From: Candidatus Enterousia sp.
Lineage (GTDB): Bacteria; Pseudomonadota; Alphaproteobacteria; Rs-D84
NCBI GenBank assembly: GCA_045613785.1
Contig: JAZLBQ010000003.1
Location: 59,536-123,535, forward strand
Direction of reading: 5' to 3'
Length of the DNA: 64,000 nucleotides
The notes under the pieces are model-generated. The model saw only the letters and a program-made list of their open reading frames with translations. It was not told the DNA's origin and did no database searches. Below, in pieces: positions 1 to 64,000 of this stretch (positions are counted from its first letter, which is position 1; the number at the start of each line of letters is the position of its first letter). Made by a program: the position numbers and the translations under genes.

Positions 1-1
1 T

Positions 2-769
2 GCTGATGAGGTTTATGAAAAATATGGGATGGATTTAAAAAATGTGCCAGCAGAATTGTATGCACGTCAGTTGCATCCTGGAGATATAGAGACTTTTTTG
101 GATAATGTTGAACTGATAGATAGAAATGCGTTAAACGAATTTATTTCGGAATTAAAATATCCGTTGTATTTTTTAGATTATGAGTCAATACAATCTGCAG
201 TGCCGATGTTTGATAATTCTCGTGCTTATCAACAGATTTGTTTTCAATTTTCACTGCATGTTCAGCGAAAGCCTGGGGCAGAGTTGGAACATTTTGAATA
301 TCTGCATGATGTGTCTGGTGCTGACCCTCGTCCGGGGTTGATAAAAAAATTGATAGCGTCCATTGGTAAAGAGGGCTCGGTAATTGTTTATAACAAGTCT
401 TTTGAAAAAACAGCAAATGAAATGATGGCTGTTGATTTTCCAGAATATGCAGATGAATTGCGGGCGATAAATGATAGGGTGGTTGATTTAATGAATCCGT
501 TCAAAGATAGGTTTTTATATCGACCATGTCAGATGGGCAGCTATTCAATAAAGAAGACATTGCCAACCTTTGTGCCGGATATGACATATGAAGGTATGGG
601 GATTTGTAATGGTGGTCAGGCTAGCGAAGAATTTATGGAATTTATGTTAGGACAACAGTCTTCAGAAAAATCAGAAAAGATGATGAAAAATTTACGTGAA
701 TATTGCGGACAGGATACGTTGGCGATGGTTCGCTTGCTGGATGTTGTTCGTGGTCTTATAACTGAATGA
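2..769 (+). CDS. DUF2779 domain-containing protein (5'-truncated by window)
   Basis: Frame open from base 2; YFLDYES, QICFQFSLH, VYNKSFE, VDLM, GSYSIKKTLP and YCGQDT motifs typical of DUF2779 (RNase H-like) proteins. Confidence 0.8.
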   Translation, partial: ADEVYEKYGMDLKNVPAELYARQLHPGDIETFLDNVELIDRNALNEFISELKYPLYFLDYESIQSAVPMFDNSRAYQQICFQFSLHVQRKPGAELEHFEYLHDVSGADPRPGLIKKLIASIGKEGSVIVYNKSFEKTANEMMAVDFPEYADELRAINDRVVDLMNPFKDRFLYRPCQMGSYSIKKTLPTFVPDMTYEGMGICNGGQASEEFMEFMLGQQSSEKSEKMMKNLREYCGQDTLAMVRLLDVVRGLITE

Positions 770-792
770 TTTATCGTTTTGATTGTTTAATG

Positions 793-823
793 AAAAACAG
801 GCACCGAAGTGCCTGTTTTTTTT
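793..823 (+). terminator. Intrinsic terminator
   Basis: AAAAACAGGCAC-CGAA-GTGCCTGTTTTTTTT hairpin plus T tract. Confidence 0.85.
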
Positions 824-840
824 GTATTATGAGTTTTGTC

Positions 841-889
841 TTGATTTAGTTAATGTGATTTAACTATAATAGTTAGGTAGGGTGAATTA
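841..889 (+). promoter_or_regulatory. sigma70 promoter with putative MarR operator
   Basis: TTGATT(841-846)-N18-TATAAT(865-870); palindrome TAGTTAA-N6-TTAACTA (847-866) and a degenerate second copy (870-889). Confidence 0.6.
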
Positions 890-904
890 TTTTGTGGTGG
901 GATT

Positions 905-1300
905 ATGTATGAAGAATTGTTGATGTTTTGTGAAAATGTCTTGAAAAATCGGGCGGTTGTATCGATTCGGCCTAGTGAAGTTCGTTTGTTGATGTTGCTG
1001 GGTAATGCTGGTGGCGTTTGTAATCCTGCGACAATAGCACAGGTGTTGGGAGTTTCAAAACCGATGATAACTGCAAGTTTGGCAAATTTGATTAAATTGG
1101 GGTTGGTGGCCAAAGTTCCGTCGCCAGAAGATGGGCGAAGTGTATTGGTTCTGCCAACGAAAAAAGGTAGCCAGTTGTTGAATGAAATAAAACAAAAAAA
1201 TCAAAACTTTATGGATGATTTGGCTGAAAAAATTGGGCGGAAAAAATTTGATTCTTTTATAAAAACAATTGTGGATCTAAATAATTTGATGAAAAAATAA
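905..1300 (+). CDS. MarR family transcriptional regulator
   Basis: 131 aa winged HTH (IAQVLGVSKPMIT...SPEDGRSVLV). Confidence 0.9.
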   Translation: MYEELLMFCENVLKNRAVVSIRPSEVRLLMLLGNAGGVCNPATIAQVLGVSKPMITASLANLIKLGLVAKVPSPEDGRSVLVLPTKKGSQLLNEIKQKNQNFMDDLAEKIGRKKFDSFIKTIVDLNNLMKK

Positions 1301-1308
1301 GAATTCAT

Positions 1309-1334
1309 ACCCGGCGAAACTTGCCGGGTTTTTT
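1309..1334 (+). terminator. Intrinsic terminator after marR
   Basis: ACCCGGC...GCCGGGT plus T tract. Confidence 0.7.
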
Positions 1335-1349
1335 GATATCTTTTGAGGT

Positions 1350-2102
1350 ATGAAACAAGTTAAAATAAAATGGATTTTTATTCTTTTGGCGATTTCGATT
1401 GTTCTGGTTGGGGGTGTAATTTTACTCAATCTGTGGGTAAATAAACGACCGTTTTTTTATGCTGGAACTTTGGAAACGACTAAGGTTGTTTTGGCGTCTC
1501 GGGTGGCATCAGATGTTGATGATGTTTTCGTTGTGGAAGGCGATGTTGTCCAAAAAGGGCAACCTTTGATGAATTTGTCTTGTGATGCGTATAAAATTTT
1601 GGCACGCCAAATTGATCGTGATTTTGAACGTGCTACGGCATTGTTGCAGCGTGGGCATATTACTGATGTGGAATATGATGTGTTAGTGCGTAATAAACAG
1701 GATAATGACTTGCGATTAGGGTGGTGTTTAGTAAAAAGCCCAATAGATGGTTTGGTTATAACAAAATTTCGTGAGGTAGGTGAAGTTGTCGCACCCGGAA
1801 TGACATTGATTTCTGTGGCAAACCCATATGATATATGGGCGTATTTTTATGTGCCTTATACTGTTTTGCACAAATTAAAGGTTGGACAGAGAGTTGTTGG
1901 AGTTTTGCCAGAAGCCGAAAATATGAGTTTTTCAGGGCGGATTATAAAAATTAGCGAGGAAGCAGAATTTACACCAAAAAATGTCCAGACACGTGATGAA
2001 AGAACACGCTTGGTATATGGAGTCAAGGTTCAGTTTGATAATCCTGAACTGATTTTAAAATCAGGTATGACAATTGAAAGCACGTTGGAACAAGATGAAT
2101 GA
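1350..2102 (+). CDS. HlyD-family efflux periplasmic adaptor (YbhG-like)
   Basis: N-terminal TM, lipoyl halves (VVEGDVVQKGQ, SPIDG), AEFTPKNVQT..ER motif. Confidence 0.9.
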   Translation: MKQVKIKWIFILLAISIVLVGGVILLNLWVNKRPFFYAGTLETTKVVLASRVASDVDDVFVVEGDVVQKGQPLMNLSCDAYKILARQIDRDFERATALLQRGHITDVEYDVLVRNKQDNDLRLGWCLVKSPIDGLVITKFREVGEVVAPGMTLISVANPYDIWAYFYVPYTVLHKLKVGQRVVGVLPEAENMSFSGRIIKISEEAEFTPKNVQTRDERTRLVYGVKVQFDNPELILKSGMTIESTLEQDE

Positions 2103-2847
2103 TGTTGCTATTTTGGTTGATGGTATATCAAAACGCTTTAAAAATATTTTAGCGTTAGATGATGTGTCTGGAAATTTCTCAAATGATAATTTGTATGGTG
2201 TTATTGGGCCTGCAGGGGCAGGAAAAACAACTTTGTTTCGGATAATGATGGAATTGATGCAAGCTAATTCCGGGGTCGTATCTTATTTTGAATATGGTAA
2301 GAAAATTTCATATGCGAATATACAAGAGCGTATTGCTTATATGCCGCAAAGTCAAAGTTTGTATGCAGATTTGTCTGTTGGGGAACATCTGGATTTTTTT
2401 CGTAAATTGTATGGAATTGATGATGCGGAATATTTCAAAAAAAGAAAGGATTTGTTGGGACTGGCTAGGTTGGAAAAATTTGTAGACAGACCAGCAGGTC
2501 AATTGTCAGGAGGAATGTATAAAAAATTGGGGCTGATATGTGCGTTGTTGCGGTCGCCTAGGATTATGTTGCTGGATGAACCGACAAATGGGGTTGATCC
2601 AATTAGTCGGCGTGAATTCTGGGAATTGTTAAATGATGCAAAAAATAGTGGAATTTTAGTCATTATGTCAACGGCTTATATGGACGAAGCTGAACGGTGC
2701 AGCAATGTAATGTTGATGGAGCGTGGACGTGTTTTGGCAACAGGGCAACCAGATGAATTGCTGAAAAAATATAACAGCCGAAATTTTGATGAACTGTTTT
2801 TTAAGCGGGGGCAACAGATATATGAAAAAGAAAATCGTAGAAGTTAA
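2095..2847 (+). CDS. ABC transporter ATP-binding protein (YbhF N-half-like)
   Basis: Walker A GPAGAGKTT, LSGGM, LLDEPT. Confidence 0.9.
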   Translation: MNDVAILVDGISKRFKNILALDDVSGNFSNDNLYGVIGPAGAGKTTLFRIMMELMQANSGVVSYFEYGKKISYANIQERIAYMPQSQSLYADLSVGEHLDFFRKLYGIDDAEYFKKRKDLLGLARLEKFVDRPAGQLSGGMYKKLGLICALLRSPRIMLLDEPTNGVDPISRREFWELLNDAKNSGILVIMSTAYMDEAERCSNVMLMERGRVLATGQPDELLKKYNSRNFDELFFKRGQQIYEKENRRS

Positions 2848-3733
2848 AAATATGTCTGTTAAATTTGGAGATTTTGTTGCTGTGGACGATGTTTCTTTTG
2901 AGATCGGACGTGGAGAGATTTTTGGATTTTTAGGTGCTAATGGAGCAGGAAAAACAACAACTATAAGGGTGCTGTGTGGTTTGCTGCCTGCAACAAGTGG
3001 CGTCGTGTTTGTCGATGGTGTGCGATTTGTGTCTGGACAGGAAAACAAGATAAAAGAAAAGGTTGGGTATATGTCTCAACGTTTTACGTTGTATAATGAT
3101 TTGTCTGTAAAAGAAAATTTTGATTTTGCCGCTGATTTACGTGATATGAATTCAAGGCAATATCTGAATAATCGTGAACGATTATTAAATTTTATTGGTT
3201 TTGATAGGCGATTAAATGTCTTGGTAAAAGATTTGCCAGGTGGAATAAAACAAGAAGTTGCATTGTGTGTTGCGTTGATTCATCAACCTTTGATTGTGTT
3301 TCTTGATGAGCCGACTGCTGGTGTCGCACCAACCGCAAGATTACGGTTTTGGCAATTGATAAAAGAATTGGCTAGGTCTGGAATCACAGTGTTTGTAACA
3401 ACACATTATATGGACGAAGCAGAAAATTGTTCAAGAATTGCGTTGATGAAAGATGGGCGATTGATTGCAATAGATAGTCCAGATGCGTTAAAGAAAAATA
3501 CATTTGATGGAGATTTGTTTTCTTTGCGTCAAAAACGAAAAAATCCTTGTCGGCCGTTGCCAGATGTGGTGGATGTTTGGCAGCCGTATGGTGCGAATTT
3601 TCATTTGCGTTTTCGTGATGGTGTTGATGTGGCAGAGCAATTGCGTCGCTTGAAGCAGGACTGGGAAATTAGCCAGATTACACCGTCACTAGAAGATGTG
3701 TTTATTAAATTGGTCGAAGGAAAAAGTAAATGA
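2822..3733 (+). CDS. ABC transporter ATP-binding protein (YbhF C-half-like)
   Basis: GANGAGKTT, FLDEPT, TTHYMDEAE, PSLEDVF. Confidence 0.9.
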   Translation: MKKKIVEVKNMSVKFGDFVAVDDVSFEIGRGEIFGFLGANGAGKTTTIRVLCGLLPATSGVVFVDGVRFVSGQENKIKEKVGYMSQRFTLYNDLSVKENFDFAADLRDMNSRQYLNNRERLLNFIGFDRRLNVLVKDLPGGIKQEVALCVALIHQPLIVFLDEPTAGVAPTARLRFWQLIKELARSGITVFVTTHYMDEAENCSRIALMKDGRLIAIDSPDALKKNTFDGDLFSLRQKRKNPCRPLPDVVDVWQPYGANFHLRFRDGVDVAEQLRRLKQDWEISQITPSLEDVFIKLVEGKSK

Positions 3734-4854
3734 AAATATTTTCTTGGCAGCGGAGTTGGGCCATCTTTGTCAAAGAGTTTAAGCACATAGTGCGTGATCC
3801 TTTTACGTTGATAATGGCGTTAGTTTTACCTTTGCTGATTGTTTTGATTTTGGGAACTTCTATTGAATTTAATGTTAAATCAATCAATATGGGGGTTGTC
3901 GATACTGATAAATCAATGGCGTCTAGAAAGTTGATAGAAACTTTTGATAGTTCTGGGTATTTTAAATCTTATGATGTAATGCAGGCCGATGACGCAATAG
4001 ATGATATGGTGGATGGTCTGTCCCGTGTGGCGATTGTTGTGCCACAGAATTTTGAGCATGATTTATTCGCACGTAATTCAGCAAATGTTCAAATATTAGT
4101 TGATGGAACAGAAAGTTCGTCAATAATGTCGGTGATGAACTGTTTGAATACGGTGAATCAAAAGGCTTATTTCAAAATAAATGATGTGCCAGCACAGGCG
4201 TTATCGCAGGGGATAACATATAAAGTGCGTTATTTGTTTAATCCAGAGTTAAATTCTCGTTGGTTTGCTGTGCCAGGATTGGCTGCTGTTATTATTGCAT
4301 TGGTGGCGATAATGCTGACGGCATTGACGATATGCAGAGAGTGGGAGCGTGGCTCTATGGAGATGTTGTTGTCCACACCTGCTAGTCGGTTAGATATTAT
4401 TTTGGGCAAAGTTGTGCCGTATGCAATTATTAGTTTTATTGGTTTTGTGTTGGTGTTCTTGGTCGCTAGGGTTGTTTTTAATGTTCCGTTTGTTGGTTCT
4501 TGTTGGCAAATGGTTTTTGGTAGTTGGTTGTTTATCTTGGGATACTTGGCAATTGGATTGTTGATATCTGTTTCAACTAAAAAACAAGAGGTCGCAATTC
4601 AATATGCTGCGATAATTGGTTTGCTGCCAACCGTAATTTTGTCGGGGTTTGTTTTCCCAATAGAGTATATGAATTCGGGATATCGATATGTGTCGGCCTT
4701 GTTTCCTGCTAGGTTTTATATGGATATAACTCGTGATCAATTTTTGAAGGGTAGTTTGTTTGTTGATATTTGGTGGTTGTATGCAGTGTTAGCATTGCAG
4801 GCGTTTGTTGTTTTAATTCTTTGTGTTTTTAGATTCAAAAGGTCGCTGGAATGA
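3730..4854 (+). CDS. ABC-2 type permease (YbhS-like)
   Basis: KEFKHIVRD, FNPELNS, REWERGSME, multiple TMs. Confidence 0.9.
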   Translation: MKIFSWQRSWAIFVKEFKHIVRDPFTLIMALVLPLLIVLILGTSIEFNVKSINMGVVDTDKSMASRKLIETFDSSGYFKSYDVMQADDAIDDMVDGLSRVAIVVPQNFEHDLFARNSANVQILVDGTESSSIMSVMNCLNTVNQKAYFKINDVPAQALSQGITYKVRYLFNPELNSRWFAVPGLAAVIIALVAIMLTALTICREWERGSMEMLLSTPASRLDIILGKVVPYAIISFIGFVLVFLVARVVFNVPFVGSCWQMVFGSWLFILGYLAIGLLISVSTKKQEVAIQYAAIIGLLPTVILSGFVFPIEYMNSGYRYVSALFPARFYMDITRDQFLKGSLFVDIWWLYAVLALQAFVVLILCVFRFKRSLE

Positions 4855-5951
4855 AATGGAAGGTTTTGCGTGGCTTTTTTAAGAAGGAAATTGTTGCCTT
4901 GATACGGGATCCTGTTCTGACTGTGGCGATTTTGATTATGCCAGTGGTTCAGATGGTGCTGTTGGCTGGTGCAATCACATTTCAGGCAAATAATTTGCGA
5001 TTGGTAATGAAAAGTGCACCTAATGATGTTGTTGCAGAGCGTATTTATAATCGTGCAATTGGTTCAGGTTTTTTTGTCGATGCAGCTGCAGATGAAAATA
5101 AAAATCCTGTAGATCTAGTTCAGGTCGGGGTGGCAGATGTTGCAATTGTTGTCCCAGAAGGCGGTTTGACACGCAGTTTAGTTCGTGGTAATGCAGAAAT
5201 TCAAATCTTGATAGATTCTATGAATATATTAAAAGCACATAGCATAGAGGCTTATTTGCGGTCGATTATATCGATGGTTTTGTTGGATTTGTCGGATGTT
5301 GTGCTTGAAAGACCGATTGGATTTAATGTGCGTGTGCTGTTTAATCCGCAGTTGAATACAAAGTTTTTTATGGTGCCATCTATGGTGGCAATCTTGGTGT
5401 TTTTGTCGCTGTTGATTTTGATATCCGTTTCAATTGCTAAGGAAAAAGAAACTGGAACAATAGAAACGCTGATTTCTGCCCCAGTATCAAAGTATGATAT
5501 TGTGGCAGGTAAAGTGCTGCCTTTTGTTGTCGTGTCGTTTGTTGTTATGTTGTTGATGGTTGTTGTGGGGTGGTGGGTGTTTCGTATTCCGTTTGTTGGT
5601 TCTCAATTTATGTTTTTGTTAGCATTCTTGGCTTTTTGTGTTCCTGCATGTGCTGTTGGAGTCTGGTTAGCGACTTGGACAAAAACTCAACAACAGGCAA
5701 TGTTGGGGTTGATTATTGTGGCTTTTGTATCGCTGATGCTGTCGGGGGCGATTATTTCAGTGGAAAATATGCCTGTTGTATTGCGTTGGATAAGTTATAT
5801 AAATCCATTAAGTCATTATGCGTATCTGGTGCGAAATATAATGTTAAAGGGACCTGATTGGATTTATTTTGCTAAACACGCAGGGGTTATGTTTGGGGTT
5901 GGTGTTGTGATTTGGGGAATCGCATTGCGACGCTTTAAGACAACAATCTAG
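4851..5951 (+). CDS. ABC-2 type permease (YbhR-like)
   Basis: FNPQLN, KEKETGTIE, multiple TMs. Confidence 0.9.
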   Translation: MKWKVLRGFFKKEIVALIRDPVLTVAILIMPVVQMVLLAGAITFQANNLRLVMKSAPNDVVAERIYNRAIGSGFFVDAAADENKNPVDLVQVGVADVAIVVPEGGLTRSLVRGNAEIQILIDSMNILKAHSIEAYLRSIISMVLLDLSDVVLERPIGFNVRVLFNPQLNTKFFMVPSMVAILVFLSLLILISVSIAKEKETGTIETLISAPVSKYDIVAGKVLPFVVVSFVVMLLMVVVGWWVFRIPFVGSQFMFLLAFLAFCVPACAVGVWLATWTKTQQQAMLGLIIVAFVSLMLSGAIISVENMPVVLRWISYINPLSHYAYLVRNIMLKGPDWIYFAKHAGVMFGVGVVIWGIALRRFKTTI

Positions 5952-5970
5952 AAAAAAGGGGTGAAGAGTG

Positions 5971-7239
5971 ATGAGAATAATGTTTTTTACTTTGTTGCTG
6001 TGGTTTGTTGCTGTGCCTGGAAGGGCAGATGTTTATATGGCCTTGCGGGCAGTCTATGAAGATAATCCAGTAATTGCCCAGGAACGAGAAAAGGTAAATG
6101 CTGCAATGGCTCAACTGGATTTGGCAAAAACAAATTTGCGGCCATATTTGGGATTGGCAGGTAATGTCGGGGTGGCTCATACAGATGTGTTGGGGTATTC
6201 GTTTGGATATGCTCCGATGGAATATGGGGTGGAATTTCAGCAAAATGTATTTCAGGGTGGGGCAATGTTTGCACAAATAAGGGCAGCAGATGCTATGTTG
6301 GCGGCGGCAAATGCAAATCTGTATGCGGTTCAGCAAGAAGTTTTTTTAGATGCGATAAATGCATATATAGAGGTTTTGAATGCTAAGGCGGTTCTAGATT
6401 TAAACGAAAATAATAATCGAGTGTTGGCACAATACTATGATTTTGTAAAAGATGGGCAAGTTGTTGGACGCTTGACTAAGACAGATGTGTCGCAGGCGGC
6501 AGCACGATTGGAAATGGCACGCTATCATTTGACAGATGCTAATGCACAATATGATAACGCAACTGAAAGATTTTTTAGAATTTGTGGATATAAGGAAAAC
6601 AATTATAAAAAAATCGACGTTGATGTCGTTCGGGACTTGTTTCCAGATACGGTTGATGTAGCCCAGGATTACGCATTGCGATTTCATCCTGTTTTGATTG
6701 CACTGGCAGAACAAGAAACGGCAGTAAAAGAAAGCAAGACGGTTGCACGCAGTTCTATGATGCCGTCAATTGATGTGCGTGGTGCAGTAAGTCGAATTGA
6801 TAACGTTCCGTTCCTGGATGACATTACAGATAGTCGGGTTGGTGTTTATTTAAAAGTGCCATTGTATGACAAGGGGAATGCGCTGGCAAATACTTTAAAA
6901 GTGCGGGCAAGTGTTGCAAATGTTCAGGAACAGACTGTAAATGCCCGTCGGGTCATAGTTGAAAATTTACGTAGTGCGTGGAATATGTATCAGGCACAAA
7001 AATCGGCTATTGATGCGACGGCGGCCAGTGTTCGTGCAAATGAATTGGCGTTGTCTGGAATTCAGGACGAGCAACGTCGTGGACGAAGAACTGTGCTGGA
7101 TGTGTTGAATGCAGAACAAGAACTATTAAATTCACGTGTGGCACATACTCGGGCTAAATACGCACAGGTGTCAGCGTTCTTTGCTGTTTTGGCGGCGATG
7201 GGAAAGTTGAGCCCAGAAAATTTGGGAATCGATGAATAA
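5971..7239 (+). CDS. TolC family outer membrane efflux protein
   Basis: Signal peptide, duplicated OEP helical repeats, GRRTVLDVLNAEQE motif. Confidence 0.9.
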   Translation: MRIMFFTLLLWFVAVPGRADVYMALRAVYEDNPVIAQEREKVNAAMAQLDLAKTNLRPYLGLAGNVGVAHTDVLGYSFGYAPMEYGVEFQQNVFQGGAMFAQIRAADAMLAAANANLYAVQQEVFLDAINAYIEVLNAKAVLDLNENNNRVLAQYYDFVKDGQVVGRLTKTDVSQAAARLEMARYHLTDANAQYDNATERFFRICGYKENNYKKIDVDVVRDLFPDTVDVAQDYALRFHPVLIALAEQETAVKESKTVARSSMMPSIDVRGAVSRIDNVPFLDDITDSRVGVYLKVPLYDKGNALANTLKVRASVANVQEQTVNARRVIVENLRSAWNMYQAQKSAIDATAASVRANELALSGIQDEQRRGRRTVLDVLNAEQELLNSRVAHTRAKYAQVSAFFAVLAAMGKLSPENLGIDE

Positions 7240-7300
7240 AAGCTGTTTTGTGTTGTTCGGGCTTGATATTTTTTATTTTTAGTGTAAAATAGACGGCGTT

Positions 7301-7377
7301 GCGCCCTTAGCTCAGCTGGATAGAGCATCAGATTTCTAATCTGCAGGTCACAGGTTCGAATCCTGTAGGGCGTGCCA
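7301..7377 (+). tRNA. tRNA-Arg(TCT)
   Basis: GCGCCCTTAGCTCAGCTGGATAGAGCA...anticodon loop TTTCTAA...GGTTCGAATCC...GCCA; upstream TTGATA-N16-TAAAAT; downstream hairpin 7379-7414. Confidence 0.95.
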
Positions 7378-7453
7378 GAATTAAAACCGTCCGTCAGGAC
7401 GGTTTAATTTTTTTATTGTTTTGAGAAGGCTTTTTTTGTGATATTATTAAAAG

Positions 7454-8041
7454 ATGTTTGTGGGATTGGTTATCTTAGTTTTTGCTTTAATCGGGCTGGA
7501 ATTTTATTTGATTTTCCGCTTGGTTGAACATTGGTGGTGTTTAATTATAAAAAAACAAATTCCATATATGGCTAGTGATAAAAAATTAAGGCGTGCAGTC
7601 GCAAGTTATATTCAAACATATTGCCCAAATGCAAAGTCAGTATGTGAAATAGGTGCCGGGTATGGTTGGTTGGCACGATACGTTGGACGGTGTTGTAATA
7701 TACCGGTAGTGGCGTTGGAAAATATGCCGTTTACGTTCTTTTTGGCAAAGTTATTTCAAATTTTTCCAGGTGGACGATGGGTGTCGTGGGTGCGGTGTGA
7801 TGCGTTCGATTATCTGAAAAATTATAAGAAAAAGTTTGATGTCGGAATTGCTTATTTGGGGCCGGTGGTAAATGACAGGTTGGTTGATGTCTTGGACAAG
7901 TTCGGAGTTCTGATTGTTTTAGATGTTCCTATTACTGGTAAAAAGCCTTTTCAAGTAGTTGATTTGGGGGCTGGCTGCACACGATATGGTCGGTTAAAGT
8001 TTCCGCATAAGTTGTTTGTTTATAAAAAAATAATTTCTTGA
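7454..8041 (+). CDS. Membrane-anchored class I SAM-dependent methyltransferase
   Basis: N-terminal TM; EIGAGYG motif I. Confidence 0.7.
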   Translation: MFVGLVILVFALIGLEFYLIFRLVEHWWCLIIKKQIPYMASDKKLRRAVASYIQTYCPNAKSVCEIGAGYGWLARYVGRCCNIPVVALENMPFTFFLAKLFQIFPGGRWVSWVRCDAFDYLKNYKKKFDVGIAYLGPVVNDRLVDVLDKFGVLIVLDVPITGKKPFQVVDLGAGCTRYGRLKFPHKLFVYKKIIS

Positions 8042-8128
8042 TTATGTTGCTGAATTTTTTAGGCAATCCTTCCTGTTGGGGTGGTTAGCTGTTTGTGATA
8101 CAGTTTTCACAAAAGGAGAGAGAAAGTT

Positions 8129-8602
8129 ATGAAAAAATTTTGGTTATTTGTTTGGGCGATTTTTATTTCGTTTATTCCAGGAATTGTTGGGGTGGCTTTC
8201 ACGCCTAGCCACAGTAATGATATTTGGTATAATTCGCTAAATAATTCAGCACTGACCCCAGATGGTTGGGTCTTTGGTGTGGCGTGGACGATTTTATATA
8301 CTTTGTTAGGTATTGCGTTGTTCTTGGTTATGAATAATGCACGCTCTAAGCAGAATAAGTCAAAGGCATATATTTTGTTCGCTGCACAGATGGGATTGAA
8401 TCTGTTGTGGACTTATTTGTTCTTTGGCTTGAACTTTATTGGTGCGGCGTTGTTGTGTTTGGTCGCTTTGATTGTCATTTCTATTTGGATGGCAAATGTT
8501 TTCAAAACAATCAGTCGGCCAGCGTATTATTTAATATGGCCATATGTTGCGTGGTTGTTATTTGCATTGTATTTGAACGGAACCATTATGGTGTTGAATT
8601 AA
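8129..8602 (+). CDS. tspO: TspO/MBR family protein
   Basis: WY..L..S.LTPDGWVFGVAWTILY, LNLLWTYLFF, PYVAWLLFA. Confidence 0.92.
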   Translation: MKKFWLFVWAIFISFIPGIVGVAFTPSHSNDIWYNSLNNSALTPDGWVFGVAWTILYTLLGIALFLVMNNARSKQNKSKAYILFAAQMGLNLLWTYLFFGLNFIGAALLCLVALIVISIWMANVFKTISRPAYYLIWPYVAWLLFALYLNGTIMVLN

Positions 8603-8624
8603 AAAAAATCCCCCGATCGGGGGA

Positions 8625-8951
8625 TTAAATTTTTAAGATTTTTGTTTTAGGACCGCCTACGTTTAGGTATTTAAGCCCCAGTTCTTCGACGTAATCTGGA
8701 CTGTAATTTTGCAACAGGCGTATGTGACTATTTAGTTCGTCTAAGGTCTTTTGTTCCATTGCCAGTTGCTTGGAATCTTGGGATGCGTTCCAGATGTTTA
8801 AGCCAAAACGCTGTAAACTTACGTCGCCCCAGAACATTCCAATAAACATAAATATTGCAAACAGGGCAAAAAATACGCCCAGTTTCCCACGGGTGCTGCC
8901 TGACCAGGCCCGGCCAAGAAAGCTAAATAAATTTTTGATTTTTCCTTTCAT
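8625..8951 (-). CDS. Septum formation initiator family protein (FtsB/DivIC-like)
   Basis: Single TM then coiled coil, PDYVEELG..YL motif; start chosen from a TATAAT 7 nt upstream (ATG 8960 is an alternative). Confidence 0.65.
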   Translation of the reverse strand: MKGKIKNLFSFLGRAWSGSTRGKLGVFFALFAIFMFIGMFWGDVSLQRFGLNIWNASQDSKQLAMEQKTLDELNSHIRLLQNYSPDYVEELGLKYLNVGGPKTKILKI

Positions 8952-8970
8952 AGGTGGCATTATATCATAA

Positions 8971-9882
8971 ATGTTTACCAAGAATCAAATTTTTGCTGCA
9001 CCGCTTGCTGGGATTACTGATCTGCCGTTTCGTCGGACGGTGCGAATGTTCTCGCCAGACGCACCAATGGTGACCGAGATGATTTCTTGTCATTCGTTGG
9101 TTGGTGGGCATAAGAACTGTTTACGTAATTTCGATAATTATGTCCAGGAAGGTAATGTTGGAGCTCAGATATTTGGGGCTGATGTTGCATTGATGGCAGA
9201 TGCTGCACGGATTTTGCAAGATGCAGGTGCAAAGTGGATTGATATAAATATGGGGTGTCCTGTGCCAAAGGTTGCAACCAGGGCGGGAGCAGGGGCACAC
9301 TTGATGCAGGACCATAAGTTAGCCGCCAAGATTATGACGGCTGTCGTTGGGGCAGTGCAGATTCCTGTATCGATAAAAACACGATTAGGTTGGGATAATG
9401 AACATCAAGACTGGGCAACGCTGATTGATATTGCAGCGGATTGTGGTGTGCAGTTTGCCGCATTGCACGGACGCACTCGGGCACAGTTATATTTGGGAAA
9501 TGCTGTGCATCCTGATGTGTCAAAATGCAAAATACCTGTAATTGCAAATGGTGATATAAAGACTGCTGATGATCTGTTAGGACTTGATGAGTTAGGTTAT
9601 GCAGGGGTGATGATTGGTCGTGGTTTGCTGGGGCGGCCGTGGGCACTAGAACAGATTTTAGGGCACAAACCGCCAGAAAATGTTGGCGAAATTGCTTTGC
9701 AACATTTGGAATATGCAATCGAATACTATGGGGAAAAAACGGCCATTCCAATGTTTAGAAAACATGCTGCGTGGTATAGTGCAGGTATGCATAATTCGTC
9801 TGAATTTAGAATTAAAGTCAATGGAATTGATAGGGCCGATGTCTTAAAGGTTGCAATTCAAGAATTTTGGGGTATGATTTAG
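8971..9882 (+). CDS. dusB: tRNA-dihydrouridine synthase
   Basis: APLAGITD, IDINMGCP, HGRTR, ANGDI, GVMIGRG. Confidence 0.9.
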   Translation: MFTKNQIFAAPLAGITDLPFRRTVRMFSPDAPMVTEMISCHSLVGGHKNCLRNFDNYVQEGNVGAQIFGADVALMADAARILQDAGAKWIDINMGCPVPKVATRAGAGAHLMQDHKLAAKIMTAVVGAVQIPVSIKTRLGWDNEHQDWATLIDIAADCGVQFAALHGRTRAQLYLGNAVHPDVSKCKIPVIANGDIKTADDLLGLDELGYAGVMIGRGLLGRPWALEQILGHKPPENVGEIALQHLEYAIEYYGEKTAIPMFRKHAAWYSAGMHNSSEFRIKVNGIDRADVLKVAIQEFWGMI

Positions 9883-9915
9883 AGAACGTTTAATACACTT
9901 AGGGGATTGTGAAAT

Positions 9916-10764
9916 ATGACAGAAAATATCGAAAATGTTGACGTTGTTGTTGAGACACCTGTGGAACTGACCGCAGGAGAAATACTGCGTAATGCACGAA
10001 CAACAGGACGTCGTAAACGTGAAATTCCAACAATTTCAAAACAGTTGTGTATCCGTGAAGAATTCTTGGAAGCGTTGGAAAATGGTGATTACAAGGTTAT
10101 TCCAGAACCTGTTTATATTTTGGGATTTGCACGCAATTATGCAATGGAATTGGGGTTGAATCCGGACGAAATCGTCGCAAAAATTAAAAAAGAAATGGGT
10201 TTGGTCGCAGATTGTTCGTCAGATGACGATGACGTGTCGGCTTGTGCAATGCCAAGTATCAAAGAAGAAAGTTGGGTGAAAATTGCTTTTGGTAAGATTT
10301 ACCAATTTATTTATCAAAATTGGATTTGGTTTGCTGGTGCGTTGTTGGCAATCGGATTGATTGTGTTCGCAATCATTATGTTAAAGCCAAGTGCAGAAGA
10401 AGTTGCAGTGCCAGAGACACCTGTGGTGGTAGAATCTGTGATGGCCGAGGCAGAATATAAGTTGCCTGTGCGTGAACGATTCGGTTTGGATAATCGTGAA
10501 AAGGCAGACGTTGTTTTGCAGGCTATTCAGGAATCGTGGGTAAAGATTGAAGATGGTCGTGGAAACACTGTGTTTAGTCGTGTTTTAGTTCCAGGTGATT
10601 TGTATTATGTGCCGGTCGGAAATAAGTATAAAGCGACATTTGGAAATGCTGGCGGTATAGATATTTGGGTAAATGGTGAATTAGCACCAGATGCAGGCCC
10701 AGACCATACAAGAAAAGCAGGAATTTCGTTGGCACCTGATAGTTTAATGGGAAGTAAAAAATAA
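9916..10764 (+). CDS. rodZ: RodZ-like cell shape protein (HTH-TM-DUF4115)
   Basis: HTH with [10 protein letters not shown], central TM, SWV.I.D / GNAGG C-terminal domain. Confidence 0.8.
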
Positions 10765-10837
10765 AAAGGTAAGGGCGAAAGGAATTTTCGCCCTTTGTAT
10801 TGAATTTTTTTTCTTGTAAACTATATATTGTAATACT

Positions 10838-13672
10838 ATGGCTAATGTAATTAAAATTCGCGGTGCACGTGAAAATAATCTTAAGAATATTGATTTAGAT
10901 CTGCCAAAAAATAAATTGGTGGTGTTTACTGGCGTATCTGGATCGGGAAAATCGTCGTTGGCTTTTAATACTATTTATGCCGAAGGACAGCGTAGATATG
11001 TTGAATCGCTGTCTAGTTATGCACGTCAGTTCTTGGATATGCAAAAAAAACCAGATGTTGATTTAATTGAAGGATTGGCACCTGCAATTTCAATCGAACA
11101 AAAAACAACATCAAAAAATCCTCGTTCAACAGTCGGAACAGTTACAGAAATTTATGATTATTTGCGTTTGTTGTGGGCAAGAATCGGAGTGCCTCATTCG
11201 CCAGTTACAGGTTTGCCTATTAAATCTCAGACTATTGCAGAAATGGTCGAGTGGACAATGAAAATTCCGTCAGGGGTCAAGATTTTCATCTTGGCACCGT
11301 TGGTTCGTGAACGCAAAGGCGAATACAGAAAAGAATTGGCTTTCTTGGTAAAGCAAGGGTATCAGCGTGCAATTATTGATGGCGAATTGGTTGATTTGTC
11401 CGCTGTTCAGCCATTGGATAAAAATAAAAAACACAATATATTTGTTGTTGTTGATAGATTGCAAATGCCGGCTGATGGTGCAGATGTAGAAGATTTTAGA
11501 AGTCGCTTGTATTCTTCGTTTGAAGGTTCGTTGCGATTGGTGCCAGGGGCTGTTTTGGTGCGTCGATTGGATACAAACGAAGATACGTTATATTCGCAAA
11601 GTTATGCCTGTCCGGTTAGTGGATTTACAGTGCCTAAAATCGAACCTAGATTATTTTCTTTTAATGCACCAATGGGGGCGTGTCAAAATTGTGATGGCCT
11701 AGGTGTGCAGTTGAATATGTCGCCTGATTTGGTCGTGCCAGATCCATCAAAATCAATTCTGGGTGGTGCGATTGCACCTTGGTCACGTGGTGGTATGCTA
11801 AGTCAGTTCGAAAACTTGTTAGAAGCGTTGCATAAAAAGTTCAAAATCCCATTATCGAAGCCGTGGTATGCGTTGACCGAAGAACAGAAGAATCTGGTCT
11901 TGTATGGCAGTGGTGATGAGCCAATAAAAATAAACTGGAACGGATTTGTCTATGAAAAACCATACGAAGGCGTTATCCCAAATATTGAACGACGCTGGCG
12001 TGAGTCTGAATCAGAGGCGATGCGTAATGAACTGGCAAAGTATCAGTCTGAAAAGCCGTGCCCAGTTTGTCATGGAAAACGACTGAATATTCACGCACTG
12101 TGTGTGAAAATAAATAACGCAGACATTATGGATGTGTGTGAATTGTCTGTTGATGACTGTTTGGAATGGTTTAGAGATTTGCCAAATCATTTAACGCAAA
12201 AAGAAAATGATATTGCACGGATTGTCTTGCGTGAGATTACAGATAGATTGTATTTCTTGCAAAATGTGGGGTTGGGGTATTTGACTTTATCTCGTATGGC
12301 AGGAACATTGTCGGGTGGCGAAGCACAGCGTATCCGTTTGGCGTCGCAAATTGGTAGTGGCTTGTCGGGGGTATTGTATGTCTTGGATGAACCGTCAATC
12401 GGATTGCATCAGGCAGATAATGACAAGTTGTTAGAAACATTGAAAATGCTGCGAGATAAGGACAATACTGTTATTGTTGTAGAACATGACGAAGATGCAA
12501 TGCGTGCGGCTGATTATTTGGTGGATATTGGACGTGGTGCAGGTGTAAACGGTGGAAATGTTATAGCAGCAGGAACTCCGGCTAGCGTTATAAAAAATAA
12601 AAATTCAATTACAGGGCAGTATTTGTCTGGTGCAAGAAAGATTCCTGTGCCGGCAAAGCGTCGTGAAGGTAATGGTAAGGTTATTAGTGTCATTGGGGCG
12701 CGTGAAAATAATTTGAAAAATGTGTCAGTTGATTTTCCGCTTGGAAAATTCGTGGCTTTGACCGGAGTGTCAGGGTCTGGAAAATCGACGTTGTTGTTAA
12801 ATACTTTATATCCTGCATTGATGCGTGCGTTGTATAATTCAAAGCTGGAAGCAGGGGCACACGATATTATCAAGGGGATGGAAAGCGTTGACAAGGTTGT
12901 TGATATTGATCAGTCGCCTATTGGACGAACCCCACGTAGTAATCCTGCGACTTATACTGGTGTGTTCAGTGATATTCGTGATTTCTTTGCTGCATTGCCA
13001 GAGGCTAAGGCTCGTGGATATACATCAGGGCGATTCTCGTTTAACGTCAAGGGCGGACGCTGTGAGGCCTGCCAGGGTGATGGGCAGATAAAGATTGAAA
13101 TGAACTTCTTGGCAGATGTATATGTTGAATGCGATTGCTGTCATGGAACACGATATAACGAAGAAACGTTGGCGGTTAAATACAAGGGAAAATCAATCGC
13201 TGATGTTCTAAATATGACGGTTGCAGAAGCATATAGATTCTTTGTAAATGTTCCAAAAATCGCACGTAAGTTAGAATTGTTAAGACGTGTTGGGTTGGAT
13301 TATATCAAGTTAGGGCAAAGTTCGCTGGATTTGTCCGGAGGTGAGGCACAGCGTATAAAACTGTCCAAAGAATTGGCAGCACGTAGCACAGGTCAGACAA
13401 TTTATATCTTGGACGAACCAACAACAGGATTGCATTTTGAAGATATAAAGATGTTGCTGTCTGTTCTGCACGAGCTGGTAGAACAGGGAAATACAGTGAT
13501 TGTGATTGAACATAATCTGGAGGTCATTAAAACCGCAGACTGGATTATAGATTTAGGACCAAATGGTGGTGCAGGTGGTGGAAATATTATCGCTACAGGA
13601 ACACCAGAAATGGTTGCAAGTGTGCCAGAATCAAAAACAGGAAAATATTTAAAGAAGTATCTGGACAAATAA
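10838..13672 (+). CDS. uvrA: Excinuclease ABC subunit A
   Basis: GARENNLKN, two ABC cassettes ([16 protein letters not shown]), zinc fingers; 944 aa. Confidence 0.98.
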
Positions 13673-13711
13673 AGAAAAGCAAATAAAATAAAAGGGCAAA
13701 AAGGAGTAAGT

Positions 13712-14242
13712 ATGTTCGGTTTTGGAAAAAAGAAAGATAAAGCACAGCAGAATAATTTTACAGAGGCAGATGTCAAGGCCGCAGAAAAAGATTTGGGTGT
13801 TGATAAGATGCCTTCGGGTATGAAAGAAACTGCTCAGCGTATGATGAGTGGACAGTTTGATATGAACGATATGTTGGCACAGTTAAAGCAGATTAAAAAA
13901 ATGAGTAATTTTAGCGGTCTGTTAAAGATGGTGCCGGGTATGAGCGGTGCTGTATCTGCGATGAAAGAAAAAATCAAAGACGGTAGTGTTGATGCACAGA
14001 TAAAAATACTGGAAGCAATGACACCTGCAGAACGTGCAGAACCAGAAAAGATTTTTGCAAATGCCAAGGCACGTATTGCAGAAACTGCAAAATGCACTGT
14101 GCGTGAAGTAGAACATTTGATAAAGCAATATACAAAAATGAAACAACAAATGGCTATGATTCAGCGTATGGGGGGTATGGAAGCGGTTATGGCTAAAATG
14201 CAAAATGGTGGAATGCCAGGTGTTAAACCACAAGGAAACTAG
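13712..14242 (+). CDS. Stand-alone SRP54/Ffh M-domain-like protein
   Basis: GQFDMNDMLAQLKQIKKM...MVPGM...AMTPAER.EP...RIA...V.EV..LIKQY matches the Ffh M domain; no NG GTPase domain. Confidence 0.75.
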   Translation: MFGFGKKKDKAQQNNFTEADVKAAEKDLGVDKMPSGMKETAQRMMSGQFDMNDMLAQLKQIKKMSNFSGLLKMVPGMSGAVSAMKEKIKDGSVDAQIKILEAMTPAERAEPEKIFANAKARIAETAKCTVREVEHLIKQYTKMKQQMAMIQRMGGMEAVMAKMQNGGMPGVKPQGN

Positions 14243-14257
14243 TAAAGCAGAGGTAAG

Positions 14258-14512
14258 ATGAAAATAACCCAGGTCGTAGAACGTATCTTGGATGTAAAAA
14301 GCGAGATGAAACCACTGTGGCAATATGGTGGCAGAGCGGTCTGTGTTTATACTGTTAAAACTGATGGGGTGCCAGGGCATAATGTTTATGAATTGCCAGC
14401 CCATCGGTTTGATGGAACGCCAAGTCCAGGGAGTTATATGAAATATGTCGCTGACGAACAGGCGTTGAATCATTCGTTCGGTATTTATTGGCGGATTCAA
14501 AAAGAAAGATAG
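14258..14512 (+). CDS. Hypothetical protein (C-terminal QKER)
   Basis: GAGG RBS; fills the gap between neighbouring genes. Confidence 0.65.
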   Translation: MKITQVVERILDVKSEMKPLWQYGGRAVCVYTVKTDGVPGHNVYELPAHRFDGTPSPGSYMKYVADEQALNHSFGIYWRIQKER

Positions 14513-14518
14513 ATAAAT

Positions 14519-15178
14519 ATGAAGATTACAAATAAAAAAATTGCCAGTAAAAAATCTTCGGTCGCTTGGCTGCAACGTCAGGCGACAGATCCATATGTCG
14601 CACGTGCACATAAAGATGGCTATCGTGCAAGGGCGGCGTATAAATTGATAGAAATGGACGAAAAATTTAAGTTTTTGCGTAATGGACAGGTTGTTGTTGA
14701 TTTAGGGGCAGCACCCGGTTCGTGGTCGCAATATATTGCACGAACATATCCAAAGTCCAAGGTTTTTGCGATGGATTTGTTGGAAATTTCTCCGATTGTT
14801 GGTGTTGAAACTTATCAAGGTGATTTCACGTCAGATGAAGCTTTGCACTGGTTAGAGGATAAGTTAGGTTTGCAGCCTGATGAAATCGGGGCAGGGACGG
14901 CAGATGTGATTGTGTCTGATATGGCACCAAATACGGTTGGACATAAAAAGACAGATCATATTCGTCAGATGGTTTTGTTAGAGTATGCTTTTGATTTTGC
15001 GTTGCGTGCATTAAAACCAGGTGGAACATTTGTGTGCAAATCTTTTACAGGTGGAACAACACAGGATTTGTTAAAGCAAATCAAAGAACGGTTTGAGTCC
15101 GTTCATCATATTAAACCGCCTTCTTCACGCAAGGATAGTGTGGAAATGTTTATTGTTGCAATAGGGTTTCGTGGTTAA
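14519..15178 (+). CDS. rlmE: 23S rRNA Um2552 2'-O-methyltransferase
   Basis: DPYV, YRARAAYKL, DLGAAPGSW, SDMAP, KPPSSR. Confidence 0.95.
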   Translation: MKITNKKIASKKSSVAWLQRQATDPYVARAHKDGYRARAAYKLIEMDEKFKFLRNGQVVVDLGAAPGSWSQYIARTYPKSKVFAMDLLEISPIVGVETYQGDFTSDEALHWLEDKLGLQPDEIGAGTADVIVSDMAPNTVGHKKTDHIRQMVLLEYAFDFALRALKPGGTFVCKSFTGGTTQDLLKQIKERFESVHHIKPPSSRKDSVEMFIVAIGFRG

Positions 15179-15203
15179 AAAAACGCCAAAACGGCGTTTT
15201 TTT
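15177..15203. terminator. Bidirectional terminator
   Basis: A-tract-CGCC-AAAAC-GGCG-T-tract between convergent rlmE and rnhA. Confidence 0.75.
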
Positions 15204-15219
15204 ATTTGTTTGTTGAATG

Positions 15220-15648
15220 CTATTTGAAGCTTTCGGCAGCGGTGCGAGCCAGTATATCGACCCGTTCGTTCATTTCATTGCCAGCGTGTCCTTTGACCCA
15301 ATGCCAATGGATTTTTTTTGTTGATGCCAATTCGTCTAGTTTCTGCCACAGGTCTTGATTTTTGACGGGCTTTTTGTCGGCAGTTCGCCAGTTGTTTTTC
15401 TTCCAATTTTTGACCCAGGATAACATACCGTTTTTTACATACTGGCTGTCTGTGTGGATTTCTAGTTCGTTATGACGGGCGGCCGCCGTCAACGCACAGA
15501 TAACCGCTGTTAGTTCCATCCGATTGTTTGTAGTTTCTTTTTCGCCGCCACTGCGTTCGGCTGTATGAACGCCATCAGTTGCAACAAAGCCCCATCCGCC
15601 AGGCCCAGGGTTGCCCAGGCAACTGCCATCTGTCCAAATTTTTAACAT
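15220..15648 (-). CDS. rnhA: Ribonuclease HI
   Basis: TDGSCLGNPGPGG, TNNRMEL, TDSQY, WVKGH, NERVD. Confidence 0.97.
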   Translation of the reverse strand: MLKIWTDGSCLGNPGPGGWGFVATDGVHTAERSGGEKETTNNRMELTAVICALTAAARHNELEIHTDSQYVKNGMLSWVKNWKKNNWRTADKKPVKNQDLWQKLDELASTKKIHWHWVKGHAGNEMNERVDILARTAAESFK

Positions 15649-15684
15649 TTTTATATACGTCCTTTTTGTGATATAATATCACAT

Positions 15685-17463
15685 ATGAACTATAAATCCA
15701 AAGACTTAAAAGAAATGGCGAATGCTGTCCGGGCGTGGGCAGTAAATAGCGTGCGGTTGGCTGGCAGTGGACACGTGGGGATTGTGTTGGGGGCGGCCGA
15801 TATTATAACTGTAATTTATGCAAATTTTTTGCGTCGTGGACGGGACAGATTTGTTATGTCTGCTGGGCATGGCAGTGCGTTGCTTTATTCTGTGTTAAAG
15901 TTGGCGGGATATAATGTTGGAGATTTGAATTCTTTTCGTATGTTAGGCGGATTGCCAGGACATCCAGAATATGGAATTGACGGTGTTGATGCAACCACAG
16001 GACCGTTGGGCTGTGGTGTTGGTAATGCGGTTGGTATGGCGTTGGCAGAAAAAATAAATCGTGCAGATTCGACAATTTATTGTCTGTGTTCCGATGGTGA
16101 TTTGATGGAAGGTGTCGCAAATGAAGCAATCGCTTTTGCAGGACAATATAGGTTAAATAATCTGGTTTTGTTGTGGGACGATAATGGTGTTAGTATCGAT
16201 GGTGCGGCATTGGTTGATTGTGATATTCCGTTGCGAATGATGGCAGCAGGGTGGAAAGTGTTGTCTGTTGATGGTAATGATTTTGTTCAATTAAATCGTG
16301 CGTTGCAGATGGCTAAACGATCTAGACAACCGGTCTTTATACAGTGCAAAACAGAAATTGGTCAGGGGTTGAGTGTTGCAGGAACTAATAAAGCCCACGG
16401 GTTGGCTGTTTCAGACAAGGAATTGATTTTGTTGGTTCAGCAACTGGCAACTCAACAGGGTGATGAATTGTGGCGTAATGTTGCGATGGAACAAGTGGCG
16501 GTTGTTGGTGGCGAAAACAAAAAGGTTTTGCCTAATGCGTCGATGCCTGTCGTTGATGAAAATATTTCAACACGTGAATTGTCTGGGATTTATTTGAACG
16601 AATTGTTAAAGGCTGGTGCCGATATCGTTGGGGGCAGTGCAGACCTGGGGGGCAGCACAAATGTTCGGGTTGAAAAATCACGTGATATTACTGCGAACGA
16701 TTTTTCTGGGAACTATGTGAATTTTGGTGTTCGTGAAAACGCAATGGGGGCGATTATGAACGGTATGGCAATCGCTGGTTTGCGTGTGTATGGTTCGACT
16801 TTCTTGGTGTTTAGTGATTATTTACGACCAAATATCCGATTGGCTGCCTTGTCGGGATTGCCAGTTGTTTATGTGTTTAGTCACGATAGCGTTGCAGTTG
16901 GTGAAGATGGTCCAACGCATCAGCCAATTGAACAATTGCCAGGATTGCGTATGGTGCCAAATTTGAATGTTTTTCGACCTTGTAATGCACCAGAGGTTAT
17001 GTATGCATGGCGGCGTGCCTTGGGCGAAAAAAATACCCCGACGGCGATTGTTTTATCTCGGCAGAAGTTTAAGCAGATTTCGACACCGCTGGGGGCAGAT
17101 TTAAATCGTGGGGCATACGTTATTCGTGCCGCAAAAACAGCACGTGTGTCAGCGACTATTTTAGCAACGGGAAGTGAAGTGCCGTTGGCTGTTTCGGTTG
17201 CTGAAAAGTTGGGGGCAGATGTTCAGGTGGTCTCTGTGATTTCTGTGTCAGATTTTAGAAGCCAAGATGCTGAATATAAACAGCAGATTTTGCAGGGCTT
17301 TGTCGTTGCGATAGAGGCAGCAGCAACAGCACCGTGGTTTGAGTTTGCAGATGCAGTTGTTGGTATTGATTCTTTTGGTGTTTCAGGATCGGGAAGTCGG
17401 GTCTATTCAGAAATGGGATTCGATGCTGATGCAATTGTTGCTGATATAAAAAATAAATTATGA
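15685..17463 (+). CDS. tkt: Transketolase
   Basis: SGH, RDRFVMSAGH, TTGPLG, DGDLMEG, THQPIEQ. Confidence 0.93.
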   Translation: MNYKSKDLKEMANAVRAWAVNSVRLAGSGHVGIVLGAADIITVIYANFLRRGRDRFVMSAGHGSALLYSVLKLAGYNVGDLNSFRMLGGLPGHPEYGIDGVDATTGPLGCGVGNAVGMALAEKINRADSTIYCLCSDGDLMEGVANEAIAFAGQYRLNNLVLLWDDNGVSIDGAALVDCDIPLRMMAAGWKVLSVDGNDFVQLNRALQMAKRSRQPVFIQCKTEIGQGLSVAGTNKAHGLAVSDKELILLVQQLATQQGDELWRNVAMEQVAVVGGENKKVLPNASMPVVDENISTRELSGIYLNELLKAGADIVGGSADLGGSTNVRVEKSRDITANDFSGNYVNFGVRENAMGAIMNGMAIAGLRVYGSTFLVFSDYLRPNIRLAALSGLPVVYVFSHDSVAVGEDGPTHQPIEQLPGLRMVPNLNVFRPCNAPEVMYAWRRALGEKNTPTAIVLSRQKFKQISTPLGADLNRGAYVIRAAKTARVSATILATGSEVPLAVSVAEKLGADVQVVSVISVSDFRSQDAEYKQQILQGFVVAIEAAATAPWFEFADAVVGIDSFGVSGSGSRVYSEMGFDADAIVADIKNKL

Positions 17464-17466
17464 AAA

Positions 17467-18165
17467 ATGTCTGACTATGTTTTTACTTTGTCGTCAGGTG
17501 AAGAAGTGCCAGTGGTTATCACAGGACGACGTGGTGTTCGAAATATTACGTTGCGTCCGAAAAATATTCCAAGACGTGAAATTTGTATTTCAAAACCATG
17601 GTTGGTTTCTGATGCAGCAGCAATTCGGTTCTTGGTTTCAAAGCAAAGTTGGATAGAGTGCATCTTTCAAAAATGTCCAGCTAAGGTTGTGATAAAGCCT
17701 GGTGATGAAATTGAATTCTTGGGGCGGCGTGTGTTGCTGCAACATAATCCAAATGTGCGTTTGAACAAATTTAATGATGATAAATCTGTGTTGGTAATCG
17801 GTGGTTCTGTCGATATGTTTGAACGCAGGGTTCGTGATGTTATAAAAAGTGAATTTTTATCTGTATTAAAGGAAATGGTGCGTAGTGCACCAGGCGATTT
17901 CTGGCCAAAACGTATCGCAATACGTGATACTTCGTCACGTTGGGGCAGTTGTTCATCCAGTGGGACGATGTCTTTTTCGTGGCGTTTGGCGTTTGCACCA
18001 CTGGATGTTATGCGGTATGTCGTTATGCATGAATTAGCACATAAAAAACATATGGATCATTCGCAACAATTTTGGGCAACTGTGCGTGAATTGTATGGCT
18101 TTGGCGTTGAACGTGCAAAGCGTTGGTTGTCGCAAAATGGTGGACAATTACATCAGTATTTTTAA
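17467..18165 (+). CDS. YgjP/DUF45 (M48-like) metallopeptidase family protein
   Basis: RWGSCS, YVVMHELAH, MDHS..FW. Confidence 0.9.
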   Translation: MSDYVFTLSSGEEVPVVITGRRGVRNITLRPKNIPRREICISKPWLVSDAAAIRFLVSKQSWIECIFQKCPAKVVIKPGDEIEFLGRRVLLQHNPNVRLNKFNDDKSVLVIGGSVDMFERRVRDVIKSEFLSVLKEMVRSAPGDFWPKRIAIRDTSSRWGSCSSSGTMSFSWRLAFAPLDVMRYVVMHELAHKKHMDHSQQFWATVRELYGFGVERAKRWLSQNGGQLHQYF

Positions 18166-18225
18166 TCGGATAACGTTCCTGTGGCGTCTTTGTGTGTAAT
18201 GCGTTATTATGTTGGTATATCTTTC

Positions 18226-18329
18226 CGGGATGCAGAACGAATTCAAATTAGCAAAAAAAGCTAACGCCAAGAAACTTCTTTTCTTTCGTTATGTGTATTT
18301 GAATTTTTATGCATCCCGCCTGTTTTTTT
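18226..18329. ncRNA. Candidate structured non-coding RNA
   Basis: Two nested 9-bp perfect stems, internal hairpins and a trailing T7; intergenic. Confidence 0.4.
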
Positions 18330-18512
18330 ATGTTTGTGCTTGAAAAAACAAAAAAAAGTCCTATCATTAGTGGGTAATGCAAAATAAATGTTTTATTTTT
18401 GTTGCTTTCCATCACGCCCATGTGGGCGAATATTAGCATATAAATTTTTTTTGTGGTATAATTGACATTGATAATGTCGTGATTTTTCATAATAACAATA
18501 GGAATAAAAAAG

Positions 18513-19805
18513 ATGGATTTAAAACCAACAAAACCATTGTCGGGATTTATAGAATTGACACCAATTCAACAACGTTGTTTTGATGAATGTGCACAACGTA
18601 TGCAAAAAGTATTAAAAATTGCAGGATTTAGTCATCTGGATTTGCCTGCAATCGAACGTGCAGAAGTTTTGACAGACAAAGATAACTGGGACGAAATTGA
18701 AACACAGATGTTCTTGTTCCAAAAAGGTGATACAAAAATGGGTTTGCGTTATGACGGAACTGTTGGGTTATCACGCTATGTCGCAGGAAATATGAATAAT
18801 TTGGTGTTTCCGTTCAAGGCTTATCAATTTGCAAGAAATTATCGTGGAGAACGTCCACAACGTGGTAGATATCGTGAATTCTATCAGATGGATTTAGATA
18901 TTATGGGGATAAATTCGCTGTCAACAAATTATGATGCGGAAATTGTTGCTACGTTGTCACGTGTGTATGACTCCGTCGCTGAATTTATTGGCCCAACTGT
19001 CGTTCGTGTCGGAAATAGAAAGTTTTGGAATGCTATGTTCGATTATTTAGATTTAAATTCTGAAAAACGTCGTAGTGCATTTGTCTTGGTTGACAAGAAA
19101 GACAAACTGAAAGATTTTGTTGGTGCTTTGACTGAAGAAATTGGAAAGGATGCCGCTGATGAAATCAATAGAGTTTTTGTTGATGGGTATAAGGCTTTTG
19201 CGGGAAAATCCGATGATTTAGATGCTGCGATTGCAGAACTGGATAATTTTATGCAATTGTTAAATGCTATGGGGGTTAAAAACGCAAAAATTGATTTGGG
19301 AATTATGCGTGGTCATGCATACTATACAGGTGTTGTGTTTGAATTCTTTCTGGAAAAGTTCCCTGAATTAGGGGCTGTTGGCGGTGGTGGACGATATGAA
19401 GATTTGGCGTCCAAGTTTTCAAAAACCAAAATAATTGGTGTTGGTGCTGCTGTTGGATTTTCTCGTCTCATGGTTGCGTTGATGGATGAAAATAGAATTG
19501 ATTTGACACAGTTTGAATCGCCAATTGATGTTGCTGTGTTGTGTATGGGAACTGATAATGTAGTGTATTCTATGTCTGTGCTGGGGGCGTTGCGAGATGC
19601 AGGTATTGCATCGGTTGCATATTTGGATGCAGACAAAAAGTTTAAAAATCAAATAGAATATGCTGACAAGATAAAGGCAAAATACAGCATTATTATCGGC
19701 GAAGACGAAGTTAAAAATAATCGTGTGTCGATAAAAAATATGAAAACGGGCGAACAATTGGAAATGACAATTGATTTAGCAGTCGTTTTGGTAAAGGGTG
19801 TATAA
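18513..19805 (+). CDS. hisS: Histidine--tRNA ligase
   Basis: LRYDGT, YRGERPQRGRYREFYQ, RGHAYYTG, GGGRY. Confidence 0.97.
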   Translation: MDLKPTKPLSGFIELTPIQQRCFDECAQRMQKVLKIAGFSHLDLPAIERAEVLTDKDNWDEIETQMFLFQKGDTKMGLRYDGTVGLSRYVAGNMNNLVFPFKAYQFARNYRGERPQRGRYREFYQMDLDIMGINSLSTNYDAEIVATLSRVYDSVAEFIGPTVVRVGNRKFWNAMFDYLDLNSEKRRSAFVLVDKKDKLKDFVGALTEEIGKDAADEINRVFVDGYKAFAGKSDDLDAAIAELDNFMQLLNAMGVKNAKIDLGIMRGHAYYTGVVFEFFLEKFPELGAVGGGGRYEDLASKFSKTKIIGVGAAVGFSRLMVALMDENRIDLTQFESPIDVAVLCMGTDNVVYSMSVLGALRDAGIASVAYLDADKKFKNQIEYADKIKAKYSIIIGEDEVKNNRVSIKNMKTGEQLEMTIDLAVVLVKGV

Positions 19806-19806
19806 G

Positions 19807-20871
19807 ATGATTATTGAACAGAAATTACGTGATATTCAAACTCGTGCGTCTGATATAGAACGTCAGATGAATTCCGGAGATGTGTCTGGTGATGAACTGA
19901 CCAAGTTGTCTAAGGAATATTCACGTCTGGCGGAAATCTTGCCGTTGATAAACGAATACTTTCAGGTCGTTGCAGGCATTGCAGATGCCAAAGAAATGCA
20001 AAATGATGCGGAATTACGTGAAATTGCAAATGAACAGTTGATTGAGCTGAATCATAAATTGCCAGAAATTGAGCGAAATTTGCAAATTGCATTGTTGCCA
20101 CGTGATGATGCTGATGATAACAGTGTGATTATGGAAATTCGTGCAGGCGTTGGTGGTGAAGAATCTGCATTGTTTGCAGGGGATTTGTATAATCAATATA
20201 AATCTTATGCTTTGCGTCAGGGCTGGCGTGTCGAGGTTATCGAAGAAAATGCAACTTCTTTGCGTGGGTATAAAGAAATTGTCTTTAAAATCGACGGGGC
20301 AGGGGCTTATGGTCGTATGAAGTTCGAATCAGGAATTCATCGTGTTCAGCGTGTGCCAGAAACTGAAGCTGGTGGTCGTATTCATACCAGTGCAGCGTCT
20401 GTAGCTGTTATGCCAGAGGCAAAAGATATTGACGTTGTAATCGAAGATAAAGATATTCGTATTGATATTTTCCGTGCGTCTGGTGCAGGTGGTCAACATG
20501 TCAACAAGACAGATAGTGCAATCCGTATCACACACTTTCCGTCAGGGATTGTTGTGACATGCCAAAATGAACGTTCGCAGTTGCAAAATAAAATAGCGGC
20601 TATGTCTGTGTTGCGTTCTAAGTTGTATGAAAAGCAGCGTGAAGAACAGATGAATGCAAGTAATGCTTCTAGAAAAACAATGGTTGGCTCAGGCGACAGA
20701 AGTGAGAAAATCAGAACTTACAATTTTCCAGAACAACGTGTGACAGATCATCGTATAAAACTGACTTTGTATAAGTTAGATGATATTTTGGCTGGTGGTG
20801 CTGGACTTGATGAAATGATTGATGCCTTGATTGCTGCGGATCAGTTGGAACAACTGGCAAATATGGAGTAG
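19807..20871 (+). CDS. prfA: Peptide chain release factor 1
   Basis: GGQ motif and PET (PxT) specificity motif. Confidence 0.97.
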   Translation: MIIEQKLRDIQTRASDIERQMNSGDVSGDELTKLSKEYSRLAEILPLINEYFQVVAGIADAKEMQNDAELREIANEQLIELNHKLPEIERNLQIALLPRDDADDNSVIMEIRAGVGGEESALFAGDLYNQYKSYALRQGWRVEVIEENATSLRGYKEIVFKIDGAGAYGRMKFESGIHRVQRVPETEAGGRIHTSAASVAVMPEAKDIDVVIEDKDIRIDIFRASGAGGQHVNKTDSAIRITHFPSGIVVTCQNERSQLQNKIAAMSVLRSKLYEKQREEQMNASNASRKTMVGSGDRSEKIRTYNFPEQRVTDHRIKLTLYKLDDILAGGAGLDEMIDALIAADQLEQLANME

Positions 20872-20874
20872 CGT

Positions 20875-21165
20875 ATGCGTAGTTTAATGGAAATAAAAAC
20901 TGCTTATGATGTATGTCAGAAGACTTTGAGTGGTAAAACATTTGCGGAATATACACCATATGATAGACGGTTGAGATTTCAGCGAAGTGCTTTACGTAAT
21001 TGTTATGAATCGTATCAGAACTTTGTGTTGCATAAGGCAGAAGTTTTAACCTGGTTGCCAGAAATGGATCAGGCTGGGTCGGATTATCAGGTTGTGGCAA
21101 ATACTTGGCGTTGGTGTTTTGGAATAATTGATAAATTGCCAGTGGAGTTTCAAAGACAGCGTTAA
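20875..21165 (+). CDS. Hypothetical protein (C-terminal QRQR)
   Basis: Directly after prfA, followed by a terminator. Confidence 0.7.
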   Translation: MRSLMEIKTAYDVCQKTLSGKTFAEYTPYDRRLRFQRSALRNCYESYQNFVLHKAEVLTWLPEMDQAGSDYQVVANTWRWCFGIIDKLPVEFQRQR

Positions 21166-21193
21166 AAAAATCCCACAAAGTGGGATTTTTTTT
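21164..21193. terminator. Bidirectional terminator
   Basis: AAAAAAATCCCAC-AAA-GTGGGATTTTTTTT. Confidence 0.8.
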
Positions 21194-21210
21194 GTTCGAT
21201 AGATTTTGGT

Positions 21211-22317
21211 TTAGAACAAGTATTTTATATTTAATCCGCCAATCCAACCGTCTTGTGCACCGTCATAGCGTCCAAAGTTAGCCGAGAAATTCAGTGTATC
21301 AACTGTCTTTTCAAGTGATATGCTGTATTCTGTGTAATTGCCAAATTCAGGTGTTGTGGTTGGTAATGAATTTGCAGTTGTGTCGCCGCCAGATGCAAAT
21401 GTCATTACGTGTGTCAAATTGATTGCACCCATCCAGCCGTTGCTAATATGTTTGATGGCACGAATTGATGGAGATACTTCGACCAGGCTTAGTGCGTCGT
21501 TTTTCAAAATGTCGCCTGTTGCAGATGTGTAATTTTCGCCTTTTATCCATGTGTAGCCGATATGAATTCCTGGTTGCAAGGAAAATGTAGAATCAAGGGC
21601 AATGTTGTAAATGGCTTTTACTGTCCCGCCAGCCCAGAAGTTCGTATATTCATCGCTTGCAGAACTATATACTTCATATAATTTGGCAGAGTTGTTTAAA
21701 ACACCCCCGTTTAACGTCAGGTATAAGCCAAAATTGCCAAATGTGTTTCCGTTGTAAATTCCGAAAAATCCGCCATTGCTGTCAATGTCGATTTCGTGAT
21801 TTTGCTGGCTGCTGCCGACATATCCTGTGTAAATACCCCATTTTGATAAACCGTTTAGCATTTTTGTCTGACCGCCAGAAATTCCAAACATCAATGTGTC
21901 GTATTTGGTGTCAAGGCGTGAAATGTTATCAAGGTTTGTGTTTCCTGCGGCATGTTGCCAATTTAACCATATATTGTTTAGTGCGGCATCTGCATTTAAT
22001 GTGTCGCCACCGCTACGTCCGGCACGACCGTCGTCATTAAATTCACCGTATAATGGTGCGGTGCCATACATTGGTGCATGGCCGTATGTTTTGTTTGGGT
22101 CTTCGTTGTTTTGGGCAGACTTGGGTGCAAGCTTGTTTAGTGTTGTGCCCATCGAGCCTAAGAAAGAATTAAAAGCGTTCGTTGTTATGGTGTGTTGAAT
22201 TGAACCGATGTTGTATCCGGAAATTGTGTTGGTGTGAACGCTGCTTGGTGTGGCGTTTGCGTTAAGTGTGCATGCCAATGTGATTATGCTTGCTAAAAAA
22301 AATGTGGATTGTTTCAT
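21211..22317 (-). CDS. Autotransporter-type outer membrane beta-barrel protein
   Basis: Signal peptide, amphipathic beta strands, C-terminal GLNIKYLF. Confidence 0.75.
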   Translation of the reverse strand: MKQSTFFLASIITLACTLNANATPSSVHTNTISGYNIGSIQHTITTNAFNSFLGSMGTTLNKLAPKSAQNNEDPNKTYGHAPMYGTAPLYGEFNDDGRAGRSGGDTLNADAALNNIWLNWQHAAGNTNLDNISRLDTKYDTLMFGISGGQTKMLNGLSKWGIYTGYVGSSQQNHEIDIDSNGGFFGIYNGNTFGNFGLYLTLNGGVLNNSAKLYEVYSSASDEYTNFWAGGTVKAIYNIALDSTFSLQPGIHIGYTWIKGENYTSATGDILKNDALSLVEVSPSIRAIKHISNGWMGAINLTHVMTFASGGDTTANSLPTTTPEFGNYTEYSISLEKTVDTLNFSANFGRYDGAQDGWIGGLNIKYLF

Positions 22318-22473
22318 TTTTTTATTCTCTCTTATTTTTTTTTGTGTCCCTTTAATTGCTGATTTAATTATAGCATAAAAATAGTCTGATTTAAACTAAT
22401 AAAAGTTTTGTTATTATTGGGTTTTGTATTTTTTATTGTATGTTTTCGGATTTTTGATAAGATAAAAAGCACT

Positions 22474-23034
22474 ATGAAAGAAAAAAACGAAGACTTTATT
22501 GATAGACCCGTGGTGATGGTTGGACTGATGGGGGCAGGCAAAACCAGTGTGGGGCGTGCGTTGGCGCGACGACTGGGGATTCCTTTTGTGGATTCAGATA
22601 AAGAAATAGAGGCGGCGGCAGGTTGTAGCGTTGTTGATATCTTTGCAATGTATGGCGAAGAGGAGTTTCGTCGTGTTGAGCAGCGTGTTATTGAACGCTT
22701 GTTAGATACACCGCCAGCATTAAAAGTCATTTCAACGGGCGAGGGGGCTTTTATTACCCCTGCGGTGCGAGAAATGGTTTTGGAACGTGCTTTGTCAGTA
22801 TGGTTGCGTGCAGATTTGGATTTGTTGGTTAAACGAACAGGTGCACGTGATACAAGGCCGCAATTGTTAAATACGGATAGTCGTAAAATATTAGAGCAAC
22901 TGATATCTGAAAGATATGAAACGTATGCATTGGCTGATATAACAGTAGAAACGCATGATGAAAGTCTGCGTAAAACACTGGGGCAAGTGTTGCGTGCGAT
23001 TGAAGAGTATTCAAACAAACAAGAAAAGGAGTAA
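22474..23034 (+). CDS. aroK: Shikimate kinase
   Basis: GLMGAGKTSVG, DSD.EIE, GEEEFR, TRP. Confidence 0.93.
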   Translation: MKEKNEDFIDRPVVMVGLMGAGKTSVGRALARRLGIPFVDSDKEIEAAAGCSVVDIFAMYGEEEFRRVEQRVIERLLDTPPALKVISTGEGAFITPAVREMVLERALSVWLRADLDLLVKRTGARDTRPQLLNTDSRKILEQLISERYETYALADITVETHDESLRKTLGQVLRAIEEYSNKQEKE

Positions 23035-23036
23035 AA

Positions 23037-23612
23037 ATGACAAAAAAGAACAGTATATTTAAGGAATTTGGGACTTTTGTTCAACGTGGAAATGCAATCG
23101 ATATGGCTGTCGGTATCATTATCGGTAGTGTTATGACGGGGTTGGTGAATTCGTTGGTCAAGGATGTTATGATGCCACCGATTGGGTATTTGATTGGCGA
23201 TATTGATTTTTCGCAGTGGTTTTATACGCTGGGGGCACATGGTGTTCATTATGAAACGATAGAAGCGGCTCAGGCGGCGGGTGTAACTACGTTGAATGCT
23301 GGTGTGTTTGTGAACTCTGTGGTTAGTTTCTTTATAACAATGTTTGCGATATTCTTGTTTGTAAGAACAATGAATAAAATGCGTGATAAAAAACCGGCAA
23401 ATACACATGCGTGTCCTTATTGTAAATCTACAATCAATAATGCTGCAACAAAATGTCCATTTTGTTGTTCTGAGGTAGAGGTGGTAGAAACAGGTGCGGT
23501 TGTTGAAAGTGATTTGAAAAAAGGTATTAAATCAGCAACCAAGTTGGTGTCTGGTGTTGCAGATGAAGCCTTGGGTAAAATTAAAAAAATCAAAAAGATA
23601 ACAAAGCGTTAG
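23037..23612 (+). CDS. mscL: Large-conductance mechanosensitive channel with C-terminal zinc ribbon
   Basis: FKEF..RGNAIDMAVGIIIG; CPYC...CPFC tail. Confidence 0.92.
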   Translation: MTKKNSIFKEFGTFVQRGNAIDMAVGIIIGSVMTGLVNSLVKDVMMPPIGYLIGDIDFSQWFYTLGAHGVHYETIEAAQAAGVTTLNAGVFVNSVVSFFITMFAIFLFVRTMNKMRDKKPANTHACPYCKSTINNAATKCPFCCSEVEVVETGAVVESDLKKGIKSATKLVSGVADEALGKIKKIKKITKR

Positions 23613-23642
23613 TTTTATGCTTTGATAAACTGGTTTAGTTTG

Positions 23643-23672
23643 AAAAAGACGGGCAAAAGGCTCGTCTTTTTT
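23643..23672 (+). terminator. Intrinsic terminator
   Basis: AAAAAGACGGGC-AAAAG-GCTCGTCTTTTTT. Confidence 0.75.
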
Positions 23673-23948
23673 GTTGTGGTGCTTATGTGATCTGTGTGCT
23701 GATTATGTATAGTTTTGTTTGTGTAGGGTGGTGGTAAGTGTGTGTAGATGGGGTGTTATTTGGTGCTTAGAGTAATAGAGTGGTGTGTCGTGTGTGAAAC
23801 AGATGGTTGGGTGTTAGTAAATAAATAAAATTGTATGGGTTCTTTCTGTGTTAGTGTCTGAATTTTGCGTTTGGTGTGTGGTTGTTTTATGTGTTGATTT
23901 TAGTTTGGTTTTGAGGTCTTTTTATAGTGGTGGGGCAGCGATGCACAA

Positions 23949-23976
23949 AAGGCGCATAATGTATATTATGTATAGT
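23949..23976 (+). other. dif: dif site (XerC/XerD chromosome dimer resolution)
   Basis: AAGGCGCATAA-TGTATA-TTATGTATAGT; the central 20 bp GCGCATAATGTATATTATGT are identical to E. coli dif; KOPS-like motifs converge on it. Confidence 0.85.
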
Positions 23977-24857
23977 TTATGGTGTGGGTGGGTGTGTTTT
24001 CTTTCTTTTTTTGTGGTTTTTTAATAGTCTTTTAATGTTGCGTGTGTTTGTGGTGTCGTGAGTGTTTGTAAAAGGCGTTTTGTGGTGTTTTGCTCGCTTC
24101 TGTGTTTTGTTTCTTTTGTTTGGGCTTGTGGTGGTCTGTTGTGTGGCTTTTATAAATGTCTGTGAGCGTCCAAACGATTGTCGTCTTTTGGTTGTTGGCT
24201 TTGTTCTGTTAGATGCTTGTGTGATATCTGTTGTTGTGGCGTGGTTGTAGATGTGGCTCTGTTGTTGTGATGACTGTCCGTGTGGTGTTTGTTGATTTGG
24301 AATTCGTTTAAGTTTGTGGTATAATGTGTGTTGTATTTGGTGGTTCTGTAATTTTTTTGTTTCTTTATAAAGTTGAAAATCTGTATTTAAAGTAGCAAAT
24401 ATCTTTTTGTTATCAGGCTTAGAATTTAGTTTAGTATCTTGTGATGTTTAATGTGGATTTGCTGATTTGTTTGTTGGTGTCAGGTTGGTGTTTGTTATGT
24501 TTAAAATGTCAAAAAAGATCCAAAAAAAGCCAAAATTTGTGATTTTTGCCCTACTCTGACCGGAAAAAACGAAAAAAATGGCGGATTTCTGCGGTTTTTT
24601 GGTGCTTTTTGTGTCTGTATGGCGAAAAAAAGTGTTGTTTTGGGGTGGGGAAGTCCGTCGTTTTGCTGTTCTGCTGTGTGTCAATCGTGTTTTAGTGGCT
24701 AAATTTGATGTGATAGCAATAAATCTGTATTCAGGCACAAACGCACCACGAAAAGTGTCTTTGCCTTTGTTTGTGGCTTTTTGTTTGTTTATAAATATTC
24801 CCAGTATCTTTACTGAATGTTCCCCTGTTCTGTGTGCTTTTTATTTGACTGGTTGTC

Positions 24858-24886
24858 TTGACTTGTTCCCATTTCTTGGCTATACT
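24858..24886 (+). promoter_or_regulatory. Near-consensus sigma70 promoter
   Basis: TTGACT-N17-TATACT. Confidence 0.7.
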
Positions 24887-24891
24887 TAGTT

Positions 24892-24964
24892 TAGAACTAG
24901 CAGTTGTTCCAGTTGAAAACTCGCTATCGGGTCTGGTCTTTAAGACATCTGCTAGTTTATTTTC
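24892..24964 (+). ncRNA. Candidate small structured RNA
   Basis: AACTAGCAG/CTGCTAGTT closing stem with inner CCAG/CTGG and CTCG/CGGG stems, directly after the promoter, followed by a T-rich tail; no ORF. Confidence 0.5.
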
Positions 24965-25110
24965 TATTTCTACATTGTGTAAATAAAATCCTGTTCTATC
25001 TTCTGTTTTCTTTACAATAACTTCGCAAGTATAACGCTCTTCGTTTTGTTTTTTTATAGTTTTTTTGTCGTGAAGGTAATTTGTTGTAAAGTTTGTTTAT
25101 TTTGTTGACT

Positions 25111-25923
25111 TTATTTTATTTTGTTTCTTTTTATTGTGTTGAATAATGTATGGCGATTTTTCAAATATAAATCGCATTCGTTAGCGTTGGCGGTTGTTGG
25201 GTTGGTGAACATCCGTTTGAACATTTGTGTTTGACCCCATTCCCCAAGATTGTATTTGTTAAACATTACAAGGTCGTCAATGCTGATGTTTTGGCAGTAG
25301 TTGTATGTGTTTTCAATCGCAATTGATAAGGTGGTTTGCTCGGCACGTAAGAAACCGCTTTCTTCAAAGGTTGGGGTTTTCTTGTTTTGTATTTGCGAGC
25401 GTATAAAATCAAGACTGTTGTAGATTTCACTGTCGCAAGGTCCAAATTCCCATGCTTTCCATTCAAAGCAACTGATTGGGGAATCTGTTGGGATTTTGGT
25501 GTATTTAGATTTTGTTGTCTGGTATTCAAGCCATAACAGGTATAGCAACGCCATTATTTTAATGTTTTTGGGGGTGTTGTTTTGTATCTGGTCGGTAAAT
25601 TTTGATATCAGATATGTGGCGACAGATATTTTGTTAAATTTTGGCTGTTTGTCTAAATTTATTAGGTGGGGCAGCGTGTAGTTGTCGCATAGGCGTGATA
25701 TTGCCCTGGCCTGTTCGATTGCGGCTGTATAAGAAGTCCAATTAGTAATTTGTTCTAGTGTGCCATTTTGTGATAAGAAACGTTCGATGGTTTGGCCGTT
25801 TATGGCTGGTTTGTATCGTTCGTTTGGATTATAACTGTGGTTTGATGTTGCGCCTAGCTCACAGCGTTCTGGACAGCCGTCGCATTTGCGAATGTTTGTC
25901 TGATTTGTTTGGCTAAATGGCAT
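25111..25923 (-). CDS. Panacea (SocA/DUF4065)-like domain protein with Cys-rich N-terminus
   Basis: KIMALLYL...FEWKAWEFGPCDSEIY resembles KLxKLLY...FEAWxxGPV; N-terminal CDGCPERC. Confidence 0.6.
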   Translation of the reverse strand: MPFSQTNQTNIRKCDGCPERCELGATSNHSYNPNERYKPAINGQTIERFLSQNGTLEQITNWTSYTAAIEQARAISRLCDNYTLPHLINLDKQPKFNKISVATYLISKFTDQIQNNTPKNIKIMALLYLLWLEYQTTKSKYTKIPTDSPISCFEWKAWEFGPCDSEIYNSLDFIRSQIQNKKTPTFEESGFLRAEQTTLSIAIENTYNYCQNISIDDLVMFNKYNLGEWGQTQMFKRMFTNPTTANANECDLYLKNRHTLFNTIKRNKIK

Positions 25924-26025
25924 TTTTTTGAATCCTTGTTTATTGTTGTTCTTTGTTAGAATTTTATATCAAATATTTGTTATAGCAAGTTGATTTTTGT
26001 TGGTTTGTGCGATAGAATTGTCTGT

Positions 26026-26733
26026 ATGAGATTAGATGTAGAATTAGTAAATAGAAATTTGTATCCAAGTCGAGCCAAAGCTGTTGCTGGTATCGAAGCT
26101 GGGTTGGTTTTGGTCAATGGCGTTGTTGCAAAGAAACCAAGTCAGGCGGTTCTGGAAACAGACGTAATAGTTGCTGATGCGTTGCCGTATGTTAGTGGTC
26201 GTGGCAGTTTAAAGTTAGTTCGTGCGTTGGATTATTTTAATGTCAATCCGTCTGGTATGGTTTGTTTGGATGTTGGGGCTAGCACGGGTGGTTTTACCGA
26301 GGTTTTGTTAAATCGTGGTGCAAAGCGTGTTTATGCGGTCGATGTTGGGACAAATCAGTTGGTCCCGGAATTGAAAAACGATCCTCGAGTTGTGTCGTTA
26401 GAGCAAACAGATATTCGCACCCTGCCCGTTCAAGAAACGGTTGAGTTGGTGGTGGTTGATGTTTCGTTTATTTCGTTGACGGCGATTGTTGATAATTTAA
26501 AAGCATGGGAAGCAAAAAAGGTAATTGTTCTGGTTAAACCTCAGTTTGAAGTGCCGCGTGAAGTTGCTGCAAAAACAAACGGTGTAATAAAAGATAAACA
26601 ATGGCACGATTGGTCGGTTGAACGTGTTGTAAAAGCGTTTTCAGAGGTCGGTTTTACTTTAGATGGACTGACGGAGTCTCCGGTTAAAGGTGGTAGTGGG
26701 AATACAGAATTTTTGGCGTATTTTAAGTTGTGA
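26026..26733 (+). CDS. tlyA: TlyA family rRNA methyltransferase (S4 + FtsJ)
   Basis: RLDVELV, DVGASTGGFT, DVSFISL, LVKPQFE, GNTEF. Confidence 0.93.
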   Translation: MRLDVELVNRNLYPSRAKAVAGIEAGLVLVNGVVAKKPSQAVLETDVIVADALPYVSGRGSLKLVRALDYFNVNPSGMVCLDVGASTGGFTEVLLNRGAKRVYAVDVGTNQLVPELKNDPRVVSLEQTDIRTLPVQETVELVVVDVSFISLTAIVDNLKAWEAKKVIVLVKPQFEVPREVAAKTNGVIKDKQWHDWSVERVVKAFSEVGFTLDGLTESPVKGGSGNTEFLAYFKL

Positions 26734-26781
26734 TAAAAGTTTAAGATAGAAAAATATCCGCCTGAAAATTGCGGATATTTT

Positions 26782-27117
26782 TTATTGTCGTATTTTTGAT
26801 GTTTTGTTTAGAAGCGTTTTTTTCTCGTTGATTATATTTTGGTATTTGTCAGATTTTTTTGTGGCAAGTTTACTGTGATCCATCGCCCCCCAAGTGGCTA
26901 TTAGTAGTGCGATTGATATTGCTATTGATGTTAAAACAGTTTGGTCGGTATTGTTGATTTCAATTGCCTTTTTAATTGCAATAATTAATGCAGCACCAGC
27001 ACCACTGCTCGTGAGAATTGCAATGTCTCTTGATAAATCGGCTTGTTTTTGAAAGTATTCTTTTTTTTCTTCGTAAAGCTTTATTTCTTGTTTTGTGGAT
27101 TGTTTCTTTTTATTCAT
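26782..27117 (-). CDS. Small two-TM hypothetical protein
   Basis: Basic N-terminus, hydrophobic hairpin, basic tail. Confidence 0.65.
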   Translation of the reverse strand: MNKKKQSTKQEIKLYEEKKEYFQKQADLSRDIAILTSSGAGAALIIAIKKAIEINNTDQTVLTSIAISIALLIATWGAMDHSKLATKKSDKYQNIINEKKTLLNKTSKIRQ

Positions 27118-27140
27118 GGTTTCTAATTCCCCTTGGTTTT

Positions 27141-27434
27141 TTAGCGGGATTTTATTTTGTTGTTTTTATGGCGTAGTTGCTTTATTTGTCGTTGTGTTTT
27201 GTTGTAATGTTGCTTGGTGCTGTATGCACATCCATATAGAATTGCAGCAATTAACGCTAGAGCGATGGCTGAATCTGTTTTTTCGTCCATGGAATATGCT
27301 ACTGCGGCGATAAGTGAGCCACAACCGCCGCATATCGCTAGGACGGATGCCCATTTTGAATCCGTGGCATTTCGTTTCATTGTTTTTATCAATTTGTTGT
27401 TTCGTTCGATTTTATTTTGTTTCTGACTGCTCAT
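27141..27434 (-). CDS. Small two-TM hypothetical protein
   Basis: Same architecture as its neighbour; AAGG RBS. Confidence 0.65.
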   Translation of the reverse strand: MSSQKQNKIERNNKLIKTMKRNATDSKWASVLAICGGCGSLIAAVAYSMDEKTDSAIALALIAAILYGCAYSTKQHYNKTQRQIKQLRHKNNKIKSR

Positions 27435-27560
27435 CTTATGCTTACCTTTGTTTTTTTGCTATTTTTATGCATTAAATTTAAAAAATCAAGGAATCTTCTT
27501 GAAAAAAAATGAGGATAGCGGTATGGTATAGCAAGTTTTTACATAAAATAGGAATTGAAA

Positions 27561-29957
27561 ATGGCAGATGATATGACAAAAATCCATGAGCGTGAGGCAA
27601 AATGGCAGAAAAAATGGCATGATGAACGTGCTTTTGTGCCAAAAAATGATGGGTCAAAGCCTAAGTATTATAATTTGATTGAATTTCCTTTTCCGTCTGG
27701 TTCGGGATTGCATGTTGGTCATATGTTGCCATATACAGGTATGGACGTCATGGCACGTTTTCGTCGTTCTCGTGGGTATGATGTGCTGTTCCCAATCGGA
27801 TACGATTCAATGGGAATTTCGTCCGAAAACTATGCTACCAAAATTGGAAAACATCCAAGTGAATCTGTGGCAGAACTAATCAAGATTTTTGAACGTGATA
27901 TTTCTATTATGGGATTGTCTTTTAATCCGGAATCTAAATTATCTACGTCTGATCCAGAGTTTATCAAGTGGACACAGTGGATGTTTATTCAGTTCTTTAA
28001 GGCGGGGCTGGCATATAAATCTGAATTGCCAATGAACTGGTGTCCTGCATGCAAAACAAATCTGACAAATGAAGAACTGGAAGATGGTTGTTGTGAACGT
28101 TGTCATGGACCAGTCGAAAAGAAAATGAAGTTGCAGTGGAATTTGGCAATCACTAAGTATGCTGATCGCTTGATTGATGATTTGGTGCATGTTGACTATC
28201 CAGAAAGAGTCAAAACAGAACAAATAAATTGGATTGGTCGCTCTTATGGTGCAGATGTCGATTTTATGGTTGGCGAAGATAAAATGACGGTCTATACCAC
28301 ACGTGTTGATACTATATTTGGTGTGACCTTCTGTGTCGTTGCCCCAGAACATGCTTTGGTTAAGAAGTGGATAGAAGAAGGTAAAATCACAAATGTTGAT
28401 GCAGTGAATGACTATATCGCAGCAGCACGTGCCAAGTCTGAATTTGAACGAACAGATGTGACTAAGGATAAAACTGGTGTTCGCCTGGAAGGTGTTATGG
28501 CCAAGAATCCATTTAATGGACGTGAAATACCTGTGTTTATTTCAGACTATGTTTTGGCGGACTATGGTTTCGGTGCAATTATGGCGGTGCCTGCACATGA
28601 TGGTCGTGATTGGGATTTTGCAAAAAAGTTTGGTCTGGAAATTATCCCTGTTCTGGCAGGTGGTGAGCCTGATAAGGTTTGGGAAGAAGATGGTGTGCAT
28701 ATAAACTCTTCGTTCTTGGACGGTATGGGCAAAGAAGCAGCTATTGCAGCAGCAATTAAATATGGTGAAGAACACGGCTTTGCACGTGGAACTAAAAAGT
28801 ATAAGTTAAAAGATTGGGGTTTTTCTCGTCAGATGTATTGGGGCGAACCAATTCCATTGGTCTATTGTGAAAAGTGTGGTTGGGTGCCAGTGCCAGAATC
28901 TGAATTGCCATTGATGCAGCCGTATATGGCAGATTATAAGCCAACCGATGATGGCGAAGGACCTCTTGCCCGTGCAACAGATTGGGTAAATACAACTTGT
29001 CCGCATTGTGGAGCACCAGCACGTCGTGAAACAGATACTATGCCACAGTGGGCTGGATCTTCATGGTATTTCTTGCGTTATCTAGATTCAAAGAACAATG
29101 ATGAATTCTGTTCTCGGACACAACTGGATAAATGGATGCCAGTTGACCATTATAACGGTGGTATGGAGCATACAACTCGTCATTTGCTGTATTCTCGGTT
29201 TTGGTATAAAGCGTTGGCAGATTTAGGATATGTGCCAGGTATCGAACCGTATAAAAAACGCACCAGTAATGGTTTGATTATGGCAGCAGATGGATCGAAA
29301 ATGTCAAAATCACGTGGTAATACAGTGCCTAGTTCAGACGTTGTTGCACGCAGTGGTGCAGACGCATGTCGTTTGGCTATTTTGTATTTAGGACCATGGG
29401 AACAAAGTGCGAATTGGTCTGAAGATACATTGCGTGGTGTGGAAAGATTCTTGAAGCGTGTTGAGGCATTGTCAGATAATTTGACGGATGAGCCAATGAC
29501 AGCTGCCCAAGAACGTTTAATGCACAAGTTGATTGCAGATGCAACAGATCGTATTGAAAATATGAAGTTTAATACTGCGATTTCTGCAATGATGGAATTT
29601 ATCAATGCGTTTAGTGGTGGTATGCCCCGCCCTGCGTATGAAACATTGTTGCAGGTGCTGAATCCTTTCGCACCGCATTTAACCGAAGAAATGTGGGAAC
29701 GTTTGGGACATAGTGATATGCTGGTGTTCCAGCCATGGCCAACATTTGATCCAGCGAAATTGGTTGAAACAGAAATCACAATCGTTGTGTCGGTAAATGG
29801 TAAGCGTGCAAATGACTTTGTTGTGCCAGCAGATAGCAATGAAGAAGCAGTTGTTGCAGCTGCCAAAGTTGCAGCAGGTGCAAAACTTGATGGGGCGACA
29901 ATTATCAAGACGGTTGTTGTGCCAAAGAAGTTGGTCAACTTTGTGATAAAGAAATAA
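27561..29957 (+). CDS. leuS: Leucine--tRNA ligase
   Basis: HVGH and KMSKS motifs, CP1 editing domain (GAIMAVPAHD.RD). Confidence 0.97.
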   Translation: MADDMTKIHEREAKWQKKWHDERAFVPKNDGSKPKYYNLIEFPFPSGSGLHVGHMLPYTGMDVMARFRRSRGYDVLFPIGYDSMGISSENYATKIGKHPSESVAELIKIFERDISIMGLSFNPESKLSTSDPEFIKWTQWMFIQFFKAGLAYKSELPMNWCPACKTNLTNEELEDGCCERCHGPVEKKMKLQWNLAITKYADRLIDDLVHVDYPERVKTEQINWIGRSYGADVDFMVGEDKMTVYTTRVDTIFGVTFCVVAPEHALVKKWIEEGKITNVDAVNDYIAAARAKSEFERTDVTKDKTGVRLEGVMAKNPFNGREIPVFISDYVLADYGFGAIMAVPAHDGRDWDFAKKFGLEIIPVLAGGEPDKVWEEDGVHINSSFLDGMGKEAAIAAAIKYGEEHGFARGTKKYKLKDWGFSRQMYWGEPIPLVYCEKCGWVPVPESELPLMQPYMADYKPTDDGEGPLARATDWVNTTCPHCGAPARRETDTMPQWAGSSWYFLRYLDSKNNDEFCSRTQLDKWMPVDHYNGGMEHTTRHLLYSRFWYKALADLGYVPGIEPYKKRTSNGLIMAADGSKMSKSRGNTVPSSDVVARSGADACRLAILYLGPWEQSANWSEDTLRGVERFLKRVEALSDNLTDEPMTAAQERLMHKLIADATDRIENMKFNTAISAMMEFINAFSGGMPRPAYETLLQVLNPFAPHLTEEMWERLGHSDMLVFQPWPTFDPAKLVETEITIVVSVNGKRANDFVVPADSNEEAVVAAAKVAAGAKLDGATIIKTVVVPKKLVNFVIKK

Positions 29958-29958
29958 T

Positions 29959-29986
29959 AAAAAATCCCCCAAACGGGGGATTTTTT
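29959..29986. terminator. Bidirectional terminator
   Basis: AAAAAATCCCCC-AAAC-GGGGGATTTTTT. Confidence 0.85.
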
Positions 29987-30004
29987 ATTTTAGGTTATAT
30001 TTTA

Positions 30005-30451
30005 TTATGAAATTTTTTCAATGCGACGAATGCGACGTTCGATTGCATCAAATGGGCTTTCCAGGAATGATTGAGCAGTTAGGAAAGCAACTTCGATATC
30101 AATATCGTCTGCGGCCAGTGCCAAGACGTTTATATCATCGTGAAAACGATCGTCGTGTGCCTGAGATGGTGTGTTGCATCGTGAAGCACGAATATGGCGA
30201 TAGCGGTTAGCCGCAATCATTACACCTGCACCTGTGCCACAAATGATGATTCCACGGGCGTTTTTGTCGTCCAACATTGCATCTGCTAATGTTGCAGCGA
30301 CATCTGGGTAGTCCGCAGATGTGTTTGGGTCGTCAACGCCAAGATTTACAACCTCATACCCAACAGTTGATAACATTTCGATTAAATATAACTTTAACCC
30401 TGCCCCACGGTGGTCGGCCGCAATATAGACCTTGGATATGTTTTTGTTCAT
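30005..30451 (-). CDS. rpiB: Ribose-5-phosphate isomerase B
   Basis: AADHRG, DYP, ICGTGAG, AANR. Confidence 0.9.
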   Translation of the reverse strand: MNKNISKVYIAADHRGAGLKLYLIEMLSTVGYEVVNLGVDDPNTSADYPDVAATLADAMLDDKNARGIIICGTGAGVMIAANRYRHIRASRCNTPSQAHDDRFHDDINVLALAADDIDIEVAFLTAQSFLESPFDAIERRIRRIEKIS

Positions 30452-30798
30452 TTGTCGTTGTCCTTTCGTTTTTCAAGTTTACATTCCAGGCCTGTGTTGC
30501 CAGTAATGTTTAATGTGTGATATGACAGCGTGCCAGTCATTTTGGCAGCACTGAAAATATTTGCAGTCGTAACAGTTGCAGGGCCTTCTAGGGTGCCGTG
30601 TAAAAACAAGACTGGTGTTTGAACTGCACCAATAACACGGCCACCACGACCGATTACAACCGTTTCAGCAGTGATGTCGCCAACCACTTCGCCGTGAATT
30701 TGCACGTTGTGGTCGGTTTTTATATCACCTGTCAATTTGCAACCTGCCCCGATGACGGTTGGGGATTGTTTTTCGCTTGAATTCGTAAATGCTAACAT
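30448..30798 (-). CDS. Bactofilin (polymer-forming cytoskeletal protein)
   Basis: TVIGAG...GDI...V.IG..G.V.G beta-helix; follows an M23 gene. Confidence 0.85.
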   Translation of the reverse strand: MLAFTNSSEKQSPTVIGAGCKLTGDIKTDHNVQIHGEVVGDITAETVVIGRGGRVIGAVQTPVLFLHGTLEGPATVTTANIFSAAKMTGTLSYHTLNITGNTGLECKLEKRKDNDK

Positions 30799-30800
30799 TG

Positions 30801-32078
30801 TTATTCTTCCTTTACAAATTTTGTTGGGTCAAAAGGCGAACCTTTGTATCTGATTTCGTAGTGTAGATGTGGCCCCGTTGAACGACCAGAAGAACCAGCC
30901 AGACCAATCACTGTGCCAGGACGAACCCAGTCGCCACGTGATACCAATATTTGCGATAGGTGGGCGTATAATGTTGTAAAGCCTAGCCCGTGGTCAATTT
31001 CAACAGTTGTGCCATATCCAACACGTTCTCCGGCTGAGACAACACGGCCAGGTGCGACCGCCATCAATTCTGTGCCAATTTTGCCAGCAAAATCAAGACC
31101 ACGATGTTTCTTGGGCTTGCCAGTAAATGGGTCGTTGCGTGTGCCGTAATTTGATGTAATGCGTGAACTAACAGGCTTGCCCAAAGGTAAAATTTCGTTT
31201 AATCTACGCAGACCGTTCCAACGTTCCAGACCATCTGCTAGTTTTTGATATTTTTCGTCCAAGTCTTTGTCAAATTCAATCGGCGTAAAGGCAGAGCCGA
31301 CCAATGGATTGGTGTATTTGTTTGCGTTTCTTAATAATGTTGTTTGGCTTAAACCCAGTGTCGCAAGCGTGTTGTTTATGCGTTTAATGTTCTTTTGTAA
31401 TTCGTCCGTGTTTTCCTTGGTCAGAGATGTGACAGTGTCAACAATTATGTTGTCTGCGTCCATTATTTCTGCCATTGTGTCCAGCATCTGGGCGTTGCGT
31501 TTCTTTAAGTCTTCGTTTTCTGCACGGGTTAGTTCGTATTCGGCAGATAATTCAGATAATTTTGTATATTCTGGTGTAAAATCTTCGTTGCCCAGCATTT
31601 CAACAATACGGGTGCGTAAAAAATCTAGTTCACCCCATGTCTTGATGCGGGTGTTCATCAATTTTTCTTTGTCTGTGTCAGAAAGTTTTTTTGCATTTAG
31701 AACTTTGTCATCAATAATGTTTAAATCACGCACTAGGCTGTTATATTTTGTCAGATAGGTTTGCAAATCAGACATATGACGGGTGTGAGTGCTGCGTGCT
31801 TCTTCTAGTTGTTGGGTGCGTTTTTGCAGCAGTGGGCGGTGATATACAAATACATACGTTGACCATGATGCCCATAAAACAAGTCCCACCTTGCCGCAAA
31901 AACGGGTAAAACGCCAAAAACTGCTTTGCCCATAGGTGTAAACGTTGCCTCGTGGTGTGTCCATAACCGTGAACTCACGTGGTGGAAATATGCGAACAAT
32001 CAATCGCCATATTGCACGAAATGGTGATGTTATGAATGCCCATAGCGATGTAAAATATCGTGTTATAAAGTTTATCAT
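30801..32078 (-). CDS. M23 family metallopeptidase with TM and coiled coil
   Basis: HRGLDF, YAHLS, STGPHLHYE. Confidence 0.92.
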   Translation of the reverse strand: MINFITRYFTSLWAFITSPFRAIWRLIVRIFPPREFTVMDTPRGNVYTYGQSSFWRFTRFCGKVGLVLWASWSTYVFVYHRPLLQKRTQQLEEARSTHTRHMSDLQTYLTKYNSLVRDLNIIDDKVLNAKKLSDTDKEKLMNTRIKTWGELDFLRTRIVEMLGNEDFTPEYTKLSELSAEYELTRAENEDLKKRNAQMLDTMAEIMDADNIIVDTVTSLTKENTDELQKNIKRINNTLATLGLSQTTLLRNANKYTNPLVGSAFTPIEFDKDLDEKYQKLADGLERWNGLRRLNEILPLGKPVSSRITSNYGTRNDPFTGKPKKHRGLDFAGKIGTELMAVAPGRVVSAGERVGYGTTVEIDHGLGFTTLYAHLSQILVSRGDWVRPGTVIGLAGSSGRSTGPHLHYEIRYKGSPFDPTKFVKEE

Positions 32079-32758
32079 TTCTGGGTCAGTTTAGACAAAA
32101 TATCGTCAATAGTCAAGCCATCACGCAAAATTGGTTCGTGATTCATAGGCAAGCCTTGGTGGATTGTTGTTATTCCTTTTGTGCCTAGACGGCCAGATAA
32201 CAGAACTCGCTCAGCAGTGTTTTTGCCACCAAATAGGGGTAAAATTCGGATGTCGCCAAGTTTTGTCGCCATTTGACCGATTGCTAATGCCGCTGTTGCT
32301 GCATCGGTAATCATACAAAATGTTCCCATCGGTTTAACCCGTGCAATGCATCGGGATATCCAATTTTTTAAATCTGCGTTATGGTGGGCATTGTGATTGG
32401 CAGGTGTGCCGTTAAAATACGGCGGATTCGTGATAACTAGGTCAAATGTGCGGTTCGTTCGCCATGTGTAAATGTCGTTTGATAATAATTCAATGTTTTT
32501 GTTGTTTAATTCACAATTTATCTGTGTGGCGTTTAGCATTTGATCGGAAACGTCAATGCCCGTTATTTGGGCTTTGGGATTGTGGTTTAGCAGGCATAAT
32601 GAAACACCCCCTGTTCCAATGCCCACGTCTAGAACTGTTTTTGCGTTTGTTGGTGCAAATGCTGCTAGCCATACCGCATCAGATGTTGGGTTGTAATGAC
32701 TGTGTCGCATTTGAATACGACCGCCTAAAAGGCTAAAAAAATCTTGTTTTATGCTCAT
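32075..32758 (-). CDS. tRNA1(Val) m6A37 methyltransferase-like (YfiC/TrmN6)
   Basis: DAVWLA, LDVGIGTG, NPPY. Confidence 0.8.
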   Translation of the reverse strand: MSIKQDFFSLLGGRIQMRHSHYNPTSDAVWLAAFAPTNAKTVLDVGIGTGGVSLCLLNHNPKAQITGIDVSDQMLNATQINCELNNKNIELLSNDIYTWRTNRTFDLVITNPPYFNGTPANHNAHHNADLKNWISRCIARVKPMGTFCMITDAATAALAIGQMATKLGDIRILPLFGGKNTAERVLLSGRLGTKGITTIHQGLPMNHEPILRDGLTIDDILSKLTQK

Positions 32759-32798
32759 AGCTATTTATAATAAAGCATTAAAAGCAAAAGGCAAGTTT

Positions 32799-33773
32799 AT
32801 GTTAGATAATATGATTGTTGTGCAAAGTGCAGTTAGTGCGTTTAATAATGCGGCGTTGTTGGCACCTGCGTTTTTATGGTGGGGATTGCTGGCGGTGCCT
32901 TTGTTTGCGTTTGTGTATAAATATTCAGGTTTGTTCTGTGAGAAGTTAAATTGCGATATCAAAAATGTTTCTGTTTGGACTGTTGGTTTGATTTTTGCTT
33001 GGGTTGTTTTGTTTGGTGGGGCATATAATGTCTTGCGTGATAGTTTATCAGTGTTGCCTTTTACTGTTGCAATGATTTTGTTTTTGTCTGCGTTATTTGT
33101 TTCTTCGCATATGAGAAATCGACCCCTGCCCCGTATGACGTGGTGGCGGATATTGATGATCGCTGTGTGCGTGGCGTTGATTGGTATGTCTGATATGCAT
33201 GTGTGGTGGGGACCGTTATTGCAGATTGGGGCAACTGTTCTTGGTTTCTTTCTGGGACGTATGGCCAAAGGGGAAATGAGACCTGTGGCTGGGACTTTGT
33301 TGATTGTGCTGTGTGTAGCGACAGCAATGTTGATGCAGCCAGAGTTCTTTAGATTTGGACAGTTAGGAAATTTGACTGTTGCACATTTAGGTGCAATGTT
33401 GCTTTTGGCGATGGCAGCAATGGCGGCAATCGCAACGTTGAATATTAAATCTTCTGGTAAAGTCAAAAGAAGTATTTTTGTTAAATTAAAATGGTTGATG
33501 CGTGTCTTGTGTGCGTTGGGTGCTGCCCTGTTTATTATTACAGAAGCGGTGCCGGTATTTATTGGAACTATGGCCGCAATGTTTGTGATGTTTGCGGTGT
33601 CTGTGTGGCACAGTCGTGCAGATTTTGAACAGTTTGGGGTTATGATGTTTGCGCTGGCTTTGGTGATGTTTGGAATAATTACTGTTATGCCTGTTATTAC
33701 TGTGTTGGGGGTTTTGTTATGGCGTAATCAAAAATGTGCTGATTTTAGACAGTTAGTCAGACGTTTGTTATAA
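32799..33773 (+). CDS. Polytopic membrane protein, unknown function
   Basis: About 10 hydrophobic segments. Confidence 0.7.
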   Translation: MLDNMIVVQSAVSAFNNAALLAPAFLWWGLLAVPLFAFVYKYSGLFCEKLNCDIKNVSVWTVGLIFAWVVLFGGAYNVLRDSLSVLPFTVAMILFLSALFVSSHMRNRPLPRMTWWRILMIAVCVALIGMSDMHVWWGPLLQIGATVLGFFLGRMAKGEMRPVAGTLLIVLCVATAMLMQPEFFRFGQLGNLTVAHLGAMLLLAMAAMAAIATLNIKSSGKVKRSIFVKLKWLMRVLCALGAALFIITEAVPVFIGTMAAMFVMFAVSVWHSRADFEQFGVMMFALALVMFGIITVMPVITVLGVLLWRNQKCADFRQLVRRLL

Positions 33774-33856
33774 TTGGTTATATTTCTTTAATACCAATTT
33801 TTGTCGGAATAATGTATTATCAGCCTGTTAGTAATGTAAAAAAAGCGAGTTTTATT

Positions 33857-34654
33857 ATGGCAATACATCCGACAGCAATTATTTCAGAAGGTGCAAAGTT
33901 AGGGGCAGATTGTAAAATTGGCCCATATTGTGTGGTTGGCCCAAATGTTGTTTTGGGCGATCGTGTGGAATTAGTTTCTCATGTGGTTATTGATGGAAAA
34001 ACATCTATTGGTGATGATTCTATTGTTTATCCGTTTGCTGTTTTGGGCGTGATGAGTCAGGACTTGAAATGGCAGGACGAAGCTACAATGACGGGACTGC
34101 GTATCGGAAAGCGGTGCAGAATCCGAGAATATGCAACAATTCATTCGGGAACACCTGCATCTGATGGAACGGTAATTGGTGATGACTGTCAGATTATGGT
34201 AAATGCACACGTCGGACATGATTGCAAGGTTGGTAATAGTGTGGTGATGTCAAATTTGGTTCAGGTTGCAGGACATGTTGAAATAGAAGATTTTGCAATT
34301 CTGTCTGGTGGAACAATGGTTTTGCAATTTGCACGTATTGGACGTAATGCGTTTATTGGTGGTATGTCTGGGGTTGGTAATGATGTGTTGCCATACGCAA
34401 TTTATGATGGAAATCGTGCAGTATATCGCACTATCAATCGTGTTGGGTTGATGCGTCATGGTTTTACAAATGAAGATATGCACGCAATTCATTCTGTGTA
34501 TGCGGCAGTATTTCGTGGCGGAGAAGGAACTGTTTCTGAAAGATTGGCTAAAGTTCGCAAGGATGTGAAAAATAACAAGTATGCGATGGATGCAATTGAT
34601 TTTATCGAAAATCGTTCAAAGCGTGGAATTGGAACATCTAAGAATGCAGAATAA
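33857..34654 (+). CDS. lpxA: UDP-N-acetylglucosamine acyltransferase
   Basis: IHPTAII, hexapeptide repeats, QDLK, HVGHDC. Confidence 0.95.
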   Translation: MAIHPTAIISEGAKLGADCKIGPYCVVGPNVVLGDRVELVSHVVIDGKTSIGDDSIVYPFAVLGVMSQDLKWQDEATMTGLRIGKRCRIREYATIHSGTPASDGTVIGDDCQIMVNAHVGHDCKVGNSVVMSNLVQVAGHVEIEDFAILSGGTMVLQFARIGRNAFIGGMSGVGNDVLPYAIYDGNRAVYRTINRVGLMRHGFTNEDMHAIHSVYAAVFRGGEGTVSERLAKVRKDVKNNKYAMDAIDFIENRSKRGIGTSKNAE

Positions 34655-35783
34655 AAAATTGAAAGTTTTTATAATCGCTGGCGAAGTGTCTGGTGATGTT
34701 TTGGCCGCACGAATTATGGCTAATATGCCTGATGCCGAATTTGTCGGTGTTGGCGGTGAAAATATGCAAGCGTTGGGGTTGCGGTCTTTGTTTCCAATGT
34801 CTGATTTAGCGGTTATGGGTGCGGTAGAGGTTTTGGCCAATGCACGAACACTGACACGTCGTATTCGGCAGACTGTTGAGGCGATTGTTGAAGAAAAACC
34901 AGATGTTGTTGTTTCTGTGGATGCACCAGGATTTGTAAAAAGTGTTATAAAACAAATTAGAAAGTGTCCAGATGCTCAAAAACTGATTAAAGATGGTTTA
35001 AAGTTTCAACATGTTGTTGCACCTCAGGTTTGGGCGTGGCGACCAGGACGTGCCAAAAAGTATGCACAGATTTTTGATAAATTGTATGCCTTCTTTGATT
35101 TTGAAGTTCCTTATTTTACAAAACATGGTTTGGAAACAGTGGCTGTTGGGCATCCAATTGTAGATGCTTTGGTTGGAAAATATAAAACATCAAAAAAACA
35201 AGAAGAAAAGATTATCACGTTGGTTCCTGGCAGCAGAATGAACGAAGTTAAACGTTTGTTGCCATTGATGCGTGAAGTTGCAGAACAGTTGCATAGAAAT
35301 GGGTATATGGGATATAATTTTATTATTCCAACTGTTGAGACAACTGTTGATTATGTTCGTCGTGAAGTCGCAAAATGGCGTGTAAAACCAATTTTGGTGC
35401 CTGCAACAGAACGATATGATGTTTATGCAAAAACATATATTGCAATCGTTGCCAGTGGCACAGTGTCCGCTGAGTTAGCAATGTTGCATGTGCCGACAAT
35501 TGTTGTTTATAAAATGAATCCGATAACTACATGGATAGTTCGTCAGATTATTCGGGTGAAATGGGTTTCATTAGTAAATATCTTATTAAATTCGGGCGTG
35601 TTTCCTGAATTTTTAGGACCAGCGGCGACTGCTGAAAATGTGTTAAATGCTGTGCAACAACTGACAATTCCATCAAAACGTGAAAAGATGATTGCAGGGT
35701 TAAAAAATGCAGATTCTATGTGGTGTCGTGATGATGGTGGTGCTGGAAAATTGATTGCAGAAGGAATAAAAAAATCCGTATAA
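34644..35783 (+). CDS. lpxB: Lipid-A-disaccharide synthase
   Basis: AGEVSGD, APQVWAWR, VGHP, PGSR, ASGT. Confidence 0.95.
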   Translation: MQNKKLKVFIIAGEVSGDVLAARIMANMPDAEFVGVGGENMQALGLRSLFPMSDLAVMGAVEVLANARTLTRRIRQTVEAIVEEKPDVVVSVDAPGFVKSVIKQIRKCPDAQKLIKDGLKFQHVVAPQVWAWRPGRAKKYAQIFDKLYAFFDFEVPYFTKHGLETVAVGHPIVDALVGKYKTSKKQEEKIITLVPGSRMNEVKRLLPLMREVAEQLHRNGYMGYNFIIPTVETTVDYVRREVAKWRVKPILVPATERYDVYAKTYIAIVASGTVSAELAMLHVPTIVVYKMNPITTWIVRQIIRVKWVSLVNILLNSGVFPEFLGPAATAENVLNAVQQLTIPSKREKMIAGLKNADSMWCRDDGGAGKLIAEGIKKSV

Positions 35784-35841
35784 ATACGGACTTTTTTTTA
35801 TGGGTGTTTTTTATAGTATTTTTGTTCTTTAGTTTCCAGGG

Positions 35842-38382
35842 TTATTCAATACCTTCCGGCATTGTTGTTATGCTTTCATTGTCGTTTTTACAAGTTGTTT
35901 TCTCTGAATCGGCGCTTTCGGTGACGGTATAATTCAGAGGACAGACCTGGTTAAGGTTTGTGATTTGATCTTGGGTGCACCAGGAATCTGCACTGAATGT
36001 TTTGTCTACAGTCTCTGGAAATTTCAAACCTGTGCAATTGGCGTCTTCTGCTAGAATTGGTCTTTTGGTTCCGTCTGTATCTGTTGTTTCTCCAAGTGGT
36101 GCAACAGGTAATGCAGCAACACATTTTGCGGATTTTCCCCATTTGCTACGACGAGCACCATTTTCCCAGCATAAACATGCACCCCAAGATTTTGTTGCAA
36201 CGGATAGGTTGTAATCACGTGGACACATGTTTTCACCGTCGGAAATTTTATATACTTCCGTTATGTTGTCGTCGTTAAATTTTGCCAGGCAGAGATTGTT
36301 TGGGTCGTATGTGTTTTCTTTGATGAATTGTATTTCGATGAAACGACCTTGCAAGTTTGTGCATTGGGTTGTTAGAATTGAGATTATCTGGTTGTAAACT
36401 TCTGTTGCAACACCTGTTGGACGTGTAAAACGATGGTCGATGAAGCCTGTTTCTTTTTTTAGTCCATAGATATAAAGCCCTTCGTCGGAATCTGTTTTTT
36501 TATATCTTGTTTCGTTGTTTATTGTCTCTTTTAGTGCGTAGAATGCATCAAAACCACCAAAGGTTTTTTCTATGGTTTCTGGATCGTTGCATGCATCAAT
36601 GTCTTGTAATTGTTTGGCACATTCAGATTTTAATGTTACACCATCTGTATCGTAAAGTGTAAACCAATCAGGGGCAAATTTTGAATCTGGTTCAAATAAG
36701 CCACTGTATGGATAGTAAAAGTTTTCATAGTTTGTGCCACCGTATTTATCAAAACACTGCTTTACGACTGCACGGCAGGCTGCCAACGTATCTGTGGTTT
36801 GCTGAGTGTTTATAAAGTCTGCAATTATGTTGTTGTCAAACATATTGTTGCAGGAATTTATATAGTCAGCACACATTTGGGTGCTTAAAACAATTTTCCC
36901 TGGTTGTAGTGGTATCTTATTATCGTCCGTCAAGTCTGCCATTGCGGCAGTAAGAGCCTTGTCACTGTTGATATAGCAGGCGGAAATGTAATCAAAGCAT
37001 CCTTGTTTAATTTCTGCTACTTTGCTGCGTTGTGCGTAATAAATGTCAAGCATTGTTTTGTCTAAATATTCAGACCAAACGATATCCGCTTTTTCAACAC
37101 ATTTATCAAGTGCAGGTTGTGCAAATTTTTTTGTGCGTGCTTCGAAATTTTGGACAAATGTTCGATTGCCGGGATTTTTTGCTAGTTTTTGTTGTGATGC
37201 TTCAACCCCGTCATTGAAAGATAGCATTTTTTCAAGCTTGTAGAAATCTTGGACGCCTGTTATTGGAGCACCAGTCGTGATGTCAATAAATTCGCCGTTG
37301 TCTAGACATTTGTGATAGTTTGCACCACATACTTGTTCGCTAAGAATTGCAGATTCAACCTCGTTTATGCAAGTCGTGATGTCTGATGAATTGTGTTCTT
37401 GACGATTTTCAATTCGTGCCAAATCAAGCATCGCACTGCCTTCACGCACAGCAGATTTCATTTGTTTTTGGGTTTGTTCAATTGCTGTTTGCACGGTGTT
37501 GCAATCTTGTTCAATTGCCATTAGATATGCAGTGATTGCACGTTGTAGAGATGCGTCATTGCAGTCTGCACGAACGGCGTTTCGGCATTGTGGATATACT
37601 GCGTTATATAGTGCGTCGCCGTTATATGTCGCAATTATTTGCCCGGCATCAACCGCCCCAAATGCATTGGTTGTGTCAAATGAAATGTTTATGCTGTTTA
37701 AATCTGAATATTTTCCGCCAACACTGCTGTCGTCGCCACGAATAGAATTCATAATTGCTTGTAATAATGCCTTGGATGCAGAATTGTCTTTGGTCAGGGC
37801 AGTTTCGCCTTCGGATTCGGTTCGCATCGATTTTGCCTGGGCGGCAGTCATGCCAACTACATCAAGGCTTTCGGTGAATACAGTCAATTTTTCCCCTGCC
37901 TGTTGCAGAGTTTCACGAACATCGGCCAGGTCAAATACACGGTTGTTGCACGAACAACGACGATAATCGTCATTTTTTAGTGAACAAAATTGATCCATAC
38001 AAGAAAAATATGTGTTCTTGCACTGTTCGTATTCTGCACCTGTTTTAGTGGTTTCGCTAGAAGATGTTGGTGTTGTTGCTGAACGTGCTGTAACCTGTGC
38101 AATTTGCGGAAGAACAATTGATCGCTTTGATGTGCGACCTGGTGTCTGTGGCTGGGTGCGACCAGATATCGCACTGCGTGAATTTGTAGATAGGCTGCGT
38201 GGTGTTAGTGTCGTGCGTGCAGGTGTCGAGCGTTTCACAACAGTCGATGTGCGTGATTGTGTTTGAACGGATGATTGTTTGTTGTCTTTGTTGCGTGAAA
38301 TAGCCGTGCCGTCACGAACAGCAGCGTTGGCAAAGCCAATGCAGACCAGCAAATTAGTAATAAAAACAAGAATTTTATTCAT
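35842..38382 (-). CDS. Large secreted Cys-rich hypothetical protein
   Basis: Signal peptide, S/T/R-rich linker, CMDQFC...RRCSC, many paired Cys. Confidence 0.8.
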   Translation of the reverse strand: MNKILVFITNLLVCIGFANAAVRDGTAISRNKDNKQSSVQTQSRTSTVVKRSTPARTTLTPRSLSTNSRSAISGRTQPQTPGRTSKRSIVLPQIAQVTARSATTPTSSSETTKTGAEYEQCKNTYFSCMDQFCSLKNDDYRRCSCNNRVFDLADVRETLQQAGEKLTVFTESLDVVGMTAAQAKSMRTESEGETALTKDNSASKALLQAIMNSIRGDDSSVGGKYSDLNSINISFDTTNAFGAVDAGQIIATYNGDALYNAVYPQCRNAVRADCNDASLQRAITAYLMAIEQDCNTVQTAIEQTQKQMKSAVREGSAMLDLARIENRQEHNSSDITTCINEVESAILSEQVCGANYHKCLDNGEFIDITTGAPITGVQDFYKLEKMLSFNDGVEASQQKLAKNPGNRTFVQNFEARTKKFAQPALDKCVEKADIVWSEYLDKTMLDIYYAQRSKVAEIKQGCFDYISACYINSDKALTAAMADLTDDNKIPLQPGKIVLSTQMCADYINSCNNMFDNNIIADFINTQQTTDTLAACRAVVKQCFDKYGGTNYENFYYPYSGLFEPDSKFAPDWFTLYDTDGVTLKSECAKQLQDIDACNDPETIEKTFGGFDAFYALKETINNETRYKKTDSDEGLYIYGLKKETGFIDHRFTRPTGVATEVYNQIISILTTQCTNLQGRFIEIQFIKENTYDPNNLCLAKFNDDNITEVYKISDGENMCPRDYNLSVATKSWGACLCWENGARRSKWGKSAKCVAALPVAPLGETTDTDGTKRPILAEDANCTGLKFPETVDKTFSADSWCTQDQITNLNQVCPLNYTVTESADSEKTTCKNDNESITTMPEGIE

Positions 38383-38539
38383 CTCTGCTTGAAATCTTAG
38401 CAAATTTATGGTTTTTAGTGCAAGCGAATATTTGTTTTGTCTTGCGGTTCAGATAGAAAAAAGTTTTGCAAAAAAATACGATTTTGGCTTTTTTCTTGTT
38501 GCAAAAAAATTAAATTTAATATAGTATGTTTGTCAGCCT

Positions 38540-38626
38540 GCGGATATGGCGGAATTGGTAGACGCGCTAGTTTCAGGTACTAGTGGTAGCAATACCTTGG
38601 AAGTTCGAGTCTTCTTATCCGCACCA
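38540..38626 (+). tRNA. tRNA-Leu(CAG)
   Basis: 87 nt with long variable arm; anticodon loop TTCAGGT; CCA end; upstream TTGCAA-N17-TAGTAT. Confidence 0.95.
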
Positions 38627-38631
38627 ATTTA

Positions 38632-38707
38632 GGGGTTGTAGCTCAGTTGATAGAGCGCTACGTTCGCATCGTAGAGGTCGTGGGTTTGAGTCCCATCAGC
38701 TCCACCA
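38632..38707 (+). tRNA. tRNA-Ala(CGC)
   Basis: Anticodon stem CTACG/CGTAG, loop TTCGCAT; G3:U70; CCA; T-loop TTTGAGT. Confidence 0.9.
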
Positions 38708-38731
38708 CTGTTTGTGTTCGTGTAAGTCTTC

Positions 38732-38818
38732 GGGGATATGGCGGAATGGTAGACGCTGAGGACTTAAAATCCTTTGGTCATTGCGACCGTGTGGGTTCGA
38801 GTCCCACTATCCCCACCA
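38732..38818 (+). tRNA. tRNA-Leu(TAA)
   Basis: Loop CTTAAAA, long variable arm, CCA. Confidence 0.95.
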
Positions 38819-38851
38819 CACTTTTAATCGCCGGTTGGCGTTTTTTTATTT

Positions 38852-38928
38852 GGATGTGTAGCTCAGTTGGTTAGAGCGCTTCGTTCACATCGAAGAGGTC
38901 GTTGGTTCGAGTCCAATCACATCCACCA
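38852..38928 (+). tRNA. tRNA-Val(CAC)
   Basis: Stem CTTCG/CGAAG, loop TTCACAT, CCA. Confidence 0.95.
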
Positions 38929-39029
38929 CTAATGTTGTTGTTAGCCCCTGCCCCAGACAGTTTTATACATTTGTTGACAATTTGACTTTGTGTGATACAG
39001 TTTGCCAGAATTTTAATAGGGTAAGAAAA

Positions 39030-39494
39030 ATGAATGACACTGGCAGTTCGAAATATCTCTTGGAAAATTCGCTGAGCTATGATTTTGCGACAAATAGATT
39101 GAGTGCAGATTATTATAATGGTATTCGTGTTATAAAAATGCCAGTGATGAAGGATTGGGCAAATATTGCTATCGAGAATTTGCAAAAAAGCGTGAATTTG
39201 AAACCGGTTTTGCTGTTGGTTAGAACGGTAAGTTGTTTCGATGTTGTTGATGCCGAAGTTTTTCAAAATCCACCGTATGGTAAGTATGGTTCGTGTGTTC
39301 TAGGAAATGTTGTTTTCGAAAGAAATGATGTAGCTGGTCGCTGGTTTAGCCCAACCGAATGGTTGCTTGTCGAAAAAAGAACTTGTAATCTGGCGGCAAC
39401 AGAAGAATCAATGTATCAATTCTTGTTTAAGTTGGCTCATAGAGGGTTGGCAAATAACTTTGCATTGCAGAAAAAACAGAAGCAAAGATTTTAA
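39030..39494 (+). CDS. Hypothetical protein (C-terminal QKKQKQRF)
   Basis: ORF downstream of the tRNA cluster. Confidence 0.65.
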   Translation: MNDTGSSKYLLENSLSYDFATNRLSADYYNGIRVIKMPVMKDWANIAIENLQKSVNLKPVLLLVRTVSCFDVVDAEVFQNPPYGKYGSCVLGNVVFERNDVAGRWFSPTEWLLVEKRTCNLAATEESMYQFLFKLAHRGLANNFALQKKQKQRF

Positions 39495-39513
39495 TAACTA
39501 TATAATTTCTATG

Positions 39514-40155
39514 ATGATAAAAAAAATAGTGCGAATTTTTGGTGGTAATGTCGGTGTGAAAAACGCAGAGAATTCCCCTGCCCGAGTTGTGCCTGATGAA
39601 ATCTTGGGCGAGATTTCTTTGCGGGAAATGGTTCGAAAAAGTTTTACAGGAAAATATATTTTTCATGGCTCGCCAGCAAAGCTAGAGCCTGGGTATGATA
39701 TATTGCGTCCTGGATTTTATAAGCATAGTGAATGCTGCGTTTATGCTGGTGCGATTGATATCGCCTTGCGATTTGCATTGGTGCGTGCGTGGGGGATGGA
39801 TCAATATGGTGGAACAGATTTTTATGTATTTTGCACAAGAAGGCATCGACTTGTTATTTATGATTCACGAAATATAGGGATGGATTGGTATAAACAAAAT
39901 ATAAGTAATGGTGCATATGTTTATGCAATCCCTGCTGATGGTGTTGTGTTGGATCAATTTTCTCGTTCTGAGCAGGCTTTGCCAGTAGTTGCACGTGCGT
40001 TGGTCAATCAGGAAGAGCTGGCTAAGGCCGGGTTTTGGTTTGCGTGCGAACAAAATATCTCGACAGAACGTTGGTGGGGAATTGAAAATAATGACGAGGT
40101 TATTCGTCGCTGTGTCTTTCCTGCGTATCCCTATTTTTATAAACGGCAACGTTAA
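39514..40155 (+). CDS. Putative ADP-ribosyltransferase-fold protein (Arr-like)
   Basis: YIFHGS..KLEPG..LRPG...VYA...A..FA...AYVYAIP pattern resembles rifampin ADP-ribosyltransferase Arr; start uncertain. Confidence 0.5.
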   Translation: MIKKIVRIFGGNVGVKNAENSPARVVPDEILGEISLREMVRKSFTGKYIFHGSPAKLEPGYDILRPGFYKHSECCVYAGAIDIALRFALVRAWGMDQYGGTDFYVFCTRRHRLVIYDSRNIGMDWYKQNISNGAYVYAIPADGVVLDQFSRSEQALPVVARALVNQEELAKAGFWFACEQNISTERWWGIENNDEVIRRCVFPAYPYFYKRQR

Positions 40156-40187
40156 AAAAAGAAACGCCATAACGGCGTTTCTTTTTT
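40154..40187. terminator. Bidirectional terminator
   Basis: AAAAAAAGAAACGCC-ATAAC-GGCGTTTCTTTTTT. Confidence 0.85.
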
Positions 40188-40193
40188 GTTTGA

Positions 40194-40511
40194 CTAGCGT
40201 AGTCCTTTGGCACGGCAGCATGCCGATGCGGCAGAACGCCAATCCGAATATTGTTTTGATGGGTCACGTAAATCACGCCATGGCTGCCAGCCGTTGCAGC
40301 GTTTGTTCTGGCCAGTGCCAGTGCATTTTGCGTATCGACGTAGTGAGCATGTTTGATTAGATATTTTGCCAGTATCGGTTGTGCATTTTACAACAACATT
40401 TTGATTCTTTGCATCGTTTTTACCCAGTTCCTTGGATGAAAGAACCTGGTATGCAGTGGCAGTGTTGATTGCAACAAATATAGCAATGATACTAAATAAT
40501 ATGCGTTTCAT
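40194..40511 (-). CDS. Small secreted Cys-containing protein
   Basis: Signal peptide (ATA|Y), 6 Cys. Confidence 0.75.
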   Translation of the reverse strand: MKRILFSIIAIFVAINTATAYQVLSSKELGKNDAKNQNVVVKCTTDTGKISNQTCSLRRYAKCTGTGQNKRCNGWQPWRDLRDPSKQYSDWRSAASACCRAKGLR

Positions 40512-40573
40512 TTTTCCCCCTGATGTTGTCTTTATTATAGTTTTTTATGCAGATAAAAACAACAGGAATATAT

Positions 40574-41665
40574 TTATCGGGTTATCGGATGTGTCGTTTC
40601 GCTGTGGCAGCCATTTTCACGCATTAAACGAATGCGATTCATCCATCCTTTTAGGTATTTTTTATTGTTGCCACGCTTGGAAATTTCAATATAGAACTGT
40701 TGCTGGTCGTCCAGAAAGTCATTGTGTATGTCGCCACGATAATTTTCTGTCGCTGATACTATTTCTGGGTCTATTTTGTTCTTTTCTGGAATGCCCAGGA
40801 ATTTGCAAAAACGACGAATGCCAGTTGATGTGCCAGCACCCCAACCCAGCATAAATACGTTGCCACGACTGTTGTCTGGTAATTGGTTTATGTTATAGTT
40901 CTTATAGTATTTTTGATATGCAATGTCTTCTGCGTCATTACGTGTGATGTTGCGGACATCTATTTCAGGGTTGTTATTTTGTGATATGCCATAGCAGGTG
41001 TATCCTCCTGTGTCATCAGGGTCGTTGATACAATCTCCTTCGGTGCGAAAAACAGTAATCATTGCTTTTTCAAAGGCAGGGTCTATTGAGGCATAGCGAC
41101 CAGAGGTTAAAATTTTGTTTGGAAAATGGTCGCTGTGTTGCGGTGGGGTGCACGTTGCATTATAGGTAATATTTGTTTGTGATGACGAAGGTGTTGTGGA
41201 TGGTGTATTTTGCACAACAGGAAATGATGGTAGTGTTTGTGGCATGGGAACGTCAATAGATGGCTTTGGTGGTTTTGCAGGTGCAACGGTTGTTGATGAC
41301 ACTGTTGGGCGATTGCCAATCGCAATAATTGATTCTGTTAAACCAGGTGCTTGTGGGCAACGTGTGTCGTCCAATGGGTATTGTGTGCAGTATTGTGCAG
41401 CGGTAAGTGTTTGTTCGTCTCGAATACGTTGGGATTCTGATGAAGATACCAAGCGGTTGATATATTCTTCTTCGCTCTCGATTTTTATTGTTTGATAAGC
41501 ACTGCGTCCTGCGTATGGTTTATAGCCAGTTGTGGCATTTTGTGTGCGGTCAATAAAAGATGCGTCGTTTGACGTCGTTGGAAATGAAGTGGGACGTAAA
41601 AACGAATTCGCTGCCATCGCAGGGAATGTGATTAGTGAAGCAATAATAAAGCATAATGTTTTCAT
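40574..41665 (-). CDS. Secreted glycoside hydrolase family 108 (lysozyme-like) with Pro/Thr linker
   Basis: EGDCINDPDDTGGYTCYGIS catalytic motif; C-terminal YLKGWMNR (PG-binding-3-like); signal peptide. Confidence 0.85.
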   Translation of the reverse strand: MKTLCFIIASLITFPAMAANSFLRPTSFPTTSNDASFIDRTQNATTGYKPYAGRSAYQTIKIESEEEYINRLVSSSESQRIRDEQTLTAAQYCTQYPLDDTRCPQAPGLTESIIAIGNRPTVSSTTVAPAKPPKPSIDVPMPQTLPSFPVVQNTPSTTPSSSQTNITYNATCTPPQHSDHFPNKILTSGRYASIDPAFEKAMITVFRTEGDCINDPDDTGGYTCYGISQNNNPEIDVRNITRNDAEDIAYQKYYKNYNINQLPDNSRGNVFMLGWGAGTSTGIRRFCKFLGIPEKNKIDPEIVSATENYRGDIHNDFLDDQQQFYIEISKRGNNKKYLKGWMNRIRLMRENGCHSETTHPITR

Positions 41666-41666
41666 A

Positions 41667-43346
41667 TTATTGTTCTTCATTTGTTGTCCATGGTTTGTCA
41701 TTCATTACCAGGTAATATAATTCTGGAGTGTCGCTGCCTGGGTTGCGTATGATTGGTCGCACAATGTAAATATCAATATTGCATGGTGATGCTGTGTTGT
41801 CTTGGATTTCTATTAAATCTTGGTGAAATTTTGCAGCGAAATCCATTGCTTGCAAATATGCGGCATCGTCGTCAGCAGCACTGACAGAATCGCCTGCCCA
41901 CAATAACCACATGCCATGATTTACAACGTTTTCTTGGTTGCTGCCAGTCAGGTCGTCAGCAGATAACAGTAATAATGGTGAAAAGTCAATGCCACTGGTA
42001 TAGTCGCCTGTGCTGGTTTCAGTCCAGTCATACATTCCGCCTAAAAAGTTTAATGCCCCATAAATCAAGCCGCCTGCGGATTCCATTTTGCCCAGAATGC
42101 CCACGTTTTGTAATGTTGATTGAAACAACCAGTCTCGAATTCGGTTAGAGGTTTTACTGCTGCGTGCCAGTTTGTTGGCTTTGGTAATCAATTTGTTTCC
42201 TGTTAGGCTGGCACGACTTGCACGTGCTGCACGTGCAATTACATTTCCTCGTTGGGCATTGTGCCAAACACGCAAACTGTGACGATATGCATTTAATTGT
42301 GAGTAGGTATTGCGTGCCTGCTGATATTTTTTTACGTCTGCATTTGTTTCAAGTGTGCGGACTAAATCACGAGCGTTGTCTAACTCACGGGTTTTGTCAG
42401 CGTATCGAATTGCGTCAGTGGTCGCATCAATCGCACGTAGTTCGTCTGCAAGGCGGTCGGCATTGCGTGTTGCGGTAATATAATCACGAACAGAATCAAG
42501 TTTGCTTAGTTCTCGTATCGTTGAACCAAGATTTTTTAATACACGTGATGCACGGGCTGATTTTGTTGCACCGCTGATAATCAAGCCGCCTCCCATAGTG
42601 GCAACAGTTATTACAACGTCAAGAGCGATTTCAGCATATGAAATCCATTGTAAGTTCACGTCGCCAGCAACATAATAATCATTGCTGTCGCTTTCGCCCG
42701 TGCTTTCTTTGAGGTTTACAGTTTGTGTGACAGCACGATTGATTGCGTAATTGTCGTTGGCCAAGGCACTTTTGCTGGTGCAGGTTCGGCCAGATGGGTA
42801 TAGGTTATCAATGTTTTCAGTTATGTATTTTAATGAAATTGTATTGTTTTTATCAGAACCAATAAAGGAATCTAGTGTGCCGTGTTGCACAACCATAATT
42901 GCATACCAGGCAGGATCTGTATTTGTCCAAATTGATGTGTCAAGAGGATCACCAATTTTTGGGTTTGGGTCAGATGATGGCAGTGAGCGTTTGGTGTCAA
43001 GAGCCAAGCGTTGGCGTAAAATTTTTGGTTGTGTTTCATAATTTACAATTATTTCACGACCTTTTGGAAAAATGTATTGGATGGGAGTGAATTTTATTGT
43101 TTGTGTGTCGGGGATATTTGCAACCTCTGGGCAAGCAAGGACAGAAGTCAGAACATCTGGTTTGGCAAATGTCTGATAAATCCATTGTTTGATAATTGTT
43201 TCGTGGTCTGATTCTGAGACAGTGTCGGCGGTTTGTGCTAATGCATTGGCAAATATGCCGCTGGCACATTCGGTGGTGGTGTCAGCAAGCGAATTTGCAA
43301 CAAATCCAATAGCAATGATAAAAGCAGTAAAGAATTTTTTTATCAT
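41667..43346 (-). CDS. Secreted hypothetical protein with internal hydrophobic Gly-rich segments and a basic helical region
   Basis: Signal peptide; IALDVVITVATMGGGLIISG; AGGLIYGALNFLGG. Confidence 0.8.
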   Translation of the reverse strand: MIKKFFTAFIIAIGFVANSLADTTTECASGIFANALAQTADTVSESDHETIIKQWIYQTFAKPDVLTSVLACPEVANIPDTQTIKFTPIQYIFPKGREIIVNYETQPKILRQRLALDTKRSLPSSDPNPKIGDPLDTSIWTNTDPAWYAIMVVQHGTLDSFIGSDKNNTISLKYITENIDNLYPSGRTCTSKSALANDNYAINRAVTQTVNLKESTGESDSNDYYVAGDVNLQWISYAEIALDVVITVATMGGGLIISGATKSARASRVLKNLGSTIRELSKLDSVRDYITATRNADRLADELRAIDATTDAIRYADKTRELDNARDLVRTLETNADVKKYQQARNTYSQLNAYRHSLRVWHNAQRGNVIARAARASRASLTGNKLITKANKLARSSKTSNRIRDWLFQSTLQNVGILGKMESAGGLIYGALNFLGGMYDWTETSTGDYTSGIDFSPLLLLSADDLTGSNQENVVNHGMWLLWAGDSVSAADDDAAYLQAMDFAAKFHQDLIEIQDNTASPCNIDIYIVRPIIRNPGSDTPELYYLVMNDKPWTTNEEQ

Positions 43347-44578
43347 TACATTTTACCGCATTTCTTTTCAATTGCTTGAATTTCTTGTGTTAGTCGGTAG
43401 ATTAGCACAGAATATGGGTCAGACGGTGTTATGATTTCGCCGTCTTCTGTGGGTATAGAGCCTGTTTCTTCGTCAGTGGCAGGTTTCCAATTCCAGCAAA
43501 AATTTTCATGATCTGGGATGTATTTTACCATTGTGTTTGCTGGTGGTTCATCAACGCAATATCGAACAGTGCATTCTGGCGACCATGTGTCGTCTTCCCA
43601 TAGTCCGTCCCACCAGGATAATTTTGTTTGTGAACCACCTTGTAGGCATTGACGAACCTGTGGAAAAAATACATTTAGCGTTCCGTTTTCGTCAGGTTTT
43701 TCAGAGCCACAAAACATGTATTCTCCGATTTGTGCCTGGCGTTTACCTTGGTTAAACAGTGTGTTACAGCATGTGAATTGATCGGTGACAGGGTCGGTTA
43801 GGCAATCTGTTTCTGAAAGTAATTGCGAGCCAGCAATGGAGCCACCCACAACTGCACCAATTGCGGCACCAATCCATCCACCCGTAGACCCCCATAGTGC
43901 ACCAACTGATACACCACCAAATAATCCAGAAACTGTGGCATTTACAACATTGCCAGCGGTATGTTCTCCCTGGCCTTTTGTGTTTTCGTATATTCCATAT
44001 GCCCCCACTGCTGCAACTGCAACTGCACCAGCCTTGGCCAATGTGGATGGGCCTTTTTTGGGGGCTGTATTGGTGTTTCCGCCATTAGTGTTTCCTGCAC
44101 CAGTTCCACCACCAGAGCCACCACCAGAGCCGCCACCGGAACCACCGCCAGAGCCGCCACCGCCAGTATTGCCAGCACCAGTGTTACCTGTCCCGGTGTT
44201 CCCACCACCGGTGTTGCCACCGCCAGTATTGCCAGCACCAGTGTTACCTGTCCCGATGTTCCCACCACCGGTGTTGCGGCCTGCAGCCGCTGCGGCGGCA
44301 CCAGTTGCCGCACGTGGTGCAATTGCATAGTCGGTGACACTGCGTGTTGTGCCGGGTGTTGCCGGCGTGTTTAGTGTAATAGGCAGTTTTTGTCTGTTGT
44401 GATATAGTGATACCCCATCGGCACCAACAGTGTATTTATAGGAGCGGGTTGGTTGCACCCAACCAGTTGGGTTGTTTATTCCGCCCTGGAAAATGTCAAT
44501 GCCACCCAGTGCAGATACGGCATAACAGGGAATTTGATATAATAGACCCAAAAATAAAAATATAGTAAATTTTTTCAT
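43346..44578 (-). CDS. Secreted protein with Gly-rich repeats, glycine zipper and Cys-rich C-terminal domain
   Basis: Signal peptide; GNTGxG and GGGS repeats; GWIGAAIGAVVGGSIAG. Confidence 0.8.
   Translation of the reverse strand: MKKFTIFLFLGLLYQIPCYAVSALGGIDIFQGGINNPTGWVQPTRSYKYTVGADGVSLYHNRQKLPITLNTPATPGTTRSVTDYAIAPRAATGAAAAAAGRNTGGGNIGTGNTGAGNTGGGNTGGGNTGTGNTGAGNTGGGGSGGGSGGGSGGGSGGGTGAGNTNGGNTNTAPKKGPSTLAKAGAVAVAAVGAYGIYENTKGQGEHTAGNVVNATVSGLFGGVSVGALWGSTGGWIGAAIGAVVGGSIAGSQLLSETDCLTDPVTDQFTCCNTLFNQGKRQAQIGEYMFCGSEKPDENGTLNVFFPQVRQCLQGGSQTKLSWWDGLWEDDTWSPECTVRYCVDEPPANTMVKYIPDHENFCWNWKPATDEETGSIPTEDGEIITPSDPYSVLIYRLTQEIQAIEKKCGKM
44105..44277. repeat. 60-bp tandem duplication (44156-44275, one mismatch) plus 12-bp GGGS-coding repeats
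   Basis: Lines 44161 and 44221 are near-identical. Confidence 0.9.
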
Positions 44579-45456
44579 TATTTATATCTTCCCTGTAATT
44601 TGCAATCTGCAAATTTGATTCCATTGTTGCGACATTTTTTTAGTGCGTTTAGGTCGGAAACCATTGTTTGATAGCGTGAACGCTGTTGGACGCAATAACT
44701 GTTCTGACGTTGTTGACGTTGTTGTGCACGGGTGGCGGCGGCTTCAGCAGATTCTATTTTTAGTGTGTTGTATGCCTTGGCATCCTTGAACGGGGCGTAG
44801 CCTGTTTTTGCGTTTTCCAGACGTTCGTCACGGCTTAGATCTGATGATGAAATTGGAAAAGCAGAACGGGCAAGTGTTATGTCCCCTGTCCCGTTGGCTG
44901 CTTGTAAATCCTGAAGTTCGGATTTGCGGTCTTGCATTTCTTGACCCCAATCTGTTGTTTTGGGGGCAAATGGATTTTTTATTTGCTGTTCTGTTTTTGT
45001 TGTGTTAGATGGTGTCGCATCAGGAAAAGCAACTTGCCCAGTTGTTGGAACAGCAATAGCATAATTTTTTATGTATTCTTCAAATGCAGTATCAATGTAG
45101 CCGGCACATGAAGCGGCATAGTTGCCGTTTGGTATGCGTGATAGTTGCAATATAATCGTTGGGCGGATGTCTGACAGTTCAGTCGTGGCACAATTGTTTA
45201 GGCTGGCACACTCAGTATATACCAATGTTCTGACAATTTGTTGGCATTGGGCGGTTTCAATGTCGGGACCAGTGGCATAGACCGCCGTTGGAAAACGTAA
45301 ATTATATGGCGAGTCAGGTGTCCAGTATGGGTTTGACGAATAATTGTGAACGCTTTGAATGTTGCCGTATTTTGAAAATGGACTGATTGTTTCAGCGTGT
45401 AGTGTGCCGATAAAAAATGCACAAAGTGCGAAAAATGTTGATTGTTTTATTCTCAT
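44578..45456 (-). CDS. Secreted hypothetical protein
   Basis: Signal peptide MRIKQSTFFALCAFFIGTLHA; stop overlaps the next start. Confidence 0.8.
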   Translation of the reverse strand: MRIKQSTFFALCAFFIGTLHAETISPFSKYGNIQSVHNYSSNPYWTPDSPYNLRFPTAVYATGPDIETAQCQQIVRTLVYTECASLNNCATTELSDIRPTIILQLSRIPNGNYAASCAGYIDTAFEEYIKNYAIAVPTTGQVAFPDATPSNTTKTEQQIKNPFAPKTTDWGQEMQDRKSELQDLQAANGTGDITLARSAFPISSSDLSRDERLENAKTGYAPFKDAKAYNTLKIESAEAAATRAQQRQQRQNSYCVQQRSRYQTMVSDLNALKKCRNNGIKFADCKLQGRYK

Positions 45457-45479
45457 ATCCGGGTCCCTGATGTGTCTTA

Positions 45480-45950
45480 TTATAGCAAAAACAGGTTTGT
45501 GATTAAAGATAAAAATCCACCCAATAAAAAGAACGGTGCAAAAGGAATAAATTTTTGCTTCTTGCAGTGTCCCCAGATTGCACCAGTTATGCATGCTATG
45601 ATTAGTGCGAACGCCAGACCGTTTATTCCAAGCCATAAGCCGCCAACTGCAATCAGTTTTATGTCGCCTAGGCCAATTGGTGGTATTGCATTAGGAGTGC
45701 GGCGGCGGATTATGTAATCAAATGTAAAGCCAATGATTGCGGACAGAGTATAGCCGAAAATCGCCCCAAATGTCCCAGATGATATGTTGATTGGGAAATT
45801 ATAAAATGTAATCAGTGTCAGACCTGATAATAACAGCGGAAATAGGTATGCATCGGGGATTATTCTGTTGCGAAAATCAGAAATAGAGATTTTTATCCCA
45901 CAAATCAATGCAACAGCCAATAAAATAATGAAAAAGATATAAGAAATCAT
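45480..45950 (-). CDS. A24 family prepilin peptidase
   Basis: SDFRNRIIPD, IGLGDIKL, IPFAPF. Confidence 0.88.
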   Translation of the reverse strand: MISYIFFIILLAVALICGIKISISDFRNRIIPDAYLFPLLLSGLTLITFYNFPINISSGTFGAIFGYTLSAIIGFTFDYIIRRRTPNAIPPIGLGDIKLIAVGGLWLGINGLAFALIIACITGAIWGHCKKQKFIPFAPFFLLGGFLSLITNLFLL

Positions 45951-46023
45951 ATTTTTCCCCCTTGCGTTTCGAATCGGATGTATGCTACACTAAGATTATA
46001 ATGTATAACAGAGGTTTTGTAAA

Positions 46024-46647
46024 ATGAGCAAGGGTTGGGATAACGCAACATTAAAAAAGTTAAAAGCATTGACTGGTAAGGGATTGTCAACTTCTGAAAT
46101 CGGCAAGCGGTTGGGTATGTCCAAAAATGCAATCGTCGGAAAATTAAATCGCTTGGGTTGGAATGCCAAGGCTGGTGGTGCAACAGCGACACCAGTGGCA
46201 ACAACAGAAAAAAAGCCTGCTAAAAAGGCCGAAGAAAAAACACCTGTTAAGGCCACGGCAAAGAAAGCAACTGCAACCAAAGCAACAACAAAAAAAGTAG
46301 CGGATTCAACAACTAAGAAGACGGCGACAGTTAAAAAAACTGCAGAAAAGGTCGCAGAAAAAAAGCCCGTTGATACGCCAGAAAAGAAAAAGACAGCCAA
46401 GGAAGTTGCTGAAAAAACGGCGAAGAAGGAAACTAAGACGTCTGCCAAAGATTTGGCAATGCATCAGCGCATTATTCAACATTCGCTGGAAATGGCAAAT
46501 CTGAAACCAAATCAATGCAGATGGCCAATCGGTGATCCGGATTCCGAACACTTCCATTTTTGTGGTGAAACTGTGTTCGTTGGAAAACCTTATTGTTATG
46601 AACACTGTAAACAGGCTTATCAATTCACACCTCCAAAGAAGAAATAA
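46024..46647 (+). CDS. gcrA: GcrA cell cycle regulator
   Basis: W...LK.L..GLSTSEIG.RLG.SKNAIVGK..RLG; CRWPIGDP..FHFCG...PYC..H. Confidence 0.93.
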   Translation: MSKGWDNATLKKLKALTGKGLSTSEIGKRLGMSKNAIVGKLNRLGWNAKAGGATATPVATTEKKPAKKAEEKTPVKATAKKATATKATTKKVADSTTKKTATVKKTAEKVAEKKPVDTPEKKKTAKEVAEKTAKKETKTSAKDLAMHQRIIQHSLEMANLKPNQCRWPIGDPDSEHFHFCGETVFVGKPYCYEHCKQAYQFTPPKKK

Positions 46648-46672
46648 AATTAAAACTGGGGAATAAAGCAAA

Positions 46673-48874
46673 ATGCCAAACGAGAGAGAAGATATTTTTC
46701 AGCCCTTGACGTATATAGATTATGATGTTGCCGGAAATGAGTTTCGGGCCTATTTTGATGCCGATAAAAAATTGGTCTTTGTGTTGGACTATTATGTTAG
46801 CGATATCAAACCAAATGTTTTGTTGGTAATAAACCCTGTGGGGGGACGTAAATGGGACGATGTTTTGATGAATGATTATGGTGTGGATTTGGAAACAATT
46901 CGCCCCAAAAAAGACAATAAATATCAAAAACTGGATATCGAATATTCTGGTCTGGCACAATATGATGACTTGATTGCAGCCAGTGAAAGTGATGGTGATG
47001 TCGAATCTGCTGTTGTTCGGTTGAATATGTTCCGTATGGAGGCTGCACGTAGGGCGGCATTTGAACGCCTGGGGGCGGCTGAAATGACTGCAGATCGAAC
47101 ACGTGAAACAATCGAAAAAACAAATGACGCAATCGCAGAACATCAGGCAAAATTAAAAGACTTAAAGACCAAGTTGGCAGAACAGCGTCGTAATGTCGGA
47201 CGTGAGCCTACTAAGCAGTCGGCAGCTAAAATTTTGCGGACAGAAGCTAAAATTGATGCGATGAACGATAAGTTAGGACGTGCAAAAAAACGTCTGGGAA
47301 ATGCACAGCACAGATTGGTGGTCGCAGAAGAAGATGCAGAAATTGCTCGTGAAATTTTGTATAAAATCGATGATATGATTGGCGATATGGGCGAATATCC
47401 TGAAAGTTCGGATACTGATGTAAATTTGCCGACAAAACCAATAGTTGCGGATATGGTTGTGCCGGAACCTGTTTCAGTGCCAATGAAAAATGAACCACAA
47501 TCGACAGAAATTACAACATACGAAGAACCAAAGGCAGATGATATGGCAGATGATGAAGTAAAACCATTGTTTGATGAAGACCCAGATATCTTGGACGAAG
47601 AAATCGCTTTTAAGCCGATTGATTTTGGTAATTTGGGGGCTTTGCCTGTCGAAGAAACACCTCGTATCGCCAGCGAACCAGTCGCAGAACAGCCGTTGTC
47701 GTTTGAACCACCAGTTTTGCCAAGTGAAACATTGCCTGTGGTCGAAGAAGACGAAGATGATGTTTATGTGCCACAGCCGGTGCCAATGCTGGATTCTTTG
47801 ACGCCTGTTGCGTTGCCGTCTGAAAAAATTGATTCTGAACTGATGGGTGGTGTAGATGTTGGGCAAACTGCCCTGCCTCAGTCGCCTGTTCAGCCATTGC
47901 CAGAATTGTCATCAAATGATGTTGCGTCAATGCCATCTGTATACCCAGTGGAAGCACCTGTTTTGCCATCGGAAAAGCAGGCTGCGTCATATGCAACTGC
48001 ACCAAGTCCAATGCCTGAGATTTCGCCAGCACCAGTCGGTGATGTTCAGCGGCCTGTGTCGCCTATTACGGGTGCGGGTGTTGTGGGGGCGTTTGATAAC
48101 GCAGATGTTGCAGCAGCACGTCGTAAACCAACGGTTTTGTATTATGTTTTGTTGGTGTTATTGATTGCTTTGTCTATATTTACATTATGGATTTACCAAA
48201 AGTCTGCTAATGATATGTTGCCAGAATTAGGGGCAAATACAGCACCTGCGGTCGAAGCCGTAGAAGAAAATATTCAGGTTGTCGAGCCAGCCAAGGTTGA
48301 AATTCAGGAAGTTGTAGAAGAAGTTCAGCCAGAATCGGATTTGTTGCAAGTGGTAGAGCCAGAACCTGTGCCAGTAGAGCCTGCACAGCCAATTGAAATG
48401 CCGTCAGAATCAGAGGCGGTTGTTGTGCCTGTTAGTCCAGAGCCTGATTTGATTGAAACGCCTTATTTTGTTCAGGAAGAAGAGCCAAAGCCTGTTATTC
48501 CAACAGAAGAAGAGATTTTGGCTAAAAAACCGTCTTATAATGTTTCGCAAAACGAAAAAATGTTTGTTGCAGACCCAAAATATGAAACTGATGAAGTTGC
48601 AGAAGATGTTGTGGAAGAGGTTGTAGAAGAAGAAATAGATAGATATATAGAACCTGTTTCTTATGCAGAACCACAAATTGTGCAAACAAGTGTCTTGCAG
48701 CCAGAGTATGTCGATACACAAGCAGTTGTTTCAGAAGAAGTAGAGGCTTGTGCAGATGGTGCAATGCCAGATTCATATGGTTGCTGTGCGGGTGAAGAAT
48801 ATGTTGAATTTGGTGGTGGTGAAGTTGCGTGCTGTGTTATTGGAACAGACGAATGTTTTCCTCCAATGATGTAA
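46673..48874 (+). CDS. Bitopic membrane protein: coiled coil, acidic Pro-rich linkers, TM, Cys-rich tip
   Basis: Composition and single TM (VLYYVLLVLLIALSIFTLWIY). Confidence 0.8.
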   Translation: MPNEREDIFQPLTYIDYDVAGNEFRAYFDADKKLVFVLDYYVSDIKPNVLLVINPVGGRKWDDVLMNDYGVDLETIRPKKDNKYQKLDIEYSGLAQYDDLIAASESDGDVESAVVRLNMFRMEAARRAAFERLGAAEMTADRTRETIEKTNDAIAEHQAKLKDLKTKLAEQRRNVGREPTKQSAAKILRTEAKIDAMNDKLGRAKKRLGNAQHRLVVAEEDAEIAREILYKIDDMIGDMGEYPESSDTDVNLPTKPIVADMVVPEPVSVPMKNEPQSTEITTYEEPKADDMADDEVKPLFDEDPDILDEEIAFKPIDFGNLGALPVEETPRIASEPVAEQPLSFEPPVLPSETLPVVEEDEDDVYVPQPVPMLDSLTPVALPSEKIDSELMGGVDVGQTALPQSPVQPLPELSSNDVASMPSVYPVEAPVLPSEKQAASYATAPSPMPEISPAPVGDVQRPVSPITGAGVVGAFDNADVAAARRKPTVLYYVLLVLLIALSIFTLWIYQKSANDMLPELGANTAPAVEAVEENIQVVEPAKVEIQEVVEEVQPESDLLQVVEPEPVPVEPAQPIEMPSESEAVVVPVSPEPDLIETPYFVQEEEPKPVIPTEEEILAKKPSYNVSQNEKMFVADPKYETDEVAEDVVEEVVEEEIDRYIEPVSYAEPQIVQTSVLQPEYVDTQAVVSEEVEACADGAMPDSYGCCAGEEYVEFGGGEVACCVIGTDECFPPMM

Positions 48875-48894
48875 AATTATAAAAAGAGTAAATT

Positions 48895-49167
48895 ATGGCT
48901 ATTGTATTAGGTCCAGTATGGGGAGCAAAGGCAGGAGCACTTGCGGGTGCAAAAGTGGCTGGTGCGTGGGCAACGGCAGCAAGGGCAGCAAGAATTGCTA
49001 TCTTAGGAACTAAGGTTGCGGTGCCGTCAATTGCGTTGGCGTGGGCAACGCTGAAATTGCGTGCAAAATTGATGAAGAAAAAACGTGAAAATGCTCAGAA
49101 AGAAATGGAAGAGCGAGTTGAAAATATGTCGATGCAATTAGAATCAATGAAACAACAGCAGCGATAA
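48895..49167 (+). CDS. Hypothetical Ala/Gly-rich protein (C-terminal QQQR)
   Basis: RBS, followed by a terminator at 49166-49198. Confidence 0.7.
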   Translation: MAIVLGPVWGAKAGALAGAKVAGAWATAARAARIAILGTKVAVPSIALAWATLKLRAKLMKKKRENAQKEMEERVENMSMQLESMKQQQR

Positions 49168-49196
49168 AAAAATCCCCACTTTTGTGGGGTGTTTTT

Positions 49197-50168
49197 TTAT
49201 CGGGCTACGTCGCCACTTAGTTTTTCGTGACAGATGTAATCTTTGAGAGTAAAGCCACCATCAGCATGCCAGTTTAGCATTCCGTTCCAGTTGTTGTCTG
49301 GGATAACAACAGTTGGTAGTTTTAACGGTTGGCGTTTTAGTTGTTGACCTACTTGTTGTAAGTGATTTTTATAGATGTGGGCGTCGTGAAATTCGCCTTT
49401 GAGTATGTGGGGCGTTAGGTTTGCTTCCTTGGCATATAACAACAATAATAGTGCATAACTGGCGATGTTGTATGGTATGCCCAAAAACATATCGCATGAA
49501 CGTTGTGTCCAAATCAAGGATAGTTTATTGTCACGGACAATCAGTTGGTGCATAATATGGCATGGAGGTAATGCCATTTGTGGCATATCAACTGGATTCC
49601 AGGCGGAAACAATTATTCTGCGGTCGTTTGGGGTGCTTTTTAGTTTTTCAATTGCGTTCGTAACCTGGTCTATGCCTGGTTTTTCTGGGTTGAAGTTGTC
49701 GGTTGGATTGCGTTCTATGCGTTCCAAATCCCATTGGTATTCACCTCCAAAATGTCGCCATTGAAATCCGTAAATTGGCCCTAAATCTCGTGTGTTGTCC
49801 ATGATAGAATTGCGGACAATTTGTTTTTGGGAATCGCTCAATTGTTGTGCGTTGTTGGATTCAAGCATGCCAATTTTAATATTGTATTCTTGTTCAACTT
49901 TAATTGGATTTGCCCATTCATTCCAGATTTTACAATTCCTGTCTTGTAACCATTTTTTGTCGGTAATTCCGTGCAGAAAAAATTCTAGTTCTGTTGCAAT
50001 GTTTTTTAATCCCATTTTTTTTGTTGTGACAAGGGGAAAACCATCAGACATATTGTGAACAAATGTTGCACCGTGCCCAAGTCCGATGTCGGGGATTCCT
50101 GTGCGGTTATTGCGAAATGTTGTGCAGCCATAGTAAATGTCGGCAAGGATATCAAGGTATGCTTTCAT
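49197..50168 (-). CDS. thyA: Thymidylate synthase
   Basis: RTG, LGPIYGFQWR, MALPPCH, QRSCD.FLG.PYN. Confidence 0.95.
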   Translation of the reverse strand: MKAYLDILADIYYGCTTFRNNRTGIPDIGLGHGATFVHNMSDGFPLVTTKKMGLKNIATELEFFLHGITDKKWLQDRNCKIWNEWANPIKVEQEYNIKIGMLESNNAQQLSDSQKQIVRNSIMDNTRDLGPIYGFQWRHFGGEYQWDLERIERNPTDNFNPEKPGIDQVTNAIEKLKSTPNDRRIIVSAWNPVDMPQMALPPCHIMHQLIVRDNKLSLIWTQRSCDMFLGIPYNIASYALLLLLYAKEANLTPHILKGEFHDAHIYKNHLQQVGQQLKRQPLKLPTVVIPDNNWNGMLNWHADGGFTLKDYICHEKLSGDVAR

Positions 50169-50226
50169 ATCGTTTCCTTTTTTTGTTTTTAAAAAAAAGG
50201 TGCACCGTTTGGTGCACCTGAAAGTC

Positions 50227-51534
50227 TTAGTGAGCGGATGCTTGGTTGAACAAGTCGTCTGCTTTGACTTTCTTTTCCTTGGTTTTAACCTGAGTTAGCA
50301 TTGTGTCCAAAGCCTTGCGTTCGAATAACATGCCACGCAACATTGCCAAGGCATTTTGATTCTTGTTATAGAATTCGAATATCTGTTTTGGATCTGGATA
50401 GCGTGCTGCTTCGGCCCAGATTGCTTGTTGCAGGTCGTCACGTGTGACTTCGACCTTGTTTTGTGTGCCCCATTCTGCCAAAATCAGACCTAATTTTACA
50501 CGGCGTTCTGCGTCCTTGCGTTCGGTTTTTTCGTCCCATTTGTGTTCGCATTTTGCATCACCACAGTGGGCGTGAGAACGGACGAATTAAGATTTTGCAA
50601 TTTCGTATTCTTGGTCAACCAATGTTTCTAGCAATTCTAATTTAACTTTATCAGCCAAAATGTCCAACAATTCGTTACGCATTTCACGTTGTGCAGCATC
50701 TGCGTATTGTTCGTTCAAGATGTTGCGGATGTGTTCTTTTAATGCGTCAATAGATTCTTGACCAACCTGCTTTGCCAATTCGTCATTCAGTTCTGGCAAA
50801 ATGTGTTTACGGATTTCGTGGATTTCAACTTCGAAACGTGCGTCCTGACCAGCCAAGTTTTCTGCGTGATATGTGTCAGGGAACTTTACATTGACATCAA
50901 ATTTGTCGCCAATTTTATGGCCGATGATTTGGTCTTCAAATCCTGGGATAAATGCACCAGAACCCAAAATCAGATGATGTTTTTTTGCTTCACCACCTTC
51001 GAATGCTGTGTCGCCAACAAAGCCCTTGAAATCGATAACAGCAACGTCGCCGTTTGCAGCGGCATACTTTTCATCTTGTTTTTCTGCAATGCTGCGTGAT
51101 TTGCGGATGTTTTCCAGGGCTGTTTCAACTTCAGCTTCGTCCAAGTCTGCAACTTTCTTGGTTACTGTGATTTTTTCCAAATCAATTGCAGGTAATGTTG
51201 GCAAAATATCAAATTCCATTGAATATTCTGCATCCTTACCAATTTCCCAGCCAGCCAGGTCAACTTTTGGAGTGCCTGCCAAGCGGATTTTTTTGTCTGC
51301 GATGTAGTTGTTTAAGTCTTTGTTCATCAAGTTGTCAATTGCTTCGCCATATGCAGATGCATTGTATTTCTGACGCAGAATTGATAAAGGAACTTTGCCC
51401 TGACGGAATCCAGCCATTTTAACTTTCTTGCCGTATTCCAGCAAAATTTCGTCTGCAGCAGCCTGCAAATCAGCGGCAGGTATTGTGCCGTTTACGGAAT
51501 AATGTAATTCTTTGATTTTTTCTTTTGTAAACAT
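50227..51534 (-). pseudogene. tig: Trigger factor interrupted by an in-frame TAA (50587-50589); true nonsense allele or sequence error
   Basis: GFRQGKVP, FKBP domain (FIPGFE); the frame continues past the stop into AERRVKLGLILAE and joins ORF 50227-50481. Confidence 0.85.
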
Positions 51535-51602
51535 TAGTCTTCCCCTGTTATATAGTAGAATTGCCCGGTGATTATACAATGTTTTTATATGAAAGCAATA
51601 AT

Positions 51603-51631
51603 AAAAAATCCCGCATTGGCGGGATTTTTTT
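51603..51631. terminator. Intrinsic terminator after rpsI
   Basis: AAAAAATCCCGC-ATTG-GCGGGATTTTTTT. Confidence 0.8.
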
Positions 51632-51647
51632 GTTTTCTTCCAAACGA

Positions 51648-52133
51648 TTAACGTTTTGAGAACTGTGTAGAACGACGTGCCTTGCGGAAACCGTAGTGTT
51701 TACGTTCAACAACACGGCTGTCACGGGTCAAGAAGCCAGCAGACTTCAATGCCGCACGCAATTCTGGTTCGACTTTTTCCAATGCCTTGGAAATACCGTG
51801 TTTAACTGCACCTGCCTGGCCAGATAAACCACCACCTTCGACCATAGCAACAATGTCGTATGATGTTTCACGGTTTGTAACACCAAAAGGTTGTGCAATA
51901 ATCATCTGCAATACTGCACGACGGAAGTATTCAGCCGCTGGTTTGCCATTGACGATGATGTTGCCTTTGCCTGGCATCAAATATACACGTGCAACAGAAT
52001 CTTTACGTTTGCCGGTTGCATATGTTGCGTCGTTTAATTTTGGTGCAACAACTGGTGCCTTTTTGGCAGCAGTTTTTTTCACTGTCGCAGTCTTTTTAAC
52101 TGTCTTTGCTGCAGTTTTCTTTGCTTCTGCCAT
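51648..52133 (-). CDS. rpsI: 30S ribosomal protein S9
   Basis: [21 protein letters not shown]. Confidence 0.97.
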
Positions 52134-52606
52134 TATTCGCCCCTTTTGTTCTTGCGGTTCAAGCTTGCGAAATCAATTGTTTCTGGTTTCTGAGCTTCGT
52201 GTTTGTGTTCTGAGCCTGCATAAACGTGCAGTTTTGTCAAACGCTGGTTTGCTAATGCAACAGCTGTGCGACGACCCATCATACGTTTTACTGCGTTGAA
52301 AACCAATTTTTCTGGTTTTTCAGAACGCATCTGACCCAATGTGCGAGATTTCAATGAACCTGTCCACAATGAATGCCAGAAGAAACGGTCTTTGTCTGCC
52401 TTGTGGCCAGACAATGCAACCTTGTCGGCGTTGATAATGATAACGTGGTCACCACAATCCATGTTTGGTGTCCATGTTGGCTTGTGCTTGCCACGCAGGA
52501 TGTTTGCGGTATATGCCGCCAAACGACCCAATGTGCAATCAGTTGCGTCAATCAGATACCATTTGGCTTCTAATTCGCACTTTTTTAACGATTTTGTCGC
52601 TGCCAT
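52133..52606 (-). CDS. rplM: 50S ribosomal protein L13
   Basis: LGRLA, GKHKP.WTP..DCGD, HEAQKP. Confidence 0.97.
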
Positions 52607-52745
52607 TTTTATTTTTCCTTGGTTTTTATTTGTTTTAGCGTGCGTATTATGACGCAAAGCCCCAGAAATGTCAAGAAAAAATGATATGGTATTATAATAC
52701 CCTATGTATAGTGGTCAAAAAAACGCCCGTTTTGGGCGTTCGGTT

Positions 52746-54026
52746 TTAGATCGGTAATACTACCCTGACCCGCAGGCCGCCAAAGTCGCTGTCTTCCAAG
52801 AAGATTTGGCCACCGTGATTCTCTATCGCTGTTTGGGCAATGGATAAGCCTAGCCCTGTGCCACCAGTGTCTGTGCCACGAGCGTCGTCCAAGCGAACAA
52901 ATGGACGCATTGCGTCGGCTTTGCGGTCGTCTGGAATGCCTGGGCCGTCGTCTTCGATGATTATTTCGACGTGGTCGTCAAAGTCGTGTTCGCTGATTTT
53001 TAGACGTCTGTTCGCATAACGTGCAGCGTTTTCAATGATGTTGCTAAATGCACGAGCCAATGCCATTGGACGAGCATAGAATTGAACCGGTGTTTCGGGA
53101 AAGTCGGTCAATATTTTTTTGTCTGGGGCGGCATCACGGGCAATGCGGGTCAGCATTGGTGGGAGTTCTGTCGCCTGCTCTATTTCTGGGGTTTCGCCAC
53201 GGGCAAATGCCAGATAGCCATTGACCATTTCTGTCATTCTGTCAATGTCGTGAATTAAATCGTCAGGGGTTGAGGTTTGGGTTTCAATCGCCAGACGCAT
53301 ACGGGTCAAAGGTGCTTTTAGGTCGTGGCTGACCGCATTTAACATATCTGTGCGGGTGCGATTATAACGATCCAAACGTTCCTTCATTGTTATCATTGAA
53401 GTGGCGGCCTCACGGATTTCTTTTGAACCTGTTGGAACAAAACCTGGTGCGTCTAGTCCACGGCCAAAGCGACTGGCAGCACGTGCAATCCGACGAATGC
53501 TGCGTGTGTGCATAATGATAAATGGGGCAATCAAAATTGATACAATCAATATTGAACCAAGCAGCCAGATGATAAAGACTTCTGTGCTGGTAGAGTAGAT
53601 TCTGTATAGTGATGTTCCAAATGTTGCAATCTGGTCGTTTCGGGTTGGAACGTCAATATATACCAAACGTTTATCACGGTCAGTGTAAATCTTGGCACGA
53701 CGGTTAAGGCGTTTCGATAATTCTGATGCCAATTTCCCAGTTTCACGGGCGTGATTGTCGTCGTGTTTTGGACGGTTTAATTTTTCGTGAAATGTTACGT
53801 TGATTCCAATGTCTTGAGCCATTTTTTCAACGGATTCTGTGTCGCCTTCGTCAATAAAATTGGTCATAGTTGCAATTTCGCCTGCCAATGTTCGGGCAAG
53901 TGTGTCGTGAACACGTGACCAGTGATTCCCAAAAAATGCGTTTGCAACAATCACCTGGGCAATGACCAAGGGAATTAAAATCATTAAAATTGTTCGCCAT
54001 AAAAAACTGCGTGGTGTCAATCTCAT
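52746..54026 (-). CDS. EnvZ-like sensor histidine kinase
   Basis: Two TMs, HAMP, SHDLKAPL H-box, N/G1/F/G2 boxes. Confidence 0.92.
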   Translation of the reverse strand: MRLTPRSFLWRTILMILIPLVIAQVIVANAFFGNHWSRVHDTLARTLAGEIATMTNFIDEGDTESVEKMAQDIGINVTFHEKLNRPKHDDNHARETGKLASELSKRLNRRAKIYTDRDKRLVYIDVPTRNDQIATFGTSLYRIYSTSTEVFIIWLLGSILIVSILIAPFIIMHTRSIRRIARAASRFGRGLDAPGFVPTGSKEIREAATSMITMKERLDRYNRTRTDMLNAVSHDLKAPLTRMRLAIETQTSTPDDLIHDIDRMTEMVNGYLAFARGETPEIEQATELPPMLTRIARDAAPDKKILTDFPETPVQFYARPMALARAFSNIIENAARYANRRLKISEHDFDDHVEIIIEDDGPGIPDDRKADAMRPFVRLDDARGTDTGGTGLGLSIAQTAIENHGGQIFLEDSDFGGLRVRVVLPI

Positions 54027-54043
54027 TTTTTTGTCCCTATTTT

Positions 54044-54685
54044 TTAGTTTGTGGGGGTGTTTGTATCGACCAGTTTATAGCCCTGCCCCCGAATTGTTAT
54101 TATGTCTAGGTTAGATAATACAATATTTAATTTGTTCCGCAAGCGTTTTGCAACCATCGGTGCAGCTGGGGCAATATTGCCAATGGGTGTTGTCAAAAGG
54201 TGCAAAAGTCGTTTTTCTTCGCCAGATAAAGATAATAATTTTGCTGTGGAATTTGGTTGTTGGATAAAGAATTCGTCGTCGTTATAAATCAGTCCACTTG
54301 GCATTTTTGTGGTCGCTGTATTGCTGTTTTTTATTATGTTGTTCAGACGAAGAATCAATTCCTGAATTTGAAAAGGTTTTGCCAAATAGTCGTTTGCCCC
54401 AGCGGTTAAACCGGATATTGCATTTTCAGAGCCTGCCAATGCAGTCAGCATAATTGTTGGGGTTGTGTTTCCTGATTGGCGTAATTGTTGAAGAAATGTT
54501 AGACCGTCAAGTCCAGTCATCATTCTGTCCAAAACCAGGGCGTCAACCGTGATGCGTTCTAGAATTTGTGTGGCCTGTTCAGCAGAATTTGCAGTCAAAA
54601 CATTGAAGTTAGATGCACGAAGACCGTGGGCTAATGCTCGTCGTAGAATATCGTCGTCGTCAATGATAAGAACGGTTTTGTTCAT
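54044..54685 (-). CDS. OmpR family response regulator
   Basis: IIDDD, LDRMM, GANDY.AKPF, TIRGQGY. Confidence 0.9.
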   Translation of the reverse strand: MNKTVLIIDDDDILRRALAHGLRASNFNVLTANSAEQATQILERITVDALVLDRMMTGLDGLTFLQQLRQSGNTTPTIMLTALAGSENAISGLTAGANDYLAKPFQIQELILRLNNIIKNSNTATTKMPSGLIYNDDEFFIQQPNSTAKLLSLSGEEKRLLHLLTTPIGNIAPAAPMVAKRLRNKLNIVLSNLDIITIRGQGYKLVDTNTPTN

Positions 54686-54702
54686 TATTTAGAAAGAGCA
54701 CC

Positions 54703-55623
54703 TTATTTTTTTAATGGTTCGACAGCATATTCACCAGGTTGAATTGTTCGCATTGCGTTGTTTGACCCCATCATATCTTCTTCGTATGAAGTTGCACGGT
54801 ATTGCAGGCTGTTTGTCGCAAATTCTGTTTTGAATAATGCGTATCCTGTGCCCCCACCTGTGGTTGGACCTTGCATGCCAAGCGAATAATAGCCACCCAA
54901 AATGCCATAGTCTAGGTCAATGTAGTCTAGGCTGACAATCAGTGAAACACTGCTGATTCCATCACTGGTCATGTTGCAGGCAAATTCACGGTTTGACAAG
55001 ACTGCTTCGGAATTGACAGGAACCATCAAATCCATAACAGTTGGTTCGCAAACACGGTCAATGCCATTTACCAAAAATTCATAAGTCATACCGACGGTCG
55101 CCTTGGACAAGCCTGTCGAAACGCTGACCTGGGAAATTGTGGCCTTGGGAATTTTAACCATTGCGTTTGCAATGCCACTGCGGACAGGAAATGAAATCCC
55201 AGATTGCAGGCAATCACGTGAAAATGGGTCGGCTTCACAAATATAAACACGTGAGTGGGCGTTCATCATGAACGTGTTGGCTAAACTGTTGAACAAAAAT
55301 GATCGTGTAATACGGTCGTTCAAACGGGTGCAACCAAAATTACGGCAAATTACCATTGGTTTGTCCGCAAACATAACACCAGGATGTGCGTTTGATTCAG
55401 CCTTGCGTGCGTCAATTATGTTCTGGTCATAGTCTAGACTGTCTGTGCGTTCCATAAATTCTGTTTCTGGAACAAAATTTGGATCTTCTGGATACGCATA
55501 ATATGACTGAACAGGTGTTTCAGTGTATATTGTTTGAAATTCTTCGACGATTTCTTGGTTCGCAGCCAGGGCAGAATATCCACAGAATACAGCGAAAATA
55601 GCCAGCAATGGTTTTTTTGACAT
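54703..55623 (-). CDS. Secreted hypothetical protein
   Basis: Signal peptide (ALA|A), 6 Cys in the mature part. Confidence 0.75.
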   Translation of the reverse strand: MSKKPLLAIFAVFCGYSALAANQEIVEEFQTIYTETPVQSYYAYPEDPNFVPETEFMERTDSLDYDQNIIDARKAESNAHPGVMFADKPMVICRNFGCTRLNDRITRSFLFNSLANTFMMNAHSRVYICEADPFSRDCLQSGISFPVRSGIANAMVKIPKATISQVSVSTGLSKATVGMTYEFLVNGIDRVCEPTVMDLMVPVNSEAVLSNREFACNMTSDGISSVSLIVSLDYIDLDYGILGGYYSLGMQGPTTGGGTGYALFKTEFATNSLQYRATSYEEDMMGSNNAMRTIQPGEYAVEPLKK

Positions 55624-55757
55624 AATGAAGCCTTTAGTTCTCTTGGGTAAATATTAGAACATTTTAGATAATTGTGTAAAGTGAAAATTTTTTATTGAAA
55701 ATTGATGCTCGTTTGTTCTAACGTTTATCTCGAAATAATATAGAAAGGTGGAATAAT

Positions 55758-56417
55758 ATGGTTGATCTTATAATATCTGGCGAATCCGGCAAGTTGCATG
55801 CGGTGTATCATAAATCTGCAACGCCTTCCGCACCGTTGGCGGTTGTGTTGTCGGGAAATCCTAGACAAAAATATCATATGAATGACCGGGTTTCTTATGC
55901 TATGTTCCGTGCGTTTATGGATATTGGTTTTTCAGTGGTGCGTTTCAATTATCGTGGGGTCGGTGATTCCGAAGGCGTAATTGGAACTACGTCTGAAAAT
56001 ATGCTGGATATTGCAACTGTGATTGACTGGATTCAAAACCATAATGAAGATAGTGAAAAAATTTGGTTGGCAGGTCATCAACTGGGGGCATGGTATGTTT
56101 TGCAGGCAATGATGCGTCGCCCGGAAGTTTCTGGATTCGCATTGGTGTCGCCTGATTCTTCGGTGTCTGATTTTGCGTTCTTGTCGCCACGACCAAACCG
56201 TGGCTTGTTGTTGCAGGGGGCGGCTGAATCTGATGATGCACGTGCATTCGCAACGCATTTGACACAGGTCTTGAAAAAACAGGCTCAGATTGATTTGGAA
56301 ACTATTCGTGTCAAAGGGGCTGATGCAATGTATAGCCAGCCTGCTGATTTGCGTCAGATGTATAATGATTTGAAAGCGTATGTAGGACGTGAAAACGAAG
56401 AAGCAAAGTTGTTGTAA
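55758..56417 (+). CDS. Alpha/beta hydrolase-fold protein (COG2945-like), catalytic residues replaced
   Basis: [24 protein letters not shown]; nucleophile elbow reads GHQLG. Confidence 0.8.
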
Positions 56418-56419
56418 TT

Positions 56420-57409
56420 ATGCAAAATAAAGAACGATTTTTAGATGCAAATATCCCAGATGATATTGCTGCGACGATTCGTCCCAGATCGCTGAATGAT
56501 TTTATTGGACATGACAGTCTGAAACAGAATTTGTCTGTGTTTGTGTCGGGGGCAAAAAACCGTGGCGAAGCAATGGATCATGTGTTGTTGTATGGTCCTC
56601 CGGGGTTGGGAAAAACCACATTGGCACATATTGTCGCAAATGAATTAGGAACTAATTTTCGGGCAACGTCTGCACCAATGTTGACCAAACAAGGTGATTT
56701 GGCGGCGATTTTGACGGCATTAGAACCGATGGATGTGTTGTTTATTGACGAAATTCATCGTCTGCCAACAGCAATCGAAGAAGTTTTGTATTCTGCAATG
56801 GAAGATTTCAAGTTGGATATTATGCTGGGCGAAGGACCAAGTGCAAAAAGTGTTCGGATTGACCTGCCCCCGTTTACGTTGGTTGGGGCAACAACACGAA
56901 CAGGATTGTTGTCAAACCCATTGCGTGATAGATTTGGAATTGATTTGCGATTGACGTTTTATGGACCAGAAGATTTAGCCAGGATTATTATGCGAAGTGC
57001 AAATATCTTGGGAACGCCAATTGATGCAGATGGGGCATTGATGCTGGCACGTTCGTCCCGTGGAACGCCACGTATTGCAAACAGATTATTAAAGCGTGCA
57101 AGGGATTTTGCAGCGGCGTTAAACCGAGATCAAATTACAGCAGATACAATAAAAACTACTTTGTTTCAGTTGCATATTGATGAGTCTGGATTAGATGAAA
57201 TCGACCGGGAATATATGAATATGATTATAAAATTCTATGCTGGTGGACCTGTTGGAATTGAGAATCTGGCGGCCGCATTGTCTGAACCAAGCGATACGAT
57301 TGAAGATGTAATTGAACCCTATTTGATGCAGTTGGGCTTTGTTCAGAGAACACCACGTGGTCGTGTTATAACAGAGGCAGGATATCGACATCTGGGATTG
57401 GAGAAATAA
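56420..57409 (+). CDS. ruvB: Holliday junction helicase RuvB
   Basis: [34 protein letters not shown]. Confidence 0.97.
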
Positions 57410-57414
57410 GCTTT

Positions 57415-57789
57415 ATGAAAGTGCATAAATTCCCCTTTACAATTGCATATGCAGATACTGATGCCGAAGGTATTGTTTATCATGCTCGTTATTTGGAGAT
57501 TGCAGAACGTGCCAGAATGAACTGGTTGTGCGGTAAACTGAATCTGGGGGAAGATGTTGGCTTTGTCGTTCGTGAATTGAATATCAAATATATTCAACCT
57601 TTGCTGGTTGCTGATAATGTTGTCGTTGAAACAAAAATGACAGATGTTGGGGCGGCGGTTGTAAAAATTGAGCAAAAATTCGTGAAAGATGAGACGGTTT
57701 ATGCTATAATAAATTTGAAAGTTGCGTATTTGGGGGCAAATATGCGTCCAAAAAGAATACCTGCCGAATTTATTAAGGCGTTGATGTGA
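57415..57789 (+). CDS. ybgC: YbgC/FadM acyl-CoA thioesterase
   Basis: DTDAEGIVYHARYL...ERAR; position between ruvB and tolQ. Confidence 0.9.
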   Translation: MKVHKFPFTIAYADTDAEGIVYHARYLEIAERARMNWLCGKLNLGEDVGFVVRELNIKYIQPLLVADNVVVETKMTDVGAAVVKIEQKFVKDETVYAIINLKVAYLGANMRPKRIPAEFIKALM

Positions 57790-57817
57790 AAAAATAGTAA
57801 AGAAAAGGAATGGAAAG

Positions 57818-58309
57818 ATGGGAAATAATTTTTCTTTGTTGAGTTTGTTTACCGGCGATTTGATGACAGTTTTTTGTTCGTTGGTATTGGTGACTTTTAG
57901 TGTCTTGTCGTGGACGGTTATTATTGAAAAATTTCGCTTGTGGCGTATGGTGAAAAGGAATCCTGTTAAATTAAAGCCAACAGATAATTTAGATGTGGTG
58001 GTTGAACGCTTGGTTCGCCCATTTGATAAGAATTTGTGGTTCTTGTCTATGGTTGCGTATATTTCGCCATTTATTGGTCTGTTCGGCACTGTATGGGGGG
58101 TTATGGATTCTTTTGCGTCAATTGGCATAAATCAATCTGTTAGTATTGGTGTTATTGCACCAGGGTTGGCAGTTGCATTGGGAACAACTGCGTTGGGATT
58201 GATTGCAGCGGTGCCTGCGGCGATTGCTCATCAGTATTTTGCAAAAAAAGCGGATGATTTGTATGACCGTCTGGACGATGCTCGTAAAGAAATGGTTTCA
58301 AAAAAATAA
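57818..58309 (+). CDS. tolQ: TolQ (MotA/TolQ/ExbB family), short form
   Basis: SPFIGLFGTVWG, APG, TALGL.AAVPA. Confidence 0.88.
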   Translation: MGNNFSLLSLFTGDLMTVFCSLVLVTFSVLSWTVIIEKFRLWRMVKRNPVKLKPTDNLDVVVERLVRPFDKNLWFLSMVAYISPFIGLFGTVWGVMDSFASIGINQSVSIGVIAPGLAVALGTTALGLIAAVPAAIAHQYFAKKADDLYDRLDDARKEMVSKK

Positions 58310-58320
58310 GGGGTTGAAAA

Positions 58321-58719
58321 ATGGCTCGTGTTCGGCGAAGACAGTCTGATGCAGGAATTCAATTGACCCCAATGATTGACGTAATGACGGTGTTGTTGGC
58401 GGTCTTTATGGTGACGACTCCAATGATGACAACGGGAATTGATTTGGAGCTGCCTCGTGCGGGGGCGTCTGCAATGACAGGAAATGATCATGCTATTCAG
58501 ATTAGCGTTGATTCGAAAGGTCGCTATTTTCTAAGCGAAGTGGAATTGCCACGTGAAGAGGTTGTAAAACGGGCAATCGCAATGCGTGGCGAAAATCCAA
58601 ATCTGACCATTATGATAAACGGTGATACACATGCGGACTATGGTGCGGTCATGGCAATGATGGGCAGTTTGAAAGATGTTGGATTTCAAAAGGTTGGATT
58701 AAGGACTCAACCGGAGTAA
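58321..58719 (+). CDS. tolR: TolR (ExbD/TolR family)
   Basis: TPMIDVM.VLL.VFMVT; GD...YG.V. Confidence 0.88.
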   Translation: MARVRRRQSDAGIQLTPMIDVMTVLLAVFMVTTPMMTTGIDLELPRAGASAMTGNDHAIQISVDSKGRYFLSEVELPREEVVKRAIAMRGENPNLTIMINGDTHADYGAVMAMMGSLKDVGFQKVGLRTQPE

Positions 58720-58725
58720 TCGATA

Positions 58726-59547
58726 ATGAGTAAGTGGTGGCGACAATTTTCATCGGAAAATTTGTTGATGTCTGTTGGTGGGCACTTGGCTTTGGTTGCA
58801 ATTATGATAACTTCGTTTGTTGTCGTTGTAAATCGTGCCCAGTTGGTCGCTCCGGACAGAATTCAAATTATGGAAATTGATTTGAATGACGTTGTGGTTT
58901 CGGGTGATGAAACAAAATTGTATAATGTTGGTAATGTCGCACCTGAAAAACCAGAAGAGCCAGAACCTGCCCCAGTTGCAGAGCCAACTAAGCAAGAACC
59001 AGAACTGGACAAAGAAGAACCAGAAGAAGTTGAAATAGAAGAACCAACGTTGATTGAAGAAAAACAACCAGAACCAGAGCCAGAACCAGAACCTGTGCCA
59101 GAACCCGAAAAAAAAGAGCCAGAAAAAAAGAAGGTGGCAGAGGTAAAAGAGTCAAAACCAGTAGAACCAGCACCTGCCCCGAAAAAGAAAAAAATTGTTA
59201 GGGTAAATCGTGAGGTTTTATCTTTGGAACGGACTTTGACTGTTTCTGTGGTTGATGCGTTGCGGGTTGCGATGACTAGGTGCTGGGTCATAGATACCAA
59301 ACGCCCAGATATTGCTGATATTCGTGCAGTGGCACATTTGACGATGCGAAAAAATGGAACTGTTCGTGATGTTTGGTTTGAGTCCGCAGCACGTGCGGAT
59401 ACTGATCCAGCATTTTCATACGTTTTGGAAACTATTCGGGCGGCAATCAATGTTTGTCAGCCGTTCAGAATGTTGCCAGTAAATGAATTTGAAAAATGGG
59501 AGAAAATTCAGCTGACTTTTTATCCTACACAGGGTAAGGTTATGTAA
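58726..59547 (+). CDS. tolA: TolA/TonB-like protein
   Basis: N-terminal TM with S...H motif, (EP)n linker, C-terminal RCW...C.PF domain. Confidence 0.75.
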   Translation: MSKWWRQFSSENLLMSVGGHLALVAIMITSFVVVVNRAQLVAPDRIQIMEIDLNDVVVSGDETKLYNVGNVAPEKPEEPEPAPVAEPTKQEPELDKEEPEEVEIEEPTLIEEKQPEPEPEPEPVPEPEKKEPEKKKVAEVKESKPVEPAPAPKKKKIVRVNREVLSLERTLTVSVVDALRVAMTRCWVIDTKRPDIADIRAVAHLTMRKNGTVRDVWFESAARADTDPAFSYVLETIRAAINVCQPFRMLPVNEFEKWEKIQLTFYPTQGKVM

Positions 59548-59592
59548 ATTTTGTGGGCCGGCGGCGGAGAGAGAAAAACCAAAGGCAAAAAA

Positions 59593-60699
59593 ATGCAAGA
59601 CAAGTATTATTCTGAAAATTGGTATCAGGCAACAGAAAAATTTATTAAAAATTCCCAAAGTCGTGGCGAATTGCGTTGGTGTGTGCTTGACGGAAATAAT
59701 TTTGATATTCCGTATCTGTTGATTGGAAATGGACCAAACAAGGTTGTGATAAATTCAGGTGTTCATGGTATAGAAGGATATTTTGGTAGTGCTGCACAAA
59801 ATTTATTCTTGGATAAAGTTGTAAACAAGTTGTCGCCAAAGTTGTTGGAAAAATACACAATTTGTTTAATTCATATAATAAATGGTTGGGGAATGCAGAA
59901 CCGTATGCGTGAAGTCTTGGATAGACAACGTGGCGGTCTGGTCGATTTGAACCGTAATTTTGGTGTCGATTTTTCAAAAGGTGCTGCCCTGCCCCAGAAT
60001 CCAAAGTATGAATTGGCACATGATTTGTTGTTGTCTAAGCCAGATAAGGTTATCAAGAAAAATGCACTTAAAGATTTTAGAGCAAAACATTTATCAGATG
60101 GTGCGTGGGCTGCAATCAGCTATGGTCAGTATGTTCATCCGTATGGCTTGTTTTATGGTGGTGCTGCAACAATGCCGGAAAATCAGATGACTATGTCTAT
60201 ATACGATGATGTTATGCGTGATGCAAAATCGCTGTTGTCAATTGGATTACATACTGGCTTGGGGCGTTTTAATCGCAAAAAAGCAACTGTGACATCTGAT
60301 TTACTGGTTTCTCATCCAGAAACGCATAAAAGAACACAGTTTTTTAAAAATATGTTTGGTCAGACAAATGTGGTTGCGGATAATATGGCGGTAAATGGGC
60401 CGACTTTGTTGGGGGATTTGGTTGATGTGTTAGAAGTTAGGTATTCAAACCCGGAAATTCCTGTCTGGACGGCAGATTTTGAAATCGGAACCGGTGAATT
60501 TCCTATAATGTCCCCTATTTACAAGCGTATGGATATGGGGGATGCTCGTTATGACTTGCTGCATGAAGGTCGGATAAACCCTGAAACTTGGGCGAATTTG
60601 ACGGAAAGTTGGTATCCTTCTGATGTGCGGTGGCGTAATGCTGCTTTGGAACGTGCAAAAATTTTATTTGATGAATTAGTGTATGGCTTAGAACGATAA
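59593..60699 (+). CDS. DUF2817 / M14-like zinc carboxypeptidase
   Basis: SGVHGIEG, VDLNRNF, GQY..P.GLFYGG, LHTGLG. Confidence 0.8.
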   Translation: MQDKYYSENWYQATEKFIKNSQSRGELRWCVLDGNNFDIPYLLIGNGPNKVVINSGVHGIEGYFGSAAQNLFLDKVVNKLSPKLLEKYTICLIHIINGWGMQNRMREVLDRQRGGLVDLNRNFGVDFSKGAALPQNPKYELAHDLLLSKPDKVIKKNALKDFRAKHLSDGAWAAISYGQYVHPYGLFYGGAATMPENQMTMSIYDDVMRDAKSLLSIGLHTGLGRFNRKKATVTSDLLVSHPETHKRTQFFKNMFGQTNVVADNMAVNGPTLLGDLVDVLEVRYSNPEIPVWTADFEIGTGEFPIMSPIYKRMDMGDARYDLLHEGRINPETWANLTESWYPSDVRWRNAALERAKILFDELVYGLER

Positions 60700-60725
60700 A
60701 AAAATACGCACCCGTGGGTGCGTAT
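60698..60725. terminator. Terminator between the DUF2817 gene and rnpB
   Basis: ATACGCACCC-GT-GGGTGCGTAT with an A tract (U tract on the - strand). Confidence 0.75.
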
Positions 60726-61056
60726 CGCAAGACAAACGTATAAGCCGGATTCTGTGCTGCCAAAACCTCGTATGTTTCGCATACCAAATCATGGCAGTGG
60801 ATATGATTAATCTGCATATTACATTACTGTATATGTCAAGCCCCTTACCCGCCCCCAGTCCAGGACTGACATAGGGAGCCTATTTAGGGTTGCTGCACAC
60901 AGAGATTGCCCGTTTCACTCGAATTTAATCGTTTACGTCACTGTTGCTCTAATCGTCGGGTCGCCCCGCCTGGTATATTAGCCAGTGTGTTGTCCTGTGC
61001 AGTCCGGACTTTCCTCTGACAACGATTGTTGTCAGCCATATCCTGTTGGTCTTGCG
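60726..61056 (-). ncRNA. rnpB: RNase P RNA (type A)
   Basis: Minus strand has GAGGAAAGTCCGGACTGC near the 5' end and ACAGAATCCGGCTTA near the 3' end; P1 helix CGCAAGAC/GTCTTGCG. Confidence 0.95.
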
Positions 61057-61224
61057 GTCGGTTATCATAGCAGTATTGTTATAAAAGTTCAATATGTTTT
61101 ATTTCTTGTATTGGTAAAAAAACTGTCAATAGGAAAAAACTTTTTTTTGAGTGTTTTTTTTACTTGTGTGAATTTGCTGGATTTTCTACACTGTTAGCAT
61201 AAAGAGAAAAAGAAAGTGAGAAGA

Positions 61225-64000
61225 ATGTCTAGATTTCTGCGTTTTTTGACCGTTTTGTCGGCTGTGTTTTTTACAACGAATTTGTTCGCTGCGGGTTATA
61301 CGTGTCCAACGTCTAATAAGAAATACACATCGTGTAACGCTGGGTATTATTTGACCAGCACCAGTAATGGTAATTCGTGTGCATCTTGTCTTAGTGTAAA
61401 AAATACAACCTCAACTCAATCGGGAACCGAATCCTGCACCCGTTCGTGTTCTATAACAGGCGGAACGTGTTCATACAGCGGTTCGACCAGAACATATACG
61501 AATACGTGTAGTGGTTATTACACTGGTGGTCCTGCAAATAATACAACTGTCGGCAGCAGTAAGTGCACAGGTTGTTCTGCGTATTCGCGGACTAGTACTG
61601 GAACGTGTTCTGGTGGAACAATTAGTGTGACGTGTAATACGGGGTATACAAAAAACAGCGCCGGCACGGCTTGTAATCCAAACACGTATAAAGTGACATT
61701 GGACAAACAAAGCGGAACGGGTGGAACATCTGAATACTATTATCAGTATAAGACACTGGGAAGTTGTTATTACTATACAACATCTGCTTTGACTACTTGT
61801 ATCGCGGGGACCCAGGGTATTTCGATTACTCCTCCAACCAGAACAGGTTATACGTTTGGCGGTTATTATACAGGAACAAACGGCACGGGGACACAGTATG
61901 TTAATGCAAGCGGTGGCACAGTAAATAATTTATATTCTGCATCTGCGGCAAATATAACCTTGTATGCGAAATGGACTGCGAACAGTTATTCGTGTGTGGC
62001 TGGTAATTTCTTAAATGGCACGACTTGCGCGACTTGCACGGTTGATTATTATTGTCCTGGTGGTACCTGGACATATAACGGTGGGGTTCAGGGGCGCAAT
62101 GCTTGTTCATCGTATCGTGCGAATACGAATACGGCTGGTGTGACTGGTGCAAGTAGTTCTTCATCTTGCGTATGTTCTGCTGGTCGATATTTAAGTGGTT
62201 CGACTTGCACGGCGTGTGCAGCAGGAACCTATAAATCGGCAAATTCGAATGCGACGTCTTGCACGGCTGCCGGTGCTGGATATTATGTTTCTACAACCGG
62301 TGCGACATCCCAGACAGCGTGCACTGGTTTAGGTTCGTTTTATACGGGGTCGGACAGCGGACGAGATGCAGCAACAGATTGTTATGGTACAACAACAGCT
62401 GGTAAATATATCGCAACAGCAAACACATCGACGCAGAGCACTTGTTCGACTGGGCATTATTGTCCTGCCACCAAGGTATATTATGGTTCTACTGGTGGTC
62501 GTACCGAATGTCCCAGTCCGATGTCAGCTGATAGCGGTTCAGATGAAAAAACAGATTGTTATGTTGTGTTATCGGGGGGTCTGTATCTAAAAGCTGGGAC
62601 CAGCGGTGGCACACAATGTCCTGCTAATTCGTTCTGTAGTGGTGGAAAATTCTATTTTAACGCCAGCAGTGACCAGGGGAAAAGTTCTTGCACTGCAAAT
62701 TCCAGCAGTCCTGCGGGCTCGGACGCCAAGGCGGATTGTGTATGTAATGCGGGCTATGGCGGCAGTGGTGCATCTGGTTCGTGCACATATTGTTCAGCAG
62801 GAACGTATAAGACCAGCGCTGGGAATACATCTTGTTCAACCTGCACATCAAATTCGTATTGCACAGGTGGCACACATATCGCAACGTGTTCATCATTTAA
62901 TGCGTCATACCCATATTCTGATTCTGGAACCGGTTCGTCAAATTACTGCTATGCATCTAAAACGAAAACTGGGACACAAAATGGGTGTTCAAAACCTGCA
63001 AACAGTTATTCGCATACGTGTAATTCTTGCACGCCAGGGACCTGTTCATATCGTGATTATTATAATGCAACCGATACAACGTGCACCCCAAGTAATTGCA
63101 CCCAAACTGCGACTTTGGGTTCTTGTGCGGCATCATATTACAAGAACGGCAATGAGTGTTTGCCTTGTAGTGGATTAGCCAGTGGTTTTTATCCAAATAG
63201 TAATGCGGGGAATAGTAGTGGAGCATCTGCATGCTATACAAACAGCCTAAGTGGAAAGGTGGTGGCAAGTGCATATGCAACCAGTGCAACAAGTTGTTCC
63301 GGTGGAACATACAAGGCATCACATACGGTTGCGTATGGTTCTACATCAAGTTGTTCGACATGTAGTGCTGGATATTACTGTCCACAAGGAGCTGCTTCAC
63401 AGACAGCGTGTGGTAGCAATGCAAAATACTCGTCATCTGGTGCGGCAGCATGTTCAGATGTAAGCAGTGGTTATTACACAACTGGTGGAGGTTCAACGAC
63501 CCGCACAGGTCAGACGAAGTGTGAGGCAGGTAATTACTGCTCTGGTGGTGTAAAGACAGCGTGTGGTGGTGGTAAATACTCGTCTGCTGGTGCGACATCA
63601 TGTTCAAGCATAAGTGCAGGATGCTATGGAACAAGTGCTTCAAGTTCATGTCCAGCAGTATGTGGCGAGAATCAATACTCGACTGCAGGGTCAAGTAGTT
63701 GTTCAAACTGTCCAACAGACTATAAGAACAGTGGGACATCTGCATCGAGCCATGCTGGATCTGGGTCATGTATAATTACAGTAAGTGGTGGTAAGTATAT
63801 TGGCACGGCTGGTGACAACAGTAGCAACTGGGATACCTGTGCAGGTGGAACATACAAGGCATCGCATACAGTTGCATATGGTTCTACATCAAGTTGTTCG
63901 ACATGTAGTGCTGGATATTACTGTCCACAAGGAGCTGCTTCACAGACAGCGTGTGGTAGCAATGCAAAATACTCGTCATCTGGTGCGGCAGCATGTTCAG
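61225..64000 (+). CDS. Giant secreted Cys/Ser/Thr-rich repeat surface protein with an InlB B-repeat (3'-truncated, >925 aa)
   Basis: ATG 61225, signal peptide MSRFLRFLTVLSAVFFTTNLFA, no stop seen to the window end; PTRTGYTFGGYY...LYAKW and CxAGxY/YCP repeats. Confidence 0.88.
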   Translation, partial: MSRFLRFLTVLSAVFFTTNLFAAGYTCPTSNKKYTSCNAGYYLTSTSNGNSCASCLSVKNTTSTQSGTESCTRSCSITGGTCSYSGSTRTYTNTCSGYYTGGPANNTTVGSSKCTGCSAYSRTSTGTCSGGTISVTCNTGYTKNSAGTACNPNTYKVTLDKQSGTGGTSEYYYQYKTLGSCYYYTTSALTTCIAGTQGISITPPTRTGYTFGGYYTGTNGTGTQYVNASGGTVNNLYSASAANITLYAKWTANSYSCVAGNFLNGTTCATCTVDYYCPGGTWTYNGGVQGRNACSSYRANTNTAGVTGASSSSSCVCSAGRYLSGSTCTACAAGTYKSANSNATSCTAAGAGYYVSTTGATSQTACTGLGSFYTGSDSGRDAATDCYGTTTAGKYIATANTSTQSTCSTGHYCPATKVYYGSTGGRTECPSPMSADSGSDEKTDCYVVLSGGLYLKAGTSGGTQCPANSFCSGGKFYFNASSDQGKSSCTANSSSPAGSDAKADCVCNAGYGGSGASGSCTYCSAGTYKTSAGNTSCSTCTSNSYCTGGTHIATCSSFNASYPYSDSGTGSSNYCYASKTKTGTQNGCSKPANSYSHTCNSCTPGTCSYRDYYNATDTTCTPSNCTQTATLGSCAASYYKNGNECLPCSGLASGFYPNSNAGNSSGASACYTNSLSGKVVASAYATSATSCSGGTYKASHTVAYGSTSSCSTCSAGYYCPQGAASQTACGSNAKYSSSGAAACSDVSSGYYTTGGGSTTRTGQTKCEAGNYCSGGVKTACGGGKYSSAGATSCSSISAGCYGTSASSSCPAVCGENQYSTAGSSSCSNCPTDYKNSGTSASSHAGSGSCIITVSGGKYIGTAGDNSSNWDTCAGGTYKASHTVAYGSTSSCSTCSAGYYCPQGAASQTACGSNAKYSSSGAAACS
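63301..64000 (+). repeat. In-frame tandem repeat, 543-bp period
   Basis: 63301-63457 and 63844-64000 are identical except for 3 synonymous changes. Confidence 0.92.

What the first reader, a model, noticed from the sequence alone, without database searches (positions are those of the whole stretch)
23949..23976. dif site where KOPS polarity flips but replication strand bias does not
Seen: a dif-like 28-mer. Left of it, GGGGCAGG/GGGCAGGG occur on the + strand (2215, 14888, 20296, 22531). Right of it I found only the reverse complements: CCCTGCCC at 26420, 30398, 33124, 38946, 39576, 54081 and 59987, and CCTGCCCC at 30743, 56863, 58966 and 59173 (manual scan). Yet the + strand stays G+T-rich on both sides: + genes such as ruvB keep T/G-ending codons and - genes such as the kinase keep C/A-ending codons up to 64 kb. 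Known: KOPS (GGGNAGGG) guide FtsK to dif, and dif normally lies close to the GC-skew switch. Inference: segregation polarity is uncoupled from fork direction by at least 40 kb, with C-rich KOPS kept against the mutational bias. This suggests strongly asymmetric replichores or even largely unidirectional chromosome replication.
Basis: partly seen in the sequence, partly recalled or inferred. Interest (0 to 1): 0.82.

Follow-up and report, generated by a model that had tools for sequence, protein, structure and literature searches.

The report
dif site offset from replication terminus
In this small gut bacterium and its relatives, the site where daughter chromosomes are unlinked lies roughly 70-120 kb from where base composition says the replication forks meet, a rare natural separation of two landmarks that almost always coincide.

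Summary
Window 23949-23976 holds the genome's only XerCD-type dif site. GGGCAGG(G) motifs converge on it exactly: 4/0 on the left and 0/12 on the right in the window, against 0.5-1.5 expected. The strand bias does not flip there.

At 4-fold sites, head-on and co-oriented genes to the right of dif both keep the left-hand sign (GC4 +0.40, TA4 +0.11). The bias ends about 85-93 kb further on, at the xseA-recN-addAB-rpoD locus on another contig.

The organism is a Candidatus Enterousia-like alphaproteobacterium (1.04 Mb MAG). The same layout appears in 44 of 45 usable related loci, in four longer relatives and in two other genera. In a 958,618-bp single-contig relative, dif lies 86 kb (9%) from the point opposite the origin. 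The skew switch lies within 11-33 kb of that point.

So replichores defined by skew are roughly balanced, and it is dif/KOPS that sits off-centre (41:59). Unidirectional replication is not supported: TA skew, gene orientation and the rRNA operon all fit two forks.

One thing is unexplained. The dif-bearing arm has much stronger G>C skew than the other arm. Published surveys put the GC-skew switch within about 13 kb, or less than 3% of the genome, of dif. This is a long-lived, multi-genus exception.

The parts
23949..23976 (+). dif: 28-bp XerC/XerD recombination site (11-bp arm, 6-bp centre, 11-bp arm). It is the point on which the KOPS converge.
   Evidence: About 30 bases are invariant while the flanks are unalignable across 12 species. 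The core was found in 141 of 151 family genomes, mostly as a single copy.
2216..22538 (+). Four KOPS-like GGGCAGG motifs on the + strand, starting at 2216, 14889, 20297 and 22532 and pointing rightward to dif. There is none on the - strand in this stretch.
26421..59994 (-). Twelve KOPS-like motifs on the - strand (CCTGCCC on +), starting at 26421, 30399, 30743, 33125, 38947, 39577, 41893, 54082, 56863, 58966, 59173 and 59988. They point leftward to dif. There is none on the + strand.
   Evidence: Observed 12 against 0.5-1.5 expected.
23977..64000 (.). First 40 kb of the discordant interval 'D' (dif to skew switch). KOPS point left, but the + strand keeps the leading-strand composition. The interval continues on contig C10 and on the last 13-21 kb of contig C12.
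   Evidence: GC4 +0.401 and TA4 +0.111 for both gene orientations. The contig order C3-C10-C12(rc) comes from synteny with G001 and G068.
1..23948 (.). End of the ori-to-dif arm, where KOPS and strand bias agree.
23613..24447 (.). Non-coding stretch of about 0.8 kb around dif. It is very G+T-rich on the + strand on both sides of the site.
   Evidence: In the 10-kb bin around dif, intergenic GC skew is +0.31 and T-A skew is +0.33.
27555..29957 (+). leuS, 3.6 kb right of dif. It served as the anchor to fetch the same locus from relatives.

Best explanation
The site is the working chromosome-dimer-resolution site of a Candidatus Enterousia-like alphaproteobacterium. XerC and XerD act on it, and FtsK is steered to it by GGGCAGG(G) KOPS that converge on it from both sides.

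The two replication forks start near parAB and meet roughly opposite the origin. That point is about 75-120 kb past dif, around the xseA-recN-addAB-rpoD locus. The clockwise fork therefore runs through dif and replicates the next ~90 kb.

Over a long time the mutational strand bias of that interval has settled to the clockwise direction. Its KOPS are kept in the opposite, C-rich orientation by selection for FtsK steering.

The offset exists because the two origin-to-dif arms are unequal (41:59). This plausibly arose by uneven DNA loss during genome reduction (inferred). With no fork trap, the meeting point follows the origin's antipode rather than dif.

Shown here: the site, its uniqueness and conservation, the recombinase and translocase genes, the KOPS polarity and its over-representation, and the position of the composition switch in six genomes.

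Inferred: that the composition switch marks fork convergence, and the historical cause.
For: Machinery. The genome encodes XerD-like and XerC-like recombinases (288 and 286 bits) and a 793-aa FtsK with a gamma domain (86.6 bits).

KOPS flip exactly at dif. In G068 the counts are 19/0 from ori to dif and 0/6 beyond, and the motif is again the top 7-mer of 6,163 pairs.

Skew switch beyond dif, in four longer relatives.
- Distance from dif to the cumulative GC-skew maximum is 92.7 kb in G000 (summed over contigs), 89.6 kb in G001, 90.2 kb in G002 and 119.2 kb in G068. G003 has no sign change.
- Distance from dif to the change point is at least 84.9, 80.8, 81.1, 75.7 and 67.2 kb in G000, G001, G002, G068 and G003.
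- In G001, G002 and G068 both GC4 and TA4 in the dif-to-switch interval carry the sign of the ori-to-dif arm, with intervals that exclude zero, and are opposite in sign to the far arm. For G068: D +0.173/+0.065, S +0.174/+0.078, W -0.08 to -0.095/-0.08 to -0.14.

Geometry in G068, which is one contig. The skew minimum is at 178,047, parAB at 158-160 kb, and the antipode at 657,356. dif is at 571,009, the change point at 646,691 and the cumulative maximum at 690,195.

Breadth. 44 of 45 usable related loci, out of 75 examined, have positive skew on both flanks, with KOPS 46/3 on the left and 5/95 on the right. Two other genera keep positive skew for at least 71 kb and at least 33 kb past dif.

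Equilibrium. Median protein identity between G000 and G068 is 72%. From general knowledge, synonymous sites are then saturated, so the bias in the interval is at equilibrium and not a relic.

Gene orientation. secA, dnaE, dnaK and a tRNA cluster in the interval are co-oriented with the clockwise fork.

Controls. In two other alphaproteobacterial families the skew maximum falls +2.9 kb and -7.8 kb from dif.
Against: No replication was measured; composition is only a proxy. Bhowmik et al. 2018 (section 11 read) showed that GC skew mis-reports the terminus in P. aeruginosa PAO1-UW.

Gene orientation in the interval is only weakly biased: 54-63% of genes are co-oriented in the five genomes.

In G000 the last 21 kb before the switch has an ambiguous TA4 of -0.054 [-0.10, +0.06].

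In G003 GC4 does not change sign at the switch. It drops from +0.36 to +0.18, and only TA4 flips.

The two arms differ strongly in GC skew, which a plain two-fork model does not predict.

My gene calls come from a simple ORF scorer. They were checked only by codon periodicity and by homologues.

The G000 order rests on synteny, and the gaps between contigs are unknown.
Confidence: 0.6

Rival explanations
1. Same layout, but the meeting point is fixed by a site-specific, polar fork barrier at the xseA-recN-addAB-rpoD locus rather than by simple antipodal meeting.
For: The maximum-likelihood change point falls at the xseA|recN junction in G000, G001 and G002, with support intervals of 0.5-1.4 kb. 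In G068 it falls 0.7 kb from the end of rpoD. The cumulative maxima of G000, G001 and G002 lie within about 1 kb of the 3' end of rpoD.
Against: No Tus-family gene was found (the assembly is 96.5% complete). Nothing terminator-like turned up among the neighbouring ORFs. The change point coincides with a switch in gene orientation, which on its own shifts bulk skew. G068 keeps weak positive skew for 43 kb more, and the G003 change point lies 24 kb before rpoD (support interval 10-25 kb). Conserved synteny with similar arm lengths would also put an antipodal meeting point at the same genes.
Confidence: 0.15
2. Replication is strongly lopsided: in many rounds the clockwise fork alone copies most or all of the chromosome. 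The far arm is therefore copied in both directions and loses its GC skew.
For: GC4 in G000 is +0.352 on the dif-bearing arm and +0.027 on the far arm. In G003 the same physical strand stays G-rich (+0.176) beyond the switch. The dif-bearing arm is the stronger one in all 5 genomes.
Against: TA4 on the far arm is not reduced. It is 0.118 versus 0.092 in G000 and 0.189 versus 0.086 in G003, which a mixture of fork directions cannot give. Gene orientation on the far arm is 61-67% co-oriented with a counter-clockwise fork. The only rRNA operon is co-oriented with that fork. KOPS and skew both flip at an origin-type point next to parB. In known unidirectional chromids dif sits 4-27 kb from the origin (Xie 2021, passages). 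Here it is 393 kb away.
Confidence: 0.1
3. Forks do meet at dif. The bias of the next ~90 kb is made by a strand-wide process that does not depend on fork direction.
For: A fork-independent component seems to exist. An additive fit gives 0.16 in G000 and 0.285 in G003. Bhowmik 2018 shows that skew and termination can disagree.
Against: In G001, G002 and G068 that component is only 0.02-0.045. Yet the interval has GC4 of +0.08 to +0.17 and TA4 of +0.065 to +0.155, the full values of the ori-to-dif arm. If the counter-clockwise fork replicated the interval, TA4 there should be negative.
Confidence: 0.08
4. Assembly or binning artefact: a chimeric contig joins two leading-strand halves at dif.
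For: The genome is a 26-contig MAG.
Against: The same junction, with the same flanking genes, is present in 45 independently assembled loci and in a single-contig genome. Contamination is 0.03%.
Confidence: 0.01

Closest known systems
E. coli-type XerCD/dif with FtsK and KOPS (GGGNAGGG)
   Same: A 28-bp site with an 11-6-11 layout. Two Xer recombinases and an FtsK with a gamma domain. A G-rich polar motif of nearly the same sequence, pointing from the origin to dif on both arms.
   Different: In surveyed genomes dif lies at the GC-skew switch. Kono 2011 (passages) reports differences of 0-1.39% of the genome at 1 sigma, with outliers not above 3%. Bhowmik 2018 (section 11) reports a mean of 13 kb. 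Here the switch is 67-119 kb away (about 8-12% where genome size is known). The polarity rule and arm assignment for E. coli are recalled, not tested.
Pseudomonas aeruginosa PAO1-UW (Bhowmik et al. 2018, PMC6199493; abstract and section 11 read)
   Same: A chromosome with unequal origin-to-dif arms. Replication ends opposite the origin while KOPS and segregation end at dif.
   Different: In PAO1-UW the GC skew still flips within 15 kb of dif, 682 kb from the measured terminus. The reported pattern across 113 asymmetric chromosomes is the same. Here the skew has moved to the antipode and only the KOPS stay with dif. The state is shared by at least three genera, not by one strain. Termination was measured there and is only inferred here.
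[quoted passage not shown] 2021, as described in PMC10331603; passages)
   Same: dif lies about 100 kb from the fork fusion zone.
   Different: The engineered strain grows more slowly (27 versus 22 min), and the authors argue the layout is harmful. Here a similar offset is the conserved natural state, and the KOPS converge on the displaced dif.
Unidirectionally replicating Pseudoalteromonas chromids (Xie et al. 2021, PMC7858055; passages)
   Same: The strand bias does not follow the usual two-arm pattern centred on dif.
   Different: In those chromids dif is 4-27 kb from the origin and the skew has one sign. Here dif is 393 kb from the origin (G068), and both GC4 and TA4 flip twice.

Membership tests
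XerCD/dif chromosome dimer resolution site | 28-bp site: two 11-bp imperfectly inverted arms around a 6-bp centre | tested here: met
XerCD/dif chromosome dimer resolution site | One copy per chromosome, conserved among relatives while the flanks diverge | tested here: met
   The next-best 28-mer has 8 mismatches. The core is in 141 of 151 family genomes, most with one copy. It forms an invariant island in a 12-species alignment.
XerCD/dif chromosome dimer resolution site | XerC and XerD encoded | tested here: met
   Exactly two tyrosine recombinases were found. Their best NCBIfam models are XerD (288 bits) and XerC (286 bits), both below the curated equivalog cut-offs of 330 and 335 bits. One passes the tyrosine-recombinase subfamily cut-off.
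XerCD/dif chromosome dimer resolution site | FtsK with a KOPS-reading gamma domain | tested here: met
   FtsK_gamma scores 86.6 bits in a 796-aa open frame. The motor region matches E. coli FtsK.
XerCD/dif chromosome dimer resolution site | Lies at the GC-skew switch / replication terminus | tested here: not met
   The switch is 67-119 kb away in five genomes. This is a usual property rather than a mechanistic requirement.
XerCD/dif chromosome dimer resolution site | Recombination at the site in vivo | not testable with these tools
   Indirect only. In relatives L001, L045 and L074, microvirus prophages lie between dif and a second dif-like site.
KOPS (FtsK-orienting polar sequences) | G-rich 7-8-mer, over-represented, on the origin-to-dif strand of both arms, inverting at dif | tested here: met
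   Across relatives the counts are 46/3 on the left and 5/95 on the right.
KOPS (FtsK-orienting polar sequences) | Bound by FtsK gamma and directs translocation | not testable with these tools
Tus/Ter replication fork trap | tus gene (Pfam Ter, PF05472) | tested here: not met
   0 matches in G000, which is 96.5% complete. The E. coli control was found.
Unidirectionally replicating replicon | dif next to the origin and a single-sign strand bias | tested here: not met
   dif is 393 kb from the skew minimum in G068, and GC4 and TA4 flip twice. G003 keeps one GC4 sign across the switch, but its TA4 flips.

The most novel reading that the evidence does not exclude
Besides the displaced terminus, these bacteria carry a second strand asymmetry that ignores fork direction. 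One physical strand is enriched in G over C on both sides of the fork-meeting point, while T/A skew flips normally.

This component is 0.02-0.045 in three genomes, 0.16 in this one and 0.285 in G003. It would point to an unknown one-directional DNA transaction acting round the whole chromosome. Candidates are a share of single-fork or rolling-circle-like rounds with their own mutational signature (a pure C-to-G exchange), or a strand-specific repair or inheritance bias.

It would also mean that GC skew and TA skew report different processes.
Probability: 0.2. Interest if true: 0.85.

Novelty: new variant of a known kind. Interest (0 to 1): 0.62.

Why it matters
The coincidence of dif with the GC-skew switch is treated as near-universal. 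It is used to predict termini and dif sites, and it has fed a long argument over whether forks terminate at dif and whether GC skew follows replication or the dif/KOPS system.

Here the two signals are separated in a bacterial family (at least three genera examined), long enough for synonymous sites to re-equilibrate. If read-depth profiles confirm the terminus, four things follow:
- GC and TA skew track fork direction, not dif.
- KOPS polarity is held by selection alone, even against a strong opposing mutational bias.
- A cell can live indefinitely with dif replicated about 10% of a chromosome ahead of termination, which in E. coli is reported to cost growth.
- Terminus and dif predictors based on skew will mis-place one of the two in such genomes.

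The arm-specific GC skew is a separate open puzzle.

Tried and rejected
Better dif elsewhere: none.

Chance or composition as the cause of the KOPS flip: rejected by expected counts and by the all-7-mer scans.

Coding-strand artefact: rejected by splitting 4-fold sites by gene strand. The head-on gene calls show normal codon periodicity, and 98 of 134 have homologues, against 186 of 250 co-oriented genes.

Relic skew: rejected by conservation across genomes with 72% median protein identity.

Far-arm GC skew scrambled by local inversions: rejected. Per-gene GC4 on that arm is unimodal near +0.06, with only 9% of 179 genes below -0.2.

Mixture of fork directions on the far arm: rejected, because TA4 is not reduced there.

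Search for DnaA-box clusters to pin oriC: no cluster in G068, and one weak cluster at the end of contig C1 in G000. Uninformative.

Tus: not found. Pfam and NCBIfam gave nothing terminator-like for the ORFs beside the switch or beside dif. Rfam found nothing at dif.

Outgroup controls were limited to two genomes and +-30 kb.

Not attempted: read-depth (marker-frequency) analysis. Read laying takes one stretch of at most 20 kb, too short for a slope, so the look-up of sequencing runs and read laying were not called.

Literature. Searches listed no paper on Enterousia chromosome architecture. The paper with the most mentions has 0 occurrences of 'skew' or 'replication'. Kono 2011 Table S1 and Fig. 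S3, and Bhowmik 2018 Fig. S4, may list outliers that I could not see.

Full report
WHAT IS THERE

The window is G000:C3:59536-123535, from a 1,044,118-bp, 26-contig assembly (41% G+C, 96.5% complete, 0.03% contamination). LeuS-anchored relatives are MAGs titled Candidatus Enterousia or uncultured Alphaproteobacteria from animal guts. One paper places the genus in GTDB order Rs-D84 and reports genomes of 0.75-1.0 Mb (PMC12306168, passages).

The 28-mer at 23949-23976 has the 11-6-11 layout of a Xer site. It is unique in the assembly. It forms a roughly 30-base invariant island inside unalignable flanks in 12 species.

The genome encodes exactly two tyrosine recombinases. Their best models are XerD and XerC, below the curated equivalog cut-offs. 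It also encodes an FtsK with a gamma domain.

KOPS

On contig C3, GGGCAGG is 12/1 left of dif and 0/12 right of it. Right of dif the C-rich form is 8- to 24-fold over expectation, and the G-rich form is absent, even though the + strand there is G-rich.

In a scan of all 7-mers for a strand flip between the two sides, GGGCAGG is first of 6,201 pairs. My right-hand set there was partly chosen by discordance. The same scan on the single-contig relative G068, with regions set by dif and the skew maximum, again ranks it first of 6,163.

STRAND BIAS

Bulk GC skew is positive throughout the window. With my own ORF-based gene calls (977 genes, 87% coding), I measured skew at 4-fold sites separately for genes on each strand and averaged the two. 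This removes coding-strand effects.

| Region of G000 | GC4 | TA4 |
|---|---|---|
| ori to dif | +0.352 [0.327, 0.376] | +0.092 |
| 40 kb right of dif (in the window) | +0.401 [0.352, 0.451] | +0.111 [0.061, 0.166] |

The head-on calls are real genes by codon periodicity and by homologues.

WHERE THE BIAS ENDS

Synteny with G001 and G068 orders the contigs as C26(rc)-C24-C14-C22-C5-C8(rc)-C1-C3-C10-C12(rc). C10 (31.5 kb) has skew of +0.2 with KOPS at 0/9. On C12 the skew changes at 98-106 kb while the KOPS do not.

The switch lies at cysS-trcR-rpoD / addAB-recN / xseA-tsaD. It is at least 84.9 kb (change point) to 92.7 kb (cumulative maximum) from dif, plus unknown gaps between contigs.

The origin-type switch is on C26 at about 88-98 kb. 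There the skew minimum, the KOPS inversion and parB coincide within about 10 kb.

RELATIVES

Of 75 LeuS-anchored loci, 22 hold no dif core (many are short). Two have dif on the other strand relative to leuS, and six have a flank under 2 kb. Of the 45 usable loci, 44 have positive skew on both flanks, with KOPS at 46/3 left and 5/95 right. The one exception is explained below.

Over longer ranges, dif to the cumulative maximum is 89.6 kb (G001), 90.2 kb (G002) and 119.2 kb (G068). Change points are at 80.8, 81.1, 75.7 and 67.2 kb for G001, G002, G068 and G003.

In G001, G002 and G068, both GC4 and TA4 of the dif-to-switch interval equal those of the ori-to-dif arm and are opposite in sign to the far arm. 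Two other genera of the family keep positive skew for at least 71 kb and at least 33 kb past dif, with KOPS flipping at dif.

In two other alphaproteobacterial families, the skew maximum within +-30 kb falls 2.9 kb and 7.8 kb from dif.

GEOMETRY

G068 is one contig of 958,618 bp.

| Landmark in G068 | Position |
|---|---|
| parAB | 158-160 kb |
| Skew minimum (ori) | 178,047 |
| dif | 571,009 |
| Change point | 646,691 |
| Antipode of ori | 657,356 |
| Cumulative skew maximum | 690,195 |

The skew switch is therefore 11-33 kb from the antipode, and dif is 86 kb (9.0%) from it. Arms defined by skew are 49:51 to 53:47. Arms defined by dif are 41:59.

The only rRNA operon lies on the far arm and is co-oriented with the second fork, in G068 and in G000. 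No Tus gene was found.

INTERPRETATION

The simplest account is two forks meeting near the antipode, with dif and its KOPS off-centre. The skew of the interval has re-equilibrated and the KOPS are held by selection.

Uneven genome reduction as the cause is my inference. A site-specific barrier at the recN/rpoD locus is possible but unproven, because the change point coincides with a gene-orientation switch and with conserved synteny.

COMPARISON WITH PRINT

- Kono 2011 reports dif-to-switch differences of 0-1.39% of the genome at 1 sigma, with outliers not above 3%.
- Bhowmik 2018 reports a mean distance of 13 kb, also in 113 asymmetric chromosomes. In PAO1-UW the skew stays at dif although replication ends 682 kb away.
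- A 2023 review reports slower growth when dif is moved about 100 kb in E. coli.

The Enterousia layout is the reverse of PAO1-UW: the skew left dif.

UNEXPLAINED

The dif-bearing arm has stronger GC4 than the far arm in all five genomes, while TA4 is equal or weaker.

| Genome | GC4, dif-bearing arm | GC4, far arm (leading-strand terms) |
|---|---|---|
| G000 | 0.352 | 0.027 |
| G001 | 0.111 | 0.071 |
| G002 | 0.182 | 0.093 |
| G068 | 0.174 | 0.08-0.095 |
| G003 | 0.393 | -0.176 |

In G000 the difference between the arms is a pure C-to-G exchange. Neither inversion scrambling nor mixed fork direction explains it.

IN PASSING

In three relatives a microvirus prophage lies between dif and a second dif-like site. 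This is indirect evidence that Xer recombination acts at this site.

Noticed in passing
L001:73-5970 (closest relative, LeuS 99%); also L045:1715-7393 and L074:1997-6372: A 5.9-kb segment left of dif has no nucleotide match in G000 and has reversed skew. It encodes a Microviridae capsid F protein (E = 2e-92), a replication protein and ORF5. It lies between the true dif and an inverted, degenerate dif-like site, so it looks like a microvirus prophage integrated by Xer at dif. Capsid homologues lie between paired dif-like sites in L045 (78% identity) and L074. None is in G000.
   Followed up: partly
Whole genome G000: contigs C26(1-60 kb), C24, C14, C8, C1, C3, C10 versus C12(1-98 kb), C7, C4, C26(98-145 kb): The two replichores differ 13-fold in GC skew at 4-fold sites (+0.352 versus +0.027) but not in T/A skew (0.092 versus 0.118). 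The difference is a pure C-to-G exchange. The same direction of asymmetry is seen in all four relatives examined, and in G003 the sign does not even change.
   Followed up: partly
window 23613-24447, and the 10-kb bins holding dif in G001, G002, G003 and G020: Bulk GC skew peaks locally at dif. The dif bin is the highest bin of the stretch examined in 4 of 7 genomes: G001 +0.20, G002 +0.24, G003 +0.28, G020 +0.25. In G000 the non-coding DNA on both sides of dif is extremely G+T-rich on the same strand.
   Followed up: no
G137:C12 (434 and 4824), G021:C1 (121645 and 125986), G140, G078, G023, G006 (5 sites): Some family genomes carry two or more dif-like cores. Several pairs are 4.3-4.4 kb apart, the size of a microvirus genome. 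They may be further dif-integrated elements.
   Followed up: no
window 38540-38925 (+) and 60724-61054 (-): A cluster of four tRNA genes on the + strand (co-oriented with the clockwise fork), and a class A RNase P RNA on the - strand. Another tRNA is at 7301-7374 (+).
   Followed up: no
G000:C12:111797-119356 (-), and G068:683130-689915 (+): Giant ORFs of 2,519 aa and about 2,260 aa sit near the skew switch. Their function was not examined.
   Followed up: no
G000:C24:80787-81242 and window about 56.5 kb (C3:116033-116239): dnaA lies far from the origin-type switch; by synteny it is roughly 170 kb into the ori-to-dif arm. A weak second Bac_DnaA match (Hda-like, 338-aa frame) lies in the window.
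   Followed up: no
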